IMG/VR virus record: IMGVR_UViG_2913192161_000007
Location: 1 to 33,263 of that record
DNA from: a virus
Taxonomy: Duplodnaviria; Heunggongvirae; Uroviricota; Caudoviricetes
Reading direction: 5' to 3' (one strand)
DNA length: 33,263 bases
In this document: one piece after another, positions 1 through 33,263 of the stretch
Position numbering within the stretch: the stretch's first letter is position 1
Layout of the letters: every line of letters begins with the position of its first letter
Program-made: the position numbers and the translations under genes
Notes under the pieces: generated by a model
Seen by the model: the letters and a program-made list of their open reading frames with translations, nothing else
Told to the model about the DNA's origin: nothing
Database searches by the model: none

Positions 1-759
1 GTTTTTGTTGACCACTACAGTAATAGTAAGAAGTTGCCACATGAACAGGCAGCGTGTGGAAAGGCTAATGCTGGCTGTTCGCATTGTCTGCATCAGTTGA
101 GGTAGCTGATCCGGTCGAATGCTGGGCATGTTCTTTTTCTGAGGCTTCTCGAAGGCTTTACCGATATTAACGCTGGGAACAGCATCAATAAGCCCTGTGT
201 TTTGGGCGTAGATCATGACCTCATTAATGCGTTGGCACAGGCGACGAACGGTTTCCAGTGCTCCTCTGGCCTGAACTGGTTGGACGGCCTGAACCAGTGT
301 GTGAGCTTTAATATCTGTAACGCTAACGTCGCCAATTGCAGGGAAGACATCTCTTTCAAGAGAGCGCCAGATATCATCGGCATAGTCCTCTGTCACGCTG
401 GCTTTCTTCACATTCCACCATCGTTCAGCCACGAGCTGGAAAGTATTGGTTTTAGCTTCAAGCGAACTGCGAAGTTGTTCTTGCTGATGTTCCTGTGGAT
501 CGATTTGTTTCGCCAGGAGAGAGCGTGACTCTGCCCGATAGTTTCTGGCATCGGCAAGGGTAACTGACGGGTAGGGGCCTATGCTCTTCTTTGCTCGTTT
601 CTTGGTGACAGGACGAATGTAGCGAAACTGCCAGATTTTACTCCCGCTGGATTTGATGAGTAGCTCAAGGCCATCGCCATCATAGAGAGCGTAGTCCGCT
701 TCTTTGGGTTTAGCAGATTCGATTTCCTTAACGGAGAGAGGTTTGGTTTGTCTTGCCAT
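1..759 (-). CDS. P4/CP4-57-type tyrosine integrase, N-terminal part only (gene continues past window start)
   Basis: Minus-strand ATG at 757-759, open to position 1 in that frame (not in ORF track because it lacks a stop inside the window). Translation begins MARQTKPLSVKEIESAKPKEADYALYDGDGLELLIKSSGSKIWQFRY..., the arm-binding N-terminus typical of P4-family integrases found next to tRNA/tmRNA genes. Same orientation as ssrA and directly downstream of the displaced ssrA 3' copy. Confidence 0.75.
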   Translation of the reverse strand, partial: MARQTKPLSVKEIESAKPKEADYALYDGDGLELLIKSSGSKIWQFRYIRPVTKKRAKKSIGPYPSVTLADARNYRAESRSLLAKQIDPQEHQQEQLRSSLEAKTNTFQLVAERWWNVKKASVTEDYADDIWRSLERDVFPAIGDVSVTDIKAHTLVQAVQPVQARGALETVRRLCQRINEVMIYAQNTGLIDAVPSVNIGKAFEKPQKKNMPSIRPDQLPQLMQTMRTASISLSTRCLFMWQLLTITVVVNKN

Positions 760-884
760 TGCCGGGTTTCCATAGTTTTAGGCACCTCGAAAACAATAAA
801 GCTTTACGAGGTGCCTAACAAGGTGCCTAAAAGGTTCGGATTTAATTAGTTGGCATCAGACTTTGCGGGACAAATTCGAGGTAC

Positions 885-916
885 AAAAAAGCCCGCAGGG
901 CTTACGCCGTGCGGGC
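885..916 (-). terminator. Rho-independent terminator downstream of the displaced ssrA 3' end copy (probably the ancestral ssrA terminator)
   Basis: On the minus strand: stem GCCCGCA (916-910) / TGCGGGC (897-891), 12-nt loop, then a T6 run (plus-strand A-run 885-890). Confidence 0.6.
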
Positions 917-963
917 TCTTAGGACTTCATCGGATGACTCTGGTAATCACCGATGGAGAATTT

Positions 964-1007
964 TGGTGAAGCTGGCGGGAGTTGAACCCGCGTCCGAAAT
1001 TCCTACA
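964..1007. repeat. attL core: 44-bp direct copy of the ssrA 3' end
   Basis: tggtgaagctggcgggagttgaacccgcgtccgaaattcctacat matches 32204..32247 at 43 of 44 positions (a at 969 versus g at 32209). Confidence 0.85.
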
Positions 1008-1093
1008 TACCATTTTTACTATAGCAAAAACAGTAGTTTGCATTTAAAAACAGTGCGTTATTGTTATGTAGTGTTTGTCCATTTTACTAATTT

Positions 1094-2164
1094 TTAATGC
1101 GCTGCCGCCAAAGTGCCGCCAACTTCGTTAGGAACTAGAGTTAGTGCTTCAGAAACGTAATCAGCCCATTCCTGCGAAGAAAATGCTTGTAAAGAATAGG
1201 CGTGTTTTCTGAATTTAAACCTCAACTTACCAACATATAAGTAATTATAAATGTTGTCGTAATGTGGTATATCTTCATTATATATCAAACGAATTAGTTT
1301 TCTTGATAGAAGATATGATATTTCTAAAATATCGGCGAATACTTGTTCTTCAAGTGTAAATGTTTTTAATTGATACCCATCATATTTTATCAAACAGTAT
1401 ACATGAGATATGGGGGATGTACATATCAGGTCTAATAACGAGGCTGTATTATATGACAAAGTGTTAAGTCGAATCATGTAACTTAATGGATTATATTCAT
1501 CTATAGAGTGTTGAACCGACAGAGTATTATTAATTGTGTTTAAGTACTCCTTTAATTGCACTAAAAAATCAGGGCTTGCGGTGAAGTTAGATGTGGTCTC
1601 TATAGTTGATTTGTTGTATATTTTTGTATATAAAAGATATGGGTTGGAAATTTTAATTTCATCTGCTGTAAACAAAGTGATATTTGGTTCGCCATTGAAT
1701 TTAATGAGGTTTCCATCTGAGCCTCTCGCGCTTTGAAGATTGTAGGCGAATATTTCCTTTGTTTTCTCAATAAAGTTTTTCTCATGTGCTAAATATCTAT
1801 CGACTGCATTTTTCGTTTCAGCGGTGTTGATCTGAGCTTCGGTTTGTATAGTGCGATGTATATTGTTGACGATCGAAGCCAAAGGAACTGCACTAGCTAG
1901 CAATAGTAGAGGGAATTTGCTTATTTCGTAAAATCTTGAATAGCCATGTGCGGAGAGTACTGGTTCTTTTCCCCACCATGTGAAAAAACCAAAATAGATA
2001 AAGGAAAATAAAGGTGTTAAAACTGAAATCCAAAATAATTTCTGACGAAATAAATTTCTTTTATCAAGCATGTACCATTTTTTTACTATTGTAATAAATA
2101 CTAATAAAACGATTGCTGCAATATAAATCACTGTATAACAAGTATCACTTAACATGATTTTCAC
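1094..2164 (-). CDS. Hypothetical polytopic membrane protein, AT-rich cargo gene (unknown function)
   Basis: 356-aa ORF. GTG at 2162-2164 overlaps the int stop codon (alternative ATG at 2153-2155). Three hydrophobic N-terminal segments (IYIAAIVLLVFITIV, ISVLTPLFSFIYFGFFTWW, FPLLLLASAVPLASIV) then an Asn/Tyr/Ile-rich soluble region. Base composition visibly far more AT-rich than flanking phage genes. Confidence 0.6.
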   Translation of the reverse strand: MKIMLSDTCYTVIYIAAIVLLVFITIVKKWYMLDKRNLFRQKLFWISVLTPLFSFIYFGFFTWWGKEPVLSAHGYSRFYEISKFPLLLLASAVPLASIVNNIHRTIQTEAQINTAETKNAVDRYLAHEKNFIEKTKEIFAYNLQSARGSDGNLIKFNGEPNITLFTADEIKISNPYLLYTKIYNKSTIETTSNFTASPDFLVQLKEYLNTINNTLSVQHSIDEYNPLSYMIRLNTLSYNTASLLDLICTSPISHVYCLIKYDGYQLKTFTLEEQVFADILEISYLLSRKLIRLIYNEDIPHYDNIYNYLYVGKLRFKFRKHAYSLQAFSSQEWADYVSEALTLVPNEVGGTLAAAH

Positions 2165-3177
2165 TCAATATAATTTAAAGGATTCTTAGTTACTGCATCT
2201 TCTAAGTGTTCTGGTGAAAAATGAGAATAGATCATCGTCATTTTTATATCGGCATGGCCCAGAATATCGCGCAGCACCAGTATGTTTCCGCCATTCATCA
2301 TAAAATGGCTGGCGAATGTATGACGTAGCACGTGAGTGCATTGGCCCTCTGGCAGCTCGATGCCAGCTCGCTTTACTGCTCGTTCAAAGGCTTTTCTGCA
2401 CGGGGTGAATAGCTTCCCTCTGTTCTTGGGGAGTTCGTCATACAGATCTTGAGATATCGGCACGGTGCGGTTTTTCTTACCCTTCGTCTTGGTATAAGTG
2501 ATGCGGTATTTAGATAACTGATGGCCCTGCAGGTTTTCGGCTTCACTCCAGCGTGCGCCGGTGGCCAGGCATATTTTTGCAATCAAAAGCAGACTGGGGT
2601 TTTGAGAATCAGCGCAGGCATCTAGCAGACGTTTAATTTCTTCCGAGGTCAGGAACGCCAGTTCCCCCTCAGCGATTTTAAATGTTGGCAGCCCGGCGAG
2701 AGGATTTGGTGCTGACCAGTGGCCTAGTTTTTTCAATGTGCCGAAAACCGATGATAGGTTACGTTGCTCAAGATTCACCGTGCGTGGTTTTACTGGCGAC
2801 ATTAGTGTGCCGTCTTCGTTACGAACGTCACCTTTTAACCGTGCTTCGCGGTATTTCGTAAAGTCACCGGCTGTCAGTTCTGAGGCGATGGGGTCGCCTA
2901 GACCATTACAGATAATTCTAAGTTTCGCCATGAGGCGCTTGGGGTCTGCGAGTGTCTGACCATACAGGGAATACCAAAGCTCAATTAATTCTGATAGGCG
3001 TCGCCGATCATCCTTTTCACCCAACCACGGTTTTTTATTCACTTCTTCCATTGTGAAGCTTTCAAAAGCAATGGCTTCGCCTTTCGTAGCAAATTGCTTA
3101 CGCACGCGCTTACCATTGCGTCCATTGGGATAGCACTCACACAACCATTTTCCGTTCGGCTGTTTTCTGATGGTCAT
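2161..3177 (-). CDS. int: Phage integrase, tyrosine recombinase (P2/186 Int family)
   Basis: 338 aa. Catalytic-type motifs ARWSE, HVLRHTF and MTMIYSHF near the C-terminus. Adjacent to attL, downstream of cI on the same strand. Confidence 0.9.
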   Translation of the reverse strand: MTIRKQPNGKWLCECYPNGRNGKRVRKQFATKGEAIAFESFTMEEVNKKPWLGEKDDRRRLSELIELWYSLYGQTLADPKRLMAKLRIICNGLGDPIASELTAGDFTKYREARLKGDVRNEDGTLMSPVKPRTVNLEQRNLSSVFGTLKKLGHWSAPNPLAGLPTFKIAEGELAFLTSEEIKRLLDACADSQNPSLLLIAKICLATGARWSEAENLQGHQLSKYRITYTKTKGKKNRTVPISQDLYDELPKNRGKLFTPCRKAFERAVKRAGIELPEGQCTHVLRHTFASHFMMNGGNILVLRDILGHADIKMTMIYSHFSPEHLEDAVTKNPLNYIE

Positions 3178-3178
3178 A

Positions 3179-3811
3179 TCAAAGGCTCTTAATGATTTTC
3201 AGTGCGCGGCCTACTACCTCAATGTCATCTAGGCCACACTCAAACGATGAATCATCCTGATGTACTACTAATTTGTTTCCCGGGAGTCGAGTCAATTTAA
3301 CAATGCTTTTTATCCCGTCGATATCGACTAACCACATACCATTTACTGGTGGTGTTTGGTTGCGATCTATTAAATAAGAATCACCAGAAGTAGTCACCAG
3401 CAGTAGGTTGCTTGAGTCTGAGGGGAGTATGCTGCTATCAATGATTGCTTTTCCAGCATCGATCAATAAACCACCGTTGAGAGTCGCCTTGTCAATTTCA
3501 GGAGATACTAGTTCAGAAAGAGGTATAACCTTGCTGGAGTTCACGGAATTGATATTTTTTTGGGGTTCAATGTTTGAACCTGGCTCCCCCTGTCCGGTGG
3601 TTAGCCACAGTAAAGAAACTCCTGTTTCCAAGGCGCACTGAATCACCCACTCTGCAGGAAAACTATCTCTTAAGTATCTGTTTGCCATGGTGCTTTTTGA
3701 TGCGCCTAAGTGATCGCAAAGTTGCTGTCTGGACTTGAAATCATAGGCTGCCATTAGTCTATGGATAGCCTCTCTTCCCCCTGTATTCTCTCCAACCTTT
3801 ACATGTATCAT
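3179..3811 (-). CDS. cI: CI-type immunity repressor (N-terminal HTH, C-terminal domain with S24-peptidase-like motifs)
   Basis: 210 aa. HTH-like SRQQLCDHLGASKSTMANRY. C-terminal SGDSY followed by IKSIVKLTRLPGNKLVV resembles the Ser/Lys region of LexA-type folds. Divergent from apl/cII and tightly coupled to int. Confidence 0.75.
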   Translation of the reverse strand: MIHVKVGENTGGREAIHRLMAAYDFKSRQQLCDHLGASKSTMANRYLRDSFPAEWVIQCALETGVSLLWLTTGQGEPGSNIEPQKNINSVNSSKVIPLSELVSPEIDKATLNGGLLIDAGKAIIDSSILPSDSSNLLLVTTSGDSYLIDRNQTPPVNGMWLVDIDGIKSIVKLTRLPGNKLVVHQDDSSFECGLDDIEVVGRALKIIKSL

Positions 3812-3823
3812 TTTTTAATCCTG

Positions 3824-3852
3824 TTGACGTATCAAATATTGGATCGTAGTAT
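3824..3852 (+). promoter_or_regulatory. Putative early lytic promoter pR (-35 TTGACG, 17-bp spacer, -10 TAGTAT)
   Basis: TTGACG at 3824-3829 and TAGTAT at 3847-3852 with a 17-bp spacer, 80 bp upstream of the apl-like ORF. Confidence 0.55.
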
Positions 3853-3875
3853 CTCGATGTATCAAATATTGAATC
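3829..3875. promoter_or_regulatory. Two 17-bp direct repeats (gtatcaaatattgGatc / gtatcaaatattgAatc), each nearly palindromic: candidate CI/Apl operators
   Basis: Copies at 3829-3845 and 3859-3875, centre-to-centre 30 bp. First overlaps the pR spacer, second overlaps the predicted transcription start. Confidence 0.5.
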
Positions 3876-3930
3876 AAGTAAAACGAGATAAAACGACGTA
3901 AACCAAACCTTAATCGGGAGATACTGCACT

Positions 3931-4173
3931 ATGAGCACTGATATTTCAATTCGTGTACCAAAAGAGATGGCTACGCCTGCAGAGTTCGCGGAATGGGAAG
4001 GTATCTCCCGCGGCTCCGTGTATCAAAAAATTCACCATGGTCAGCTTGCTAAATACATGGTCAAGAAAGAAAAAAACAAAGGCCGCGTAAGCCTGCGTTA
4101 TTTAATGTACAAAACCGATCAGGTCCGTGAATCCCTCGGTCATTCCAACTTCCGCGTCATTGTTGGTAAGTAA
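3931..4173 (+). CDS. Apl/Cox-like excisionase and repressor-antagonist (small HTH protein)
   Basis: 80 aa, first gene of the rightward operon after pR, RBS gggag. Position and size match 186 Apl / P2 Cox. Confidence 0.6.
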   Translation: MSTDISIRVPKEMATPAEFAEWEGISRGSVYQKIHHGQLAKYMVKKEKNKGRVSLRYLMYKTDQVRESLGHSNFRVIVGK

Positions 4174-4205
4174 GTTCAATTATGAGAACTTTCTAAGGGG
4201 GTAGC

Positions 4206-4715
4206 ATGTTTGATTATAAGATTTCCAAACACCCGCATTTTGATGAAGCCTGTAGAGCTTTTGCACTTCGTCACAATATGGCGAAGCTGGCAGAACGTGC
4301 AGGAATGAATGTCCAGACTCTGCGAAACAAACTCAACCCAGATCAACCGCATCAGCTCAATGCGCCAGAAATCTGGCTGCTTACCGATCTGACTGAAGAT
4401 TCAACGCTGATAGATGGTTTTCTGGCACAGATTCACTGCCTGCCATGTGTACCGATTAATGAGGTAGCAAAAGAGAAACTGCCGCATTACGTCATGAGTG
4501 CAACCGCAGAGATCGGGCGTGTTGCTGCAGGTGCGGTATCTGGCGATGTAAAAACCAGTGCCGGTCGTCGTGATGCCATCAGCAGCATTAATTCTGTAAC
4601 ACGACTGATGGCGCTGGCGGCTGTTTCATTGCAGGCCCGTTTACAGGCTAACCCTGCGATGGCGAGTGCAGTTGATACTGTGACTGGCCTCGGTGCTTCA
4701 TTCGGTTTGCTGTGA
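4206..4715 (+). CDS. cII: CII-like lysogeny-establishment activator (186 CII family)
   Basis: 169 aa. N-terminus MFDYKISKHPHFDEACRAFALRHNMAKLAERAGMNVQTLRNKLNPDQPH matches my recollection of 186 CII and its exact length. RBS aagggggt. Confidence 0.7.
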   Translation: MFDYKISKHPHFDEACRAFALRHNMAKLAERAGMNVQTLRNKLNPDQPHQLNAPEIWLLTDLTEDSTLIDGFLAQIHCLPCVPINEVAKEKLPHYVMSATAEIGRVAAGAVSGDVKTSAGRRDAISSINSVTRLMALAAVSLQARLQANPAMASAVDTVTGLGASFGLL

Positions 4716-4722
4716 GGTGCTT

Positions 4723-5019
4723 ATGCTGACGAAAGAACCATCATTTGCGTCGCTGCTGGTAAAACAAAGTCCGGCAATGTACTACGGTCACGGCTGGATC
4801 ACGGGTGAGGATGGAAAACGCTGGCATCCATGTCATTCACAAGATGAATTGCTGTCTGAATTGACCACGAGGAAACGGAGAAAGTCCAAATGTATGCGGC
4901 AGAAAGTGAAGTGGTTTATCAGTTTCGTTACAGAGGGGAGAGTTATTCAGTACCTGAAGATGATTTGCTCTGTTGCTATCCGTCATTGTCGGGCGATGGC
5001 AGTTACTTTTTCACGTTAA
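4723..5019 (+). CDS. Hypothetical early protein (Fil/Dhr-region ORF); 3' half overlaps the next ORF
   Basis: ATG 4723 with RBS gaggtg. N-terminal 55 residues look protein-like, C-terminal part is overlapped out of frame by the 4890 ORF. Confidence 0.4.
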   Translation: MLTKEPSFASLLVKQSPAMYYGHGWITGEDGKRWHPCHSQDELLSELTTRKRRKSKCMRQKVKWFISFVTEGRVIQYLKMICSVAIRHCRAMAVTFSR

Positions 5020-5114
5020 AGGATGGGACGTTTTTACGGGGAGAGCAGGTTAAAGAGACGATACGAAAAAATGTATCTCCTCTTGAGCGTTACCGTAAGA
5101 ACAAAGAACGATAG
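4890..5114 (+). CDS. Hypothetical early protein
   Basis: 74-aa ORF with RBS acggag 9 nt upstream; balanced composition (MYAAESEVVYQFRYRGESYSVPEDD...). Confidence 0.5.
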   Translation: MYAAESEVVYQFRYRGESYSVPEDDLLCCYPSLSGDGSYFFTLKDGTFLRGEQVKETIRKNVSPLERYRKNKER

Positions 5115-5136
5115 CTGCGTTTGGGGGATATGAAGT

Positions 5137-5478
5137 ATGGCAATTAATGGCGCTGCAGCAACTGTTCCATTAAGCCCCGGTGAACGCCTGAATGGACTTA
5201 ATCACATTGCGGAGTTAAGGGCGAAAGTTTTTGGCATGAATATTGAGTCAGAGCTTGAGCGGTTTATTAAAGATATGCGTGATCCACGGGATATTAATAG
5301 CGAACAAAATAAACGGGCACTGGCTGCCATATTCTTTATGGCAAAAATTCCAGCTGAACGTCATAGCATCAGCATTAATGAGCTGACCACTGACGAAAAG
5401 CGGGAGTTGATTAAAGCAATGAATCATTTTCGTGCAGTGGTGAGCTTATTTCCCAGACGGCTAACCATGCCGAATTAA
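5137..5478 (+). CDS. Hypothetical early protein
   Basis: 113 aa, RBS ggggga 7 nt upstream of ATG. Confidence 0.6.
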   Translation: MAINGAAATVPLSPGERLNGLNHIAELRAKVFGMNIESELERFIKDMRDPRDINSEQNKRALAAIFFMAKIPAERHSISINELTTDEKRELIKAMNHFRAVVSLFPRRLTMPN

Positions 5479-5545
5479 CCAACTAATGAAATTCATGGCG
5501 TAAACCCGCCGGGCATCCCTTTATCTAAATTCAGGAGAATTGACA

Positions 5546-5779
5546 ATGCGTAATATTGAAACCCGCGCCACTAAAACCGGACCGGATGATGCAGGGCTTA
5601 ATCTTTTACTGACAGAGGCTCGTCTGGAAGAACGCCGGGCAAGGGCTGAAGCAATGGCTGCCCGCCTTGATAGTCTTGCGTGTCATATCACATCCCGCCA
5701 GCTAAACCACGTCGAAGCGGCAGAACTGCTGCGTGTGACCGCTGAAGCAATCCAGAACGAAGCGCAGGAGATCCACTAA
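5546..5779 (+). CDS. Hypothetical early protein
   Basis: ATG 5546 preceded by aggag (ORF track starts at upstream TTG 5540). Stop overlaps the next start (TAATG). Confidence 0.55.
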   Translation: MRNIETRATKTGPDDAGLNLLLTEARLEERRARAEAMAARLDSLACHITSRQLNHVEAAELLRVTAEAIQNEAQEIH

Positions 5780-6006
5780 TGGCTGATGCAATGGATCTCG
5801 TACAGCAGCGCGTTGAAGAAGAACGCCAGCGCCATATCCGTGCTGCCCGTGCCAAAACGCCGGGCGTGTCCCGCGTGCTTTGCGTTGAGTGTGAAGCGCC
5901 AATTCCGCCAGCACGCCGCCGTGCCATTCCGGGTGTGCAGCTTTGCATTACCTGTCAGGAAATCGCAGAGCTGAAAGGCAAACATTACAACGGAGGTGCT
6001 GTATGA
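5779..6006 (+). CDS. TraR/DksA-family C4 zinc-finger protein
   Basis: 75 aa with CVECEAPIPPARRRAIPGVQLCITCQ (C-x2-C ... C-x2-C), the TraR-type signature common in phage early operons. Confidence 0.75.
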   Translation: MADAMDLVQQRVEEERQRHIRAARAKTPGVSRVLCVECEAPIPPARRRAIPGVQLCITCQEIAELKGKHYNGGAV

Positions 6007-6860
6007 GCACCATCCTGAAATGGGCGGGAAATAAAACCGCCATAATGTCCGAACTGAAAAAGCATCTTCCTGCTGGCCCGCGACTGGTTGAACCTTTCGC
6101 GGGTTCCTGTGCAGTGATGATGGAGACGGATTACCCCAGCTATCTTGTTGCGGATATTAATCCTGATTTAATCAACCTCTATAAAAAGGTTGCTGCTGAT
6201 TGTGAGGCGTTTATATCTCGTGCCAGAGCTTTATTTGAGGAAGCAAACAGGGAGGTGGCTTATTACAACATAAGGCAGGAGTTTAATTACTCCACTGAAA
6301 TTACTGATTTCATGAAAGCGGTATATTTCCTGTATCTCAATCGTCACGGTTACCGTGGTTTATGTCGCTATAACAAGAGCGGGCATTTCAACATTCCCTA
6401 CGGTAATTATAAAAATCCGTATTTCCCTGAAAAAGAAATTCGCGCATTTGCAGAAAAGGCCCAGCGAGCAACGTTTATCTGCGCCAGCTTTGATGAAACG
6501 CTGGCGATGTTGAAGGCGGGGGATGTGGTGTATTGCGATCCGCCGTATGACGGTACGTTTTCCGGCTATCACACTGACGGCTTCACTGAAGATGACCAGT
6601 ATCACCTGGCATCTGTTCTTGAACATCGGTCATCAGAAGGACATCCGGTCATTGTTTCTAACAGTGACACATCCCTGATCCGTTCGCTGTATCGCAATTT
6701 TACTCACCACTACATCAAGGCAAAACGCAGCATCGGTGTGGCAGCTGGCGAGGGTAAATCAGCAACAGAAATCATTGCTGTTTCCGGGCCGCGCTGCTGG
6801 GTGGGATTTGATTATTCGCGTGGCGTGGACAGTTCTGCCGTGTACGGAGTACGTGCATGA
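6003..6860 (+). CDS. dam: DNA adenine methyltransferase (Dam-like, GATC class)
   Basis: N-terminal LKWAGNK, FAGSCAV and catalytic DPPY, with overall similarity to E. coli Dam. ATG 6003 with RBS ggaggtg; overlaps both neighbours by 4 nt. Confidence 0.85.
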
Positions 6861-9271
6861 GTCATGCCGATATGAACAACTGCTGCGGCTTTAACGAGGC
6901 TGCCGCAGCATTCTCATGGAACAGCCCGAAAAAGGCCATTAACCCTTATCTGGACCCGGCGGAAGTTGCGCCGGTTTCTGCGCTTTCAAACCTGATCACT
7001 CTGTACGCTGCCGATAACGAGCAGGAACAACTGCGCCGCGAGGCACTGAGTGATCAGGTCTGGGAGCGTTATTTCTTTAATGAATCCCGTGATCCTGTCC
7101 AGCGCGAAATGGAGCAGGATAAGCTAATTAGCCGGGCAAAGCTGGCGCATGAGCAGCAGCGTTTTAATCCGGACATGGTCATTCTGGCGGATGTCAACGC
7201 TCAGCCTTCCCATATCAGCAAGCCGCTGATGCAACGTATTAAATACTTCAGCAGCCTGGGCAGGCCAAAGGCTTATTCCCGCTATTTACGTGAGACGATT
7301 AAGCCATGTCTGGAACGACTGGAGCATGTACGCGACAGTCAGCTATCTGCATCTTTTCGCTTTATGGCAAGCCATGAAGGGCTGGACGGCCTGCTGATCC
7401 TGCCTGAAATGAGTCAGGATCAGGTGAAACGCCTGTCCACCCTGGTAGCTGCGCATATGAGTATGTGCCTTGATGCAGCTTGTGGTGATTTGTATGCCAC
7501 CGATGACGTTAAGCCAGAAGAAATCCGCAAGACATGGGAAAAGGTGGCAGCGGAAACCCTGCGTCTGGATGTCATCCCACCTGCGTTTGAGCAACTCCGT
7601 CGGAAAAGAAACCGCCGTAAACCCGTGCCCTATGAACTCATTCCGGGTTCGCTGGCGCGTATGTTGTGCGCCGACTGGTGGTATCGGAAATTATGGAAGA
7701 TGCGTTGCGAATGGCGGGAAGAGCAGTTGCGCGCTGTTTGCCTGGTCAGCAAAAAAGCATCTCCTTATGTCAGCTATGAAGCCGTGATGCATAAACGTGA
7801 GCAGCGCCGTAAGTCGCTGGAGTTTTTCCGTTCTCATGAACTGGTGAACGAAGACGGCGACACGCTGGACATGGAGGATGTGGTAAACGCCAGCAGCAGC
7901 AACCCTGCGCATCGCCGCAATGAGATGATGGCCTGTGTTAAAGGTCTGGAGCTTATCGCGGAAATGCGCGGTGACTGCGCCGTTTTCTACACTATCACCT
8001 GTCCGTCGCGTTTCCATTCCACGCTAAATAACGGCAGACCAAACCCGACCTGGACAAACGCGACGGTAAGACAAAGCAGCGATTATCTGGTCGGCATGTT
8101 TGCTGCATTTCGTAAGGCGATGCACAAAGCCGGGTTGCGCTGGTATGGCGTGCGGGTGGCTGAGCCGCATCATGATGGCACAGTTCACTGGCACCTGTTG
8201 TGTTTCATGCGCAAAAAAGACCGCCGTGCCATCACTGCATTACTGCGTAAGTTTGCCATCCGTGAAGACCGCGAGGAGCTGGGCAATAACACTGGGCCGC
8301 GCTTTAAGTCTGAGTTGATTAACCCGCGCAAAGGAACGCCGACAAGCTACATCGCGAAATATATCAGTAAGAACATTGACGGTCGTGGTCTGGCTGGCGA
8401 GATCAGCAAGGAAACGGGTAAATCTCTGCGTGATAACGCTGAATACGTGAATGCCTGGGCGTCTCTGCATCGTGTTCAGCAATTCCGCTTCTTTGGTATT
8501 CCGGGGCGTCAGGCTTACCGTGAACTTCGCTTGCTGGCTGGTCAGGCGGCAAGGCAACAGGGTGACAAAAAAGCAGGTGCGCCGGTACTGGATAACCCGC
8601 GTCTTGATGCCATTCTGGCTGCTGCTGATGCTGGTTGTTTTGCCACCTACATCATGAAGCAGGGCGGCGTACTGGTACCCCGTAAATATCACCTCATCAG
8701 AACCGCTTATGAAATCAACGAAGAGCCGACCGCCTATGGCGATCACGGCATTCGTATTTATGGCATCTGGTCACCCATTGCAGAGGGCAAGATCTGCACT
8801 CATGCAGTGAAGTGGAAAATGGTTCGTAAAGCCGTTGACGTTCAGGAGGCGGCAGCCGACCAGGGCGCTTGCGCCCCTTGGACTCGTGGCAATAACTGTC
8901 CCCTTGCTGAAAATTTGAACCAACCGGAGAAAGACAAATCAGCTGATGGGGATACCAGAACGGATATCACCCGCATGGATGACAAAGAGTTGCACGAATA
9001 CCTGCACAGTATGAGCAAAAAAGAGCGCCGGGAACTGGTAGCAAGGTTACGCCTGGTTAAACCGAAACGGCGTAAAGACTACAAACAGCGAATTACAGAC
9101 CATCAGCGACAACAGCTCGTCTATGAGCTGAATTCCAGAGGATTTGATGGCAGCGAGAAAGAGGTCGATTTGCTCCTTCGCGGTGGCAGTATTCCGTCAG
9201 GAGCAGGCCTGCGTATCTTCTATCGGAACCAGCGTTTGCAGGAAGATGATAAGTGGCGGAACCTGTATTAA
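6857..9271 (+). CDS. A: Replication initiation protein (P2 A-like rolling-circle nickase)
   Basis: 804 aa. HxH-type motif [10 protein letters not shown] and active-site Tyr motif YIAKYISK. Position after the early operon. Confidence 0.85.
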
Positions 9272-9364
9272 TTACGCTGATTAACAATTAATGCTCTAAA
9301 TAATAAGCACAGGATAAATCCTATTGATTTTAAAAAAACTTTTTACTTTAACGATATTATTATG

Positions 9365-9384
9365 TACTGTATGTAAAACCAGTG
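9365..9384. promoter_or_regulatory. LexA box (SOS operator) upstream of the Tum-like operon
   Basis: TACTGTATGTAAAACCAGTG: CTGT-N8-CCAG, one mismatch to CTGT-N8-ACAG, in AT-rich promoter-like sequence 46 bp upstream of the first ORF. Confidence 0.6.
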
Positions 9385-9429
9385 GTTAAGTATACAGTAT
9401 TATCTACCCACAGTGAGATAGGAGGGAAG

Positions 9430-9618
9430 ATGCAGGATTATTTTTTAGAGTCGTTGAAACTCCAGCGAATTGATTTTTTTCTTAAGCTTGTAGTGGCCAG
9501 TGAATGTAGTGATCAGGAAAAAGAGCTTGCGCTGCTTTGGATTTCAGAACTGACGGATGAACTCATGGCAAAAATCAGAACCCACGAATATAACCGCTCA
9601 ATGGATGTTGTTAACTGA
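9430..9618 (+). CDS. Small hypothetical protein, first cistron of the SOS-controlled Tum-like operon
   Basis: 62 aa from ATG 9430 with RBS ggaggg (ORF track begins at GTG 9382, inside the LexA box). Followed 10 nt later by the DinI-like gene. Confidence 0.45.
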   Translation: MQDYFLESLKLQRIDFFLKLVVASECSDQEKELALLWISELTDELMAKIRTHEYNRSMDVVN

Positions 9619-9628
9619 GGGGTAATTT

Positions 9629-9862
9629 ATGCGCATTGAAATAATGATCGATAAAGAGCAAAAAATTAGCCAGTCTACCCTGGACGCCCTTGAATCCGAG
9701 CTTTACCGCAATCTGCGCCCCCTGTATCCCAAAACGGTAATTCGCATCCGCAAAGGTAGCTCTAACGGTGTGGAACTGACCGGACTGAAACTGGACGAAG
9801 AAAAAAAACAAGTGATGAAAATTATGCAGCAGGTATGGGAAGACGACAGCTGGCTGCATTAA
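9629..9862 (+). CDS. DinI-family protein (Tum-like antirepressor candidate)
   Basis: 77 aa, MRIEIMIDKEQKISQSTLDALESELYRNL...VWEDDSWLH, the DinI-type pattern. RBS gagggg. Located after the replication gene as tum is in 186. Confidence 0.75.
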   Translation: MRIEIMIDKEQKISQSTLDALESELYRNLRPLYPKTVIRIRKGSSNGVELTGLKLDEEKKQVMKIMQQVWEDDSWLH

Positions 9863-10063
9863 GAAACGTTGCTGGCGTCTGAACTTGCTTCTGGCGTCAG
9901 CAAGGTTGAACAATGAGCTGTACAAGGCGTTAGCCGCCCTCAATGCGGACAGATAACGAAAAGGCCGGAGAGGATTCAATTTCGTGAAGGGTTAGGCGTG
10001 GGAAGCCCCTAGCAAGCGGCAGGCTTTTTGCTATGATGGTTTCTTTTTCTCAGGAAAAAGGCA

Positions 10064-10723
10064 ATGGACATCATTCAGTTACTTGAAGTACTGAAGCCCG
10101 CTAAAGACGTGGTAACGGTACAAATTGCGAGTCAAAAGGAGCCACTGACTCCATGGTTTGACCTCGCAAAAGCGGTTCTGCCAGCTGCGGCAACTGCTTT
10201 TGTTGCATGGCGGGCCATGAATCGTTCACACCGCCAATTTGAAATCACCTCAAAACGGCAAGCAGCTGAATTCGACAAAAATATTGCGCAGCAAACCAAA
10301 GCACTGAAAGTGCAAACTCAAATTGCTACGGAAATTGAGATAAAAAAAGAAGAATGTCGGAACGTGCGGGAATCATGTGCCCAGTATCTATCCTTAGCGC
10401 TTGAATCTAATAGGTACAAAGACGATTATAACCTTGCAATGGATTACATTCTTAAGGGTAATAACGATTTTATTGATAAGAGAAATGTAGCACATGAAAG
10501 CTACATTACATCATCGCATCGTACCCTTTCAGCAAGGTTGTTATTGATGACATACCTTAATCCTGAAACCTCACCTTCCTTCTTTGAATCAATCAAGAAT
10601 GTCGATGCATTGCTGATTTCGTCAGGGCCAAACTTCGGTGGTGCCGTAGGTAAATGCCTTGCGGAATGCCGGATGTACATAGAGAAAAAACAAGCCGAAA
10701 TATCTACAATCTCAACAGAATAA
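10064..10723 (+). CDS. Hypothetical membrane-anchored protein, cargo gene at the tin/old-equivalent locus
   Basis: 219 aa, RBS aggaaaaagg. One hydrophobic segment (LAKAVLPAAATAFVAWRAM) followed by a charged, helical-looking region. No motif recognised. Confidence 0.6.
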   Translation: MDIIQLLEVLKPAKDVVTVQIASQKEPLTPWFDLAKAVLPAAATAFVAWRAMNRSHRQFEITSKRQAAEFDKNIAQQTKALKVQTQIATEIEIKKEECRNVRESCAQYLSLALESNRYKDDYNLAMDYILKGNNDFIDKRNVAHESYITSSHRTLSARLLLMTYLNPETSPSFFESIKNVDALLISSGPNFGGAVGKCLAECRMYIEKKQAEISTISTE

Positions 10724-10994
10724 ACGCTTACTCTGGATGGACATCATCGTCGGACAAACTGGCAAAGGGTTCACCCCTTCTCATTGCCATGATGTAGTAA
10801 TACCACCGCCCGGCGATGTTGGGCGTTCAAACTCTAACCAAAAACAGTCATCATAAGCCCTTCCAAACCAATAGCCGTCGCTATATTGCTACGCCCGCTG
10901 AACAAATAATTATTCCCTGTTTGATTAAAGGCGCACAGGTGCATGTCTATGCCGCATGAATCCGCATGATCGTTTGAGGATCTTTTTAGCTCAG

Positions 10995-11018
10995 GCCCGC
11001 CAGGAATGGCGGGCTTTT
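10995..11018 (+). terminator. Rho-independent terminator
   Basis: Perfect 7-bp stem GCCCGCC / GGCGGGC, loop AGGAAT, then TTTT. Confidence 0.6.
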
Positions 11019-11063
11019 GCTTATGTCATGCATGTGCATGAAAACCACTGCATAAAGCGGGCA

Positions 11064-11082
11064 GGCGTGGCGGGGATACGAG
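11064..11082. other. Putative cos cohesive-end site
   Basis: GGCGTGGCGGGGATACGAG; the first 13 nt match the 19-nt cohesive end I recall for 186/P2 (GGCG[T/A]GGCGGGGAAAGCA..). Lies between the cargo gene and the portal gene, where cos sits in P2-like phages. Confidence 0.45.
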
Positions 11083-11241
11083 CGCGCGCAACGGGGTAAA
11101 ATGGCCAAAATCCGGCACAGCCTCTGGCCCGCTGGCGGCCTCATTTAGTGGAGGGGGGAGATGTCAGGGCAAAAAGAAACGCCCCGCAGAATGCTGCTGA
11201 GGCGTTGTGAGAGTTGGTCGGTTATTGATGTTATGAGTATG

Positions 11242-12285
11242 TCAGCCTCGTTTGCCCTTAAGTCCTAAATCATAAGCTTCAAAACGGATCACCTCTTTAT
11301 CCAGCCAGCCATTCAGCTCCTGCAGTCGCTTTTGCAGTGGCATCAGTTCATTGCGGACGAAGACACGGCTCGCTTTTTCCACATCACCAAAGCCGCCAGT
11401 GTTGTTGGGAATGATGCCCATCATTTGCGGCGGTACGCGGTGAGCCGCCATCATGTCATCGCGGCTGACGTTCTTGATGTTCAGAAATTCATCCTTCGCC
11501 GCGACTTCCGACAACGGGATAATCTGAATGCCATCTTTTTTGCCGTTAGGCGAGTACATAAACAGGTTGCGGAAGTTGCCCGGTCCTTTAGCACTTTTCA
11601 TTGCCTTGCGGATGTTATTCACATCCTCCTGGTTCTGCGCGGCGTCGGTCATGTACATGATGAAGCCTGCATGACTGCCGTTAATGTAATACTTGCGGCG
11701 GAACAGCGTGGCAGACTCGTTGAGCAGGGCGGATGGAATAGCAGAAAGATAGCCGGGCAGGCCGTAGATCTCCTGATTAATGTCAGGTTCCATCAGATGA
11801 AAAATGCTGCCTTTCGTGAACTGATACGGTTGTGTGGTCATGCCATATTGCACAAACCAGTATGTTTCAAGGTCAAGCCCGCGCCGGGTGTATTTTGCCA
11901 GTGCAGGCTCCAGTGAAATAACTTCACCGAAACGGTTCGTGCGTTTCTCCAGGTAGGCGTTACCAAAAACCAGATAGTCCTGCACAAAACGGGTAAATGC
12001 CTGCTGGCTGAGAAGGCGATGTGGAATATAGGTACTGCTGATAATGTCACGCTTAACACTGATCGGGGAGCTGTGGTGCACGGCGGCGCGGAAGGTGCGC
12101 GCCAGTCCGTCAAAGCTGACGGGCGGCTCATACCAGCGATCCATCTGTACGCATTCCACATAGTCCAGCAGTTCGCGGCGGTCCAGTACAGGAATGGGAT
12201 CACCAAAGCTGAAAGCCTCCGCAACGGATTTTTTAGTTTCTTCTGCAGTTACGGTTTCGCCTGGCGCGATATGTTCTTTCATCAA
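11242..12285 (-). CDS. Q: Portal protein (P2 gpQ-like)
   Basis: 347 aa, immediately downstream of and overlapping the terminase large subunit. Size and position match P2 Q. Confidence 0.85.
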   Translation of the reverse strand: MMKEHIAPGETVTAEETKKSVAEAFSFGDPIPVLDRRELLDYVECVQMDRWYEPPVSFDGLARTFRAAVHHSSPISVKRDIISSTYIPHRLLSQQAFTRFVQDYLVFGNAYLEKRTNRFGEVISLEPALAKYTRRGLDLETYWFVQYGMTTQPYQFTKGSIFHLMEPDINQEIYGLPGYLSAIPSALLNESATLFRRKYYINGSHAGFIMYMTDAAQNQEDVNNIRKAMKSAKGPGNFRNLFMYSPNGKKDGIQIIPLSEVAAKDEFLNIKNVSRDDMMAAHRVPPQMMGIIPNNTGGFGDVEKASRVFVRNELMPLQKRLQELNGWLDKEVIRFEAYDLGLKGKRG

Positions 12286-14048
12286 AAAATCTCCACAATA
12301 TTGCTGGTATTGGCGGACTCGCCCTGCAGCGGTTCGTTAAACAGTGCGTGCATTGTTGCCCAGGCCAGATCGGCATGGCTGGCTTCTTCGCTGCGGCTGG
12401 CTTCATAGGTCGGGCGGTTGCCGCTGGCGGTGGTGGCGCGACGGATTGCCATAAATGACTGCGCAATGTCGGTGTGTCCGGCGTCAAACTCCAGACGACG
12501 GTGGCTGATAATGTCGTAGGCCTTGAGTACCAGGGCGTTTTTAACGTTGGGGTTGTAGACAAACTCCCGGACGGCAGGAAAGAACGCTTTCACGTTCTCG
12601 TAAACCCCGTGACCGACACCTGTCGAGTCGATGCCGATATAGGTCACGTTGTACTGTTCGGTCAGTTTTTTGATGGCGTCCGCCTGGGCGCGAAAGTCCA
12701 TCCCGCGCCACTGGTGACGCTCAAGAATGCGGAACTTACCACCCGGCACGGCTGGCGGTGCCACCACCACGCATCCGGCGCTGTCGCCGTTTTGCGTACC
12801 TTTTGCCGGGTCATAACCGATCCACACTTCGCGCCAGCCAAATGGGCGCAGGGCCAGTGCATGAAAGTCGGTCCAGACTTCCCAGCTGTCCACCATGCAT
12901 GCCTGCAGCTCGCTGAGCGGGAACACGGACGCGAGATCGTCCACAAACTCGCACATCAGCAGGTTCTGGTATTCGTCCGGGCTGTACTCCATGCGTAGCT
13001 GGTCGAGGTCGAACAGGTTACAGCCGCCGCGCACCGCATCTTCCACGGTGACTATCTGGCGGTACTGCCCGTCTGCGCACAGCAGGCCGGGGGCCAGATT
13101 GCTGTGGGACAGGTCGATGTCCACCTTGTCGGCTTTGTTGCGCCCACGGTTGAACAGCGCACCGGACCAGAACGGATAAGCACTATGGGTCAGGCTGGAT
13201 GGCGTGGAAAAATAGGTCTGTCGCCATTTCTTGTGAATAGCCATACCGGAAGCCACTTTACGCAGCTCCTGGAATTTCGGGATCCAGAAATATTCATCCA
13301 GATACAGGTTACCGTGATAACTCTGGGCTGTGCGGGCATTGGTGCCGAGGAAGTAAAGCGTGGCCCCGTTAGGAAGCACCATCGGATCGCCTTTCAGCTC
13401 CACCTCCACTTCTTTGGCAAAGTCGATGATGTACTGTTTAAAGACGTGGGCCTGTGCCTTACTGGCGGAAAGGAAAATCTGGTTACGTCCGGTCAGCAGG
13501 GCGTCAATCAGGGCTTCACGGGCAAAGTAAAAGGTCGCGCCGATCTGGCGTGACTTCAGCAGGTTGCGGATGCGGTTGGTTTTTCCGGCTTCCCACCAGT
13601 GGCGCTGGTAGTTGAACATGGAGGAATGGAAGATTTCTTCCAGCTTCTCAATCTGTTCATCGGTGAAAACATTCTTTTCCGGCTGACGGCGTGGGCCTTT
13701 GTTGCGGTTGGCGATGTTAGGGTTTAAGTCGGCTTCGTTGCCGCCATTGTTAAACTTGCCGATCCGCGCGTGGCGCTCCGACTGGCGCGCCAGCAGGTCA
13801 ATCTCTTTGAAATCTTTCCCTTCTTTGTGCTCCTTCATAATGAGCTGGCAGTAGCGTGCGGCGGTGGTGAGCTGCATCTGATCCAGCGGCCCATAGTCAC
13901 CCCACTTGTCGCGTTTTTTCCAGCTGTGAACGGTTGCAACTTTCTCGCCCAGCATTTCAGCAATGCGGGCGACGCGGTATCCCTGAAAGTACAGCAGCAT
14001 GGCCTGCCGACGGGGATCGAGATCTGCGGGTGTCAGTGTGGTGTTCAT
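12282..14048 (-). CDS. P: Terminase large (ATPase) subunit (P2 gpP-like)
   Basis: 588 aa, divergent from the O-N-M-L operon. Size and position match P2 P. Confidence 0.85.
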   Translation of the reverse strand: MNTTLTPADLDPRRQAMLLYFQGYRVARIAEMLGEKVATVHSWKKRDKWGDYGPLDQMQLTTAARYCQLIMKEHKEGKDFKEIDLLARQSERHARIGKFNNGGNEADLNPNIANRNKGPRRQPEKNVFTDEQIEKLEEIFHSSMFNYQRHWWEAGKTNRIRNLLKSRQIGATFYFAREALIDALLTGRNQIFLSASKAQAHVFKQYIIDFAKEVEVELKGDPMVLPNGATLYFLGTNARTAQSYHGNLYLDEYFWIPKFQELRKVASGMAIHKKWRQTYFSTPSSLTHSAYPFWSGALFNRGRNKADKVDIDLSHSNLAPGLLCADGQYRQIVTVEDAVRGGCNLFDLDQLRMEYSPDEYQNLLMCEFVDDLASVFPLSELQACMVDSWEVWTDFHALALRPFGWREVWIGYDPAKGTQNGDSAGCVVVAPPAVPGGKFRILERHQWRGMDFRAQADAIKKLTEQYNVTYIGIDSTGVGHGVYENVKAFFPAVREFVYNPNVKNALVLKAYDIISHRRLEFDAGHTDIAQSFMAIRRATTASGNRPTYEASRSEEASHADLAWATMHALFNEPLQGESANTSNIVEIF

Positions 14049-14094
14049 GGCACAAACCTACAGCCTTGAATGAAGGCTTTCCCCGCCTGCGGTT

Positions 14095-14112
14095 TGTGTG
14101 GTTGTCGGTACA
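14095..14112. promoter_or_regulatory. Late-promoter activator site (TGT-N12-ACA) in the P/O divergent region
   Basis: tgtGTGGTTGTCGGTaca. Centre is about 55 bp from the P start codon and about 88 bp from the O start codon. Confidence 0.55.
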
Positions 14113-14190
14113 AATACCGCGCATTGTTTCACTGCCCCCATCACCGCAACCATAAGGCTCCAGTAAGTTTTTTCTAACGGAGCACGGCTC

Positions 14191-15024
14191 ATGACAGTGA
14201 AAGCAAAGCGTTTTCGCATCGGGGTGGAAGGTGCCACCACCGACGGACGCGAAATCCAGCGTGAATGGCTGGAACAGATGGCAGCCAGCTACAACCCGGC
14301 GGTGTATACCGCGCTGATTAACCTTGAGCACATCAAGTCTTATCTGCCGGACAGCACCTTTAACCGCTACGGCAAGGTGACGGCGCTGTTTGCTGAAGAA
14401 ATCACGGAAGGTCCGCTGGCAGGCAAGATGGCGCTGTATGCCGACGTTGAGCCAACGGAGTCCCTGGTGGAACTGGTGAAAAAAGGCCAGAAATTATTCA
14501 CCTCTATGGAAGTCAGCCCGAAGTTCGCTGATACGGGCAAAGCCTACCTGGTCGGCCTGGCTGCCACTGATGACCCTGCCAGTCTGGGTACGGAAATGCT
14601 GACATTCAGCGCCAGTGCAGCCCATAACCCGCTGGCAAACCGCAAGCAGAATCCTGCCAATCTCTTTACCGCTGCAGAGGAAACGGTGATCGAACTGGAA
14701 GAAATCCAGGAGGACAAGCCGTCCCTGTTTACCCGTGTCACGGCGCTGTTCACCAAAAAAGAGCAGTCCGACGATGCCCGGTTCTCTGATGTGCATAAGG
14801 CCGTGGAGCTGGTCGCCACTGAGCAGCAGAACCTGAGCGCACGCACCGAAAAATCCCTGTCTGAGCAGGAAGAACGCCTGTCTGAGCTGGAGACTGCTCT
14901 GCAGGAGCAGCAAACCGCCTTTAACGAACTGGTGAATAAGCTGAGTCATGAAGACAGCCGCCAGGACTACCGCCAGCGTGCAACAGGCGGTAACGCCCCC
15001 GCTGACACTCTGACCAATTGCTGA
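14191..15024 (+). CDS. O: Capsid scaffolding protein (P2 gpO-like)
   Basis: 277 aa, RBS ggag. First gene of the rightward head operon, followed by the major capsid gene. Confidence 0.85.
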   Translation: MTVKAKRFRIGVEGATTDGREIQREWLEQMAASYNPAVYTALINLEHIKSYLPDSTFNRYGKVTALFAEEITEGPLAGKMALYADVEPTESLVELVKKGQKLFTSMEVSPKFADTGKAYLVGLAATDDPASLGTEMLTFSASAAHNPLANRKQNPANLFTAAEETVIELEEIQEDKPSLFTRVTALFTKKEQSDDARFSDVHKAVELVATEQQNLSARTEKSLSEQEERLSELETALQEQQTAFNELVNKLSHEDSRQDYRQRATGGNAPADTLTNC

Positions 15025-15040
15025 TGGAGCATAAAACCCG

Positions 15041-16099
15041 ATGAAGAAGAATACCCGCTTTGCTTTTAACGCTTACCTGCAGCAGCTGGCGCGTCTGAAC
15101 GGTGTGGCAGTTGAAGAACTGTCCAGCAAGTTCACCGTGGAGCCGTCCGTGCAGCAGACGCTGGAAGACCAGATCCAGCAGTCCGCCGCTTTCCTGACGC
15201 TGATTAATGTCACCCCGGTGACTGAACAGTCCGGTCAACTGCTGGGGCTGGGTGTTGGTAGTACCATTGCCGGAACCACTGATACCTCCGCGAAAGAGCG
15301 TGAACCCGTCGATCCGACGCTGATGGTCGATGTGGAATACAAATGCGAGCAGACCAACTTTGACACGGTGCTGACCTACGCGAAGCTGGATCTGTGGGCG
15401 AAGTTTCAGGATTTCCAGGTGCGTATCCGTGACGCCATCGTAAAACGTCAGGCACTGGACCGCATCATGATCGGCTTTAACGGCGTGAAGCGTGCGAAAA
15501 CCTCCAACCGTAGCGAAAACCCGCTGCTGCAGGATGTGAACAAAGGCTGGCTGCAGAAAATCCGTGAGGATGCACCGGATCACGTCATGGGCAGCACCAC
15601 CACGGGCGGTGAAACCACACCGGGCGCAGTGAAAGTCGGCAAAGGTGGCGAATATGCCAACCTGGACGCCGTAGTGATGGATGCCGTTAATGAGCTTATC
15701 GACGTGGTCTACCAGGACGATGACGATCTGGTGGTGATTTGCGGTCGTGAACTGCTGTCTGACAAGTATTTCCCGCTGGTCAACAAAGAGCAGGAAAACA
15801 GTGAAAAACTGGCTGCAGATATGATCATCAGCCAGAAACGCATGGGTGGCCTGCAGGCCGTGCGTGCGCCGTTCTTCCCGCCGAATGCGCTGCTGATCAC
15901 CCGTCTGGATAACCTGTCCATCTACTGGCAGGAAGACACCCGCCGCCGTTCAGTTATCGACAACCCGAAACGTGACCGGATTGAAAATTTTGAATCCGTT
16001 AACGAAGCCTACGTGGTTGAGGACTACCGCTGCGCCGCACTGGTGGAAAACATCCAGATTGGCGACTTCAGCGCCGCCGCAGCAGAAGCCGGAGCGTAA
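15041..16099 (+). CDS. N: Major capsid protein (P2 gpN-like)
   Basis: 352 aa; size and order as in P2. Confidence 0.9.
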   Translation: MKKNTRFAFNAYLQQLARLNGVAVEELSSKFTVEPSVQQTLEDQIQQSAAFLTLINVTPVTEQSGQLLGLGVGSTIAGTTDTSAKEREPVDPTLMVDVEYKCEQTNFDTVLTYAKLDLWAKFQDFQVRIRDAIVKRQALDRIMIGFNGVKRAKTSNRSENPLLQDVNKGWLQKIREDAPDHVMGSTTTGGETTPGAVKVGKGGEYANLDAVVMDAVNELIDVVYQDDDDLVVICGRELLSDKYFPLVNKEQENSEKLAADMIISQKRMGGLQAVRAPFFPPNALLITRLDNLSIYWQEDTRRRSVIDNPKRDRIENFESVNEAYVVEDYRCAALVENIQIGDFSAAAAEAGA

Positions 16100-16102
16100 A
16101 CC

Positions 16103-16753
16103 ATGAGCCTGAGTCCCGCACGGCAGCATCGCCTGCGCGTTCAGGCTGAACAGGCCGCCCGCGAGGGCGGCAGCGTTCGCCACGCGTCGGGCTATGACCT
16201 GATGCTGCTGCAACTGGCGGAAGACCGCCGCCGTCTCAAGGGTGTTCAGTCCACGGTCAAAAAAGCGGAAATCAAGGTGGAGCTGCTGCCGAAGTACGCC
16301 GCCTGGGCAGAGGGTGTCCTGGCTGCCGGAGGCGCTCAACAGGATGACGTGCTGATGTACGTGATGCTGTGGCGCATTGATGCCGGAGATTATGCCGGGG
16401 CGCTGGAGATCGGGCGTCATGCCCTGCGTCATGGCTGGGTGATGCCGCTGGGTAACCGCAACGTGCAGACCGTGCTGGCAGAGGAAATGGCAGACGCGGC
16501 GCAGAGCGCAATGCTTGCCGCCACCGGCTTTGATGCCGATCCGCTGCTGCAGACGCTGGAGCTGACAGACGGTCTGGATATGCCGGACCAGTCACGGGCA
16601 CGTCTGCATAAAGCGATTGGCGCGGTCCTGAGTGAAAGCAATCCGGCGTCCGCCCTTAATCATCTCAACCATGCGTTACAGCTCGATCCCCGCTGTGGCG
16701 TGAAAAAAGACAAACAGCAGCTGGAGCGCAGACTGCGCAATGACAGCTGCTGA
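16103..16753 (+). CDS. M: Terminase small (endonuclease) subunit (P2 gpM-like)
   Basis: 216 aa; P2 order O-N-M-L. Confidence 0.8.
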   Translation: MSLSPARQHRLRVQAEQAAREGGSVRHASGYDLMLLQLAEDRRRLKGVQSTVKKAEIKVELLPKYAAWAEGVLAAGGAQQDDVLMYVMLWRIDAGDYAGALEIGRHALRHGWVMPLGNRNVQTVLAEEMADAAQSAMLAATGFDADPLLQTLELTDGLDMPDQSRARLHKAIGAVLSESNPASALNHLNHALQLDPRCGVKKDKQQLERRLRNDSC

Positions 16754-16848
16754 CAGAACGTGCCCCCGCGCACGGGCGGCACGGGGTGGCGAAAGGCACA
16801 GCCACATCAAAACCCCGTCCACCGCCCTTTATATCAGGAGAAAGCAGC

Positions 16849-17313
16849 ATGAAGTTTGTTGCGCCAGAACAGGCACCGGAACAGGCGGAAATCATCAGAA
16901 ATACGCCGTTCTGGCCTGATGTGGACCTGTCGGAGTTTCGCAGTGTCATGCGCACTGACGGCACGGTGACGCAGCCGCGTTTAAAACAGGTTGCGCTGTC
17001 GGCAATTTCGGAGGTCAACGCAGAGCTGTATGAGTTTCGCAGACGCCAGCAGATGCTGGGGTATGCCTCGCTGGCAGAGGTTCCGGCGGAACAGCTGGAC
17101 GGCAAAAGTGAGCGCATTCAGCACTATTTCAACGCGGTTTACTGCTGGGCACGCGCCATGCTCAACGAGCGTTATCAGGACTATGACGCCACGGCGTCCG
17201 GTGTGAAGCGGGGCGAGGAACTGGCAGAAGCAAGCGGTGATTTGTGGCGTGACGCCCGCTGGGCCATCAGCCGGGTACAGGATGCGCCGCACTGTACAGT
17301 GGAGCTTATCTGA
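16849..17313 (+). CDS. L: Head completion/stabilisation protein (P2 gpL-like)
   Basis: ATG 16849 with RBS aggag (ORF track begins upstream at 16786). Ends with ATCTGATG overlap to X. Confidence 0.8.
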   Translation: MKFVAPEQAPEQAEIIRNTPFWPDVDLSEFRSVMRTDGTVTQPRLKQVALSAISEVNAELYEFRRRQQMLGYASLAEVPAEQLDGKSERIQHYFNAVYCWARAMLNERYQDYDATASGVKRGEELAEASGDLWRDARWAISRVQDAPHCTVELI

Positions 17314-17516
17314 TGAAAGTGCGTGCGCATCAGTATGACACGGTGGACGCGCTTTGCTGGCGTCATTACGGGCGCACGCAGGGTGTCACGGAGCAGGTAC
17401 TGAAGGCAAATCCGGGGCTTGCCGAATACGGCCCCTTTTTACCTCACGGGCTGCAGGTGGAGCTGCCGGACACTCCGACTACCACCACCGTGCAGACCGT
17501 TCAGTTATGGGACTGA
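17313..17516 (+). CDS. X: Tail protein X (P2 gpX-like)
   Basis: 67 aa; position between L and the lysis genes as in P2. Confidence 0.8.
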   Translation: MKVRAHQYDTVDALCWRHYGRTQGVTEQVLKANPGLAEYGPFLPHGLQVELPDTPTTTTVQTVQLWD

Positions 17517-17519
17517 ATT

Positions 17520-17735
17520 ATGACGCTTGAGCGAATCAGCGCCTTTATCACGTATTGCATCGCCGTCGTGCTGGCCTGGCTGGGCGATTTGTCCATCAAG
17601 GATGCCTCAACGCTGGGCGGCCTGATGATCGGTGTGCTGATGCTGGCTATCAACTGGTACTACAAACACAAAGCCTACCAGCTTCTGCGCGACGGGCAGA
17701 TCTCGCGGGAGGACTATGAATCCATCAATCGTTAA
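17520..17735 (+). CDS. Holin, probably a pinholin (two-TM class II holin)
   Basis: 71 aa with two hydrophobic segments (ISAFITYCIAVVLAWLG, LGGLMIGVLMLAINWYY) and a charged C-terminus. Immediately upstream of an endolysin with a SAR-like N-terminus. Confidence 0.7.
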   Translation: MTLERISAFITYCIAVVLAWLGDLSIKDASTLGGLMIGVLMLAINWYYKHKAYQLLRDGQISREDYESINR

Positions 17736-18228
17736 ACGCTGCCTTGTCGGGGCCGTGCTGGCTATTGCTGCCACGCTGCCGGGTTTTCAGCAGCTTCACA
17801 CCTCCGTGGAAGGGCTGAAACTGATTGCCGATTACGAAGGTTGTCGTCTGCAGCCGTATCAGTGCAGCGCGGGTGTCTGGACCGACGGCATTGGTAATAC
17901 GTCGGGCGTCATTCCCGGCAAAACCATTACGGAGCGACAGGCAGCAGAAGGGCTGATCTCCAACGTGCTGCGTGTGGAGCGGGCGCTGGAAAGGTGTGTG
18001 AAGCAACAGCCACCGCAGAAGGTGTATGACGCTACGGTGTCGTTTGCCTTCAACGTGGGGACGGGCAATGCCTGTAGTTCCACGCTGGTGAAATTGCTCA
18101 ATCAGCGGCGCTGGGCGGATGCGTGCCGACAGTTGCCGCGCTGGGTGTATGTAAAAGGTGTGTTTAATCAGGGGCTGGATAACCGCCGTGCGCGGGAGAT
18201 GGCCTGGTGCTTACAGGGAGCAAACTGA
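17716..18228 (+). CDS. Endolysin (lysozyme family) with N-terminal signal-arrest-release-like segment
   Basis: 170 aa. N-terminal RCLVGAVLAIAATLPG hydrophobic stretch. Catalytic-region pattern YEGCRLQPYQCSAGVWTDGIGNT (Glu/Asp/Thr) as in T4-type and P21 R-type lysozymes. Confidence 0.85.
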   Translation: MNPSIVKRCLVGAVLAIAATLPGFQQLHTSVEGLKLIADYEGCRLQPYQCSAGVWTDGIGNTSGVIPGKTITERQAAEGLISNVLRVERALERCVKQQPPQKVYDATVSFAFNVGTGNACSSTLVKLLNQRRWADACRQLPRWVYVKGVFNQGLDNRRAREMAWCLQGAN

Positions 18229-18229
18229 A

Positions 18230-18607
18230 ATGAAAAAGAAAGTAATCAGCGGGCTGTTTCTGATGTTATGGATGGCGCTGTTGATCGCAGCAATGGTGTA
18301 TCCGCAGGGGATTTTTCCGGTACTGGCAGCGTCCGGTGTCTGGGTAGCCTGTCTGCTGACATGGGCGGTAATTCCGGTATCACTGGCTGCGTTAATTAAG
18401 AACGGCCCGCTCTGGCAGGAGTTGAGGGCATCTTTGCTGAAGACCATTACCCGAAAAGAAAACGTATTTATCAGCTGGGTGATGCGATTGCTGATTGTCG
18501 TAAGTCTCGCCTGGACGGGGTGGGCCATTACCCTGGTCTTTTATCTGCTGACCGTTATTGCCTTCCGGATCACCCGTAACCAGATGGCGCAACAGGTAGC
18601 AGCATGA
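18230..18607 (+). CDS. lysA: LysA-like lysis-timing membrane protein
   Basis: ATG 18230 (ORF track begins upstream at 18158). About 125 aa with four hydrophobic segments, between endolysin and spanins as in P2. Confidence 0.65.
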   Translation: MKKKVISGLFLMLWMALLIAAMVYPQGIFPVLAASGVWVACLLTWAVIPVSLAALIKNGPLWQELRASLLKTITRKENVFISWVMRLLIVVSLAWTGWAITLVFYLLTVIAFRITRNQMAQQVAA

Positions 18608-19032
18608 ACCGGTTGCTGCTGGTTGTGCTGGCGTTATTACTGGCGACGCTGGGCTGGCAGACGTGGCGGCTGGCTGATGCCAACCGGACCATCAGCAAGC
18701 AGGCGGACGAGCTGCAGAGCAAAAGCCAGGCACTGGCAAAGAGCAACAGCCAGCTTATCAGCCTGTCCATTCTGACTGAAACCAATAACCGGGAGCAGGC
18801 GCGGCTCTATGCCGACGCAGAACAGACCAGCGCGCTGCTGAGACAACGACAACACCGGATTGAGGAACTGAAACGTGAGAACGAGGATTTACGCCGCTGG
18901 GCTGATACTCCTTTGCCTGCTGACATTATCCGGCTGCGGGAACGTCCGGCACTCACCGGAGGTGCAGCTTACCGTCAGTGGTTGTCCGCGAGTGACGCCG
19001 TGTCGGCTGGATCAGGCAGCGCCGCGCACTAA
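18604..19032 (+). CDS. lysB: i-spanin (LysB / Rz-like)
   Basis: 142 aa, N-terminal TM segment (LLLVVLALLLATLGW) then coiled-coil-like periplasmic region. Confidence 0.8.
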   Translation: MNRLLLVVLALLLATLGWQTWRLADANRTISKQADELQSKSQALAKSNSQLISLSILTETNNREQARLYADAEQTSALLRQRQHRIEELKRENEDLRRWADTPLPADIIRLRERPALTGGAAYRQWLSASDAVSAGSGSAAH

Positions 19033-19162
19033 CGGTGATCTGAACGCGTTGCTGGATGAAACGGAGGCCGCCTGGGCGGTCTGTGCAGACAAAGTGGACA
19101 TGATTATTGCGTGTCAGGAGCGAAACAGTGAACAAACCACAATCCCTGCGCCACGCCCTTAA
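18875..19162 (+). CDS. lysC: o-spanin lipoprotein (LysC / Rz1-like), embedded in lysB +1 frame and extending into R
   Basis: Signal peptide with lipobox LTLSGC; overlaps the lysB 3' end and the R 5' end, as in P2. Confidence 0.75.
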   Translation: MRTRIYAAGLILLCLLTLSGCGNVRHSPEVQLTVSGCPRVTPCRLDQAAPRTNGDLNALLDETEAAWAVCADKVDMIIACQERNSEQTTIPAPRP

Positions 19163-19559
19163 TAAAGCAGTGCCTTATGTCCGTAATAACCCGGACAAAC
19201 TGCATCTGTTTGTGGATAACGGTTCGCTGGTTGCCACGGGGGCCAGCTCCATGTCATGGGAGTACCGCTACACCCTGAACGTGGTGATTGAGGATTTCAG
19301 CGGCGACCAGAATTTGCTGATGGCCCCGGTTTTGCTGTGGCTGCGGGATAACCAGCCCGATGCCATGAATAACCCGGCGTTACGGGAAAAGCTATTCACC
19401 TTTGAGGTGGATATTCTGCGCAACGATGTCTGTGATATCAGCCTCAACCTGCAACTGACGGAGCGTGTGCTGGTCAGCACTGACGGCAGTGTGTCGAGTG
19501 TTGAAGCGGTAGCGGAACCCGATGAACCTGAAGAAATGTGGACGGTGAAACGTGGCTGA
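19128..19559 (+). CDS. R: Tail completion protein R
   Basis: GTG 19128 with RBS aggag 7 nt upstream (ORF track begins at TTG 19107). Confidence 0.75.
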   Translation: MNKPQSLRHALNKAVPYVRNNPDKLHLFVDNGSLVATGASSMSWEYRYTLNVVIEDFSGDQNLLMAPVLLWLRDNQPDAMNNPALREKLFTFEVDILRNDVCDISLNLQLTERVLVSTDGSVSSVEAVAEPDEPEEMWTVKRG

Positions 19560-19998
19560 ACTGCAGAAGGTGGACGACTGGCTGAGTGCCTTGCTGGCGA
19601 ATCTTGAGCCAGCCGCAAGAAGCCACATGATGCGCCAGCTGGCGCAGGAGCTGCGCCGGACACAGCAGCAGAATATCAGGATGCAACGCAACCCTGACGG
19701 CAGCAGTTATGAACCGCGACGGGTAACAGCACGCAGTAAAAAGGGGCGCATCAAACGTCAGATGTTTGCAAAGCTGCGCACCACAAAATACCTGAAAACC
19801 GCCGCCAGCGCGGATTCTGCCAGCGTACAGTTTGAAGGCAAGGTACAGCGCATTGCCCGTGTTCATCACTACGGCCTGCGCGATCGCGTCAGTCGTAAGG
19901 GACCGGAGGTCCGTTACGCAGAGCGTCGCCTTCTGGGTGTAAATGATGATGTTGAGGTAATGACCCGTGACATGATTCTGCAATGGCTGGCGGGGTGA
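19552..19998 (+). CDS. S: Tail completion protein S
   Basis: 148 aa, GTG start overlapping the R stop; P2 order R-S-V. Confidence 0.75.
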   Translation: MAELQKVDDWLSALLANLEPAARSHMMRQLAQELRRTQQQNIRMQRNPDGSSYEPRRVTARSKKGRIKRQMFAKLRTTKYLKTAASADSASVQFEGKVQRIARVHHYGLRDRVSRKGPEVRYAERRLLGVNDDVEVMTRDMILQWLAG

Positions 19999-20002
19999 TC
20001 TT

Positions 20003-20020
20003 TGTATCAGCACTGATACA
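20003..20020. promoter_or_regulatory. Late-promoter activator site (perfect palindromic TGT-N12-ACA) upstream of V
   Basis: tgtATCAGCACTGATaca; TGTATCAG / CTGATACA are exact inverted repeats. Centre about 55 bp upstream of the V start codon. Confidence 0.6.
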
Positions 20021-20066
20021 AGTTGCAGCACTGCCGCCTTTCTTCCCCTGATGGCAACCTTTCCCT

Positions 20067-20645
20067 ATGAACGCACAATTAACCGAAATCATGCGCCTTA
20101 TCACCAATCTGATCCGCACAGGTGTAGTCACCGAAGTGGACCGGGAAAACTGGCTGTGTCGGGTGAAAACGGGCGACCTTGAAACCAACTGGATTAACTG
20201 GCTGACACTGCGCGCGGGCAAATCGCGCACCTGGTGGAAACCGTCTGTGGGTGAGCAGGTTGTGCTGTTCAGCCTGGGTGGCAATCTGGAAACCGCGTTT
20301 GCCCTGCCTGCTGTCTACTCAAATCAGTTTCCGCCACCTTCAGACTCTGAGGACGGCAACGTGGTTGAGTACCCGGACGGTGGCTGGTTTGAATACGAAC
20401 CCGCCACCGGGCGCTGGTATGTCAGGGGCATCAAATCAATGGTCATTGAGACCGCTGACAATATCACCCTGAAAACCAGTGAGTTTGTACTGGAGGCTGA
20501 CCGCACGCGCATTAACAGCGAAGTGGTGATCAATGGTGGCGTTACCCAGGGCGGCGGAGCGATGAGTTCTAACGGGATTGTGGTTGATGCACATCAGCAT
20601 ACTGGCGTCCTGAAAGGCGGCGACACAACCGGAGGCCCGGTATGA
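20067..20645 (+). CDS. V: Baseplate assembly protein V (spike)
   Basis: 192 aa. N-terminus and RAGKSRTWWKPSVGEQV region resemble P2 gpV as I recall it. Confidence 0.85.
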   Translation: MNAQLTEIMRLITNLIRTGVVTEVDRENWLCRVKTGDLETNWINWLTLRAGKSRTWWKPSVGEQVVLFSLGGNLETAFALPAVYSNQFPPPSDSEDGNVVEYPDGGWFEYEPATGRWYVRGIKSMVIETADNITLKTSEFVLEADRTRINSEVVINGGVTQGGGAMSSNGIVVDAHQHTGVLKGGDTTGGPV

Positions 20646-21001
20646 CGCTTTATAGCGGGATGAACAATACCAGCGGCAAAGCCATTACTGATATTGACCA
20701 TCTGCGCCAGTCGGTGCGGGACATTCTGCTGACGCCGCAGGGTAGCCGCATTGCTCGCCGTGAATATGGTTCCCTGCTGTCGGCACTGATAGACCAGCCA
20801 CAAAATCCGGCATTGCGCCTGCAGGTCATGTCGGCAGTGTATGTGGCGCTGAGTCGCTGGGAGCCACGGCTGACGCTGGATTCCATCACCATCAACAGCA
20901 ACTTTGACGGTTCTATGGTGGTGGAGCTGACCGGGCGGCAGAATAACGGTGTGCCTGTGTCCCTTTCCGTATCAACAGGAGCAGAGAATGGCAGTGATTG
21001 A
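20642..21001 (+). CDS. W: Baseplate wedge protein W (gp25-like)
   Basis: 119 aa, overlaps V stop (ATGA); P2 order V-W-J. Confidence 0.85.
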   Translation: MTLYSGMNNTSGKAITDIDHLRQSVRDILLTPQGSRIARREYGSLLSALIDQPQNPALRLQVMSAVYVALSRWEPRLTLDSITINSNFDGSMVVELTGRQNNGVPVSLSVSTGAENGSD

Positions 21002-21896
21002 CCTTTCGCAGTTGCCTGCACCGCAGATTGTGGATGTGCCCGACTTTGAGACGCTGCTTGCCGAACGCAAGGCAGAATTTGTGGCGCTTCATCCGAAGGA
21101 TGAGCAGGAAGCCGTGATCCGCACGCTGGAACTGGAATCTGAACCCGTCACCAAATTGTTGCAGGAGAACGCTTACCGTGAGTTGCTTCTGCGCCAGCGC
21201 ATTAACGAAGCCGCGCAGGCAGTGATGGTGGCTTATGCCATAGGGGGCGATCTGGACCAGCTCGCTGCCAATTACAACGTGAAACGCCTGACGGTGACGC
21301 CTGCTGATAATGACGCTGTGCCGCCCGTTGCTGCTGTGATGGAAAGTGATGAAGCGTTACGCCTGCGTGTGCCTGCAGCCTTTGAAGGGCTTTCAGTTGC
21401 GGGGCCAACTGCAGCTTATGAATTTCATGCCCGAAGCGCCGACGGTCGGGTGGCGGATGCCAGTGCAACCAGCCCGGCACCTGCAGAGGTGGTGCTGACT
21501 GTCCTTAGCCGCGAAGGCGATGGAACTGCAGAAAAAGACCTGCTGGATGTGGTGGAAAAAGCTCTGAACAGTGAGAACGTCCGCCCGGTGGCTGACCGTC
21601 TTACGGTTCGCAGCGCAGAAATAATCCCGTATCGCGTGGAAGCCACCATTTTTCTCTATCCGGGACCGGAAGCAGAGCCGGTAATGGCAGCGGCAAAAGC
21701 CAGCCTGCAGAAGTACATCGCCAGTCAGACGCGTCTTGGTCGGGATATTCGCCGTAGCGCCATCTTTGCCGCCCTGCATGTTGAGGGTGTGCAGCGTGTG
21801 GAGCTGGCTTCTCCTCTGGCGGATGTGGTCCTGAACAAAACACAGGCGGCATCATGTACGCAGTGGAGCGTAACCAACGGAGGAACGGATGAATAG
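20988..21896 (+). CDS. J: Baseplate protein J
   Basis: ATG 20988 with RBS aggagcagag (ORF track begins at 20949); 302 aa. Confidence 0.85.
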   Translation: MAVIDLSQLPAPQIVDVPDFETLLAERKAEFVALHPKDEQEAVIRTLELESEPVTKLLQENAYRELLLRQRINEAAQAVMVAYAIGGDLDQLAANYNVKRLTVTPADNDAVPPVAAVMESDEALRLRVPAAFEGLSVAGPTAAYEFHARSADGRVADASATSPAPAEVVLTVLSREGDGTAEKDLLDVVEKALNSENVRPVADRLTVRSAEIIPYRVEATIFLYPGPEAEPVMAAAKASLQKYIASQTRLGRDIRRSAIFAALHVEGVQRVELASPLADVVLNKTQAASCTQWSVTNGGTDE

Positions 21897-22494
21897 TCTG
21901 CTGCCACCGGGTTCAACACCACTGGAGCGCCGACTGGCACAAACCTGCAGCGGGATTTCTGATTTGCAGGTGCCGCTACGTGACTTGTGGGATCCGGCTA
22001 CCTGTCCGGTCAGTTTCCTGCCTTATCTCGCCTGGGCGTTCTCTGTGGATCGCTGGGACGAGAGCTGGACAGAAAGCGTCAAACGCCAGGTGGTGAAGGA
22101 TGCTTTTTATATTCATCAGCACAAAGGAACCACCAGTGCCGTGCGGCGGGTGGTGGAGCCGTTCGGCTTTCTGATCCGCATTATTGAGTGGTGGCAGACC
22201 GGAGAAACACCAGGCACGTTTCGCCTGGATATCGGCGTGCAGGATCAGGGCATCACTGAAGATACCTATCTGGAACTTGAGCGACTGATAAGCGATGCCA
22301 AACCATGTAGCCGTCACATGATCGGCATGTCCATCAATCTGCAGACCAGCGGTCCGCATTGGGTGGGGGCCGTCAGCTATCTTGGCGAAGAAATCACGAT
22401 CTATCCGTATATCAACGAAACAATTATTTCTGGCGGCACCGCGCATGAAGGCGGAGCGGTCCATGTTATTGACACAATGAGAGTGAATCCATGA
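21889..22494 (+). CDS. I: Baseplate/tail protein I
   Basis: 201 aa, RBS ggagg; overlaps J and H. Confidence 0.8.
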   Translation: MNSLLPPGSTPLERRLAQTCSGISDLQVPLRDLWDPATCPVSFLPYLAWAFSVDRWDESWTESVKRQVVKDAFYIHQHKGTTSAVRRVVEPFGFLIRIIEWWQTGETPGTFRLDIGVQDQGITEDTYLELERLISDAKPCSRHMIGMSINLQTSGPHWVGAVSYLGEEITIYPYINETIISGGTAHEGGAVHVIDTMRVNP

Positions 22495-23876
22495 GCACAA
22501 AATTTTATACCCTGCTGACGGATATTGGCGCGGCGAAACTTGCCAGCGCCACTGCACTTGGTGTGCCGCTTAAAATTACCCATATGGCGGTGGGCGATGG
22601 CGGCGGAACATTGCCGACGCCGGACGCAAAGCAGACTGCACTGGTAAATGAGAAACGCCGGGCTGCGCTGAATATGCTCTATATCGACCCGCAGAACAGC
22701 AGCCAGATTATTGCTGAACAGGTGATCCCTGAAAACGAGGGCGGTTGGTGGATACGTGAAGTGGGCCTGTTTGATGAGTCAGGGGCATTGATTGCCGTAG
22801 GCAACTGCCCGGAAAGCTACAAGCCGCAACTGGCTGAAGGCAGCGGACGCACCCAGACCGTGCGCATGGTGCTGATAACCAGCAGCACGGACAATATCAC
22901 CCTGAAAATCGACCCTGCCGTCGTGCTGGCAACCCGCAAGTATGTGGATGACAAGGCACTGGAGCTGAAGGTGTACGTGGATGACAAGATGGCAAAACAT
23001 CTTGCCGCGCCGGACCCGCATTCACAGTATGCACCCAAAGAAAGCCCGACGTTTACCGGAACACCCAAAGCGCCAACGCCAGCGGCGGGGAATAATACCA
23101 CGCAGGTTGCGACCACTGCGTTTGTACAGGCGGCACTGCTCACCCTGATTGACGGTGCGCCTGCCACGCTGGACACGCTGAAAGAAATTGCCGCAGCCAT
23201 TAACAATGACCCGAAATTCAGCACCACCATTAACAATGCGCTGGCACTGAAAGCGCCGCTGTCGAGTCCGGCACTTACCGGGACGCCAACAGCACCGACT
23301 GCGGCACAGTCGGTCAACAATACACAGATTGCCACCACGGCTTTTGTGAAATCGGCGATTGCGGCAATGGTGGGTTCTGCACCTGCGGCACTGGATACGC
23401 TGAATGAACTGGCGGCGGCGCTGGGGAATGACCCGAACTTTGCCACGACGATGTTGAATGCGCTGTCAGGTAAACAACCGCTGGACAATACGCTGACCCA
23501 ATTAAGCGGAAAGGGTGCCCCTGAAATTTGTGATTATCTGGGTGTGAAAGAGGCTGCAAAACGAAAGGTAGGTACAGAGGATGTTGATTCTATCCCGGAT
23601 ATGCGAAGTTTTCAGTCGGAACGTTACTGGCAAAAACTGCCGGGAAAAATTATTCAATGGGTTTATATCCCTCCTCATGATGGCGATCAGGTTATTACCT
23701 TGCCTGTTCCTTTCCCCGGAGGAATTTTAGGTTTTGCTGTGGGCGCAGGATATGAACCATCCAGCGGCCGGATTACCACATTTGCAATAAATGTTGGAAA
23801 AGGGCCTGTTTCAACGATTGTGTCGCGCGCCAGCGATAGTATTTCTGGTGGTTCCTGTATTTTAATAGGTCACTGA
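22491..23876 (+). CDS. H: Tail fibre protein H
   Basis: 461 aa. Conserved P2 H-type N-terminus (MSTKFYTLLTDIGAAKLA...). Two internal fibre repeats of about 55 aa (NNTTQVATTAFVQAAL... / NNTQIATTAFVKSAIA...). Divergent C-terminal receptor-binding region. Confidence 0.85.
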   Translation: MSTKFYTLLTDIGAAKLASATALGVPLKITHMAVGDGGGTLPTPDAKQTALVNEKRRAALNMLYIDPQNSSQIIAEQVIPENEGGWWIREVGLFDESGALIAVGNCPESYKPQLAEGSGRTQTVRMVLITSSTDNITLKIDPAVVLATRKYVDDKALELKVYVDDKMAKHLAAPDPHSQYAPKESPTFTGTPKAPTPAAGNNTTQVATTAFVQAALLTLIDGAPATLDTLKEIAAAINNDPKFSTTINNALALKAPLSSPALTGTPTAPTAAQSVNNTQIATTAFVKSAIAAMVGSAPAALDTLNELAAALGNDPNFATTMLNALSGKQPLDNTLTQLSGKGAPEICDYLGVKEAAKRKVGTEDVDSIPDMRSFQSERYWQKLPGKIIQWVYIPPHDGDQVITLPVPFPGGILGFAVGAGYEPSSGRITTFAINVGKGPVSTIVSRASDSISGGSCILIGH

Positions 23877-23880
23877 ATAT

Positions 23881-24312
23881 ATGAATAAATATCTGTATGA
23901 CAGTAAAACAAATGCCTTTTACCCATTTATTTTGAAGGCAGACTATGAGCGTTCAGGCACCTGGCCTGAAAGTGGTGTGGAAGTTGGAGACGATGTTTTT
24001 CTGGAGTTTGTGAGGATTAACCCAGGCAAAGTCAGGGTTGCAGGAATGGACGGAATGCCTGCATGGGCAGATGCACCGGAACCGACACCAGAACAAATCA
24101 TTGACTCGGCAACCCGTGAAAAACAACGACGTATCGATGATGCCAATGAGTACATGAACAATAAGCAATGGCCGGGTAAAGCTGCCATCGGACGTATGAA
24201 CACCGAAGAGTTGAGAGAGTATAATTTGTGGCTGGATTATCATGACGCACTGAATTCCATTGACGTCAGTATGGCACCAGCCATCAACTGGCCAGAACCT
24301 CCTCCACAGTAA
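23881..24312 (+). CDS. G: Tail fibre assembly chaperone (gpG / Tfa-like)
   Basis: 143 aa directly after H. Confidence 0.75.
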   Translation: MNKYLYDSKTNAFYPFILKADYERSGTWPESGVEVGDDVFLEFVRINPGKVRVAGMDGMPAWADAPEPTPEQIIDSATREKQRRIDDANEYMNNKQWPGKAAIGRMNTEELREYNLWLDYHDALNSIDVSMAPAINWPEPPPQ

Positions 24313-24319
24313 AGTCTTC

Positions 24320-24340
24320 CCCCGCGCCTGCGGGGATTTT
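24320..24340 (+). terminator. Rho-independent terminator after the tail-fibre genes
   Basis: Stem CCCCGC / GCGGGG, loop GCCT, then ATTTT. Confidence 0.6.
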
Positions 24341-24353
24341 GTCATCCCGCCGT

Positions 24354-24371
24354 TGTGCCATTTTCCATACA
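24354..24371. promoter_or_regulatory. Late-promoter activator site (TGT-N12-ACA) upstream of FI
   Basis: tgtGCCATTTTCCATaca, centre about 85 bp upstream of the FI start codon. Confidence 0.55.
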
Positions 24372-24446
24372 AACCCCATCGCGTGCACCCTGCGCGTATC
24401 AACCAGAACATAGGCAGACCCCCTCTACAACCGGAGAGACTGCCTT

Positions 24447-25619
24447 ATGGCTCAGGATTACCACCACGGGGTGCGCGTTGTTGAAGTCAACGAAGGCACC
24501 CGATCCATTACCACGGTGAGCACCGCCATCGTGGGCATGGTCTGCACGGGCGATGATGCCGATGCAAAAATGTTTCCTCTTAATAAACCCGTGCTGATCA
24601 CTGATGTACTGACCGCCAGCGGTAAAGCGGGTGAGTCCGGCACGCTGGCCCGTTCGCTGGATGCCATCGCTGACCAGGCAAAACCCGTGACCGTTGTTGT
24701 GCGTGTGCCACAGGGTGAAACGGAAGAAGAAACCACAACCAATATCATTGGCGCAGTGACCGCCGAGGGTAAAAAAACAGGTATGAAAGCCCTGTTATCT
24801 GCCCAGTCACAGCTCGGCGTTAAACCGCGCATTCTCGGCGTGCCGGGTCACGATAACAAAGCCGTTGCGACTGAGCTGCTGAGTGTGGCGCAAAGCCTGC
24901 GCGGGTTTGCTTACCTGTCAGCGTATGGCTGCAAGACGGTACAGGAGGCGATCACCTACCGCGAAAACTTCAGCCAGCGTGAAGGGATGCTGATCTGGCC
25001 GGATTTTATCAGCTGGGACACGGTGCTGAATGCCGAAGCAACGGCTTATGCCACCGCCCGTGCGCTTGGTCTGCGCGCCAAAATTGATGAGCAGACCGGG
25101 TGGCACAAAAGCCTGTCCAACGTGGGCGTGAACGGTGTCACCGGAATTTCTGCTGATGTGTTCTGGGATCTGCAGGACCCGGCAACCGATGCGGGACTGC
25201 TTAACCAGAACGACGTCACCACGCTTGTGCGCAAGGATGGTTTCCGCTTCTGGGGTTCCCGCTGCCTGAGCGATGATCCGCTCTTTGCCTTCGAAAACTA
25301 CACCCGCACGGCGCAGGTGCTGATGGACACGATGGCAGAAGCGCATATGTGGGCGGTGGACAAACCGCTGAACCCGTCGCTGGCCCGCGACATTATCGAA
25401 GGTATCCGCGCCAAAATGCGCAGCCTGGTCAGTCAGGGCTATCTCATTGGTGGTGATTGCTGGCTGGACGAGTCGGTGAATGACAAAGACACTCTGAAAG
25501 CCGGAAAACTCACCATCGACTACGACTACACGCCAGTGCCGCCACTTGAAAACCTGATGCTGCGCCAGCGCATCACCGATCAGTACCTGGTGAATTTCTC
25601 CAGCCAGGTCAGCGCGTAA
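24447..25619 (+). CDS. FI: Tail sheath protein FI
   Basis: 390 aa, RBS ggagag, followed by the tail tube gene. Confidence 0.9.
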
Positions 25620-25628
25620 GGGGACAAC

Positions 25629-26144
25629 ATGGCTTTACCACGTAAATTAAAACACCTGAACCTGTTTAACGACGGGAACAACTGGCAGGGGATCGTTGAG
25701 TCGCTGACGCTGCCGAAATTTACCCGCAAATATGAGAAGTATCGCGGCGGCGGAATGCCGGGTGCGGTGGATGTGGATCTGGGGCTGGATGACGGCGCAC
25801 TGGATACTGAATTTTCCATTGGTGGCACTGAGCTGCTGCTGTTTAAGCAGATGGGCAAAGCTACGGTGGATGGTATCCAGTTGCGCTTTACCGGCTCTAT
25901 CCAGCGTGATGATACCGGGGAAGTGCAGGCCGTGGAGCTTGTGGTGCGTGGGCGCCACAAAGAAGTGGATTCCGGCGAGTGGAAGACGGGTGAAAGCAAC
26001 ACCACCAAAGTGACCAGCACCAACAGCTACGCGAAGCTGACCATCAATGGTGAGGTGCTTTATGAAGTGGACCTTATCAACATGGTGGAAATTGTGGACG
26101 GTGTGGACCTGATGGAAGCGCACCGCAACGCCCTCGGCCTCTGA
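25629..26144 (+). CDS. FII: Tail tube protein FII
   Basis: 171 aa; P2 FI-FII order. Confidence 0.9.
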   Translation: MALPRKLKHLNLFNDGNNWQGIVESLTLPKFTRKYEKYRGGGMPGAVDVDLGLDDGALDTEFSIGGTELLLFKQMGKATVDGIQLRFTGSIQRDDTGEVQAVELVVRGRHKEVDSGEWKTGESNTTKVTSTNSYAKLTINGEVLYEVDLINMVEIVDGVDLMEAHRNALGL

Positions 26145-26198
26145 TCTATCTGAACGGCGCGGGATACCGCGCCAGAACCCAATTTACAGGACAGCAAA

Positions 26199-26501
26199 AT
26201 GAGCGATAAGCAGACTGAAAAGACCATTCAACTGGATACCCCCATCATGCGTGGTAAAACTGAAATCACCGAAATTGTGCTGCGTAAACCGCAGTCCGGA
26301 GCGCTGCGCGGTACACGCCTGCAGGCCATTATGGATATGGATGTGAACGCGATGATGACCGTGATCCCCCGCATCTCCAGTCCGGCACTGACTGCACAGG
26401 AAATTGCAGAGATGGACCCGGCAGATCTCACTGCCATGTCGGTTGAGGTTGTCACTTTTTTGTTGAAGAAGTCGGTGCTTGCCGGTTTACCGACAGCCTG
26501 A
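26199..26501 (+). CDS. E: Tail assembly chaperone E
   Basis: 100 aa immediately upstream of the tape-measure gene; contains a slippery T TTT TTG near its 3' end. Confidence 0.8.
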   Translation: MSDKQTEKTIQLDTPIMRGKTEITEIVLRKPQSGALRGTRLQAIMDMDVNAMMTVIPRISSPALTAQEIAEMDPADLTAMSVEVVTFLLKKSVLAGLPTA

Positions 26502-26635
26502 CGGTTGACGATCTGGTGGCTGATATCGCCACCATCTTTCACTGGCCGCCATCCGTTACTGACGTTATGCCGCTGACCGAAGTGCTGGAATGGCGGTATA
26601 AAGCGATTCAGAGAAGTGGGGCCAGCCATGAGTGA
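26199..26635 (+). CDS. Tail assembly chaperone E+E' (predicted -1 programmed frameshift product)
   Basis: Slippery heptamer T_TTT_TTG at 26456-26462 in the E frame. The -1 frame is open for 57 codons from 26462 to TGA at 26633-26635, overlapping the T start. Confidence 0.65.
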
Positions 26636-29600
26636 CAATAACCTGCGTCTGCAGGTCATTCTTAATGCGGTTGACAAGCTCACCCGCCCATTTCGATCTG
26701 CGCAGGCCAGTTCAAGAGAACTGGCTGCTGCTGTCAAAAAATCCCGCGATGCAATAAAGCAGCTTGATCAGGCCGGGAGCAGTCTGGACAGCTTCCGAAA
26801 GCTGCAGGCAGAAAATCAGAAATTAGGCGACAGGCTGAACTATGCCCGCCAGCGTGCAAATTTGCTCAGTCAGGAACTGGGAGCGATGGGGCCGCCTTCG
26901 CAACGTCAGGTTGTCGCTCTGGGCCGTCAACGGCTGGCTGTTCAGCGCCTGGAAGAACGCCAGAAAAAGCTGCAGCAGCAGACGGCGCTTGTGCGTGCAG
27001 AACTTTATCGTGCTGGTATTTCAGCTAATGATGGCGCCAGTGCGACGGCCCGCATTACCCGTGAAACGATGCGTTATAACAGGCAGCTTTCTGAGCAGGA
27101 ATCGAGGTTACGACGTGTCGGGGAGCAACAGCGAAAAATGCACGCCGCCCGGGGGGCTTACGCCAGTCGTCTTGAGGTAAGGGATCGTATTGCCGGGGCC
27201 GGAGCCACCACCACGGCTGCAGGGCTGGCAATGGGCGCGCCAGTGATGGCGGCAGTAAAAAGCTATACCAGTATGGAAGATGCCATGAAAGGTGTGGCAA
27301 AGCAGGTCAATGGTTTGCGTGACGATAATGGCAACCGCACTGCGCGTTTTTATGAAATGCAGGATGCCATCAAGGCTGCCAGCGAACAGTTGCCGATGGA
27401 AAACGGTGCGGTGGACTTCGCCGCACTGGTTGAAGGTGGGGCGCGCATGAACGTCGCAAACCCTGACGACAGCTGGGAAGACCAGAAACGTGACCTGCTG
27501 GCCTTCGCCAGCACGGCGGCAAAGGCGGCAACAGCCTTTGAACTGCCAGCGGATGAACTGTCAGAAAGTCTGGGGAAAATCGCCCAGCTCTACAAAATCC
27601 CTACCCGCAATATTGAACAGCTCGGTGATGCGCTGAACTATCTGGATGATAACGCCATGTCGAAAGGAGCGGACATCATTGATGTCATGCAACGCCTGGG
27701 CGGTGTGGCTGACCGTCTGGATTATCGTAAAGCGGCGGCGCTGGGTTCCACCTTCCTGACACTGGGCGCTGCGCCGGAGGTTGCAGCCAGTGCAGCAAAC
27801 GCGATGGTGCGTGAATTGTCCATTGCCACCATGCAAAGTAAGAGTTTCTTTGAAGGAATGAATCTGCTGAAACTCAATCCTGAAGTGATTGAAAAGCAGA
27901 TGACGAAGGATGCGATGGGAACTATCCAGCGTGTGCTGGAGAAGGTGAACGAACTGCCGCAGGATAAGCGTCTGTCTGCCATGACCATGTTGTTTGGTAA
28001 AGAGTTTGGCGATGACGCGGCGAAACTGGCAAACAACCTGCCGGAACTGCAGCGTCAGTTAAAACTGACAGCGGGCAATGATGCGCTCGGCTCCATGCAG
28101 AAAGAATCCGACATCAACAAGGACTCACTTTCTGCTCAGTGGTTGCTGGTCAAAACCGGAGCGCAGAACACCTTCAGTAGCCTGGGCGAAACGCTGCGCC
28201 AGCCGCTGATGGATATTCTGTACACGGTGAAAAGCGTCACGGGGGCGTTGCGTCGCTGGGTGGAAGCTAACCCGGAATTGACGGGCACACTGATGAAAGT
28301 AGCCGCTGTGGTGGCTGCCGTTACCGTGGGACTCGGCACCTTAGCGGTGGTGCTGGCTGCAGTGCTGGGGCCGCTGGCAGTGATCCGTCTGGGATTCTCT
28401 GTGCTGGGTATCAAAACGTTACCTTCCGTTACGGATGCAGTAACACGAACCAGCAGCGCGTTGTCCTGGCTGGCTGGCGCTCCACTGGCAGTGCTTCGAC
28501 GCGGGCTTGCTTCATCGGGGAGCACTGCGGGTTTGCTTACTGCGCCGCTGTTGTCTTTGCGCCGCACGGCAGCATTGACAGGGAATGCCCTGAAAACTGT
28601 GGCAGCTGCGCCTGTTGCACTCTTGCGGTCCGGTTTATCCGGTTTACGTGCTGTTGCCGTGATGTTTATGAATCCACTGGCAGCACTACGCGGCGGGCTG
28701 ACCGCCACAGGCGCGGTGTTGCGTGTGCTGGCATCCGGTTCGCTGGCGATGCTGCGCGTTGCCCTGTATGCCGTATCAGGTCTGTTAGGTGCTCTGCTCA
28801 GTCCGATAGGTCTTGTGGTTACTGCACTGGCGGGTGTGGCGCTGGTTGTCTGGAAATACTGGCAACCCATCACCGCATTTCTCGGTGGCGTGGTGGAAGG
28901 ATTCAAAGCAGCGGCTGGTCCCATCAGTGCCGCATTCGAACCACTTAAGCCTGTGTTCCAGTGGATTGGCGACAAAGTGCAGGCGCTGTGGGGCTGGTTT
29001 ACTGACCTGCTGACGCCTGTTAAGTCGACCTCTGCCGAACTGCAGAGCGCAGCGGCAATGGGGCGACGATTCGGGGAGGCACTGGCGGAAGGGCTGAATA
29101 TGGTCATGCACCCGCTGGACTCCCTGAAATCCGGCGTTTCCTGGTTGCTGGAGAAACTCGGCATTGTCAGTAAAGAGGCTGCAAAAGCGAAACTGCCGGA
29201 AAGCGTGACGCGTCAGCAACCTGCGACGGTGAATGCAGACGGTAAAGTGATAATGCCATCGGGTGGTTTTCCGTCATGGGGATATGGCTTTGCGGGGATG
29301 TATGACAGCGGCGGGTATATCCCGCGCGGGCAGTTCGGCATTGTCGGTGAAAACGGGCCGGAAATTGTCAACGGTCCGGCAAACGTGACCAGCCGGAGAA
29401 ATACCGCTGCACTGGCTGCGGTTGTCGCCGGAATGATGGGCGTTGCTGCCGCGCCAGCAGAGCTTCCACCGTTGCATCCTTTGGCGCTTCCCGCGAAAGG
29501 CGGTGAAGCGATGGTGAGTCGCGCAGCTGCTGTGCCGCCCGTTCACCGGATTGAGGCACCGACGCAGATCATCATCCAGACGCAGCCAGGACAAAGTGCG

Positions 29601-29705
29601 CAGGATATTGCGCGGGAGGTGGCACGCCAGCTTGATGAACGTGAACGCAGGCTGAAGGCAAAAGCCAGGAGTAACTACAGCGATCAGGGGGGATACGACG
29701 TATGA
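26628..29705 (+). CDS. T: Tail tape-measure protein T
   Basis: About 1025 aa from ATG 26628 (ORF track begins at GTG 26616). Coiled-coil N-terminal part and Ala/Gly/Leu-rich repetitive hydrophobic middle. Confidence 0.9.
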   Translation: MSDNNLRLQVILNAVDKLTRPFRSAQASSRELAAAVKKSRDAIKQLDQAGSSLDSFRKLQAENQKLGDRLNYARQRANLLSQELGAMGPPSQRQVVALGRQRLAVQRLEERQKKLQQQTALVRAELYRAGISANDGASATARITRETMRYNRQLSEQESRLRRVGEQQRKMHAARGAYASRLEVRDRIAGAGATTTAAGLAMGAPVMAAVKSYTSMEDAMKGVAKQVNGLRDDNGNRTARFYEMQDAIKAASEQLPMENGAVDFAALVEGGARMNVANPDDSWEDQKRDLLAFASTAAKAATAFELPADELSESLGKIAQLYKIPTRNIEQLGDALNYLDDNAMSKGADIIDVMQRLGGVADRLDYRKAAALGSTFLTLGAAPEVAASAANAMVRELSIATMQSKSFFEGMNLLKLNPEVIEKQMTKDAMGTIQRVLEKVNELPQDKRLSAMTMLFGKEFGDDAAKLANNLPELQRQLKLTAGNDALGSMQKESDINKDSLSAQWLLVKTGAQNTFSSLGETLRQPLMDILYTVKSVTGALRRWVEANPELTGTLMKVAAVVAAVTVGLGTLAVVLAAVLGPLAVIRLGFSVLGIKTLPSVTDAVTRTSSALSWLAGAPLAVLRRGLASSGSTAGLLTAPLLSLRRTAALTGNALKTVAAAPVALLRSGLSGLRAVAVMFMNPLAALRGGLTATGAVLRVLASGSLAMLRVALYAVSGLLGALLSPIGLVVTALAGVALVVWKYWQPITAFLGGVVEGFKAAAGPISAAFEPLKPVFQWIGDKVQALWGWFTDLLTPVKSTSAELQSAAAMGRRFGEALAEGLNMVMHPLDSLKSGVSWLLEKLGIVSKEAAKAKLPESVTRQQPATVNADGKVIMPSGGFPSWGYGFAGMYDSGGYIPRGQFGIVGENGPEIVNGPANVTSRRNTAALAAVVAGMMGVAAAPAELPPLHPLALPAKGGEAMVSRAAAVPPVHRIEAPTQIIIQTQPGQSAQDIAREVARQLDERERRLKAKARSNYSDQGGYDV

Positions 29706-30187
29706 TGATGGTGCTGGGATTGTACGTGTTTATGCTGCGCACCGTACCGTATCAGGAGCTGCAGTATCAACGCAGCTGGCGACATGCGGCAAACAGTCGG
29801 GTAAATCGTCGTCCGTCCACGCAGTTTCTGGGACCGGACAACGACATGCTGACGCTTTCCGGTGTTCTTATGCCGGAGATAACAGGCGGCAGGCTGTCGT
29901 TGCTGGCACTAGAGCAGATGGCAGAACAGGGGAAAGCATGGCCCCTGATTGAAGGCAGCGGCACGATTTACGGCATGTATGTGATTGAGGGACTGAATCA
30001 GACTAAAACGGAGTTTTTCCGCGACGGTATGCCGCGCCGGATTGAGTTCACCCTGTCGCTCAAACGGGTGGATGAATCCCTGTCCGATATGTTCAGTGAT
30101 CTCAGTGCGCAACTGAATAATCTGCAGGAAACGGCAACATCTGCTTTAGGCGATATCAGTAAAACGGTGGGAGGGCTGTTGTCGTGA
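29702..30187 (+). CDS. U: Tail protein U
   Basis: 161 aa, overlaps T stop (ATGA); P2 order T-U-D. Confidence 0.8.
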   Translation: MMMVLGLYVFMLRTVPYQELQYQRSWRHAANSRVNRRPSTQFLGPDNDMLTLSGVLMPEITGGRLSLLALEQMAEQGKAWPLIEGSGTIYGMYVIEGLNQTKTEFFRDGMPRRIEFTLSLKRVDESLSDMFSDLSAQLNNLQETATSALGDISKTVGGLLS

Positions 30188-31284
30188 ATTTCAGCTCTGA
30201 ACTGCTTAACAAAGGCAACAAAACTCCGGCATTCAGCATCAGTATTGAAGGCAAGGATATCACCACTGTGCTGGACAACCGCCTGATGGGGCTTACGCTG
30301 ACGGATAACCGGGGCTTTGAAGCGGACCAGCTTGATCTGGAACTGGATGATGCCGACGGAAAAATCGTGCTGCCGCGTCGTGGTGCGGTCATTACGCTGG
30401 CGCTGGGCTGGAAAGGGCAGCCACTTTTCCCGAAAGGGGCATTCACGGTGGATGAAATTGAACACACTGGCGCACCGGACCGCCTGACTATCCGGGCGCG
30501 AAGTGCTGATTTTCGGGAAACGCTGAATACCCGCCGTGAAAAGTCGTGGCACAAGACCACCGTTGGGGAAGTGGTGAAGGAAATAGCTGCGCGGCACAAA
30601 CTGAAGATGGCACTGGGTAAAGACCTGTCGGATAAGCCCGTGGAGCATATAGACCAGACTAATGAGAGTGACGGCAGTTTTTTGATGCGGCTGGCGCGCC
30701 AGTACGGTGCTATTGCGTCGGTGAAAAATGGCAATCTGTTATTCATCCGGCAGGGACAGGGCAAAAGCGCCAGCGGTAAACCTCTGCCGGTGATCACTAT
30801 CACACGTAAGGACGGCGACAGTCACCGCTTTACCCTGGCGGATCGCGGAGCCTACACGGGCGTCATTGCCAGCTGGTTGCATACCCGCGAACCTGCGAAG
30901 AAAGAAAGCACTACAGTGAAGCGTAAGCGCAGGACCAAGAAGCAGAAGAAAGAGCCGGAAGCGAAGCAGGGCGATTACCTGGTGGGGACGGATGAAAACG
31001 TGCTGGTACTTAATCGCACTTATGCCAACCGGAGCAACGCCGAACGAGCGGCAAAAATGCAGTGGGAACGCCTGCAACGCGGTGTTGCGTCATTCTCGCT
31101 GCAACTGGCAGAAGGACGGGCAGATCTTTATACGGAAATGCCTGTAAAAGTCAGTGGCTTTAAACAGCCGATAGATGATGCGGAATGGACGATTACGACT
31201 CTGACACATACCGTCAGCCCGGATAACGGTTTTACGACCAGTATTGAACTTGAAGTGAAAATTGATGATCTTGAAATGGAATAA
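30184..31284 (+). CDS. D: Tail protein D
   Basis: 366 aa, GTG start overlapping the U stop. Confidence 0.8.
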   Translation: MNFSSELLNKGNKTPAFSISIEGKDITTVLDNRLMGLTLTDNRGFEADQLDLELDDADGKIVLPRRGAVITLALGWKGQPLFPKGAFTVDEIEHTGAPDRLTIRARSADFRETLNTRREKSWHKTTVGEVVKEIAARHKLKMALGKDLSDKPVEHIDQTNESDGSFLMRLARQYGAIASVKNGNLLFIRQGQGKSASGKPLPVITITRKDGDSHRFTLADRGAYTGVIASWLHTREPAKKESTTVKRKRRTKKQKKEPEAKQGDYLVGTDENVLVLNRTYANRSNAERAAKMQWERLQRGVASFSLQLAEGRADLYTEMPVKVSGFKQPIDDAEWTITTLTHTVSPDNGFTTSIELEVKIDDLEME

Positions 31285-31311
31285 ATGGTTCTCAATATTG
31301 ATATTTTGTGT

Positions 31312-31325
31312 ATCATTGCAATGAT
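31312..31325. promoter_or_regulatory. Perfect 14-bp palindrome ATCATTGCAATGAT upstream of ogr (candidate operator)
   Basis: Exact self-complementary 14-mer 28 bp upstream of the ogr start codon. Confidence 0.4.
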
Positions 31326-31352
31326 TCTGATAGCAAAGGTAGGGATCTGGAT

Positions 31353-31571
31353 ATGATGAATTGTCCAAAGTGTGGTCATGCGGCGCACACAAGGAGCAGT
31401 TTTCAAGTAACAGAAAGCACCAAAGAGCGTTACTGCCAGTGCCAAAATATTAACTGCGGGAGCACTTTTGTTACCCATGAAACAGTGGTCCGGTTTATTG
31501 TGACACCTGCAGTGATTGCCACAGCCCCTCCACATCCATTGCCAGGTGGTCAGGGCCATATGAATTTTTAA
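31353..31571 (+). CDS. ogr: Late transcription activator, Ogr/Delta zinc-finger family
   Basis: 72 aa from ATG 31353. MMNCPKCGHAAHTRSS...KERYCQCQNINCGSTF...PHPLPGGQ matches the P2 Ogr C-x2-C...C-x4-C pattern and length. Confidence 0.85.
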   Translation: MMNCPKCGHAAHTRSSFQVTESTKERYCQCQNINCGSTFVTHETVVRFIVTPAVIATAPPHPLPGGQGHMNF

Positions 31572-31579
31572 GAAAGAGA

Positions 31580-31602
31580 ACCTGCTACGGCAGGTTTTTA
31601 TT
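31580..31602. terminator. Hairpin terminator between convergent ogr and the WYL/BRCT gene (possibly bidirectional)
   Basis: Stem ACCTGC / GCAGGT with loop TACG, followed by TTTTTATT on the plus strand; a weaker T-rich tract follows on the minus strand. Overlaps the stop codon of the minus-strand gene. Confidence 0.55.
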
Positions 31603-32080
31603 CATCTGGGATCTCACCTGTTTCAAGAAAATGTATAAAGCCAGGCTCATCTATGATGATAGTGCCTTTCATCCTTGCTGCCGATACTTTTGATGGGCCT
31701 GCATTGTAACCGCAGCAGAGCATCTGAAGGTTTTGGGTTACAGAGGTTCTTACCGTTAATCCTTGTTCATTCGCCTTATCAACCAACCTTTCTTTATCTG
31801 CTTTCTTAAATCCGGTGAAACATACATCGAATGTATTTTTTTTCGGGCCAGACGGCTTAGTGAGATGTGAGTAGTTTTCGGGGAGGAATGTCTCGCATTC
31901 CTGAATGGCTTGTTCTTGTGAATCGTATTGTTTAAGAATGCGGTCTTTTCGGAAGGTTTTTATTCGGTCGGTGTTCTTACAAATGCCCTGTATATGATTT
32001 TCGCTATAACTGATGCTCTGTATTGAGTGAACACCGATACGACCATTTGCATTGATGTAAACAAAGTGAAGTTCTTCCAT
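31598..32080 (-). CDS. Hypothetical protein with WYL-like N-terminal motif and BRCT-like C-terminal domain (cargo gene next to attR)
   Basis: 160 aa, RBS aagagg 6 nt upstream of ATG. N-terminal TDRIKTFRKDRIL resembles the R-x-F-R-x-D-R-I core of WYL domains. C-terminal VCFTGFKK...GLTVRTSVTQNLQMLCCGYNAGPSKVSAARMKGTIIIDEPGFIHFL lines up with the LigA-type BRCT pattern (V-x-TG ... SVSKKT ... AG-SK ... A ... G ... IDE ... F). Moderately AT-rich. Confidence 0.65.
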   Translation of the reverse strand: MEELHFVYINANGRIGVHSIQSISYSENHIQGICKNTDRIKTFRKDRILKQYDSQEQAIQECETFLPENYSHLTKPSGPKKNTFDVCFTGFKKADKERLVDKANEQGLTVRTSVTQNLQMLCCGYNAGPSKVSAARMKGTIIIDEPGFIHFLETGEIPDE

Positions 32081-32106
32081 GTGAAACCTCTTGGCTTGAT
32101 TTCAAG

Positions 32107-32145
32107 ATGGCGACAGGCAAGACGGACGCAAAACTCTGTCGCCAT
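32107..32145. promoter_or_regulatory. Perfect 10-bp inverted repeat (ATGGCGACAG ... CTGTCGCCAT) upstream of the WYL/BRCT gene; candidate operator
   Basis: Arms at 32107-32116 and 32136-32145 separated by 19 bp, with an extra direct copy of TGTCGCC at 32148-32154. Lies between the gene start (32080) and the ssrA 3' end. Confidence 0.5.
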
Positions 32146-32164
32146 TTTGTCGCCACTACCAAAG

Positions 32165-32199
32165 AAAAAGGGGCTACGCCTTCACGTAACCCCTTGATT
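32165..32199 (-). terminator. Possible phage-supplied terminator just downstream of the ssrA 3' end
   Basis: Minus strand: AAGGGG - 16-nt loop - CCCCTT followed by TTTTT. Short stem and large loop, so weak. Confidence 0.35.
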
Positions 32200-32203
32200 T
32201 ATT

Positions 32204-32247
32204 TGGTGGAGCTGGCGGGAGTTGAACCCGCGTCCGAAATTCCTACA
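32204..32247. repeat. attR core (3'-terminal 44 nt of ssrA)
   Basis: Direct repeat of 964..1007 (43/44 identical); here it is the functional 3' end of tmRNA ending ...GCTCCACCA. Confidence 0.85.
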
Positions 32248-32566
32248 TCCTCGGTACTACATGCTTAGTCAGTCTTTACATTCGCTTGCCAGCTGCGGAC
32301 AGACACGCCACTAACAAACTAGCCTGATTAAGTTTTAACGCTTCAACCCCAGGCAGGGCTTCCACGCGATCTCTTTTGGGTTTGACCTCTCTTGATCCCC
32401 GTCCTAAGAGCGGAGGCTAGGGAGAGAGGGCTCTAAGCAGGTTATTAAGCTGCTAAAGCGTAGTTTTCGTCGTTTGCGACTATTTTTTGCGGCTTTTTAC
32501 GAGGCCAACCGCCCCTCGGCATGCACCTTGGGTTTCGCAAATCCCGTCGAATCCAGAATCAGCCCC
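32204..32566 (-). ncRNA. ssrA: tmRNA (SsrA), complete
   Basis: 363 nt on the minus strand, GGGGCTGATTCTGGATTCGACGGG ... tRNA-like 3' end ...GGTTCAACTCCCGCCAGCTCCACCA. Internal tag-coding region present. Downstream of smpB on the same strand. Confidence 0.95.
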
Positions 32567-32780
32567 AATGTGTAACGTTAAGTATACCAGATTTTTGAGC
32601 GCCATGACTAGCCCCAAAGGCGTTATCATCCTGGAATTAGCGCCTGCATAGTATGATTTTTCTTCGATTAAGCAATGGGATGGCTACATCAGTGTCAGAT
32701 TTGACAGTCGACAAGATGTTCATTCGCGCCGCCGGATAGGGAGGCGCGGTGAAGATTTGATTAGTATCGCTTATATAGGT

Positions 32781-33263
32781 TTAACGGTGCGCATTTTTCA
32801 TGATACGTGCTTTATCAACCTGCCATTCACGTTCTTTGATATCAGAACGTTTATCGTGTTGTTTCTTACCTTTCGCGACGCCGATTTTTACTTTGCACCA
32901 GGCATTTTTCCAGTACAGGGAGAGCGCTACTACGGTATAACCTTCACGGTTCACTCGGCCATAGAGAGAGTCAAGTTCGCGCTGGTTGAGAAGCAGTTTG
33001 CGGGTGCGAGTAGGGTCGCACACCACGTGCGTGGAAGCCACTGCCATCGGCGTGATGTTTGCTCCAAACAGGAACGCTTCTCCGTCGCGCAGAAGGACAT
33101 AGCTGTCGCTAATATTGGCTTTTCCTGCGCGCAGGGATTTAACTTCCCAGCCTTGCAGGGCAAGTCCCGCTTCGAACTCTTCTTCAATAAAGTATTCGTG
33201 ACGGGCGCGCTTGTTAAGCGCGATGGTCGCTGAACCAGGTTTATGTGCTTTTTTCTTCGTCAT
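32781..33263 (-). CDS. smpB: SsrA-binding protein SmpB
   Basis: 160 aa, [70 protein letters not shown]... matches enterobacterial SmpB. Start codon at the last three bases of the window. Confidence 0.95.

Follow-up and report, generated by a model that had tools for sequence, protein, structure and literature searches.

According to the standard tDNA mechanism, a phage carries the 3' part of its target gene and regenerates that gene on integration (PMC4383910). The tmRNA gene is the most enriched target in Islander, which records 125 tandem arrays among 3919 islands; in such arrays an intact tDNA is accompanied by a displaced 3' fragment for each element, with an integrase gene beside each fragment. 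Two described systems come closest to the locus studied here. The Salmonella phages Fels-2 and SopEPhi integrate into ssrA, as attributed to Pelludat et al. (2003) in a passage of PMC3448106. In Escherichia coli K-12, CP4-57 (intA, alpA) lies after the 3' end of ssrA, and its excision deletes T357 of ssrA and inactivates tmRNA (PMC10107115).

We analysed a 33,263-nt stretch of DNA (the window) in which elements of both kinds were found at one ssrA gene. Tandem occupancy of ssrA by a 186-like prophage and an element with a CP4-57/P4-type integrase is real: the prophage sits between an intact ssrA and the integrase fragment, as the initial annotation had proposed, and the repeat, the terminator, the integrase start and ssrA all lay at most one base from where that annotation had placed them (Table 1). 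By Islander-type criteria, the intact target tDNA at one end is the full-length tmRNA gene, the first element owns the displaced, direct-orientation tDNA fragment together with the phage integrase gene, and of the second element an IntA-type integrase gene is present up to codon 247, where an IS breaks it at base 19/20. The second element is known here from this integrase fragment and its flank; any island body would lie left of the window, as would its distal ssrA-derived fragment of 14-15 nt (CCGCCAGC[T]CCACCA). The locus does not differ in kind from the tandem arrays of Islander, and is distinguished by the IS-disrupted second integrase and by a distal fragment that would fall outside the window. 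The arrangement is the textbook pattern (Islander; "Traffic at the tmRNA gene"), an ordinary instance of something already known. We hold with high confidence that two integrative elements arrayed in tandem at the tmRNA gene, with the anatomy, order of arrival, decay and IS cut described below, best explain the whole window.

Table 1. Features of the ssrA locus, with positions in the window.
Feature	Position	Strand	Remarks
Right terminal inverted repeat TGTAGTGGTCAACAAAAAC of IS911-like IS3-family element	1-19	-	Element continues beyond the window
P4/CP4-57 IntA-type tyrosine integrase gene, 5' part	20-759	-	Codons 1-246 + 2 nt; IS-truncated
Three TTAGGCACC copies just upstream of the integrase start	778-786 (inverted), 810-818, 822-830	-	
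Island-borne intrinsic terminator	~885-918	-	Terminator scan match 903-889; RNAfold hairpin, then T-run
Displaced ssrA 3'-end copy at the int-proximal prophage junction, with a969	962-1008	-	46/47 identical to 32202-32248
Fels-2/SopEPhi-type 186-like Peduoviridae prophage	1009-32201		31,193 bp
Prophage cargo ORF	1094-2164	-	356 aa
Prophage int	2161-3177		
Prophage cI	3179-3811		
Prophage cII	4206-4715		
Prophage gpA	6857-9271		
Prophage terminase	12282-14048		
Prophage gpD	30184-31284		
Last phage gene before ssrA	31598-32080	-	160 aa
Phage-borne intrinsic terminator, now 3' of the functional ssrA	32168-32195	-	12-pair hairpin + T-run; also in free-phage attP flank
Intact ssrA (tmRNA, tag ANDENYALAA)	32204-32566	-	ARAGORN; Rfam RF00023 full-length, 295.7 bits
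smpB	32781-33263	-	160-aa product identical to common E. coli SmpB

The anatomy was read directly from the DNA. On the minus strand, leftwards from the displaced copy, we found a 45-nt spacer, a hairpin with a T-run after it, the three TTAGGCACC motifs and an ATG at 759, from which the reading frame is open to the window edge. The rho-independent terminator and the integrase start that had been reported on the ssrA strand left of attL were thus both present. The same annotation had expected this arrangement directly downstream of ssrA in strains with a CP4-57-like element, in agreement with K-12 and with the phage-free E. coli JX2, where the same terminator and integrase are found. Because the spacer, terminator and integrase directly follow the intact ssrA in these two strains, the terminator is part of the island and not ancestral chromosome, and it serves as the ssrA terminator wherever the island abuts ssrA. 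Island-free strains carry another sequence downstream of ssrA, and then csiD. At the other end of the prophage, the last ~45 nt of ssrA fall inside the 47-nt identity block 32202-32248. At base 32301, position 266 of the ssrA gene, the window departs from each of the six E. coli loci compared.

The element between the two ssrA copies belongs with Fels-2 and SopEPhi. Its integrase was identified by PF24624 and PF00589 and is 92.0% identical to Fels-2 Int and 91.3% identical to SopEPhi Int. Pfam analysis of the prophage returned Phage_CI_repr, Phage_CI_C, Phage_CP76, Phage_GPA, a gpP-type terminase domain (Terminase_5) and Phage_GPD; a tape-measure protein is also encoded, and Phage_186_Fil is present in relatives with an identical Int. 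A 186-type CI/CII switch is combined with P2-type replication and morphogenesis genes. The prophage shares with Fels-2 and SopEPhi its Int clade, the ssrA target, the 186-type lysis-lysogeny module and the P2-type replication and structural genes, but differs from them in its host, probably a non-coli Escherichia, and in the cargo at the int-att junction, an ORF without a family. Its early region is 93-95% identical at the nucleotide level to Klebsiella and Escherichia Peduoviridae, and the nearest sequenced phages by DNA are the Klebsiella Kp48xx phages and Escherichia phage Cartapus (genus Elveevirus). The prophage looks complete. Its relationship to a free attP was demonstrated by Cartapus, whose free-genome attP consists of the window's right prophage end (including the hairpin 32168-32195), the 47-nt core and the left prophage end.

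The cargo ORF occupies a typical moron position between int and the att junction, and its product has a hydrophobic N-terminus. Pfam and PADLOC scans of the cargo ORFs gave no usable family, with none assigned to the 356-aa product, and this protein had no exact match on record. At the same place, Cartapus carries a gene for a RES-domain protein, and L001, a lysogen whose phage arm is related, has two different hypothetical genes there. The final phage gene ahead of ssrA gave a sub-threshold BRCT match and a weak PADLOC match to PDC-S48; its relatives are annotated as BRCT domain protein in RefSeq and as putative exonuclease in Cartapus.

Left of the displaced copy, the integrase N-terminus had been likened to CP4-57 IntA, and its residues 1-247 proved to be 85% identical to K-12 IntA. 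They are identical at 246/247 positions (99%) to the full-length, 413-aa integrase of JX2, whose gene is located directly after ssrA. Two Pfam domains were found in the fragment, Arm-DNA-bind_3 (PF13356; 2.3e-21) and Phage_int_M (PF22022; 1.4e-24); the catalytic domain PF00589 with the active-site tyrosine was absent from the readable frame within the window. The gene lies just 3' of the ssrA-derived core and on the same strand, the layout of K-12 and JX2. At the three positions upstream of its start, JX2 has the identical TTAGGCACC motif and K-12 CP4-57 has a TAGGCCCA-type motif; the motif appears to co-vary with the integrase allele, and its copies are likely candidates for arm-type or autoregulatory integrase sites. 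The island thus resembles CP4-57 in its position and strand after the ssrA 3' end, its downstream flank, its terminator and the triple motif upstream of int. It differs in the integrase allele, the repeat motif and the IS cut, and also in that it no longer abuts the functional ssrA, so that its excision could not alter tmRNA.

Only the 19-nt tip of the IS lies inside the window, and several observations bear on its identity. Homology of the integrase to every listed relative ends at base 20. Of the E. coli matches to bases 1-1100, the best 30 all start at query base 20, 22 or 26, never earlier, and bases 1-19 together with the integrase had no match among complete E. coli genomes (30 best matches listed). 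In the gene-sense alignment, ...CTTACTATTAC is followed by CCGCCCTGCCGAAGC in intact relatives and by TGTAGTGGTCAACAAAAAC in the window, and after residue 247 the frame enters the IS repeat (VVVNKN...) where relatives have RPAEAA. The repeat starts with TG at the break in target homology (base 19/20), and the 19-mer occurs exactly in 34 IMG/VR contigs, each time at the border of variable flanks and a conserved IS interior. The matching IS elsewhere is ~1250 bp long and has its orfA and orfB encoded on the opposite strand; its annotation reads IS3 family transposase with programmed frameshift, and of 5426 complete E. coli genomes, 4697 have at least a partial match to its interior. The right end (IRR) of IS911 has been published as TGAAGTGGTCAACAAAAACTGGCC... 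(PMC2909936). The terminal 19 nt of the window match it at 18/19, and the size, the orfA/orfB organization and the programmed frameshift of the related copies are also those of IS911, but position 3 is T, not A, and what matches in E. coli genomes is an IS911 relative rather than IS911 proper.

The homology break, the IS-end matches and the similarity to the IS911 IRR thus indicated that codon 247 has most probably received an IS911-like element behind its second base, ahead of the part encoding the catalytic domain. With an interior of the common type, the integrase frame would stop 11 codons further on. The junction itself is observed in the window; its string was absent from GTDB representative genomes, IMG/VR and JGI metagenomes. 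The same IS right end abuts homologous P4-type integrases at three different codons, namely ~247 in the window, ~54 in L003 (1605-1623) and ~141 in the IMG/VR contig L023 (9920-9938), where the IS stands in the opposite orientation. This suggests recurrent IS hits on this P4-type integrase family. An integrase of this type is also split by an IS3-family element in L044, with both halves kept; identity of that element with the window IS was considered and rejected, the two being different IS3-family elements.

We infer that the insertion abolishes integrase activity. The product encoded in the window is predicted not to be a functional integrase, and the older island would be unable to excise on its own, because the IS at codon 247 takes the catalytic domain out of frame. 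The initial annotation had suspected that the lost link to an intact ssrA may affect excision of the island. This loss is not the main obstacle, since the displaced fragment keeps, apart from one change, the whole 15-nt CP4-57-type core; the IS-cut integrase is the more direct reason for the probable immobility of the older island. The annotation had also counted a leftward ORF that did not continue as an integrase against its own reading. Taken literally, the ORF indeed stops being an integrase at bases 1-19, where the IS stands, but the 247 residues are unambiguous and the tandem reading holds.

The IS junction also admits the reading that no older island is left: the integrase stub would be a relic after IS-mediated deletion, and ssrA would hold one element plus debris. 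Such a relic would be consistent with the visible gene, of which 740 nt end in the IS, and with L023, where a homologous integrase gene runs into the same IS and its other half was not found in the stretch examined; in addition, L042, L043 and L046 carry decayed, integrase-less remnants after the same phage. Against this, simple IS insertions that split the integrase and keep both halves also occur (L044), and no sign of deletion was seen in the window. We regard a relic as unlikely, though a serious possibility, and prefer an IS-cut older island.

The map alone does not give the order in which the two elements arrived, since an island entering the displaced fragment of the phage would yield the same map. 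We infer the order from identity levels. The int-proximal phage DNA (1009-2164) is 99.7-99.9% identical to that of ten E. coli lysogens with an identical integrase, whereas E. coli loci share only 91-95% identity with the host backbone, which argues for a recent arrival of the phage. Two further observations favour the phage as the newcomer. First, the island integrase region reaches only 97.4% identity with its best match, and it has acquired an IS. Second, ssrA directly followed by this integrase type is common: the integrase type lies beside an ssrA end in 675 of 5426 complete E. coli genomes, counted where at least 80% of the query was covered by a match, and the majority of the matches listed extend over ssrA itself. 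It is therefore likely that the island was there first. The earlier proposal that the phage inserted upstream of a pre-existing island stands as far as the tandem position is concerned, and the priority of the island that it took for granted is likely on these identity levels.

In the reverse order, the phage would have entered an island-free ssrA first, and a CP4-57-type island would later have entered the displaced 47-nt fragment. The resulting map would be indistinguishable from the one observed, the displaced fragment holds the full 15-nt CP4-57 core, and a lysogen of the same phage with native downstream DNA exists (L038). This order is harder to reconcile with phage arms nearly identical to those of E. 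coli prophages beside a host backbone that is 5-8% diverged, and with an island integrase region that has diverged from its best match and had time enough to acquire an IS. An ssrA-island without the phage is, moreover, by far the commoner state, as the 675 genomes indicate. We consider the reverse order improbable and retain the phage as the newcomer.

Other genomes with the same phage show what can lie behind it. A P4-type integrase stands directly behind the phage at five of the ten sampled sites with an identical phage integrase (L037, L039, L040, L044, L045), one of the five being the IS-split copy of L044; at other sites, native csiD or an autotransporter remnant adjoins the phage. The junction of island terminator, fragment and phage arm is covered to at least 80% by 10 complete E. 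coli genomes whose phage arms are related. Behind the phage in L037 and L045 stands a true P4-like satellite (Psu, Ogr/Delta, AlpA, Ash, primase), and a helper-type phage and a satellite share the ssrA locus there.

With the phage as the newcomer, the following history is proposed. A CP4-57-type island with a P4-family integrase would first have taken over the last ~15 nt of ssrA and given the gene its downstream flank and terminator. A Fels-2/SopEPhi-type phage would then have recombined its attP, a 47-nt copy of the ssrA 3' end with the phage's own terminator, with the intact gene. The functional ssrA now ends in phage sequence and the phage terminator, and its former 3' end lies 31.2 kb away, heading the old island. 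The displaced copy, released from selection, has gained the transition a969 (C358U), and the IS911-like element has cut the integrase of the old island at codon 247, by which the island would have lost excision under its own power.

The 47-nt direct repeat differs between its two copies at a single position, a969/g32209. In tmRNA numbering this is C358U, which lies inside the 15-nt CP4-57 core CCGCCAGCTCCACCA of the K-12 annotation. The Cartapus attP has g at the variable position. In eleven other lysogens (the ten with an identical integrase protein and L001), the displaced copy is an intact, g-bearing sequence in seven and shows a different decay in four, with a in none. A 29-mer with the a variant was absent, with or without flank, from IMG/VR (2.9 million viral contigs) and from JGI metagenomes. 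The base is private to the window in this comparison and appears to be a transition that arose by later drift in a copy no longer under selection. The initial annotation had offered two meanings for the difference, a mark that localises the crossover or later drift; the one-base difference is there and drift is favoured, but the crossover meaning is not. If the difference had been inherited from attP or attB, it would mark the strand-exchange point of the phage integrase, and one mismatch between att copies could in principle delimit a crossover. However, since neither the attP nor any lysogen copy has a, both att parents would have had g, and together with the database searches this makes an inherited difference extremely improbable. 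The displaced fragments of L040-L043 (~locus position 12170-12207) show other 3'-end decay, such as a T357 deletion like that at the distal att of K-12 CP4-57; this decay reflects earlier rounds of island traffic at the locus.

That the left repeat is an unrelated chance match, with the element not bounded by ssrA sequence, is excluded, because the next-longest repeat in the window has only 28 nt at 79% identity, the 46/47 repeat falls precisely on the two ends of a phage with the same core in its free attP, and the junction recurs in many genomes.

The G3-U357 pair is the alanine identity pair of tmRNA, and C358U adjoins position 357. The ssrA gene of the window is intact, and the interposed phage shields it from excision of the old island. 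Excision of the phage itself would rejoin ssrA to the displaced fragment and would install U358 if the exchange takes place 5' of position 358. Because the phage carries the whole 47-nt block, its crossover is probably near the 5' edge of the block. Curing the phage might thus transfer C358U into tmRNA. A further step would be that stacking rewires the tmRNA excision switch, with prophage loss placing U358 in the acceptor stem encoded by the sole tmRNA gene, possibly weakening the tmRNA and favouring retention of the prophage; we consider this very doubtful.

The host was examined through the chromosomal DNA beside ssrA. The smpB DNA is ~8% diverged from E. coli, and the differences are clustered, being densest at 32928-33063 (~16% over 136 nt) and falling to ~1% in the last 200 nt. 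The divergence of smpB points to a non-coli Escherichia host or to a recombinant segment. The ssrA-smpB segment (32204-33263) shares no more than 95.4% identity with the E. coli loci compared, and over 32000-33263 none of the complete E. coli genomes rises above 95.6%, whereas the best backbone matches, Escherichia whittamii and Escherichia sp. E1V33, both reach 97.7%; E. coli was therefore rejected as the host. The host is probably a cryptic-clade Escherichia, with a tentative species call from 1 kb of backbone.

The value of these results lies mainly in a correct annotation of the locus, and the current understanding of ssrA as a target is unchanged. The window illustrates the decay of displaced elements, through a base change in the orphaned att copy and the interruption of the integrase by an IS. 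It also illustrates how ssrA gathers elements serially, each newcomer giving the gene a fresh 3' end and terminator.

What the first reader, a model, noticed from the sequence alone, without database searches (positions are those of the whole stretch)
1094..2164. AT-rich polytopic membrane protein translationally coupled to the 3' end of int, next to attL
A 356-aa ORF overlaps the integrase stop codon and sits in the lysogenic cI-int transcript direction, so it would be expressed in the lysogen. Its base composition is visibly much more AT-rich than the prophage backbone (by eye roughly 30% G+C against about 50%; not computed), which indicates separate horizontal acquisition. The protein has three N-terminal transmembrane-like segments and a roughly 250-aa Asn/Tyr/Ile-rich domain with no catalytic motif I recognise. 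Position at a prophage end, co-expression with int/cI and foreign composition are the classic signature of a lysogenic-conversion or superinfection-exclusion/abortive-infection gene. It is the best candidate in this window for an undescribed single-gene anti-phage or membrane-acting effector.
Basis: partly seen in the sequence, partly recalled or inferred. Interest (0 to 1): 0.78.

Follow-up and report, generated by a model that had tools for sequence, protein, structure and literature searches.

The report
Uncharacterised membrane cargo gene beside prophage integrase
A 353-residue, very AT-rich membrane protein of unknown function sits in a swappable cargo slot between the integrase and the end of a 186/P2-like prophage. 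Sister prophages carry a proven anti-phage gene in that same slot, so it is a reasonable but untested candidate for a new phage-defence or exclusion protein.

Summary
ORF 1094-2164 (-) is real and follows cI and int on the same strand. It has 33.1% G+C against 53.1% for the rest of the 31.2-kb ssrA-integrated prophage. It has three hydrophobic N-terminal segments and ends 85 nt from the att repeat. The likely start is ATG 2155 (353 aa), 5 nt after the int stop.

Residues 30-135 (TM2, TM3 and a polar stalk helix) are highly conserved, with dN/dS of 0.03-0.08. The C-terminal domain diverges three to nine times faster.

In 62 of 63 viral contigs the gene directly follows this type of integrase. 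Among 16 related E. coli prophages the slot held this family, three unrelated unknown genes, an HNH protein or an anti-phage dCTP deaminase, or was empty.

My best reading, at about 0.4 confidence, is a lysogen-expressed, membrane-anchored anti-phage protein. No phenotype, expression or topology has been shown. Interest is moderate.

The parts
1094..2155 (-). Cargo gene with the most likely CDS: ATG 2155 to TAA 1094-1096, 353 aa, identical or near-identical to WP_051594477.1. The longest ORF starts at GTG 2164 (356 aa). Residue numbers in this report use the GTG numbering.
   Evidence: dN/dS 0.03-0.28
2078..2140 (-). Hydrophobic segment 1 (residues 9-29). Poorly conserved in sequence and probably acts as a signal anchor.
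1760..2077 (-). Conserved N-module (residues 30-135). It comprises a basic loop, TM2 (43-63), an 18-residue loop, the proline-containing TM3 (82-100) and a polar juxtamembrane helix carrying H103-R-T-x-Q107-T..Q111-I..K118-N..D122..H127-x-K129.
   Evidence: 77-96% identity among the 23 closest full-length homologues (54-58% in the 5 most distant), against 29-75% for the C-domain. Invariant and near-invariant columns across 110 distant members. dN/dS 0.03-0.08.
1097..1759 (-). Fast-diverging C-terminal alpha/beta domain (residues 136-356), predicted to be cytoplasmic. It contains the conserved NPYLLY motif (Y179).
1009..1093 (.). AT-rich 85-nt spacer (27.6% G+C over 996-1093) between the cargo stop codon and the att repeat. 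No terminator is predicted here. It probably holds attP arm sequence.
962..1008 (.). att repeat: the displaced copy of the ssrA 3' end. This is the int-proximal prophage boundary.
   Evidence: 47-nt direct repeat, 98% identical to 32202-32248
889..903 (-). Host ssrA terminator hairpin. It is the first terminator-like site downstream of the cI-int-cargo gene string.
2161..3177 (-). Tyrosine integrase (Int_N and Phage_integrase domains), directly upstream of the cargo gene.
3179..3811 (-). 186-type CI repressor, the first gene of the leftward (lysogenic) gene string.
32202..32248 (.). Partner att repeat inside the intact tmRNA gene (32204-32566, minus strand). This is the far prophage boundary.

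Best explanation
The gene is accessory cargo in the integrase-to-att slot of a 186/P2-like (Peduoviridae) prophage.

Proposed structure: it encodes an inner-membrane protein with three transmembrane helices, N-terminus out and C-terminus in. TM3 continues into a long, highly conserved polar stalk helix. That helix carries a roughly 220-residue cytoplasmic alpha/beta domain that evolves quickly.

Proposed function: the gene is transcribed with cI and int in the lysogen and protects the lysogen from other phages. The most likely mechanism is sensor-effector. The fast-evolving cytoplasmic domain would recognise a phage product. The conserved TM2-TM3-stalk module, probably as an oligomer, would then disturb the membrane and abort the infection.

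What is shown: gene anatomy, purifying selection, the conservation pattern, slot variability, and the presence of a validated defence gene in the same slot elsewhere.

What is inferred: expression, topology, oligomerisation and any anti-phage effect.
For: Position and operon structure: the gene is on the same strand as cI and int. The gaps are 1 nt (cI-int) and 5 nt (int-cargo), or a 4-nt overlap in other family members. No terminator is predicted before the host ssrA terminator.

Dickeya: one family member sits between cI and int, inside the lysogeny operon.

Linkage to the integrase: in 62 of 63 IMG/VR loci the gene lies directly downstream of an Int homologue (75-100% identity). The cI upstream varies from 44 to 100% identity. 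Klebsiella phage Kp4865-2 has the same arrangement.

Slot variability in 16 E. coli prophages with this int:
- this family, 6 times (one truncated)
- PHROG 7835, twice
- PHROG 21256, twice
- HNH protein, twice
- a 506-aa unknown, once
- anti-phage dCTP deaminase, twice (PADLOC 2e-145)
- empty, twice
All cargo genes have 31-35% G+C.

Literature: int-att is a minor P2 defence hotspot. Six of 8 randomly chosen unknown loci in the P4 hotspot were protective.

Evolution: N-module dN/dS is 0.03-0.08 and C-domain dN/dS is 0.15-0.28. Region identity is 77-96% against 29-75% in the 23 closest homologues.

Topology proxies across 110 members: K+R medians are 3 in loop 1, 1 in loop 2 and 6 after TM3. TM3 hydropathy exceeds 1.6 in 96% of members.

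Stalk helix: conserved residues of helix 100-131 lie on one face (permutation p about 0.009).
Against: No phenotype, expression or localisation data exist.

No similarity to any known defence protein was found. PADLOC gave nothing for the query or for five other family members scanned singly. One weak 2TM_IV hit (4.4e-5) appeared among 110 members.

No fold neighbour supports a sensor or pore role.

The base rate for unknown P2 genes being antiviral is only 15-32% by the preprint's predictors.

The C-domain is still under net purifying selection, so an arms race is suggested rather than demonstrated.

AT-rich genes in E. coli are often H-NS-silenced.

One close homologue is chromosomal in Pectobacterium, outside any prophage and next to an acyltransferase gene.
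Confidence: 0.4

Rival explanations
1. Superinfection exclusion. The protein sits in the inner membrane of the lysogen and blocks genome entry of incoming phages. This would resemble lactococcal Sie2009, P22 SieA, T4 Imm or K139 Glo, without killing the cell.
For: The protein is predicted to be a membrane protein encoded in the lysogeny module. Sie genes of Gram-positive phages occupy the int/repressor module, and K139 (a P2-like phage) has the exclusion gene glo (for glo as an immunity gene; its map position is from my own recollection). Fast divergence of one domain would suit tracking of variable phage injection proteins.
Against: The variable domain is predicted to be cytoplasmic by the positive-inside proxy. 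The protein is far larger than typical Sie proteins. No sequence or fold similarity to any known protein was found.
Confidence: 0.2
2. Lysogenic conversion unrelated to phages. The membrane protein would change envelope properties, stress tolerance, colonisation or virulence of the host.
For: The int-att position is the classical site of serotype-conversion genes in P22 and Shigella phages (my own knowledge). The Pectobacterium homologue sits next to an Acyl_transf_3/HGSNAT gene outside a prophage. Many source strains come from poultry or gut.
Against: There is no glycosyltransferase, acyltransferase, adhesin or toxin domain. The only slot occupant with a validated function is anti-phage. The rapid turnover of alleles and C-domains fits conflict better than a housekeeping-like envelope role.
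Confidence: 0.2
3. A function for the phage itself. Examples would be a modulator of induction, integration/excision or lysis timing, or an anti-defence or anti-satellite factor.
For: The gene is tightly linked and often translationally overlapped with int. It is strongly associated with one integrase clade.
Against: The slot is empty or filled with unrelated genes in many prophages with the same int. So the gene is dispensable for Int function and for the phage life cycle. A membrane anchor is not expected for a recombination accessory factor.
Confidence: 0.12
4. A passenger with no current function: a selfish or decaying ORF.
For: One related copy is truncated (L006). The gene is AT-rich and could be silenced.
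Against: dN/dS is 0.03-0.28 across several pairs. The reading frame is intact in hundreds of lineages. The N-module is 77-96% conserved among the 23 closest homologues.
Confidence: 0.05

Closest known systems
PHROG 17460 (phage protein family of unknown function)
   Same: Direct sequence membership: E 1.8e-44 over residues 10-294. Other occupants of the same slot (L002, L009, L018) also match.
   Different: The family has no annotation, so membership says nothing about function.
Cargo of the P2-like integrase-att defence hotspot (preprint 10.64898/2026.02.27.708500), for example the anti-phage dCTP deaminase in sister prophages
   Same: Same slot, same very low G+C (about 33%), and sporadic presence among prophages that share int and cI.
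   Different: No sequence or domain relation. The deaminase is soluble and on the opposite strand. This gene encodes a membrane protein co-oriented with int.
Membrane-anchored single-gene prophage abortive-infection proteins (S. aureus PdpSau, lactococcal AbiP)
   Same: N-terminal membrane anchor plus a cytoplasmic C-terminal domain. Prophage accessory genes. PdpSau depolarises the membrane on infection.
   Different: PdpSau and AbiP have one TM helix and an OB-fold-like nucleic-acid-binding domain, and PdpSau sits next to the lysis module. This protein has three TM helices, a conserved stalk and a domain with no OB-fold or other match. No homology was found.
Superinfection-exclusion proteins of lysogeny modules (Sie2009, Ltp, SieA, Imm, K139 Glo)
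   Same: Encoded in or next to the int/repressor module and membrane- or envelope-associated (plus my own knowledge).
   Different: Those proteins are much smaller and act at or outside the membrane. There is no sequence similarity. Here the variable domain is predicted to be cytoplasmic.
Transmembrane effectors of signalling defence systems (CBASS/Pycsar 2TM, SLATT)
   Same: Short multi-TM module followed by a helical extension. One of 110 family members weakly hit PADLOC 2TM_IV (4.4e-5).
   Different: The gene stands alone with no cyclase or sensor partner. The query itself does not hit. The single hit may reflect TM-composition bias.

Membership tests
PHROG 17460 | Significant match to the family HMM over most of its length | tested here: met
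   E 1.8e-44, residues 10-294 against profile positions 6-291 of 343
P2/186-like int-att hotspot cargo | Located between the integrase gene and the att repeat of a P2/186-like prophage | tested here: met
   int 2161-3177, cargo 1094-2155, att 962-1008. 186-type cI, cII, Fil and GpA neighbours.
P2/186-like int-att hotspot cargo | Occupancy of the slot varies among prophages that share the flanking core genes | tested here: met
   Six gene classes plus the empty state in 16 E. coli prophages. Exact gene in 5 genomes against 223 with this int/cI type.
P2/186-like int-att hotspot cargo | Known defence genes occur among the alternative occupants | tested here: met
   Anti-phage dCTP deaminase in L090 and L098, PADLOC dCTPase 2e-145
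Anti-phage defence system (any) | Reduces phage infection when expressed | not testable with these tools
   Needs plaque and liquid infection assays
Known defence families in PADLOC-DB v2.0.0 | HMM match to a catalogued defence protein | tested here: not met
   No hit for the query or for five other family members scanned singly. One weak 2TM_IV hit among 110 members.
Curated protein families (Pfam-A, NCBIfam) | Match above the curated cut-off | tested here: not met
   Best hits were DUF3810 at 19.5 bits (cut-off 28) and TIGR04527 at 18.5 bits (cut-off 125). No family is shared among 110 members.
Membrane-anchored Abi proteins (PdpSau/AbiP type) | N-terminal membrane anchor with a cytoplasmic C-terminal domain | tested here: inconclusive
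   Hydropathy and the positive-inside proxy support N-out/C-in with 3 TM helices. No dedicated topology predictor or experiment was available.
Membrane-anchored Abi proteins (PdpSau/AbiP type) | OB-fold-like nucleic-acid-binding C-terminal domain | tested here: not met
Superinfection-exclusion proteins of lysogeny modules | Gene lies in the lysogeny module and is co-oriented with repressor and int | tested here: met
Superinfection-exclusion proteins of lysogeny modules | Blocks phage DNA entry without killing the cell | not testable with these tools
   Needs adsorption and DNA-injection assays
Serotype-conversion modules at int-att (Gtr, Oac) | Glycosyltransferase, flippase or acyltransferase domain | tested here: not met
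   No such Pfam domain in the query or in 110 relatives
HEPN-type RNase effectors | Rx4-6H motif in an alpha-helical domain | tested here: not met
   The conserved D122-R-Y-L-A-H127 has only three residues between R and H, and R123 is not conserved across the family

The most novel reading that the evidence does not exclude
PHROG 17460 is a new, widespread single-gene anti-phage immunity family of Peduoviridae lysogeny modules. In this reading its conserved TM2-TM3-polar-stalk module is a previously unrecognised membrane effector, for example an oligomeric channel. Its hyper-divergent cytoplasmic domain, with a fold not seen in the PDB, is the phage sensor. The conserved 5' module and the att site would serve as recombination anchors that let C-domain alleles be swapped between prophages.
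Probability: 0.25. Interest if true: 0.65.

Novelty: new variant of a known kind. Interest (0 to 1): 0.45.

Why it matters
If the protein is protective, it adds a defence or exclusion family missing from current catalogues. The family has about 710 clusters at 50% identity, mostly in Enterobacterales with some in Pseudomonas. It may well be the commonest occupant of a little-studied prophage hotspot. Its clean split into a near-invariant membrane module and a fast-evolving soluble domain makes it a tractable model for how a single protein couples phage sensing to a membrane effector. It could also show how alleles are exchanged at a prophage end. It would improve annotation of ssrA-integrated and related 186-like prophages in clinical and poultry E. 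coli, Klebsiella, Citrobacter, Enterobacter and Salmonella. If it is not protective, it remains an ordinary unannotated prophage accessory gene.

Tried and rejected
1. Sequence families. Pfam, NCBIfam and PADLOC scans of the query and of 110 diverse relatives gave nothing above threshold. The DUF3810 hit (19.5 bits) covers TM segments and is below the cut-off, so I rejected it.

2. Solved structures by sequence profile. Only noise, E at least 0.08.

3. Fold searches.
- Foldseek against BFVD: no hit with E at or below 0.001.
- afdb50 was not available.

4. Motif ideas.
- HEPN (Rx4-6H) was rejected on spacing and on poor conservation of the R.
- PLD-type HxKxxxxD was rejected because the spacing here is HxKxxxE, the motif lies in a helix, and there is no second copy.
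- HExxH metalloprotease was rejected because the sequence is HEKNF.

5. Domain swapping of the C-terminus for unrelated domains. Rejected: 176 of 198 C-terminal regions are linked by transitive homology, so the domain is divergent, not replaced.

6. N-module-only profile search for fusions to known domains. It returned only short fragments.

7. The search for related loci with the very diverse alignment A3 failed because it had no conserved stretch. A1 worked, but its patterns favour close relatives.

8. Literature. No paper contains WP_051594477 or phrog_17460. Rousset et al. 2022 did not examine this slot.

9. Low G+C as proof of recent transfer. Rejected as a specific argument because it is family-wide and slot-wide.

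Full report
**1. What is in the sequence**

The window holds a 31.24-kb 186/P2-like prophage bounded by a 47-nt direct repeat at 962-1008 and 32202-32248 (98% identity). The second copy lies inside the intact tmRNA gene at 32204-32566 on the minus strand, so the phage is integrated in ssrA.

At the low-coordinate end, three genes run on the minus strand:
- a 186-type CI repressor (3179-3811; Pfam Phage_CI_repr and Phage_CI_C)
- a tyrosine integrase (2161-3177; Int_N and Phage_integrase)
- the ORF in question (1094-2164)

The cI-int gap is 1 nt. The longest form of the ORF starts at GTG 2164 and overlaps the int stop as GTGA. RefSeq (WP_051594477.1) and the closest homologues start at ATG 2155, 5 nt after the int stop, giving 353 aa. 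In other family members the start does overlap int by 4 nt.

The gene ends 85 nt before the att repeat. No terminator-like hairpin is found on the minus strand between cI and the host ssrA terminator at 903-889.

**2. Check of the observation**

- G+C is 33.1% for the ORF (GC3 29.4%), 47.7% for int, 43.6% for cI and 53.1% for the rest of the prophage. It is the lowest 1-kb G+C stretch in the window.
- Three hydrophobic segments lie at residues 9-29, 43-63 and 82-100. The rest of the protein is rich in L, I, Y and N.
The one caveat is the start codon.

**3. It is a real, selected gene of an undescribed family**

- A word-indexed search found 80 homologues, all labelled hypothetical and all from Enterobacterales.
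- A profile search of 1.84 billion representatives found 710 clusters with E at or below 0.001, and 95 with E at or below 1e-30. Nearly all are 310-400 aa long.
- A later search added Pseudomonas veronii.
- The query matches PHROG 17460, of unknown function, at 1.8e-44. It matches nothing above threshold in Pfam, NCBIfam or PADLOC.
- None of 110 diverse relatives shares a Pfam or PADLOC family.
- No paper in the library contains the RefSeq accession or the PHROG number.
- Nei-Gojobori dN/dS against the two closest homologues is 0.03-0.08 for residues 30-135 and 0.26-0.28 for residues 136-344. Other pairs give 0.02-0.08 and 0.14-0.16. The gene is under purifying selection throughout, and the C-terminal domain evolves three to nine times faster.

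**4. Anatomy of the protein**

- Among 28 full-length homologues, residues 30-135 are 77-96% identical to the query in the 23 closest and 54-58% in the 5 most distant. Residues 136-356 are 29-75% identical.
- Across 110 distant members the invariant or near-invariant positions are L38, Q41, F44, P51, W63, G74, F78, P85, L89, H103, R104, T105, Q107, T108, Q111, I112, K118, N119, D122, H127, K129 and Y179.
- These positions lie in TM2, the short loop, the proline-containing TM3 and a helix that continues from TM3.
- AlphaFold (29 sequences, mean pLDDT 78) predicts that helix as residues 93-138, followed by an alpha/beta domain with pLDDT of about 90. The domain modelled alone gives pLDDT 85 and pTM 0.85.
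- Conserved residues of helix 100-131 cluster on one face (conservation moment 0.184 against 0.077 in permutations, p about 0.009). This fits a packing or oligomer interface.
- Topology proxies across the family: median K+R is 3 in loop 1, 1 in loop 2 and 6 just after TM3. TM3 exceeds the 1.6 hydropathy threshold in 96% of members. This favours N-out/C-in, with the variable domain in the cytoplasm. That is an inference, not a measurement.
- The C-terminal regions are homologous across the family but very divergent. Of 198, 176 join one cluster at E below 1e-3 with 50% coverage, but they split into 46 clusters at E below 1e-10 with 70% coverage.

**5. No structural or sequence neighbour**

- Foldseek against BFVD gave nothing with E at or below 0.001.
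- PDB sequence profiles gave nothing.
- The AFDB library was unavailable.
- The fold is therefore unassigned with these tools.

**6. Genomic context elsewhere**

- Citrobacter, Klebsiella aerogenes, Raoultella, Enterobacter and other E. coli strains carry family members in exactly the same place, after int in 186-like prophages.
- In IMG/VR, 62 of 63 loci have the gene immediately downstream of an Int homologue (75-100% identity). The cI upstream ranges from 44 to 100% identity. The search patterns favour close relatives. The one exception has an extra 1-kb gene in between.
- Klebsiella phage Kp4865-2 (Peduoviridae) has the same arrangement.
- In Dickeya zeae the gene sits between cI and int.
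- Members also occur outside prophages. In Pectobacterium one lies between rplY and ndpA, next to an acyltransferase-3 gene. In Serratia and Pseudomonas they lie in regions with resolvase, primase or transposase genes.
- Every family member examined is AT-rich: 29-35% G+C in Enterobacterales and 39.5% in Pseudomonas.

**7. The slot is a variable cargo site that can hold a validated defence gene**

This int/cI type is present in 223 of 5426 complete E. coli genomes. The exact cargo gene is in 5. Ten more carry a relative that is detectable at the DNA level only over the conserved N-module.

I inspected 16 such prophages. The sample is not random. The slot held:

| Occupant | Count |
|---|---|
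| This family (one copy truncated) | 6 |
| PHROG 7835 | 2 |
| 222-aa PHROG 21256 protein | 2 |
| HNH protein | 2 |
| 506-aa unknown | 1 |
| Anti-phage dCTP deaminase, opposite strand (PADLOC dCTPase 2e-145) | 2 |
| Empty | 2 |

. All cargo genes have 31-35% G+C.

In K. aerogenes a family member and a PHROG 7835 gene are stacked.

A 2026 preprint reports the int-att interval as a minor P2 defence hotspot holding 3% of P2 systems. It found that 6 of 8 randomly chosen unknown loci in the P4 hotspot protected against phages. It predicted 15-32% of unknown P2 proteins to be antiviral. Rousset et al. 2022 did not study this slot.

**8. Interpretation**

The data fit an accessory gene of the lysogeny operon that encodes a membrane-anchored protein with a conserved membrane-and-stalk module and a fast-diverging cytoplasmic domain.

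| Reading | Confidence |
|---|---|
| Anti-phage protein working as a sensor coupled to a membrane effector (abortive-infection type) | about 0.4 |
| Superinfection exclusion at the inner membrane | about 0.2 |
| Lysogenic conversion unrelated to phages | about 0.2 |
| A role in the phage's own life cycle or in counter-defence | about 0.12 |
| A functionless passenger | about 0.05 |

The passenger reading is contradicted by the selection analysis.

PdpSau and AbiP are functional analogues only. They have one TM helix and an OB-like domain, and the C-domain here shows no OB-fold match.

Expression, topology, oligomeric state and phenotype are all unproven.

**9. Verdict**

It remains a hypothesis.

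The kind of thing, prophage hotspot cargo that may be a single-gene membrane defence, is known. The protein family and its fold are not described. I rate it a new variant of a known kind, with moderate interest of 0.45.

Noticed in passing
window 31598-32080 (-): A 160-aa ORF lies at the other prophage end, next to ssrA. It matches PHROG 2561 ('DNA ligase', 1e-76), is weakly BRCT-like (Pfam 19.9 bits, below cut-off), and matches the C-terminal 70 residues of PADLOC candidate PDC-S48 (2e-7). It may be a second accessory gene at the far att end.
   Followed up: partly
window 9000-10800: The classical P2 hotspot between the GpA replicase (6857-9271) and the portal gene (11242-12285, minus strand) is moderately AT-rich (about 42% G+C). 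It holds ORFs 9611-9979 (-) and 10064-10723 (+), which have no Pfam or PADLOC hit. The second also has no PHROG hit.
   Followed up: partly
window 25-759 (-): The host-side flank encodes the N-terminal 250 residues of a second, P4/CP4-57-type integrase. It is 46% identical to the 'integrase domain-containing protein' next to att in strain 573 and runs off the window start. So ssrA carries a tandem array: the 186-like prophage, then another integrative island that uses the displaced ssrA 3' copy.
   Followed up: partly
L009 6001-8377 (Klebsiella aerogenes); L003 1724-2980 and L099 1371-2576 (E. coli, including LF82): A second unknown family (PHROG 7835, about 400 aa, AT-rich, no Pfam or PADLOC hit) occupies the same int-att slot. 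It is alone in E. coli and stacked behind a PHROG 17460 member in K. aerogenes. This suggests independent cassettes that can be combined.
   Followed up: partly
L090 472-2205 and L098 473-2206: In sister prophages with the same integrase, the slot carries an anti-phage dCTP deaminase on the opposite strand (32.7% G+C in L090, PADLOC dCTPase 2e-145 for the L090 copy; L098 by RefSeq annotation only).
   Followed up: yes
L007 6001-8334 (Pectobacterium aroidearum): A full-length homologue (about 48% identity) lies outside any prophage, between rplY and ndpA. An Acyl_transf_3/HGSNAT-type acyltransferase gene follows it. This could be a two-gene islet or the remnant of a conversion module.
   Followed up: no
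L018 6424-9283 (Dickeya zeae): Here the family member is inserted between cI and int rather than after int. The gene is therefore inside the lysogeny operon.
   Followed up: partly
L006 1668-2648 (E. coli 33-6): The slot contains a truncated copy of the family. A 192-aa annotated remnant is 100% identical to the C-terminal part of the L002 allele, with an unannotated 400-nt gap up to int. This is an example of decay of this cargo.
   Followed up: partly
L025 6900-8325: In one E. coli contig, an RnlA/RnlB toxin-antitoxin (anti-phage) pair lies just beyond the prophage end that carries a close homologue of the cargo gene. This may reflect clustering of defence genes around ssrA-proximal islands.
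   Followed up: no

Follow-up and report, generated by a model that had tools for sequence, protein, structure and literature searches.

A two-gene module downstream of replication gene A

The window, by which we mean the whole 33,263-nucleotide stretch of viral DNA analyzed here, has the layout of a P2/186-like (Peduoviridae) prophage. An integrase gene (2161-3177, minus strand) and cI (3179-3811, minus strand) are followed by an apl-like gene (3931-4173), cII (4206-4715), and replication gene A (6857-9271), all three on the plus strand, with portal gene Q at 11242-12285 on the minus strand. cI encodes a 210-amino-acid immunity repressor of the 186 type, the presumed target of the first small ORF described below. 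Promoter elements and two small ORFs make up an SOS module at 9342-9862, directly downstream of gene A, which is also its position in 186, Fels-2, and PSP3. A preliminary description of this DNA had reported a LexA box and two tandem small ORFs, all of which are present in the same places; its reading of them as a Tum-type induction module of a 186/Fels-2-like phage is supported by the 186-type CI and by the location after gene A.

A search with the tum region gave matches in 54 phage records, and among 5426 complete E. coli genomes, 1072 carried a similar region. A protein identical to ORF1 is listed as "MULTISPECIES hypothetical protein [Escherichia]" (137 contigs), so the host of the phage is probably Escherichia. 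Elsewhere in the window, a 356-amino-acid ORF (1094-2164, minus strand) adjoins the integrase gene; its only matches are PHROG 17460 (function unknown) and, weakly, DUF3810, and it has no PADLOC match.

A putative p95-like promoter overlapped by paired LexA boxes

A putative -35 hexamer, TTTACT (9342-9347, plus strand), was assigned by homology only: it aligns with the TTTACA conserved in Fels-2-like phages and with the annotated -35 element of the 186 promoter p95. It precedes by 17 bp the hexamer TACTGT (9365-9370, plus strand), a putative -10 element identified by alignment, which is identical to the annotated -10 element of p95 and equal to it in position relative to the LexA box. p95 is itself a LexA-repressed promoter whose -10 TACTGT lies within a LexA box, as in the window. 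A simple consensus promoter scan did not detect the SOS promoter, because its -10 element is weak, and it was therefore assigned through the alignment to p95. On this basis TTTACT and TACTGT are the putative -35 and -10 elements of a p95-like SOS promoter.

The -10 equivalent is contained in LexA box 1, TACTGTATGTAAAACCAGTG (9365-9384, plus strand), which is the LexA-box-like site overlapping the promoter that the preliminary description had pointed out and which has the best LexA-like score in the window. Its position is conserved across relatives, and the chance expectation for the strict pattern is 0.23. A second box, TACTGTATACTTAACCACTG (9380-9399, minus strand), which had been missed in the preliminary description, has the second-best score and shares 5 bp with box 1; one of its half-sites is CAC, not CAG. 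The two boxes are oppositely oriented and offset by 15 bp, with CCAGTGG common to both, and together they form a 35-bp imperfect palindrome (17+1+17) at 9365-9399. On a home-made heterology index, which was trained on an informally compiled set of 25 E. coli LexA boxes and reproduces published values only approximately, box 1 scored 4.87 and box 2 scored 9.23 in a search of both strands of the 33-kb window, in which the third-ranked site scored 13.25. A search for the combined pattern, CTGT-N9-CAGTGG-N8-ACAG, gave a single hit in the window and no hit in any of 100 shuffles. With the two best-scoring sites of the window both in the SOS promoter, chance does not account for the LexA site. LexA would occupy both boxes.

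The double box is kept in ten relatives, namely, Fels-2, DuoHS, 813R9, 500465-1, SopEPhi, Yersinia MLG42, Kp4845-2, Cartapus, ST13phi12.1, and ST437phi4.1. Phages 186 and PSP3, unlike the window, have a single LexA box, as do ESSI2-type phages. Another start for ORF1, GTG at 9382, which would give a product of 78 amino acids, was considered and rejected: it lies inside the LexA operator and upstream of the likely transcription start, and it is also opposed by the relatives, in which an ATG with AGGAGG is conserved.

The operator resembles that of colicin Y

A 49-nt operator query matched 1009 plasmids. In the two top plasmid matches, which were inspected, the segment matching the operator precedes the colicin Y gene by 9 nt, with 88 to 90% identity over 42 nt. 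The colicin Y operator, found on pCol-let-type plasmids, shares the 35-bp unit, in which CCAGTGG is the overlap of two LexA boxes; the promoter sequence flanking it, however, is unrelated to that of the window, and the unit drives a bacteriocin in the plasmids and a probable phage antirepressor in the window. Colicin operators are reported to be bound by two LexA dimers on overlapping SOS boxes, and these double-box operators are reported to repress tightly (PMC2994835). The similarity may result from LexA constraints instead of common descent. Paired LexA boxes of the colicin type probably provide tight repression and a high damage threshold in the phage.

Two small ORFs, the second of the DinI family

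ORF1 (9430-9618, plus strand; ATG to TGA) encodes 62 amino acids and appears to be an antirepressor gene of the tumA type. Its Shine-Dalgarno sequence, AGGAGG (9420-9425, plus strand), was read from the sequence and is conserved in relatives. The protein is orthologous to STM2728 of Fels-2, with 90.3% amino acid identity over the full length, and is 87% identical to ECHS_RS04495 of DuoHS. Its similarity to the N terminus of 186 Tum is weak by BLASTP (25% identity over 36 amino acids; pairwise E value, 2e-5). Alignment with hhalign placed residues 3 to 43 of ORF1 on residues 3 to 43 of 186 Tum, collinear and with an E value of 8.6e-5, at a probability of just 60%; a cysteine at position 26 is common to the two proteins.

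No Pfam family matched ORF1; the protein matches PHROG 698 (function unknown). The predicted model is a two-helix hairpin (pLDDT, 89.8). No PDB sequence matched ORF1, and a Foldseek search of the PDB with the model returned generic helical hairpins only, all with E values above 1. In a large protein database, the family consists of proteins of about 62 amino acids without a DinI domain. UniRef and some phage records call its members "levan regulatory protein/domain," other records call them "hypothetical," and a Tum-related name tends to go to the DinI-like gene; the naming of the two genes is likely a misannotation.

ORF2 (9629-9862, plus strand; ATG to TAA), which corresponds to tumB, encodes a DinI-family protein of 77 amino acids. 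The DinI pattern noted in the preliminary description was borne out by a match to Pfam PF06183 (E value, 4.2e-23; 81.9 bits against a cutoff of 24.2). ORF2 also matches PHROG 189, at profile positions 71 to 148 of 151, and it is 40% identical to residues 71 to 145 of 186 Tum and 96% identical to ECHS_RS04500 of DuoHS. Against NCBIfam NF007893, the equivalog model for chromosomal DinI, it scored 44.6 bits, below the cutoff of 111 bits. This marks ORF2 as a paralogue of phage origin and not as the DinI of the host.

The preliminary description was also correct in treating ORF1 and ORF2 as separate cistrons, 10 nt apart and in different frames, each with its own Shine-Dalgarno sequence. That of ORF2, GAGGGG (9617-9622, plus strand), was likewise read from the sequence and overlaps the ORF1 stop codon, an overlap that would permit translational coupling of the two ORFs. 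RNA folding gave a stable hairpin 3' of the ORF2 stop codon, with an 11-bp outer stem and without a T tract (9869-9903, plus strand), at the site where 186 has the partial terminator t95a. A terminator scan found none after ORF2, and the hairpin is not a canonical intrinsic terminator.

A variable slot lies between the DinI gene and portal gene Q. It is occupied in the window by a 219-amino-acid ORF (10064-10723, plus strand) for which no match was found in Pfam, PHROGs, PADLOC, or NCBIfam, and of which just three complete E. coli genomes carry a homologue, at 93% identity. In relatives, the slot holds other genes, for example, those for TIR-domain or Hypoth_Ymh proteins, and the gene downstream of the DinI gene in the window differs from those of Fels-2 and PSP3. 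By analogy with orf97 of 186, the 219-amino-acid ORF may be cotranscribed with the SOS operon.

The tum region is split in related phages

A small ORF followed by a 77-amino-acid DinI-like ORF is found at the same site after gene A in Fels-2 (STM2728 and STM2726.1) and in PSP3. The Fels-2 tum region is 85.6% identical to that of the window at the DNA level and has the same double LexA box. In PSP3, tumA is annotated as "similar to 5' end 186 tum; UV induction of prophage" and tumB as "similar to dinI and 3' end of 186 tum"; the junction there is an in-frame TAG with a 3-nt gap, whereas that of the window is a TGA with a 10-nt gap and a +1 frame. No similarity of PSP3 TumA to ORF1 or to 186 Tum was detectable by BLASTP or hhalign, and PSP3 is thus evidence for the gene arrangement but not for homology of the first cistron at the sequence level. 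DuoHS, a prophage of E. coli HS with ECHS_RS04495 and ECHS_RS04500 as the two genes, shares the promoter and the double LexA box of the window; its CI is just 44% identical to that of the window, and the two phages are probably of different immunity types.

Phage 186 has an antirepressor acting on a 186-type CI, as is presumed for the window, and shares with the window a DinI-like module and a downstream accessory gene. Its Tum had been described in the preliminary description as a single longer protein, which it is: both modules are fused in one polypeptide of 146 amino acids, with the internal starts for DinI-like products kept, whereas in the window they are split. The N-terminal module of Tum is about 25% identical to ORF1. 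The GfoA and GftA operons of the Gifsy phages are likewise LexA controlled and combine a DinI homologue with a small antirepressor, but the two genes stand in the opposite order, in lambdoid phages, and both the antirepressors and the repressors are from unrelated families (PMC3121763).

The split had been called unusual, and an inactivating frameshift in an ancestral single gene had been offered as one explanation. Neither claim held. Two cistrons are the annotated layout of PSP3 (tumA and tumB) and of Fels-2, and Lemire et al. 2011 (PMC3121763), with reference to Bunny et al. 2002, describe the split tum region explicitly. A history in which a frameshift or a nonsense mutation split a single 186-like tum, leaving the module inactive or decaying, would fit the correspondence of ORF1 to the N-terminal half and of ORF2 to the C-terminal half of 186 Tum, their different frames, and the 10 nt between them. 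In twelve relatives from several Peduoviridae genera, both ORFs are nevertheless complete, at 62 and 77 amino acids, with junctions that vary in stop codon (TGA, TAA, or TAG), in spacer (1 to 12 nt), and in relative frame (0, 1, or 2), and with a Shine-Dalgarno sequence of its own for each ORF2. Median pairwise dN/dS values were 0.073 for ORF1 and 0.062 for ORF2 (range, 0.03 to 0.15); both ORFs are under purifying selection. Stand-alone forms dominate among the homologues of the ORF1 family and of the N-terminal part of 186 Tum, for which the close homologues are mostly proteins of 63 to 92 amino acids, several of them named "Tum protein." In addition, the DuoHS prophage, which has the same layout, is inducible (PMC12055606). 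The conservation thus refutes a broken gene, to which we give almost no credence.

At the position matching the start of ORF2, phage 186 still has translation signals, a Shine-Dalgarno sequence and a GTG start, from which a DinI-like product can be made separately. Given this internal start, the conservation of the split ORFs, and the predominance of stand-alone homologues, it is the fused Tum of 186 that looks like the exception. In Escherichia phage 500465-1 (901-1431), both tum cistrons look frame-shifted: the middle part of TumA reads "ERGWLCSG," and the DinI ORF starts late and is changed at its C terminus. This represents either a sequencing error or decay in that single phage.

ORF1 is most likely the antirepressor

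The preliminary description had given the antirepressor function to the DinI-like protein. It could be argued that ORF2 inactivates CI and that ORF1 is an accessory or a leader peptide, since the DinI-like part and the antirepressor of 186 belong to the same polypeptide and ORF2 is strongly conserved. The gene needed for induction of DuoHS, however, is the homologue of ORF1. Its induction depends on LexA cleavage and on ECHS_RS04495, the 62-amino-acid gene upstream of the DinI-like gene: in-frame deletion of this gene abolished mitomycin C-induced lysis, and lexA(Ind-) separately did the same, as reported in that study (PMC12055606). The deletion could have been polar on the downstream gene, through a coupling that reduces its expression, so that the DinI-like gene may be required as well. 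Three further points nonetheless count against ORF2 as the antirepressor. In PSP3, antirepressor activity is reported for the upstream gene (PMC3121763); ESSI2-type phages lack a DinI gene and yet combine a LexA box with a TumA-like ORF; and the 186 record labels full-length Tum alone as inhibiting DNA binding by CI, the truncated DinI-like products being listed as modulators of SOS induction. We conclude that ORF1, not the DinI-like ORF2, is most likely the antirepressor, and we give the opposite assignment little credence.

A second departure from the antirepressor model concerns CI itself, which had been said to carry S24-peptidase-like motifs, so that the phage might combine antirepression with RecA-mediated cleavage of a LexA-like, self-cleaving repressor. 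Those motifs were reported by eye, and none were found with computational tools. CI matches the Pfam families Phage_CI_repr (E value, 5.4e-31) and Phage_CI_C (E value, 6.4e-28), the latter being the oligomerization domain of 186 CI, and no S24 family was matched at an E value of 0.1 or less. Its only relatives with solved structures are those of 186 CI (PDB 2FJR; E value, 1.7e-27), to which it is 33% identical. Tum inactivates 186 CI by binding to it, and cleavage is not involved (Shearwin et al. 1998, cited through PMC3121763). The domain assignment of CI contradicts the combined strategy, which we consider highly unlikely, and induction by an ORF1 antirepressor acting on an uncleaved CI is retained.

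ORF1 is more conserved than CI

ORF1 is 78 to 89% identical in phages whose CI is just 36 to 52% identical to that of the window. For DuoHS, Fels-2, and Cartapus, the CI identity is 44 to 52%. In these phages, the N-terminal domain of CI is 62 to 79% identical to that of the window and the C-terminal domain 31 to 49%. The cI-apl operator region of DuoHS differs in sequence from that of the window. Because ORF1 and the N-terminal domain of CI are conserved and the C-terminal domain of CI is not, the comparison suggests that TumA may target the N-terminal domain.

Between cI and apl, a direct repeat, GTATCAAATATTG(G/A)ATC, is present at 3829-3845 and 3859-3875 (within 3824-3875). The two copies flank a promoter with the elements TTGACG and TAGTAT separated by 17 bp. 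Since they flank the cI-apl promoter, the repeats are likely to be CI operators at pR.

Discussion

The module described here is already known: it is the split tum SOS induction module previously described for Fels-2-like prophages of the P2/186 family. With high confidence, we assign it as the SOS induction operon of a Fels-2-like (Peduoviridae) Escherichia prophage, in the split tumA-tumB form, which would be repressed by LexA and in which ORF1 would be the antirepressor of a CI that is left uncleaved.

The observed sequence features and homologies, together with the type of CI and the fact that both ORFs are conserved, lead us to propose a mechanism. In the lysogen, LexA bound to the two overlapping boxes, which cover the -10 element and the likely start site, would keep the operon off. 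DNA damage would lead to RecA-stimulated self-cleavage of LexA, freeing the p95-like promoter. The ORF1 protein, a predicted helical hairpin, would bind the 186-type CI noncovalently and block its binding to the operators, so that the lytic promoter would fire, and CI would stay uncleaved during induction. Direct contact of ORF1 with CI as the means of preventing operator binding is proposed by analogy with 186 (Shearwin et al. 1998) and from the effect of the DuoHS deletion. ORF2, translated separately, most likely modulates the RecA filament and would thereby tune the SOS signal in the manner of the truncated products of 186 Tum.

As a discovery the module is of little importance; the practical point is the naming of the probable antirepressor gene. 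A similar region is present in about one-fifth of complete E. coli genomes, and correct labeling is therefore useful, as it helps to predict the inducibility of prophages. Two features are cheap to test. The double LexA operator bears on induction thresholds, and the far greater conservation of TumA than of CI bears on cross talk between prophages. As a tentative proposal, to which we attach less than even weight, TumA of the ORF1 type might be a broad-range antirepressor whose contact on CI is the DNA-binding domain at the conserved N terminus and not the region on which immunity type depends; SOS-induced TumA might then cross-induce coresident P2-like prophages that differ in immunity type, with the colicin-type operator setting a high damage threshold.

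Follow-up and report, generated by a model that had tools for sequence, protein, structure and literature searches.

Next to cos, the window, i.e., the whole 33,263-nt stretch of P2-like phage DNA analysed here, carries what appears to be a self-contained moron, consisting in most copies of a promoter, a gene and a terminator, which moves between accessory slots of unrelated temperate phages. The gene is probably expressed from the prophage, and an anti-phage role of its product, a predicted membrane protein, is plausible, with chances that are even or slightly better when the abortive-infection-like and superinfection exclusion readings are taken together. The most likely role, although we advance it tentatively, is that of a single-protein sensor and effector through which the prophage would protect in an abortive-infection-like manner against other phages. 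New here are the occurrence of one lone cassette in P2-like, lambdoid and ERF-type phages as well as at bare chromosomal sites, the conserved extended -10 promoter element that is always carried along with the gene, and the predicted anatomy of the protein, which comprises an N-terminal signature, a transmembrane (TM) helix, a stalk, a four-helix bundle and a hypervariable tip. The landmarks of the locus are as follows:

6857-9271: gpA, matching PF05840
9935-10938, plus strand: variable cargo insert in the first hotspot slot, from the DinI/Tum-like gene to the conserved cos flank
10064-10723, plus strand: 219-aa ORF with an ATG start, encoding a predicted bitopic membrane protein with a four-helix bundle
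11064-11082, plus strand: cohesive-end core of cos, GGCGTGGCGGGGA (11064-11076) plus 6 nt, matching P2 cosL
11242-12285, minus strand: portal gene Q, with a PF04860 match on its orthologue

Comparison by blastn with Fels-2, a Klebsiella phage and an E. coli phage delimits an insert of approximately 1 kb (~9935-10938). The left flank is kept up to 9860-9934 and the right flank is back at 10908-10941 in the same three phages, where the flanks are 82-91% identical to those of the window while the insert is swapped; the insert itself is present in only three of 5426 complete E. coli genomes. The G+C content of its 3' half (0.38-0.39 at 10250-10700, versus ~0.53 in the flanks and 0.51-0.55 in gpA and the portal gene) deviates from that of the surroundings, as in morons. 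The ORF lies between gpA and Q and adjoins cos, at a distance of ~340 nt; the cos core corresponds to the first 13 nt of P2 cosL save for one degenerate position and is found 178 nt from the end of Q, position 1 of P2 cosL being 186 nt from Q. The spacer at 10724-10945 has no match among phage records.

The cos-proximal interval between gpA and Q is a published hotspot of P2-like phages (Rousset et al., 2022, PMC9122126; Moura de Sousa et al., 2026, PMC13586616), in agreement with the original prediction, which had placed the gene in that hotspot and regarded it as variable cargo. Alignment of the locus across related phages confirmed the variable cargo slot: the content differs among collinear relatives, and this gene is no conserved feature of the site in related phages. 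In relatives, this slot or an adjoining one is occupied by a PD-Lambda-3_B-like HEPN protein, a SEFIR protein, AbiU, a type IX retron, the AbiL-like pair of AbiLi and PDC-M38B, or HEC-06/GmrSD, so that the alternative or neighbouring cargo is bona fide defence. The hotspot also accommodates non-defence cargo, including partition systems in about one quarter of P2-like phages and cdt toxins, and three of eight newly tested P2 hotspot systems were protective against the test panel (PMC9122126).

The gene always stands alone, and its neighbours are different each time. P2-like carriers include phages with gpA (the window, L004, L012, L020 and L021) and one with a Toprim primase (L013); further copies belong to an ERF/Mu-F-type phage (L014) and to a phage-free chromosomal site beside cusA (L010). 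The lambdoid copies (L023-L034 and L036-L040) are located between Q, represented by at least three families, and the holin gene; in about 20 lambdoid loci the gene is on the same strand, either directly before the holin gene or one to three accessory genes apart, and a DNA methylase or a lipase can be encoded beside it. Overall, the gene occurs in a few hundred assemblies of E. coli, Enterobacter, Klebsiella and Yersinia. Lone chromosomal copies are stably kept in Enterobacter: the family member P0026 occurs in 83 index blocks of the assembly collection, and most of the 24 contigs read share one chromosomal neighbourhood.

Expression of the cassette would depend on the following elements:

10025-10037, plus strand: cassette promoter, a T-run followed by the extended -10 element TGcTATGAT
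10040-10063, plus strand: short 5' leader containing the pyrimidine tract TTTCTTTTTC and the Shine-Dalgarno motif AGGA (10052-10055), conserved in the alignment
10993-11022, plus strand: intrinsic terminator with a 10-bp stem (7 GC pairs), a GAAT loop and a T-run

The TG at 10029-10030 and the hexamer TATGAT at 10032-10037 make up the extended -10 element. Across 19 aligned homologous loci, which span P2-like, lambdoid, ERF-type and chromosomal contexts with unrelated flanks, TGnTATGAT is located at a fixed 26-31 nt upstream of the ATG, the T, A and final T of the hexamer being invariant and the G of TG nearly so. We infer that this element is active as a promoter, with transcription starting near 10044-10045; a predicted promoter conserved in this way is in line with the definition of a moron. 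Furthermore, nucleotide homology to an unrelated island (L017) starts at 10004. Thus, the original proposal of a separate promoter holds for the -10 hexamer, which is extended and conserved family-wide, but not for the -35 sequence TAGCAA, which is not credible, given that it has three of six consensus matches, falls under the scanner threshold and is unconserved in the family. The proposed ribosome-binding site is borne out by the AGGA at -12 to -9 from the start, kept across the family as AGG. Likewise, there is a single 219-aa ORF, as had been described, but its start is at 10064, and the earlier start at 10010 took in the promoter region.

In the lambdoid copies, an intrinsic terminator (z -3.3 to -4.5) directly precedes the promoter element, which is fused to the U-tract of this terminator, and the stems differ by compensatory changes; the gene is therefore insulated from phage lytic transcription. 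The upstream hairpin of the window copy is not significant (z 0.11) and has decayed, so that insulation from the DinI transcript has been lost. There is no terminator between the upstream DinI gene and the ORF in this copy, and hence read-through from the SOS-controlled module is possible. On the downstream side, lambdoid, chromosomal and other copies carry a hairpin just past the stop codon; in the window copy, the stretch at 10724-10800 shows no significant folding (z 0.16), and the gene relies on the cos-flank terminator at 10993-11016. The clean terminator that had been attributed to the gene is real (stem 10993-11016 plus T-run, dG -23.8 kcal/mol, z -5.0). It is located, however, ~270 nt past the ORF stop, inside the cos-flanking block (10908/10939-11091) that is kept in all related phages, with 89-91% conservation over 10908-11091 in Fels-2, Klebsiella and E. 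coli phages, and is therefore the phage's own rather than specific to the cassette. This terminator would stop hotspot transcripts just ahead of cos.

The protein, which is identical to WP_130258415.1 from Escherichia sp. E10V10, is predicted to be divided into the following segments, the fourth helix of the bundle completing the C-terminus:

10064-10129, plus strand: family signature MDIIQLLEVLKPAKDVVTVQIA (codons 1-22), the most conserved part, predicted to be periplasmic
10163-10219, plus strand: TM helix LAKAVLPAAATAFVAWRAM (codons 34-52), predicted from hydrophobicity and flanking charges in 39 members
10250-10393, plus strand: stalk and first half of bundle helix 1 (codons 63-110), with one conserved face
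10394-10633, plus strand: end of helix 1, helix 2, helix 3 and the H3-H4 loop (codons 111-190), following the AF2 helix boundaries

Comparison with an 86%-identical Enterobacter copy yields a dN/dS of 0.13, which indicates that the ORF is under purifying selection; the ratio is 0.02 for residues 1-60, 0.20 for residues 111-160 and 0.02-0.10 elsewhere, and the value of 0.2 at the variable tip reflects relaxed constraint rather than positive selection. The AF2 model (mean pLDDT 76.6) exceeds 90 for most of residues 90-219, i.e., the bundle, and is of low confidence over the N-terminal 60 residues; its helices at 63-130, 134-162, 171-186 and 191-216 substantiate the long helical region noticed originally. 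Residues 1-20, which are nearly invariant, and 41-110 are conserved, with a column entropy of 0.74 bits for residues 1-10 and with D2, I3, E8, L10, P12 and T18 each at least 92% conserved among 49 sequences. By contrast, residues 111-160 and 181-190 are hypervariable (2.9-3.2 bits, versus 2.0-2.5 bits at 161-180); in the model, these segments, which include two loops and helix ends, would form the membrane-distal tip of the bundle.

The protein has a single hydrophobic segment, which had been taken to be N-terminal but begins ~30 residues in, at residues 34-52. Its mean Kyte-Doolittle hydrophobicity is only 1.24 in the window copy, a weak, Ala-rich segment, compared to an average of 1.78, and up to 2.9, in relatives. 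Within 15 residues on either side of the TM helix, the 39 members have 125 K+R after versus 53 before it, and flanking D+E number 93 before versus 40 after; because of this charge bias, the topology is likely N-out/C-in, with a cytoplasmic bundle. The conserved face of the stalk consists of Q66, F70, Q77, L81, A88/T89, K95, C98, R102 and C105 and recurs with a periodicity of 3.5-3.6 residues, conservation reaching 100% for Q77, 96% for R102, 94% for T89 and 92% for K95. An obligatory disulfide pair or a Cys4 metal site formed by the four conserved cysteines was considered and rejected: C105 is lost alone in 10 of the 49 sequences and the total cysteine count shows no bias toward even numbers in the family, as expected for a cytoplasmic domain without disulfides, and the co-loss of cysteines 98/202 and 105/198 is marginal (Fisher P ~0.05, uncorrected for phylogeny).

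The original failure to place the protein in any known family was confirmed by searches against Pfam, PHROG, NCBIfam, PADLOC and PDB, none of which returned a family match. Among the 39 members, searches of Pfam, PHROGs and PADLOC gave only scattered sub-threshold matches, none recurring enough (Gliadin, TPR_TTI1_C, DUF7935, gop, Mem_02 and phrog_19998), and nothing consistent from PADLOC. Sub-threshold matches to SLATT_1/5 span the TM helix and the following helix but were obtained for only 3 of 39 members (E 0.007-0.013; 15 bits versus a cut-off of 29.5); moreover, SLATT has two TM helices, as opposed to the single one here. A profile search of PDB sequences found nothing below E 1.4, tblastn against 50,697 phage records gave no match, and Foldseek against PDB and BFVD gave nothing at E <0.05. 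Profile- and structure-based searches thus identified no significant relative in Pfam, PHROGs, PDB or BFVD and revealed no homology to any characterised protein. Structurally, the best matches are the four-helix sensor bundles of chemoreceptors and histidine kinases (PcaY, Tsr/Tar, TorS, NarX, QseE), at 5-12% sequence identity, with talin and catenin scoring nearly as well. In a profile search of 1.84 billion representatives, the family comprises 34, from Enterobacterales and unassigned phage or metagenome contigs, which are always annotated as hypothetical; fusions were sought, and only stand-alone proteins of ~200-240 aa were found. One longer match (P0055, 633 aa, E 7e-4), a repetitive helical protein, was dismissed as spurious. 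Apart from 'hypothetical' proteins of Yersinia, a second profile search contributed nothing new, and a literature search for six family-member accession numbers found no paper.

For the abortive-infection-like role, a mechanism can be proposed from these predicted features. The protein would be a bitopic inner-membrane protein exposing ~30 near-invariant residues on the periplasmic side, its TM helix leading into a cytoplasmic stalk helix, one face of which is strictly conserved and partly polar, and then into the four-helix bundle. The hypervariable membrane-distal tip might sense infection by binding a phage-derived protein or complex; such binding may rearrange a homo-oligomer by altering how its conserved stalk, TM helix and N-terminal module pack, and the altered packing could perturb the membrane through ion leak or depolarisation and stop the infection. 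This role is consistent with the hotspot context, the autonomy of the gene, its conserved promoter, selection, the split between a conserved module and a variable tip, and the predicted topology. Precedents are PdpSau and AbiP, single-gene Abi proteins that combine one N-terminal TM helix with a cytoplasmic domain (PMC10127798). Counting against it are the want of homology linking the family to defence, with nothing consistent in PADLOC, the non-defence cargo of the hotspot, in which only 3/8 new systems were active (PMC9122126), the tip dN/dS of 0.2, the weak hydrophobicity of the window TM segment (1.24), the rarity of the family (3/5426 E. coli genomes) and the low AF2 confidence over the N-terminal 60 residues. 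A more specific version, which is conjectural and in itself rather improbable, is that periplasmic peptide, TM helix and polar-core stalk constitute a gated ion-leak module whose tip recognises phage proteins directly; if so, the protein would be a new, homo-oligomeric single-gene anti-phage system of an architecture undescribed so far, which might spread as a portable unit, made up of the extended -10 promoter and the gene and, in lambdoid copies, a terminator fused to them on the upstream side, among P2-like, lambdoid and other temperate phages of Enterobacterales.

Alternatively, though this is distinctly less probable than the abortive-infection-like role, the protein could act in superinfection exclusion, its TM helix and invariant periplasmic N-terminal peptide hindering incoming phage DNA at the inner membrane, either by occupying a conserved component of the host's inner membrane or by obstructing the ejection conduit of the phage, and the infected cells would survive. 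A predicted inner-membrane protein with a prophage promoter fits this explanation, as does the concentration of the strongest constraint on the predicted periplasmic segment and TM helix, which would suit a conserved host target. Known Sie proteins target phages related to their carrier, whereas the carriers here are myovirus-type P2-like phages, lambdoid and ERF-type phages and phage-free chromosomal sites, and because of this diversity there is no tie to one injection machinery. There is a precedent in SieA of P22, a prophage inner-membrane protein with its own promoter which blocks DNA injection (PMC10883804); however, similarity to SieA, Imm or gp15-type proteins was not detected in Pfam or PHROGs. 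Furthermore, two thirds of the protein, including the hypervariable part, are predicted to be cytoplasmic, which a periplasmic block leaves unexplained.

Lysogenic conversion unrelated to phages is similarly unlikely. The tethered bundle would in this case modulate host envelope or signalling functions, for instance through binding to a membrane sensor, transporter or stress pathway of the host, to the benefit of lysogen fitness. The P2 hotspot and the lambdoid Q-holin slot, where stx lies, both host non-defence morons (partition systems, cdt and stx), and the stable lone copies in Enterobacter point the same way, as do the sensor bundles among the best structural matches and the conserved C98 and C202, each in an E-C-R-like motif, which might make up a redox or metal site. 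Against this, the fold match is a generic one, with Foldseek returning no significant result; no host pathway is recurrently co-localised among the contexts; and conflict genes more typically show such rapid turnover, rarity and surface hypervariability. A function for the carrier phage itself, as an antiholin-like regulator of lysis timing or a packaging or replication accessory, is very improbable: although it would accord with a predicted membrane protein encoded between the Q antiterminator and the lysis cassette in lambdoid loci and close to cos in the window, nearly all close relatives of the window phage lack the gene, which is therefore dispensable, and it lies far from the lysis genes in P2-like phages, is present at the phage-free chromosomal site, keeps its own promoter whatever the phage type, and shares the Q-holin interval, a classic moron slot, with the DNA methylase or lipase.

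If active against phages, the cassette would be a compact defence or exclusion determinant (~0.75 kb with promoter) unrelated to known systems, and its layout of conserved membrane module and variable tip would lend itself to dissection by domain swaps. If not defensive, it would still encode an unannotated lysogenic-conversion protein, predicted to be membrane-bound and maintained by purifying selection. With its promoter carried along between two classic accessory slots, P2 gpA-Q and lambdoid Q-holin, the gene provides a clean example of cargo movement between phage lineages.

Among known proteins, the 4HB_MCP sensor bundles share the four-helix up-down fold; theirs are periplasmic, bracketed by two TM helices and joined to a signalling module, whereas the bundle of the window protein is predicted to be cytoplasmic, follows a single TM helix and has no further domain after it, and Pfam 4HB_MCP matched none of the 39 members. 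HK97 gp15 and T4 Imm are superinfection exclusion membrane proteins. P22 SieA resembles the window protein as a small inner-membrane prophage protein with its own promoter that acts alone, but has three predicted TM segments and little soluble domain (PMC10883804); the window protein has one hydrophobic segment, i.e., not a multi-pass architecture, no homology to Sie families in Pfam or PHROGs, and carriers that are not tied to one phage type. Similar in predicted layout are PdpSau of an S. aureus prophage and lactococcal AbiP, which are likewise encoded by a single gene and combine one N-terminal TM helix with a cytoplasmic C-terminal domain. PdpSau is a prophage accessory gene linked to the holin/lysin region, and membrane potential and permeability change when cells carrying it are infected (PMC10127798). 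Both proteins have a positively charged, OB-fold-like nucleic-acid-binding domain and an N-in TM helix at residues 5-27 (PMC10127798), whereas the window protein has a four-helix bundle and a conserved 30-residue N-terminal tail and is predicted to be N-out; the all-helical AF2 model contains no OB-fold-like domain, and Pfam, PHROGs and PADLOC gave no similarity to PdpSau or AbiP.

With P2 tin/old and other hotspot cargo, the gene shares the slot, past the replication gene and DinI/Tum and before Q, and the pattern of presence and absence among collinear phages (PMC9122126, PMC13586616). There is no sequence or fold relation to Tin, Old or the PADLOC models, and, rather than a nuclease or ATPase, the window protein is predicted to be a small membrane protein. 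As defined for HK97/HK022, a moron is a unit of promoter, gene and terminator. The present cassette departs from this scheme in that the lambdoid promoter is fused to the preceding U-tract and that the upstream hairpin of the window copy has decayed (z 0.11), but it resembles morons in its own conserved promoter, in the terminator that most copies have downstream, accompanied by an upstream one in lambdoid copies, in its insertion between conserved phage genes with a G+C content below that of the flanks, and in its presence in several types of phage.

The open reading frame (ORF) at 10064-10723 (+) is a genuine gene and belongs to an orphan family. Its 219-aa product is identical to WP_130258415.1 from Escherichia sp. 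E10V10, and all members of its 90% cluster are labelled 'hypothetical'. The original prediction could assign the protein to no known family, and searches of Pfam, PHROGs, NCBIfam, PADLOC, PDB sequences and 50,697 phage records indeed yielded no match. The dN/dS ratio, calculated against an 86%-identical Enterobacter copy, is 0.13 overall, with values of 0.02 for residues 1-60, ~0.10 for residues 61-110 and 161-219, and 0.20 for residues 111-160. The family comprises 27 clusters among 5.8 billion proteins; an exhaustive profile search recovered 34 representatives among 1.84 billion, all stand-alone proteins of ~200-240 aa except for one repeat protein, which was judged spurious. The only addition from a second profile search was a Yersinia branch. 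The named hosts are Escherichia, Enterobacter, Klebsiella, Buttiauxella and Yersinia, the remaining members coming from metagenome or IMG/VR contigs without a named host. In a few E. coli assemblies, the gene is split into fragments of ~94 and 110 aa (P0063, P0064 and P0069, in the cluster of the window protein), which suggests occasional pseudogenisation.

The window prophage is P2-like, of the 186/Fels-2 type, with the following gene order:

2161-3177 (-), integrase
3179-3811 (-), CI repressor
5943-6860, Dam-type methylase
6857-9271, replication protein gpA
9382-9618, small phrog_698 protein
9629-9862, DinI/TumB-like protein
10064-10723, ORF under study
11242-12285 (-), portal Q
12282-14048 (-), terminase P

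The P2 cohesive-end core, GGCG(A/T)GGCGGGGA, occurs only once in the window, at 11064-11076, and is separated from Q by 178 nt (versus 186 nt in P2). The ORF therefore lies ~340 nt upstream of cos, the neighbourhood in which it had been placed. Two further ORFs were noted in the window. On its att side, the integrase is immediately adjoined by a 355-aa ORF (1094-2164, -) with no PADLOC family and no Pfam family above threshold (DUF3810 reaches 19.5 bits, the cut-off being 28); P2-like phages are reported to have a minor int-att cargo slot, which this ORF may occupy. A 122-aa ORF with a TTG start (9611-9979, -), on the strand opposite the DinI-like gene and the intergenic region after it, is most likely a chance ORF.

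Comparison by blastn of window positions 9300-11300 with Fels-2, Klebsiella phage ST15-OXA48phi14.1 and E. coli phage vB_EcoM-813R9 revealed two conserved blocks, a left flank extending to 9860-9934 and a right flank starting from 10908-10941, with an insert that differs in each of the three phages. The corresponding cargo is STM2726 in Fels-2, three small genes followed by a SEFIR protein just past cos in the Klebsiella phage, and, in the E. coli phage, a Hypoth_Ymh/HEPN protein matching PD-Lambda-3_B. Among 5426 complete E. coli genomes, only 3 have the 1-kb insert that is present in the window. Thus, the ORF occupies a variable cargo slot, as anticipated, and the locus is the hotspot described previously (Rousset et al., 2022, PMC9122126; Moura de Sousa et al., 2026, PMC13586616). 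Between cos and portal Q lies a second slot, which has no cargo in the window (11092-11241); it corresponds to L001:4585-6282, L012:6219-8622, L004:9176-10884 and L020:8140-9921 in related loci. Its occupants elsewhere include:

Fels-2, AbiU
E. coli PSJ-12, type IX retron (HEPN_IX, HTH_IX, RT_IX)
Enterobacter vonholyi, AbiLi and PDC-M38B
an IMG/VR contig, HEC-06/GmrSD

The two slots (DinI-cos and cos-Q) vary independently of one another.

The family gene itself moves as a unit between unrelated elements, its members being found in the following contexts:

P2-like phages with gpA: the window, L004, L012, L020, L021
P2-like phage encoding a Toprim primase: L013
degraded P2 remnant with an adjacent TIR gene: L007-9
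ERF/Mu-F-type phage: L014/L022
about twenty lambdoid loci, between the Q antiterminator and the lysis cassette: L023-L034, L036-L040
phage-free chromosomal site adjoining cusA: L010
uncharacterised island: L017
site with a phiX-like microvirus gene set 1.3 kb away: L015

The Q antiterminators of the lambdoid loci belong to three Pfam Q families, and the holin lies either directly downstream of the family gene or beyond 1-3 other accessory genes, in most such loci including a DNA methylase. No neighbour recurs across the contexts listed, and therefore the gene works alone.

Two of these loci contain additional features. In the Yersinia lambdoid prophage L036, a Ser/Thr protein kinase and PP2C phosphatase pair (9136-10628), located between the lysis cassette and terminase, looks like another accessory insertion. 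L015, a 116-kb enterobacterial metagenome contig, carries a complete Bullavirinae-type microvirus set (A, H, G, F, J, D, C, B; 290-5714) adjoining a LysR gene and a fimbrial operon, with the family member P0013 on the opposite strand (7001-7669). Identity of this set with phiX174 was rejected, given that the match covers just 318 bp at 77% identity, so a spike-in chimera is unlikely; the set may represent an integrated phiX-like prophage.

Alignment of the 83 nt ending at the ATG from 19 loci covering all context types showed that the T, A and final T of the -10 hexamer (TATGAT, 10032-10037) are invariant, that the G of the upstream TG (10029-10030) is nearly so, and that the -10 element always lies 26-31 nt upstream of the ATG, with a pyrimidine tract (TTTCTTTTT) and then AGGA in between. 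Judging from this conservation, the element is a putative extended -10 promoter. Hence, a promoter belonging to the gene, as first proposed, is retained, but its supposed -35 hexamer, TAGCAA, is a poor match and is not conserved. The lambdoid copies have a strong intrinsic terminator immediately upstream (z-scores of -3.3 to -4.5), the U-tract of which supplies the T-run and TG of the extended -10 (L026:6944-6972, and likewise across L023-L034). Its stems show compensatory changes between loci (CCTCGC/GCGGGG, CCCGC/GCGGG, CCTCGC/GTGAGG), and it may be the phage tR'. The upstream hairpin of the window copy has decayed (z 0.11) and nothing terminator-like is present between the DinI-like gene and the ORF, so that read-through from the upstream module is possible. 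Downstream, the terminator first proposed does exist (10993-11016, dG -23.8 kcal/mol, z -5.0) and would serve the window copy, but it belongs to the conserved cos flank, the cassette having no hairpin of its own there.

The AF2 model, built with 26 homologues, is of low confidence for residues 1-60 and predicts bundle helices at 63-130, 134-162, 171-186 and 191-216 with pLDDT above 90. The helical region of the original prediction is thereby upheld. The hydrophobic segment lies at 34-52; in the window copy it is weak and rich in Ala (Kyte-Doolittle 1.24), but in relatives it is clearly predicted to span the membrane (family mean 1.78, maximum 2.9). Across 39 members, the 15 residues after the segment contain 125 K+R versus 53 before it, and D+E show the opposite bias (93 before, 40 after), which predicts an N-out/C-in topology with a cytoplasmic bundle. 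Cysteine statistics agree with this location: of the four common cysteines (98, 105, 198, 202), C105 is the only one missing in 10 of 49 sequences, and total counts show no even-number bias. Conservation is sharply bipartite, with residues 1-20 (MDIIQLLEVLKPAKDVVTVQ) and 41-110 conserved and residues 111-160 and 181-190 hypervariable; the latter make up the H1-H2 turn region and the H3-H4 loop, at the membrane-distal end of the bundle. Within residues 63-110, conservation follows a helical periodicity, defining a face of Q66, F70, Q77 (100%), L81, T89, K95, C98, R102 and C105. In P0022, an 11-residue tandem duplication at about residues 58-69 (SESNAKRQSEE-F / QSNAKRQSEE-F), just after the transmembrane helix, implies that the linker tolerates changes in length.

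Overall, the gene is an autonomous, selected, mobile single-gene cassette in recognised accessory slots, and its product combines an N-terminal signature, one transmembrane helix and a helical bundle that is predicted with confidence and has a variable tip. From this anatomy, the gene is probably expressed in the lysogen, the cytoplasmic tip could serve as a recognition surface, and the conserved tail, transmembrane helix and stalk may form an oligomeric membrane module. The earlier observation is confirmed, and its interpretation as candidate defence cargo is reasonable, although unproven; we consider an anti-phage role of some kind an even bet or slightly better. Blocking of DNA entry in the manner of Sie proteins would account for the invariant, predicted periplasmic peptide but sits poorly with the variety of phages that carry the gene and with the size of the variable cytoplasmic part. 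Another alternative is a conversion function directed at the host. Least likely is a role in the lysis or packaging of the carrier phage, given that the gene is dispensable and phage-free copies exist. The protein family is new and uncharacterised, and the locus in which it lies is of a known kind; unknown cargo in the gpA-gpQ hotspot is expected by specialists and would not in itself surprise them. For phage challenge, the ORF is a good and inexpensive candidate. The best fit to all features, if a tentative and rather improbable one in its specifics, is a single sensor-effector protein that would abort or exclude infection at the membrane, comparable in outline to PdpSau and AbiP, to neither of which the ORF product is related.

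Follow-up and report, generated by a model that had tools for sequence, protein, structure and literature searches.

Ogr-type activator sites and predicted leader lengths of the late operons in a P2/186-like prophage

Late promoters of P2, 186 and other P2-like phages

In phage P2 the four late operons are transcribed from four Ogr-dependent promoters (PP, PO, PV and PF), and in the GenBank record pO and pP share a single annotated activator site, their starts lying 55.5 bp on either side of a TGT-N12-CCA core. The V-operon start of that record lies at 10308, exactly where the V coding sequence begins, and the pF site is 57-59 bp from its start. P2 is among the few phages with leaderless genes that have been studied in E. 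coli, the source being Christie and Calendar 1985 (PMC4633059). The targets of Ogr are inverted repeats with their centre near -55, and P2 late transcription requires both Ogr and its contact with the alpha-subunit C-terminal domain of RNA polymerase (PMC3152322). Phage 186 has the B-dependent promoters p12, pV, p32 and pJ, and in its record pV and p12 have one annotated B site in common, a pJ site being annotated as well. Genome papers on P2-like phages routinely assign PP, PO, PV and PF by motif, with one site for PP and PO (PMC3931495, PMC5694545). In Smp131, phiRSA1 and phiRSY1, for example, TGT-N12-ACA or TGTTGT-N13-ACAACA served to recognize four regions, P and O having a site in common; for these phages the published distances to the start codon are no more than a range, -50 to -90, and a leaderless interpretation of the short spacing class was not found in the papers.

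The window, i.e., the whole stretch of 33,263 nucleotides analysed here, is a P2/186-like prophage whose closest relatives are Klebsiella phage 4LV2017, the E. coli record CP019275.1 and SopEPhi-like phages. The gene map and Pfam matches place a site before each of the late operons P-Q, O to S, V to G and FI to D, one site being common to the divergent P and O, and Pfam assigns P as terminase, O as scaffold, V as spike and FI as sheath. The window has the four promoters, the same four operons and the one bidirectional P/O site of P2, and the architecture is also that of 186. In the places of 186 cI and cII the window has a 210-aa ORF, on the minus strand upstream of int, and a 169-aa ORF, a likeness by position and size only. 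The cargo genes orf30 and fun(Z), which stand before V and FI in P2, are absent from the window. The sites of the window are perfect TGT-N12-ACA, whereas P2 has imperfect ones, with TGT-N12-CCA at both P/O and F and either TGT-N12-CAA or TGT-N11-ACA at V, and those of 186 read TGT-N12-CCA or CGG. Neither the common P/O site nor the leaderless V transcript is new: both are in GenBank records and the literature, and the second is textbook knowledge for P2. The modest new detail is a predicted leaderless P, known for V of P2 but not for P.

Three activator sites and a cognate activator gene

Three 18-mers that match TGT-N12-ACA exactly lie at 14095-14112 in the P/O gap (TGTGTGGTTGTCGGTACA), at 20003-20020 upstream of V (TGTATCAGCACTGATACA) and at 24354-24371 upstream of FI (TGTGCCATTTTCCATACA), which are the coordinates where a sequence-only reading of this DNA had placed three late-promoter elements. 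The V site had been described there as a perfect extended palindrome, and it is indeed made of 9-bp arms around a 2-bp centre (TTGTATCAG-CA-CTGATACAA, 20002-20021). In the window the bare motif is at chance level, with 8 matches against 8.19 expected, whereas the extended TTGT-N12-ACAA has exactly three matches against 0.69 expected, and three or more were obtained in 2 of 100 shuffles. The window has just three intergenic gaps in front of late operons, and each of them holds one extended match; the remaining five bare matches are within coding sequence. The weight rests on the extended motif, its position and its conservation; the count of the bare motif is uninformative. An exact match at 14037-14054 was rejected as a site, as it overlaps the P start codon, is half coding, and has CCA in place of ACA in many relatives.

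The exact site was found at a near-fixed distance from the start codon in all distinct upstream variants of the IMG/VR relatives: at 55.5 bp from the P ATG in 43/43, at 54.5-57.5 bp from the V ATG in 27/27, across about 13 unrelated upstream sequence families, and at 84.5 or 85.5 bp from the FI ATG in 57/57, a second, unrelated upstream allele included. The interior bases of the P/O site vary among its 43 distinct variants, and the relatives' sites share the symmetric consensus TTGTRY-N8-RYACAA, taken from positions that were free in the search pattern. The invariance of the half-sites is partly circular, the sites having been gathered by pattern, and the independent evidence lies in the flanking and inner R/Y positions and in the presence of a site in each variant. 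The IMG/VR scan, which used an alignment of the P N-terminus, gave close relatives only (at least 98% identity), and the wider diversity comes from individual phage records. At the level of sequence comparison, these data settle the question of whether the sites are real. The proposal that they are chance matches, or that they have a function other than late transcription, such as a terminator or another protein's operator for the V palindrome, could appeal to the chance-level count of the bare motif and to the position of the V site directly after the S stop codon. It is hardly credible in view of the enriched extended motif, the location of the other five matches in coding sequence, the loss of ACA from the 14037-14054 match in relatives, and the fixed distance kept in every relative even amid unrelated surrounding sequence. 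As an intrinsic terminator the V palindrome was rejected, having a 2-nt loop and no T run. The only terminator-like structure reported there by the scan was a weak stem with three G-C pairs just upstream of the palindrome, at 19975-19996.

A cognate activator gene is located downstream of D, at 31353..31571 on the plus strand, and encodes a zinc-finger protein of the Ogr/B/Delta family with 72 aa from the ATG at 31353 (PF04606 Ogr_Delta, E = 1.3e-20). The protein shares 54% of its residues with P2 Ogr and 63% with 186 B, and CX2C-X22-CX4C is kept. The sites were assigned as Ogr-type late-promoter activator sites because of their position, this cognate gene and their homology to annotated features of P2 and 186. 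The sites, their conservation and fixed spacing, the activator gene and the agreement with the annotated P2 and 186 features are direct observations; Ogr binding and dependence in this phage are what we infer from them. The three TTGT-N12-ACAA palindromes would be bound by the phage's own Ogr/B-type zinc-finger activator, which would recruit the host RNA polymerase via its alpha subunit, as in P2. The target promoters would have a weak -10 element, a missing consensus -35 and a site whose centre lies some 55 to 57 bp before the start, and three sites would serve four promoters, the P/O site acting bidirectionally. A consensus scan of the three site-bearing gaps found no consensus sigma-70 promoter, a result that covers consensus matches only; the core promoters are probably weak and activator-dependent. 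Searches for a fifth late promoter with one or two mismatches stayed at chance level and gave no convincing intergenic match.

One promoter geometry and two leader lengths

The distance from site centre to start codon is 55.5 bp for both P (ATG at 14048) and V (20067), and 87.5 and 84.5 bp for O (14191) and FI (24447), respectively, in agreement with the two spacings of about 55 and about 85-88 bp noted beforehand. A site-anchored alignment showed that each of the four window promoters has a -10-like hexamer within 1 bp of the P2/186 offset, and the hexamer offsets, compared with P2/186 promoters that have annotated starts, predict starts 55.5-56.5 bp from the site centres. The P and V ATGs are at index 66 from the site, and the annotated P2 starts are at index 66-68. 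P2 likewise has its sites about 55-57 bp from the start, no consensus -35, and promoter-specific -10-like hexamers at the same offset; in the P2 and 186 records taken together, site centres and mapped starts are about 55 to 58 bp apart. The predicted hexamers of the window are weak, agreeing with TATAAT at two to three of six positions, and their assignment leans partly on the alignment. The two spacing classes most likely reflect leader length and not two promoter geometries. We put at about 0.8 the probability of the reading as a whole, in which the three sites are ordinary Ogr-type activator sites for four late operons, P and V being leaderless and O and FI leadered. The P_O and P_F mRNAs would carry leaders of about 29-31 nt with a Shine-Dalgarno (SD) sequence, and transcripts from P_V and P_P would have the A of the start codon as their first base, so that V (baseplate spike) and P (large terminase subunit) would be translated from mRNAs with no leader. 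The start positions in the window are transferred from P2 and 186, so that the exact starts and the leaderless translation are predictions for this phage.

The sequence-only reading had reasoned that with an element at about -55 the V and P transcripts would be nearly leaderless, and this is supported by ATGs at the P2/186 start position, a hexamer 6 nt upstream and no SD. Its other option, a single site serving P and O at different geometries, holds in part: one site does serve both, and the predicted-start geometry is equal, the difference lying in the leader. Its broader statement that the late regulon can be read from the sequence was justified, the outcome being the textbook P2/186 regulon.

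At the V promoter, the predicted activator site (20002..20021; no strand is assigned to any of the three sites) is the perfect palindrome TTGTATCAGCACTGATACAA, which begins 4 nt past the S stop codon. The predicted -10 hexamer of P_V is CAACCT at 20055..20060 on the plus strand, and P2 and 186 have CAATCT and CATTCT within 1 bp of the same offset; unrelated V-upstream alleles have CATCAT, CATGAT, TATGTT, CAATAT, CATAGT and similar sequences in this place. The hexamer is followed by 6 nt (ttccct) and the V ATG (20067..20069, plus strand), the A of which is the predicted +1 of a leaderless mRNA. V had been said to lack a recognisable ribosome-binding site, and V has no SD in the window, nor is a purine-rich one conserved among its variants. 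The V start is aligned with those of P2 and 186; the P2 V mRNA starts at its ATG, the window V does the same by prediction, and the ATG of 186 orf32, the V homologue, is 56.5 bp from its site.

The FI promoter follows an intrinsic terminator after G, at the end of the V operon (24320..24341, plus strand; CCCCGCGCCTGCGGGG followed by the T-rich tail ATTTTGT), in a place equivalent to that of t45 in 186 and of the putative V-operon terminator in P2. The predicted P_F activator site is at 24353..24372 (TTGTGCCATTTTCCATACAA), and the predicted -10 hexamer is GAACAT at 24406..24411 on the plus strand, with GAAAAT in P2 and GACAAT in 186 at or within 1 bp of this offset, ahead of the starts annotated for them. 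The predicted start is A24418, which gives a plus-strand leader of 29 nt with the SD GGAGAG at 24433-24438 before the FI ATG at 24447. The motif AACATAGG is present in both FI upstream alleles.

The P/O gap of 142 bp contains a single exact site, the predicted shared Ogr-type binding site of P_P and P_O at 14094..14113 (TTGTGTGGTTGTCGGTACAA, an exact match), and its position matches the single annotated sites of pO/pP in P2 and pV/p12 in 186. On the plus strand, the predicted -10 hexamer of P_O is AACCAT at 14148..14153 (AAACAT in relatives; GAAACT at the same offset in P2 P_O and 186 pV). The anchored alignment and conservation put the P_O start at about 14160, to within about 3 nt, and predict a leader of about 31 nt, its SD being GGAG (14179-14182), before the O ATG (14191). 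On the minus strand, the predicted -10 hexamer of P_P is TAGGTT at 14055..14060 (TATGTT in relatives), at the same offset from the site as its P2/186 counterpart TAGCCT, which occupies -12 to -7 of the annotated P-promoter starts; positions 1, 2 and 6 are invariant across 39 variants. The hexamer is followed by 6 nt (tgtgcc) and the P ATG (14046..14048, minus strand). The first base of this codon, A14048, would be the +1 of a leaderless mRNA and stands at the index of the P_P start in the P2 record, and a conserved purine-rich SD is absent across the 43 variants. The P start is aligned with the gpP starts of P2 and 186.

The short P and V distances are not artefacts of start choice, because both start codons align with P2/186 starts. 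In-frame ATGs do exist further in, at V Met9 (20091) and P Met17 (14000), and if these were the real starts both genes would join a class of 80-100 bp with ordinary leaders, the V spacing from 20091 being 79.5 bp. Such a misassignment is very improbable: the first ATGs match the V and P N-termini of P2 and 186 in alignment and are kept in all variants, both internal ATGs lack an SD, and the P2 record has the V start at the first ATG. The start codon was ATG in 43/43 P variants and 27/27 V variants, and AUG is required for leaderless initiation in E. coli (PMC4633059).

A search for a second, degenerate site in the P/O region, a check proposed along with the three elements, gave TTGT-N12-ATC at 14125-14142, with 85.5 bp between its centre and the P ATG. 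It is improbable as an activator site and was rejected as unnecessary: it has no 3' half-site and is better read as the -35-like TTG of P_O. The same sequence enters into an unlikely alternative in which the P mRNA is leadered, either from this second site or from a P_P of another geometry, with the activator at about -41, transcription beginning about 14 nt before the ATG and the AGG of TAGGTT as a weak SD. The degenerate site has a distance like that of the O/FI class and its TTGT (14124-14127) is conserved, but it has no ACA or CCA partner and takes the -35-like place of P_O, and one shared site suffices in P2 and 186. In the window the AGG does precede the P ATG by 8 nt, but it is ATG in many relatives (TATGTT) and so is not conserved as an SD, and the segment around 14068-14076, where the -10 for an upstream start would be expected, is the most variable of the gap. 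Also against this alternative, the TAGnnT hexamer lies exactly at the P2/186 offset, and in several other genera too the P ATG is 55.5-57 bp from a single site.

Leaderless P and its counterparts in other phages

The P genes of P2, 186, PSP3 and Kp4884-2 have a 23-nt leader with a GAGG SD and a centre-to-ATG distance of 78.5 bp, whereas the P ATG of the window is at the predicted +1. P, which is without this SD-bearing leader, is the only departure of the window from P2 and 186, and its layout is also found in several other Peduoviridae genera. Six other Peduoviridae (YenM06.16-2, SEN5, phiCTX, phiX216, FLC10 and Smp131) have P distances of 55.5-57 bp and no SD. TAGCCT, TAGCGT or TACGCT occupies the same place before the P ATG in YenM06.16-2, SEN5, RSA1 and phiX216. 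The family does not keep one spacing throughout: in RSA1 the site and the P ATG are only 50 bp apart.

We lean, by a small measure, towards the view that P is leaderless like V in this lineage and apparently also in YenM06.16-2, SEN5, phiCTX, phiX216 and FLC10, and that two of the four Ogr-dependent operons are leaderless-headed, the leadered P of P2, 186 and PSP3 being the exception, with a 23-nt SD segment gained or retained. Leaderless initiation could in this way keep the low-copy proteins at the operon heads (terminase and spike) low from promoters as strong as those of the scaffold and sheath. Against a leaderless P stands the poor efficiency of leaderless translation in E. coli, the next gene being the portal gene Q, whose product is needed in 12 copies per virion; Q does, however, overlap the 3' end of P and could be translationally coupled to it. 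No mapped late starts for this lineage were found in the literature, and the parts of a Salmonella prophage transcriptome paper (P2-like BTP5) reached by a term search give no P or V start.

The classic leaderless mRNAs of E. coli are lambda cI from pRM, P2 gene V and Tn1721 tetR, and the window differs from them in that two of its four late operons, P-Q and V-G, are predicted to be leaderless-headed. The prediction is that the P-Q operon, like V-G, begins leaderless in many P2-like phages, and if this is true a widespread natural example joins the short list of enterobacterial leaderless genes. The overall importance is small, as the regulon is an ordinary textbook one. The motif and its fixed offset would also fix the true V and P start codons in these enterobacterial prophages, a very common group. 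In some database records, such as those of phiX216 and phiCTX, P begins upstream of the ATG that is aligned with the P starts of other phages.

Predicted late-operon activator sites

The gene order of the window is of the P2/186 type: int is followed by ORFs resembling 186 cI, apl and cII in place and size and by replicase A, after which Q and P lie on the minus strand, while O-N-M-L-X-lysis-R-S, V-W-J-I-H-G, FI-FII-E-T-U-D and, last, a small zinc-finger gene lie on the plus strand. The Pfam assignments were the large terminase subunit for P (12282-14048, minus strand) and, on the plus strand, the GPO scaffold protein for O (14191-15024), the baseplate spike for V (20067-20645) and the tail sheath for FI (24447-25619). 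The nearest database records, at about 95% identity, were the E. coli record CP019275.1, Klebsiella phage 4LV2017 and many Klebsiella prophages, and the P N-terminus is 99% identical in SopEPhi. The zinc-finger ORF as mechanically listed (31308-31571, plus strand, 87 aa with a GTG start) matched the Ogr/Delta zinc finger (PF04606, E = 1.3e-20) but is too long for the activator gene; the start predicted by homology is the ATG at 31353, giving a protein of 72 aa which shares 54% identity with P2 Ogr and 63% with 186 B and keeps the CX2C-X22-CX4C motif. The stretch upstream of it, 31285-31352, may hold a candidate promoter comparable to the CI-repressed pB of 186.

The sites bound by Ogr are inverted repeats with their centre at about -55, and Ogr also requires contact with the alpha subunit (PMC3152322). 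The sequence-only reading had placed TGT-N12-ACA elements between P and O (14095-14112), upstream of V (20003-20020) and upstream of FI (24354-24371). All three 18-mers sit at exactly these coordinates, and the V site is indeed a perfect palindrome, with 9-bp arms and a 2-bp centre. The two spacings that it described also hold, the distance from site centre to ATG being 55.5 bp for both P and V, 87.5 bp for O and 84.5 bp for FI. In alignments with the P2 and 186 proteins, the start codons of P and V coincide with the N-termini, so the short distances are genuine and do not come from a wrong choice of start; the same alignments exclude translation of P and V from internal start codons.

The bare motif is not enriched in the window (8 matches, 8.19 expected), and the five further matches all fall within coding sequence. 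With one more flanking base per side, TTGT-N12-ACAA occurs exactly three times (0.69 expected; three matches were reached in 2 of 100 shuffles), and these sites fill the only three gaps preceding late operons. That the sites are chance matches is ruled out by their conservation in three IMG/VR scans of close relatives: the P/O site lay 55.5 bp from the P ATG in 43 of 43 distinct gap variants, TGT-N12-ACA was found 54.5-57.5 bp from the V ATG in all 27 distinct V-upstream variants, and it stood at 84.5 or 85.5 bp in 57 of 57 distinct FI-upstream variants. Of the comparative evidence for the predicted sites, the V set says most, as it includes about 13 mutually unrelated sequences, each with its own site and -10-like hexamer at an equal distance from the V ATG. 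The positions left free by the search pattern gave a symmetric consensus, TTGTRY-N8-RYACAA, whose eight inner bases vary freely, which looks like the pattern of a protein-binding dyad. A fourth exact TGT-N12-ACA, at 14037-14054, was rejected; it lies 58 bp away from the P/O site and runs across the start codon of P, its ACA is CCA in many relatives, and it probably reflects chance plus coding constraint. With one mismatch, the extended motif is also matched at 9906-9925 (TTGAACAATGAGCTGTACAA), in apparently non-coding sequence between the replicase region and an unassigned ORF of 219 aa (10064-10723); this match lies about 148 bp from the ATG of that ORF and is probably due to chance.

A probable single geometry with two leader lengths

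Twelve promoters, four each from the window, P2 and 186, were anchored on the activator site and read in the direction of transcription. In all twelve, a -10-like hexamer begins 43.5-44.5 bp away from the centre of the site, and it is promoter-specific across phages: TAGGTT in the window and TAGCCT in both P2 and 186 for the P promoter, AACCAT and twice GAAACT for the O promoter, CAACCT, CAATCT and CATTCT for the V promoter, and GAACAT, GAAAAT and GACAAT for the FI promoter. The annotated P2 and 186 starts fall at index 66-68 of the anchored alignment. The V and P ATGs of the window both have their A at index 66, six bases past the hexamer, and no Shine-Dalgarno sequence (SD) precedes either, which supports the earlier proposal that an element at about -55 would make both transcripts nearly leaderless and bears out its remark that V lacks a recognisable ribosome-binding site. 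The O and FI ATGs lie 31 and 29 nt further on and are preceded by GGAG and GGAGAG. The shared hexamer offset and the ATG positions together indicate one geometry up to the predicted start at all four promoters. With starts predicted from the P2/186 alignment, the two spacing classes would be leaderless (P and V) and leadered (O and FI). A single P/O site would serve both divergent promoters, as had been suggested, but not at different geometries, since it is symmetric to both predicted starts, as in P2. A scan of the three gaps yielded no consensus sigma-70 promoter.

The P2 GenBank record has one activator site for pO and pP, with a TGT-N12-CCA core centred 55.5 bp from each of the annotated starts at 3016 and 3127, a pV site whose start, 10308, coincides with the opening base of the V coding sequence, and a pF site at 57-59 bp from the pF start. 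In the 186 record, one B-protein site is given for activating pV and p12, and the pJ site has a mapped initiation point. The P2 P/O and F sites (3060-3087 and 17558-17586) are alike beyond the dyad, reading GTTGTG...TAAGCCATCCGGGAC and GTTGTG...TTAGCCAACCGGGAC; their downstream CCGGGAC block is absent from the window sites. Genome papers on P2-like phages routinely assign four late promoters by this motif, PP and PO sharing a single site (PMC3931495, PMC5694545), and P2 is named, with Christie and Calendar 1985 as the reference, among the few phages whose leaderless genes have been studied in E. coli (PMC4633059). The late regulon of the window is of this ordinary, well-described P2-family type, in a new member.

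The short P layout

The sole real difference from P2 and 186 is at P. In P2, 186, PSP3 and Klebsiella phage Kp4884-2, 23 extra bases with a GAGG SD separate the P start from the ATG, and the centre-to-ATG distance is 78.5 bp; this segment is absent from the window lineage. Across 39 equal-length variants of the gap, the ATG is invariant, as are positions 1, 2 and 6 of TAGGTT, which some variants have as TATGTT. A leadered P transcript, arising from a second degenerate site or a class II-like geometry, is disfavoured: a candidate site does exist (TTGT-N12-ATC, 14125-14142), but conservation is lacking for the candidate SD (AGG), the alternative upstream -10 would lie in the stretch of the gap that varies most, and one site suffices in P2 and 186. 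The window departs from the two model phages in a modest detail, the predicted leaderless start of its terminase gene P.

The predicted leaderless P start seems widespread. The short layout, without an SD and often with a TAGCCT- or TACGCT-type hexamer, is also found in phages of other genera. The distance from site centre to P start is 56.5 bp in Yersinia vB_YenM_06.16-2, 55.5 bp in Salmonella SEN5, 57 bp in Burkholderia FLC10, 56 bp in Stenotrophomonas Smp131 (start possibly GTG) and 50 bp in Ralstonia RSA1; in Pseudomonas phiCTX and Burkholderia phiX216 it is 57 bp, measured to the ATG aligned with the window P start and not to the annotated start. No published reading of this layout as a leaderless P mRNA was found in open-access text. 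In some database records, P is annotated to begin upstream of the ATG aligned with other P proteins (430 versus 451 in phiCTX, 415 versus 451 in phiX216). Annotated starts of P and V in P2-like phages could be corrected with the help of the motif and its offset.

Variation upstream of V and FI

The S-V junction (window 19999-20066) is a mosaic hot spot, the V proteins of relatives being 91-99% identical despite the unrelated upstream sequences, and cargo is probably inserted there, as at the position of orf30 in P2. The window carries a minimal version, in which the site begins 4 nt past the S stop and no terminator separates S from V. An intrinsic terminator lies past G at 24320-24335. The FI-upstream region (window 24313-24446) occurs as two unrelated alleles among relatives, that of the window type carrying TTGTGCCATTTTCCATACAA and the other TTGTGTGAATAACGGTACAA, with a different leader and SD; the two alleles have nothing in common but the dyad half-sites, their spacing and the -10 block AACATAGG.

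What the first reader, a model, noticed from the sequence alone, without database searches (positions are those of the whole stretch)
31572..32203. Small WYL-like / BRCT-like protein with a perfect inverted-repeat operator between ogr and attR
The 160-aa minus-strand ORF next to the right attachment site combines an N-terminal segment carrying the WYL-type core (TDRIKTFRKDRIL) with a C-terminal region matching the LigA-type BRCT pattern. WYL domains are ligand-sensing modules found in regulators of defence islands and DNA-damage responses; BRCT domains bind DNA ends, nicks or phosphorylated partners. A short WYL-BRCT fusion is not something I can assign to a characterised phage function. A perfect 10-bp inverted repeat with an extra half-site lies directly upstream, suggesting autoregulation. 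The gene is convergent with ogr, shares a hairpin terminator with it, and is moderately AT-rich, so it looks like a moron inserted at the att-proximal variable end.
Basis: partly seen in the sequence, partly recalled or inferred. Interest (0 to 1): 0.72.

Follow-up and report, generated by a model that had tools for sequence, protein, structure and literature searches.

The report
Prophage WYL-BRCT protein beside integrase sites
A P2-like prophage inserted in the E. coli tmRNA gene carries a real, conserved small gene whose protein joins a WYL-like sensor barrel to a BRCT phosphate-binding domain; its function is untested, and the "operator" repeat upstream is the integrase's arm-binding site of the phage attachment site.

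Summary

The inverted repeat is real, but the operator reading fails. The two direct TGTCGCCA copies match the published 186-type integrase arm-site consensus. They recur as a pair with the same 11-bp spacing on the other att arm (1103-1121). They are conserved in Fels-2, SopEPhi and E. coli S1 prophages that lack the ORF. The inverted third copy is absent upstream of orthologues in Klebsiella, Yersinia phage MLG42 and Pantoea.

In six other genera the gene sits directly downstream of the CI repressor, so it is lysogeny-operon cargo.

My best inference, unproven, is a lysogen-expressed, non-enzymatic binder of ssDNA/5'-phosphate DNA junctions that acts in superinfection exclusion or DNA-damage sensing. 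It is an uncharacterised variant of known domain kinds and is of moderate interest.

The parts
31598..32080 (-). Gene for the 160-aa WYL-like/BRCT protein. The stop codon abuts the ogr terminator.
   Evidence: The ORF is listed. There are 122 homologues. dN/dS against phage Cartapus is 0.08. Against the Klebsiella, Yersinia and Pantoea orthologues pS is 0.82-0.89 and pN is 0.18-0.25. PHROG 2561 matches at 1e-76.
31919..32080 (-). N-terminal WYL-like Sm/SH3 barrel (aa 1-54), followed by two short helices (aa 55-73) and a linker
31619..31831 (-). C-terminal BRCT domain (aa 84-154) of the RFC1/LigA type, with invariant T89, G90 and K131
32087..32092 (-). Shine-Dalgarno AAGAGG, 6 nt before the ATG
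   Evidence: Read directly from the sequence.
31579..31596 (.). Hairpin between the convergent ogr and the WYL-BRCT gene, a likely bidirectional terminator
   Evidence: The terminator scan finds 7 pairs on the minus strand. The plus-strand hairpin is followed by TTTTTATT.
32137..32155 (+). Two direct 186-type Int arm-type sites of the ogr-side arm of attP: TGTCGCCA ttt TGTCGCCA, 11 bp start to start
   Evidence: Family D6. The sites are conserved in phages that lack the ORF. The consensus tgccGCCActt is from PMC3448106.
32108..32115 (-). Third copy of the octamer, in inverted orientation. It forms the 10-bp perfect inverted repeat and is specific to the window/Cartapus lineage.
   Evidence: It is present in Cartapus. 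It is absent from Klebsiella, Yersinia MLG42 and Pantoea. Fels-2 and E. coli S1 carry a third copy in direct orientation instead.
1103..1121 (+). Matching pair of Int arm-type sites on the int-side arm: TGCCGCCA aag TGCCGCCA, same 11-bp spacing and orientation, about 95 bp from the core
   Evidence: The equivalent pair occurs in Cartapus attP and Yersinia MLG42.
32168..32195 (-). Phage-supplied terminator hairpin directly after the tmRNA 3' end, between ssrA and the WYL-BRCT gene on the same strand
   Evidence: The scan finds 12 pairs followed by TTTCTTT. The hairpin is conserved in all ssrA-integrating relatives.
32202..32248 (.). attR core, overlapping the 3' end of ssrA
   Evidence: It matches 962-1008 at 46 of 47 positions, read. 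The tmRNA call is.
962..1008 (.). attL core copy
   Evidence: compared.
31356..31571 (+). ogr late-gene activator, convergent neighbour
   Evidence: Pfam Ogr_Delta 8.7e-21.
2161..3811 (-). 186-type integrase (2161-3177) and CI repressor (3179-3811). In the circular phage this lysogeny operon reads through attP towards the WYL-BRCT gene.
   Evidence: Pfam Int_N and Phage_integrase, Phage_CI_repr and Phage_CI_C.

Best explanation
SHOWN. The locus is a cargo gene (moron) at the ogr-att end of a 186/Fels-2-type P2-like prophage integrated in ssrA. It encodes a two-domain, non-enzymatic protein. The N-terminal domain is a WYL-like Sm barrel, a fold that binds ssDNA in CapW, DriD and PafBC. A flexible linker joins it to an RFC1/LigA-class BRCT with an intact T-G...K phosphate pocket. 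The gene is under purifying selection. In most other lineages it lies immediately downstream of the immunity repressor in the lysogeny operon. The upstream repeats are the integrase arm-type sites of attP, not an operator. INFERRED. The protein is made in the lysogen. In this phage, transcription would have to come through or around the ssrA terminator, or from an unrecognised weak promoter. The protein acts by occupancy on DNA structures that combine single-stranded DNA with a 5'-phosphorylated duplex end or nick. Such structures include gaps, resected ends and annealed or free cohesive ends. The most likely biological role is the one usual for cI-operon cargo: interference with the DNA of superinfecting phages (exclusion or defence). 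Sensing of damaged DNA is the nearest alternative. The confidence given applies to the inferred mechanism and role. The shown parts (domain architecture, arm-site identity, cargo status) I hold at about 0.9.
For: Domains. The WYL fold binds ssDNA in its closest structural matches (9c5g and 7tzv; PMC11662680; abstracts). RFC1 BRCT binds the 5'-recessed duplex (PMC9293004), and the family's best PDB profile hits are RFC1 and LigA BRCTs. Selection. Lysogeny-operon position, with CI followed by the gene at gaps of 3-34 nt: Yersinia ruckeri, Xenorhabdus, Pectobacterium, Sodalis, Mannheimia PHL101 and Vibrio PV94. In Serratia the order is repressor, one gene, this gene, int. In Cartapus cI, int, cargo, attP and the gene all lie on one strand. 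There is no conserved partner gene across these contexts. Moron status: low GC (66), and absence from Fels-2, SopEPhi and the E. coli S1 prophage at the same att site. The full locus is present in 171 of 5426 complete E. coli genomes. Some relatives are membrane-anchored (P0152 and P0209), which fits action on incoming DNA. The interval between integrase and primase, which holds the cI-downstream slot, and the int-att slot are described P2 defence hotspots (PMC13586616). Arm sites.
Against: No binding, expression or phenotype data exist. The window protein itself does not reach Pfam's thresholds for either domain. The W-Y-L triad is H-I-Q here, and the two arginines that flank it and contact ssDNA in CapW are missing, so the ligand could be something other than ssDNA. 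BRCT pockets also bind phosphopeptides and ADP-ribose. No known defence family matches beyond the BRCT domain. The P2 hotspot survey I read lists no ogr-att hotspot and never mentions WYL or BRCT. No promoter was detected, and a strong terminator lies upstream. A protein without an effector domain is an unusual defence factor.
Confidence: 0.4

Rival explanations
1. DNA-damage or infection sensor that feeds into the lysis-lysogeny switch. The WYL-BRCT protein would detect ssDNA or broken DNA and modulate CI, Tum, Int/excision or the host SOS response, for example by competing with RecFOR at 5' gap junctions. This would tune prophage induction.
For: The characterised WYL proteins nearest in fold (DriD, PafBC, CapW) are ssDNA-triggered damage sensors. 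The gene lies tightly next to 186-type cI in six genera. RFC1-type BRCT recognises the 5' junction of gaps.
Against: The gene also occurs with unrelated repressors, namely HTH_3 in Serratia and XRE in Burkholderia. In E. coli, Klebsiella, Yersinia MLG42 and Pantoea it lies far from cI. It is dispensable in close relatives with the same CI and Int type. It has no output domain.
Confidence: 0.2
2. One reading: an autoregulated regulator that binds the 32103-32155 inverted repeat as its own operator.
For: The inverted repeat is real and statistically unusual, and it lies between the ssrA terminator and the RBS. WYL domains are common in transcription factors.
Against: The protein has no HTH or other sequence-specific DNA-binding domain. 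The direct copies are 186-type Int arm sites. They are present without the gene and are duplicated on the other arm. The inverted copy is missing upstream of orthologues. No promoter overlaps the repeat.
Confidence: 0.04
3. Ligase or clamp-loader BRCT mimic that serves the phage's own DNA metabolism or counter-defence. It would bind nicks or cos ends to protect or channel phage DNA, or sequester a phosphorylated or nucleotide ligand as a sponge for immune signals.
For: The closest sequence relatives of the C-terminal domain are LigA BRCTs. Phages encode split ligases with a BRCT-bearing B subunit (9hu3; Eps7). The phosphate pocket is invariant. WYL domains were originally predicted to bind nucleotides.
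Against: The gene is placed in the lysogeny operon rather than among early lytic genes. No ligase catalytic subunit is encoded nearby. P2-like phages without the gene are viable.
Confidence: 0.12
4. The inverted third octamer, together with the pair, is a regulatory Int-binding array. It would let integrase, not the WYL-BRCT protein, gate read-through into the gene or shape the intasome. The gene's expression would then depend on Int occupancy or on ssrA read-through. This concerns how the gene is expressed and is compatible with any of the functional models above.
For: Fels-2 and E. coli S1 also have a third octamer at a similar place, but in direct orientation. The RNA of this leader is predicted to fold so that the U-tract after the ssrA terminator pairs with the Shine-Dalgarno sequence (z = -4.3).
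Against: This is purely a sequence inference. The z-score is dominated by the terminator hairpin. Orthologous loci lack the third copy.
Confidence: 0.15

Closest known systems
WYL-domain ssDNA sensors (CapW, BrxR, DriD, PafBC; Pfam PF13280)
   Same: They share the five-stranded Sm-like barrel and are the best structural matches. The C-terminal T-F-R-x-D-R-I motif is conserved, and the family is likewise found on mobile elements.
   Different: This protein has no wHTH and no WCX dimerisation domain. The W-Y-L triad is replaced by H/Y-I/L-Q, and the flanking ssDNA-contacting arginines of CapW are absent. The query itself is below Pfam's threshold. The output is a BRCT domain, not a transcription factor.
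BRCT domains of NAD-dependent DNA ligase LigA and of RFC1 (p140)
   Same: They share the fold and are the best sequence-profile matches. The T-G and K phosphate-pocket residues are invariant. RFC1 BRCT binds 5'-recessed duplex ends.
   Different: This BRCT stands with only a WYL barrel, and there is no adenylation, OB, HhH or AAA+ module. The matches to TIGR00575 (19.7 bits against a cut-off of 444) and to the DEDDh exonuclease model cover only the BRCT. The protein is therefore neither a ligase nor an exonuclease, despite public annotations.
Arm-type integrase binding sites of phage 186-type attP (Nilsson et al. 2011, PMC3448106)
   Same: The octamer TG(T/C)CGCCA fits the consensus tgccGCCActt. 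At least two direct repeats flank the core on each side. The integrase is of the 186 type (Int_N) and targets a tRNA-like gene.
   Different: The window/Cartapus lineage has an additional inverted copy 21 bp from the pair, which creates a perfect 10-bp palindrome. Binding by Int was not tested.
Lysogeny-operon cargo such as lambda rexAB, and the P2 hotspot cargo genes
   Same: These are accessory genes expressed from the prophage and placed next to the repressor, integrase or att. They are variably present among close relatives and AT-rich (the lambda example is from my own knowledge).
   Different: No exclusion phenotype is known for this family. It matches no PADLOC system beyond a shared BRCT with the candidate PDC-S48.

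Membership tests
WYL domain (PF13280) | Five-stranded Sm/SH3-like beta-barrel | tested here: met
WYL domain (PF13280) | Score above Pfam's gathering threshold | tested here: inconclusive
   The window protein has no Pfam WYL hit at E<=10, and PADLOC WYL gives E 0.023. Among family members, 4 of 36 match, best E 1.5e-5. Relatives P0152, P0182, P0239 and P0215 score 22.8-28.6 bits against a gathering score of 21.8.
WYL domain (PF13280) | Eponymous W-Y-L strand and the basic residues that contact ssDNA in CapW (S144, R164, R168, R184) | tested here: not met
   The family has H/Y-I/L-Q in place of W-Y-L and no flanking arginines. Only the arginine of T-F-R-K-D-R-I is conserved (alignment; CapW residues).
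BRCT domain (PF00533) | BRCT alpha/beta fold | tested here: met
BRCT domain (PF00533) | Score above Pfam's gathering threshold | tested here: inconclusive
   The query scores 19.9 bits against 21.3, E 8.5e-4. Of 36 members, 28 match. The profile against the PDB finds RFC1 at 1.9e-5.
BRCT domain (PF00533) | Phosphate-binding pocket: S/T-G after strand 1 and K at the start of helix 2 | tested here: met
   T89, G90 and K131 are invariant across 36 sequences. K131 aligns with the K of human RFC1 G-Q-S-K.
NAD-dependent DNA ligase (public annotation, PHROG 2561) | Adenylation (nucleotidyltransferase) and OB domains | tested here: not met
   Only positions 550-650 of 652 in TIGR00575 are matched, at 19.7 bits against a cut-off of 444. 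The protein is 160 aa.
DEDDh exonuclease (public annotation in phage Cartapus) | DEDDh exonuclease domain | tested here: not met
   The NF004719 match covers only profile positions 231-307 of 331, at 25.7 bits against a cut-off of 389.
186-type Int arm-type sites of attP | [quoted passage not shown] | tested here: met
   The sites are 32137-32144 and 32148-32155 on one side and 1103-1110 and 1114-1121 on the other, each pair 11 bp apart.
186-type Int arm-type sites of attP | Conservation with the att/int type, independent of neighbouring cargo | tested here: met
   The sites are present in Fels-2, SopEPhi, a Klebsiella phage and E. coli S1, which lack the ORF. A variant pair, TGGCAGCA, occurs at a tRNA att site in Pantoea.
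186-type Int arm-type sites of attP | Binding by the N-terminal domain of Int | not testable with these tools
   This needs a footprint or EMSA.
Autoregulatory operator of the ORF | The repeat co-varies with the gene, overlaps its promoter, and the protein has a sequence-specific DNA-binding domain | tested here: not met
   Searches show no inverted copy in orthologous loci. One search finds no promoter. Searches find no HTH.
Known anti-phage defence systems (PADLOC) | Full-length match to a system protein | tested here: not met
   Only the BRCT part of the candidate PDC-S48 matches (profile positions 336-406 of 411, E 2.2e-7).

The most novel reading that the evidence does not exclude
The WYL-BRCT module is a stand-alone sensor for ssDNA/5'-phosphate junctions and forms a new, non-enzymatic, single-protein prophage function. 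Either it is an exclusion factor that caps the ends or gaps of incoming phage DNA, or it is a trans-acting damage sensor coupled to the 186-type lysogeny switch. In this lineage its expression would be rewired by integration, which places the gene behind the highly transcribed ssrA gene.
Probability: 0.25. Interest if true: 0.7.

Novelty: new variant of a known kind. Interest (0 to 1): 0.45.

Why it matters
All characterised WYL proteins couple ligand sensing to a helix-turn-helix, helicase or nuclease output. A widespread WYL+BRCT module with no output domain, riding in the repressor operon of P2-like prophages, has no assigned function. The profile search found 204 clusters (at 50% identity) with E below 1e-30. 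If the protein binds DNA ends or gaps, it could reveal a simple occupancy-based way for prophages to exclude rivals or to read DNA damage. The analysis also corrects two recurrent misannotations ("DNA ligase" and "exonuclease"). It further shows that a conspicuous palindrome next to att is integrase arm-site architecture, which is a useful caution when reading operators near attachment sites.

Tried and rejected
1. Operator or autoregulation: rejected, for the reasons given above.
2. Ligase or exonuclease identity: rejected, because only the BRCT domain matches.
3. Membership of the PADLOC candidate PDC-S48: rejected, because only the BRCT domain matches, even for 400-aa relatives.
4. A functional pair with the gene on the other side of attP (1094-2164): rejected. 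Cartapus carries an unrelated gene in that slot, and Yersinia MLG42 carries none.
5. A search for an informative fused effector domain in longer relatives gave nothing. Twenty proteins were scanned against Pfam, ten against PADLOC and three against PDB sequences, and the extensions had no matches.
6. Literature searches for WYL+BRCT in phages, BRCT in anti-phage or P2-like defence, and PDC-S48 found only the 2014 domain-architecture listing.
7. The sigma-70 promoter scan found nothing on the gene's strand between the ssrA terminator and the RBS. By eye, only poor hexamers are present there.
8. The BFVD fold search returned ligase BRCTs, small "putative DNA ligase" proteins and stand-alone phage WYL proteins, none of them characterised.

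Full report
SETTING. The window is a P2-like prophage of the 186/Fels-2 type (Peduoviridae; the closest isolate is Escherichia phage Cartapus, Elveevirus, 98% identical over this locus). It is integrated into the 3' end of ssrA. ARAGORN finds the tmRNA at 32204-32566 on the minus strand, and smpB follows at 32781-33263. The 47-nt att core at 32202-32248 recurs at 962-1008 with one mismatch. At the left end, reading towards attL, lie CI (3179-3811), a 186-type integrase (2161-3177) and an AT-rich cargo ORF (1094-2164). At the right end lie gpD, ogr (31356-31571) and the ORF in question.

OBSERVATION. The 160-aa ORF (31598-32080, minus strand) has a good Shine-Dalgarno sequence (AAGAGG, 6 nt before the ATG) and an N-terminus conserved in homologues. 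It converges on ogr. An 18-nt hairpin (31579-31596) sits between the two stop codons, followed by a T-run on the ogr strand and a weaker one on the other strand. The ORF has 41% GC against 52% for the prophage. The inverted repeat is present as described: arms 32103-32116 and 32136-32149 with a perfect 10-bp core, and a third octamer at 32148-32155. The octamer TGTCGCCA occurs 7 times in the window against 1.4 expected.

THE GENE IS REAL. There are 122 homologues at E<=1e-3, most of about 160 aa. An exhaustive profile search finds 2777 cluster representatives at E<=1e-3 and 204 at E<=1e-30. Of the best 150, 85 are 200 aa or shorter. Against Cartapus dN/dS is 0.08. Against the Klebsiella, Yersinia-phage and Pantoea orthologues, synonymous sites are saturated (pS 0.82-0.89) while pN is 0.18-0.25.

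DOMAINS.
- The full-length AF2 model is confident (pLDDT 90.8). Its pTM is only 0.50, as expected for two domains on a flexible linker whose pLDDT is about 66 at residues 71-80.
- T89, G90 and K131 are invariant. K131 aligns with the K of human RFC1 G-Q-S-K. By established knowledge of BRCT domains, these positions form the phosphate pocket. RFC1's BRCT contributes to binding a 5'-recessed duplex end, and the isolated domain binds 5'-P recessed DNA tightly (PMC9293004).
- The window protein is not detected by Pfam's WYL model, and PADLOC WYL gives E 0.023. Four of 36 family members are detected, and four longer relatives exceed the gathering score.
- The T-F-R-K-D-R-I motif is conserved. The W-Y-L triad is H-I-Q, and the arginines that flank it and touch ssDNA in CapW are absent. 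"WYL-like" is therefore the right description, and the ligand is not certain.
- A WYL+BRCT fusion was listed among WYL architectures in 2014 (PMC4012209). I found no functional study.
- The public names "DNA ligase" (PHROG 2561; phages 500465-1 and PHL101) and "putative exonuclease" (Cartapus) rest on the BRCT alone.

THE REPEAT IS THE INTEGRASE'S, NOT THE GENE'S.
- The segment from about 32133 to the att core is conserved in the ssrA-integrating phages Fels-2 and SopEPhi, in Klebsiella phages and in an E. coli S1 prophage. Fels-2, SopEPhi and the S1 prophage go straight from ogr to att without this ORF. The Klebsiella phage carries a different small ORF there.
- All of them keep TGTCGCCA-ttt-TG(T/C)CGCCA.
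- A second pair with the same 11-bp spacing and orientation lies on the other arm, at 1103-1121, about 95 bp from the core. The same pair occurs in the contiguous attP of Cartapus and of Yersinia phage MLG42.
- Nilsson et al. [quoted passage not shown] The window's integrase is of that type.
- A Pantoea prophage that carries the gene next to a tRNA att site has TGGCAGCA-aaa-TGGCAGCA instead, so the pair tracks the att/int module.
- The inverted third copy, which creates the palindrome, is found only in the window/Cartapus lineage. The Klebsiella, Yersinia and Pantoea loci lack it. Fels-2 and E. coli S1 have a third copy in direct orientation.
- The protein has no sequence-specific DNA-binding domain, and no sigma-70-like promoter was found there on its strand.
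- The operator hypothesis is therefore not supported. The third copy is best read as an extra arm-type site, and its significance is unknown.

CONTEXT ELSEWHERE.
- In Yersinia ruckeri, Xenorhabdus, Pectobacterium and Sodalis, and in Mannheimia phage PHL101 and Vibrio phage PV94, the gene starts 3-34 nt after the stop of the immunity repressor on the same strand, usually followed by int.
- In Serratia it follows an HTH_3 repressor and one other gene, and it precedes int.
- In Burkholderia phages it follows an XRE regulator and a hypothetical gene.
- In the E. coli, Klebsiella, Yersinia MLG42 and Pantoea lineages it lies across attP from int, next to ogr.
- In the circular phage, cI, int, cargo, attP and this gene all point the same way. 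After integration the gene lies directly downstream of ssrA and of the phage-supplied ssrA terminator (32168-32195).
- No partner gene is conserved across these contexts.
- A Pseudothioglobus homologue sits in an integrase-bearing island next to Mrr and methylase genes.
- A recent survey of thousands of P2-like prophages lists secondary defence hotspots between int and att and between int and the primase. The second interval contains the cI-downstream slot. The survey does not mention this family (PMC13586616).

MECHANISM.
- Shown: a conserved, selected, non-enzymatic WYL-like+BRCT protein that is lysogeny-operon or att-proximal cargo.
- Inferred: the protein is present in lysogens. It recognises DNA that combines a single-stranded stretch (WYL) with a phosphorylated duplex end or nick (BRCT). 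It acts by occupancy.
- I rank superinfection exclusion or defence first, because that is what cI-operon cargo usually does and because some relatives are membrane-anchored. I rank damage sensing linked to the lysogeny switch second. I rank a role in the phage's own DNA transactions or in counter-defence third. None of these was tested.
- Expression in this phage is an open point. Reading from ssrA towards the start codon, the gene is preceded by a strong terminator and then the Int sites. The predicted leader RNA pairs the post-terminator U-tract with the Shine-Dalgarno sequence, which may or may not be meaningful.

VERDICT. The operator and autoregulation interpretation is wrong. The family is an uncharacterised variant built from known domains. 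It is widespread and consistently tied to prophage lysogeny modules. It is worth a bench test but is not a categorically new kind of element.

Noticed in passing
window 1094-2164 (-): A very AT-rich (33% GC) 356-aa ORF lies between int and attL. It has no significant Pfam or PADLOC match. Phage Cartapus carries an unrelated 401-aa gene, annotated RES, in the same int-att slot, so this is a cargo-swapping hotspot. It matches the minor int-att defence hotspot reported for P2-like phages.
   Followed up: partly
window 1103-1121: The int-side pair of integrase arm-type sites lies inside the 3' coding end of the 1094-2164 ORF (stop at 1094-1096). The cargo gene therefore overlaps functional attP sequence.
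   Followed up: no
window 1-759 (-) and 962-1008: The N-terminal 253 aa of a second tyrosine integrase (Arm-DNA-bind_3 + Phage_int_M) lies immediately outside attL. This suggests a tandem array of two integrative elements at ssrA. The displaced att copy differs at one base (A969 against G32209), inside the CCA-end region of tmRNA.
   Followed up: partly
window 32075-32204 (-): The predicted RNA structure (-47.7 kcal/mol, z = -4.3) has three parts: the ssrA terminator hairpin, a hairpin formed by the inverted repeat, and pairing of the U-tract after the terminator with the gene's Shine-Dalgarno sequence. The last could mask translation on read-through transcripts.
   Followed up: no
L001/L009 (Fels-2, E. 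coli S1) compared with window 32103-32155: ORF-less relatives have three direct octamers. The window/Cartapus lineage has two direct copies plus one inverted. The orientation of the third arm-type site flipped where the cargo gene joins the att arm.
   Followed up: partly
relatives P0152, P0209, P0182: Some relatives carry N-terminal transmembrane segments and a second WYL barrel, or a second BRCT plus a C-terminal domain of about 160 aa with no database match. The WYL-BRCT module is therefore reused in larger, unannotated architectures.
   Followed up: partly
L019 4843-6345 (Pantoea sp. At-9b prophage): In Pantoea, a YcaO-domain gene and a 68-aa ORF lie between this gene and ogr. They may be a RiPP-like cargo in the same att-proximal slot.
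   Followed up: no
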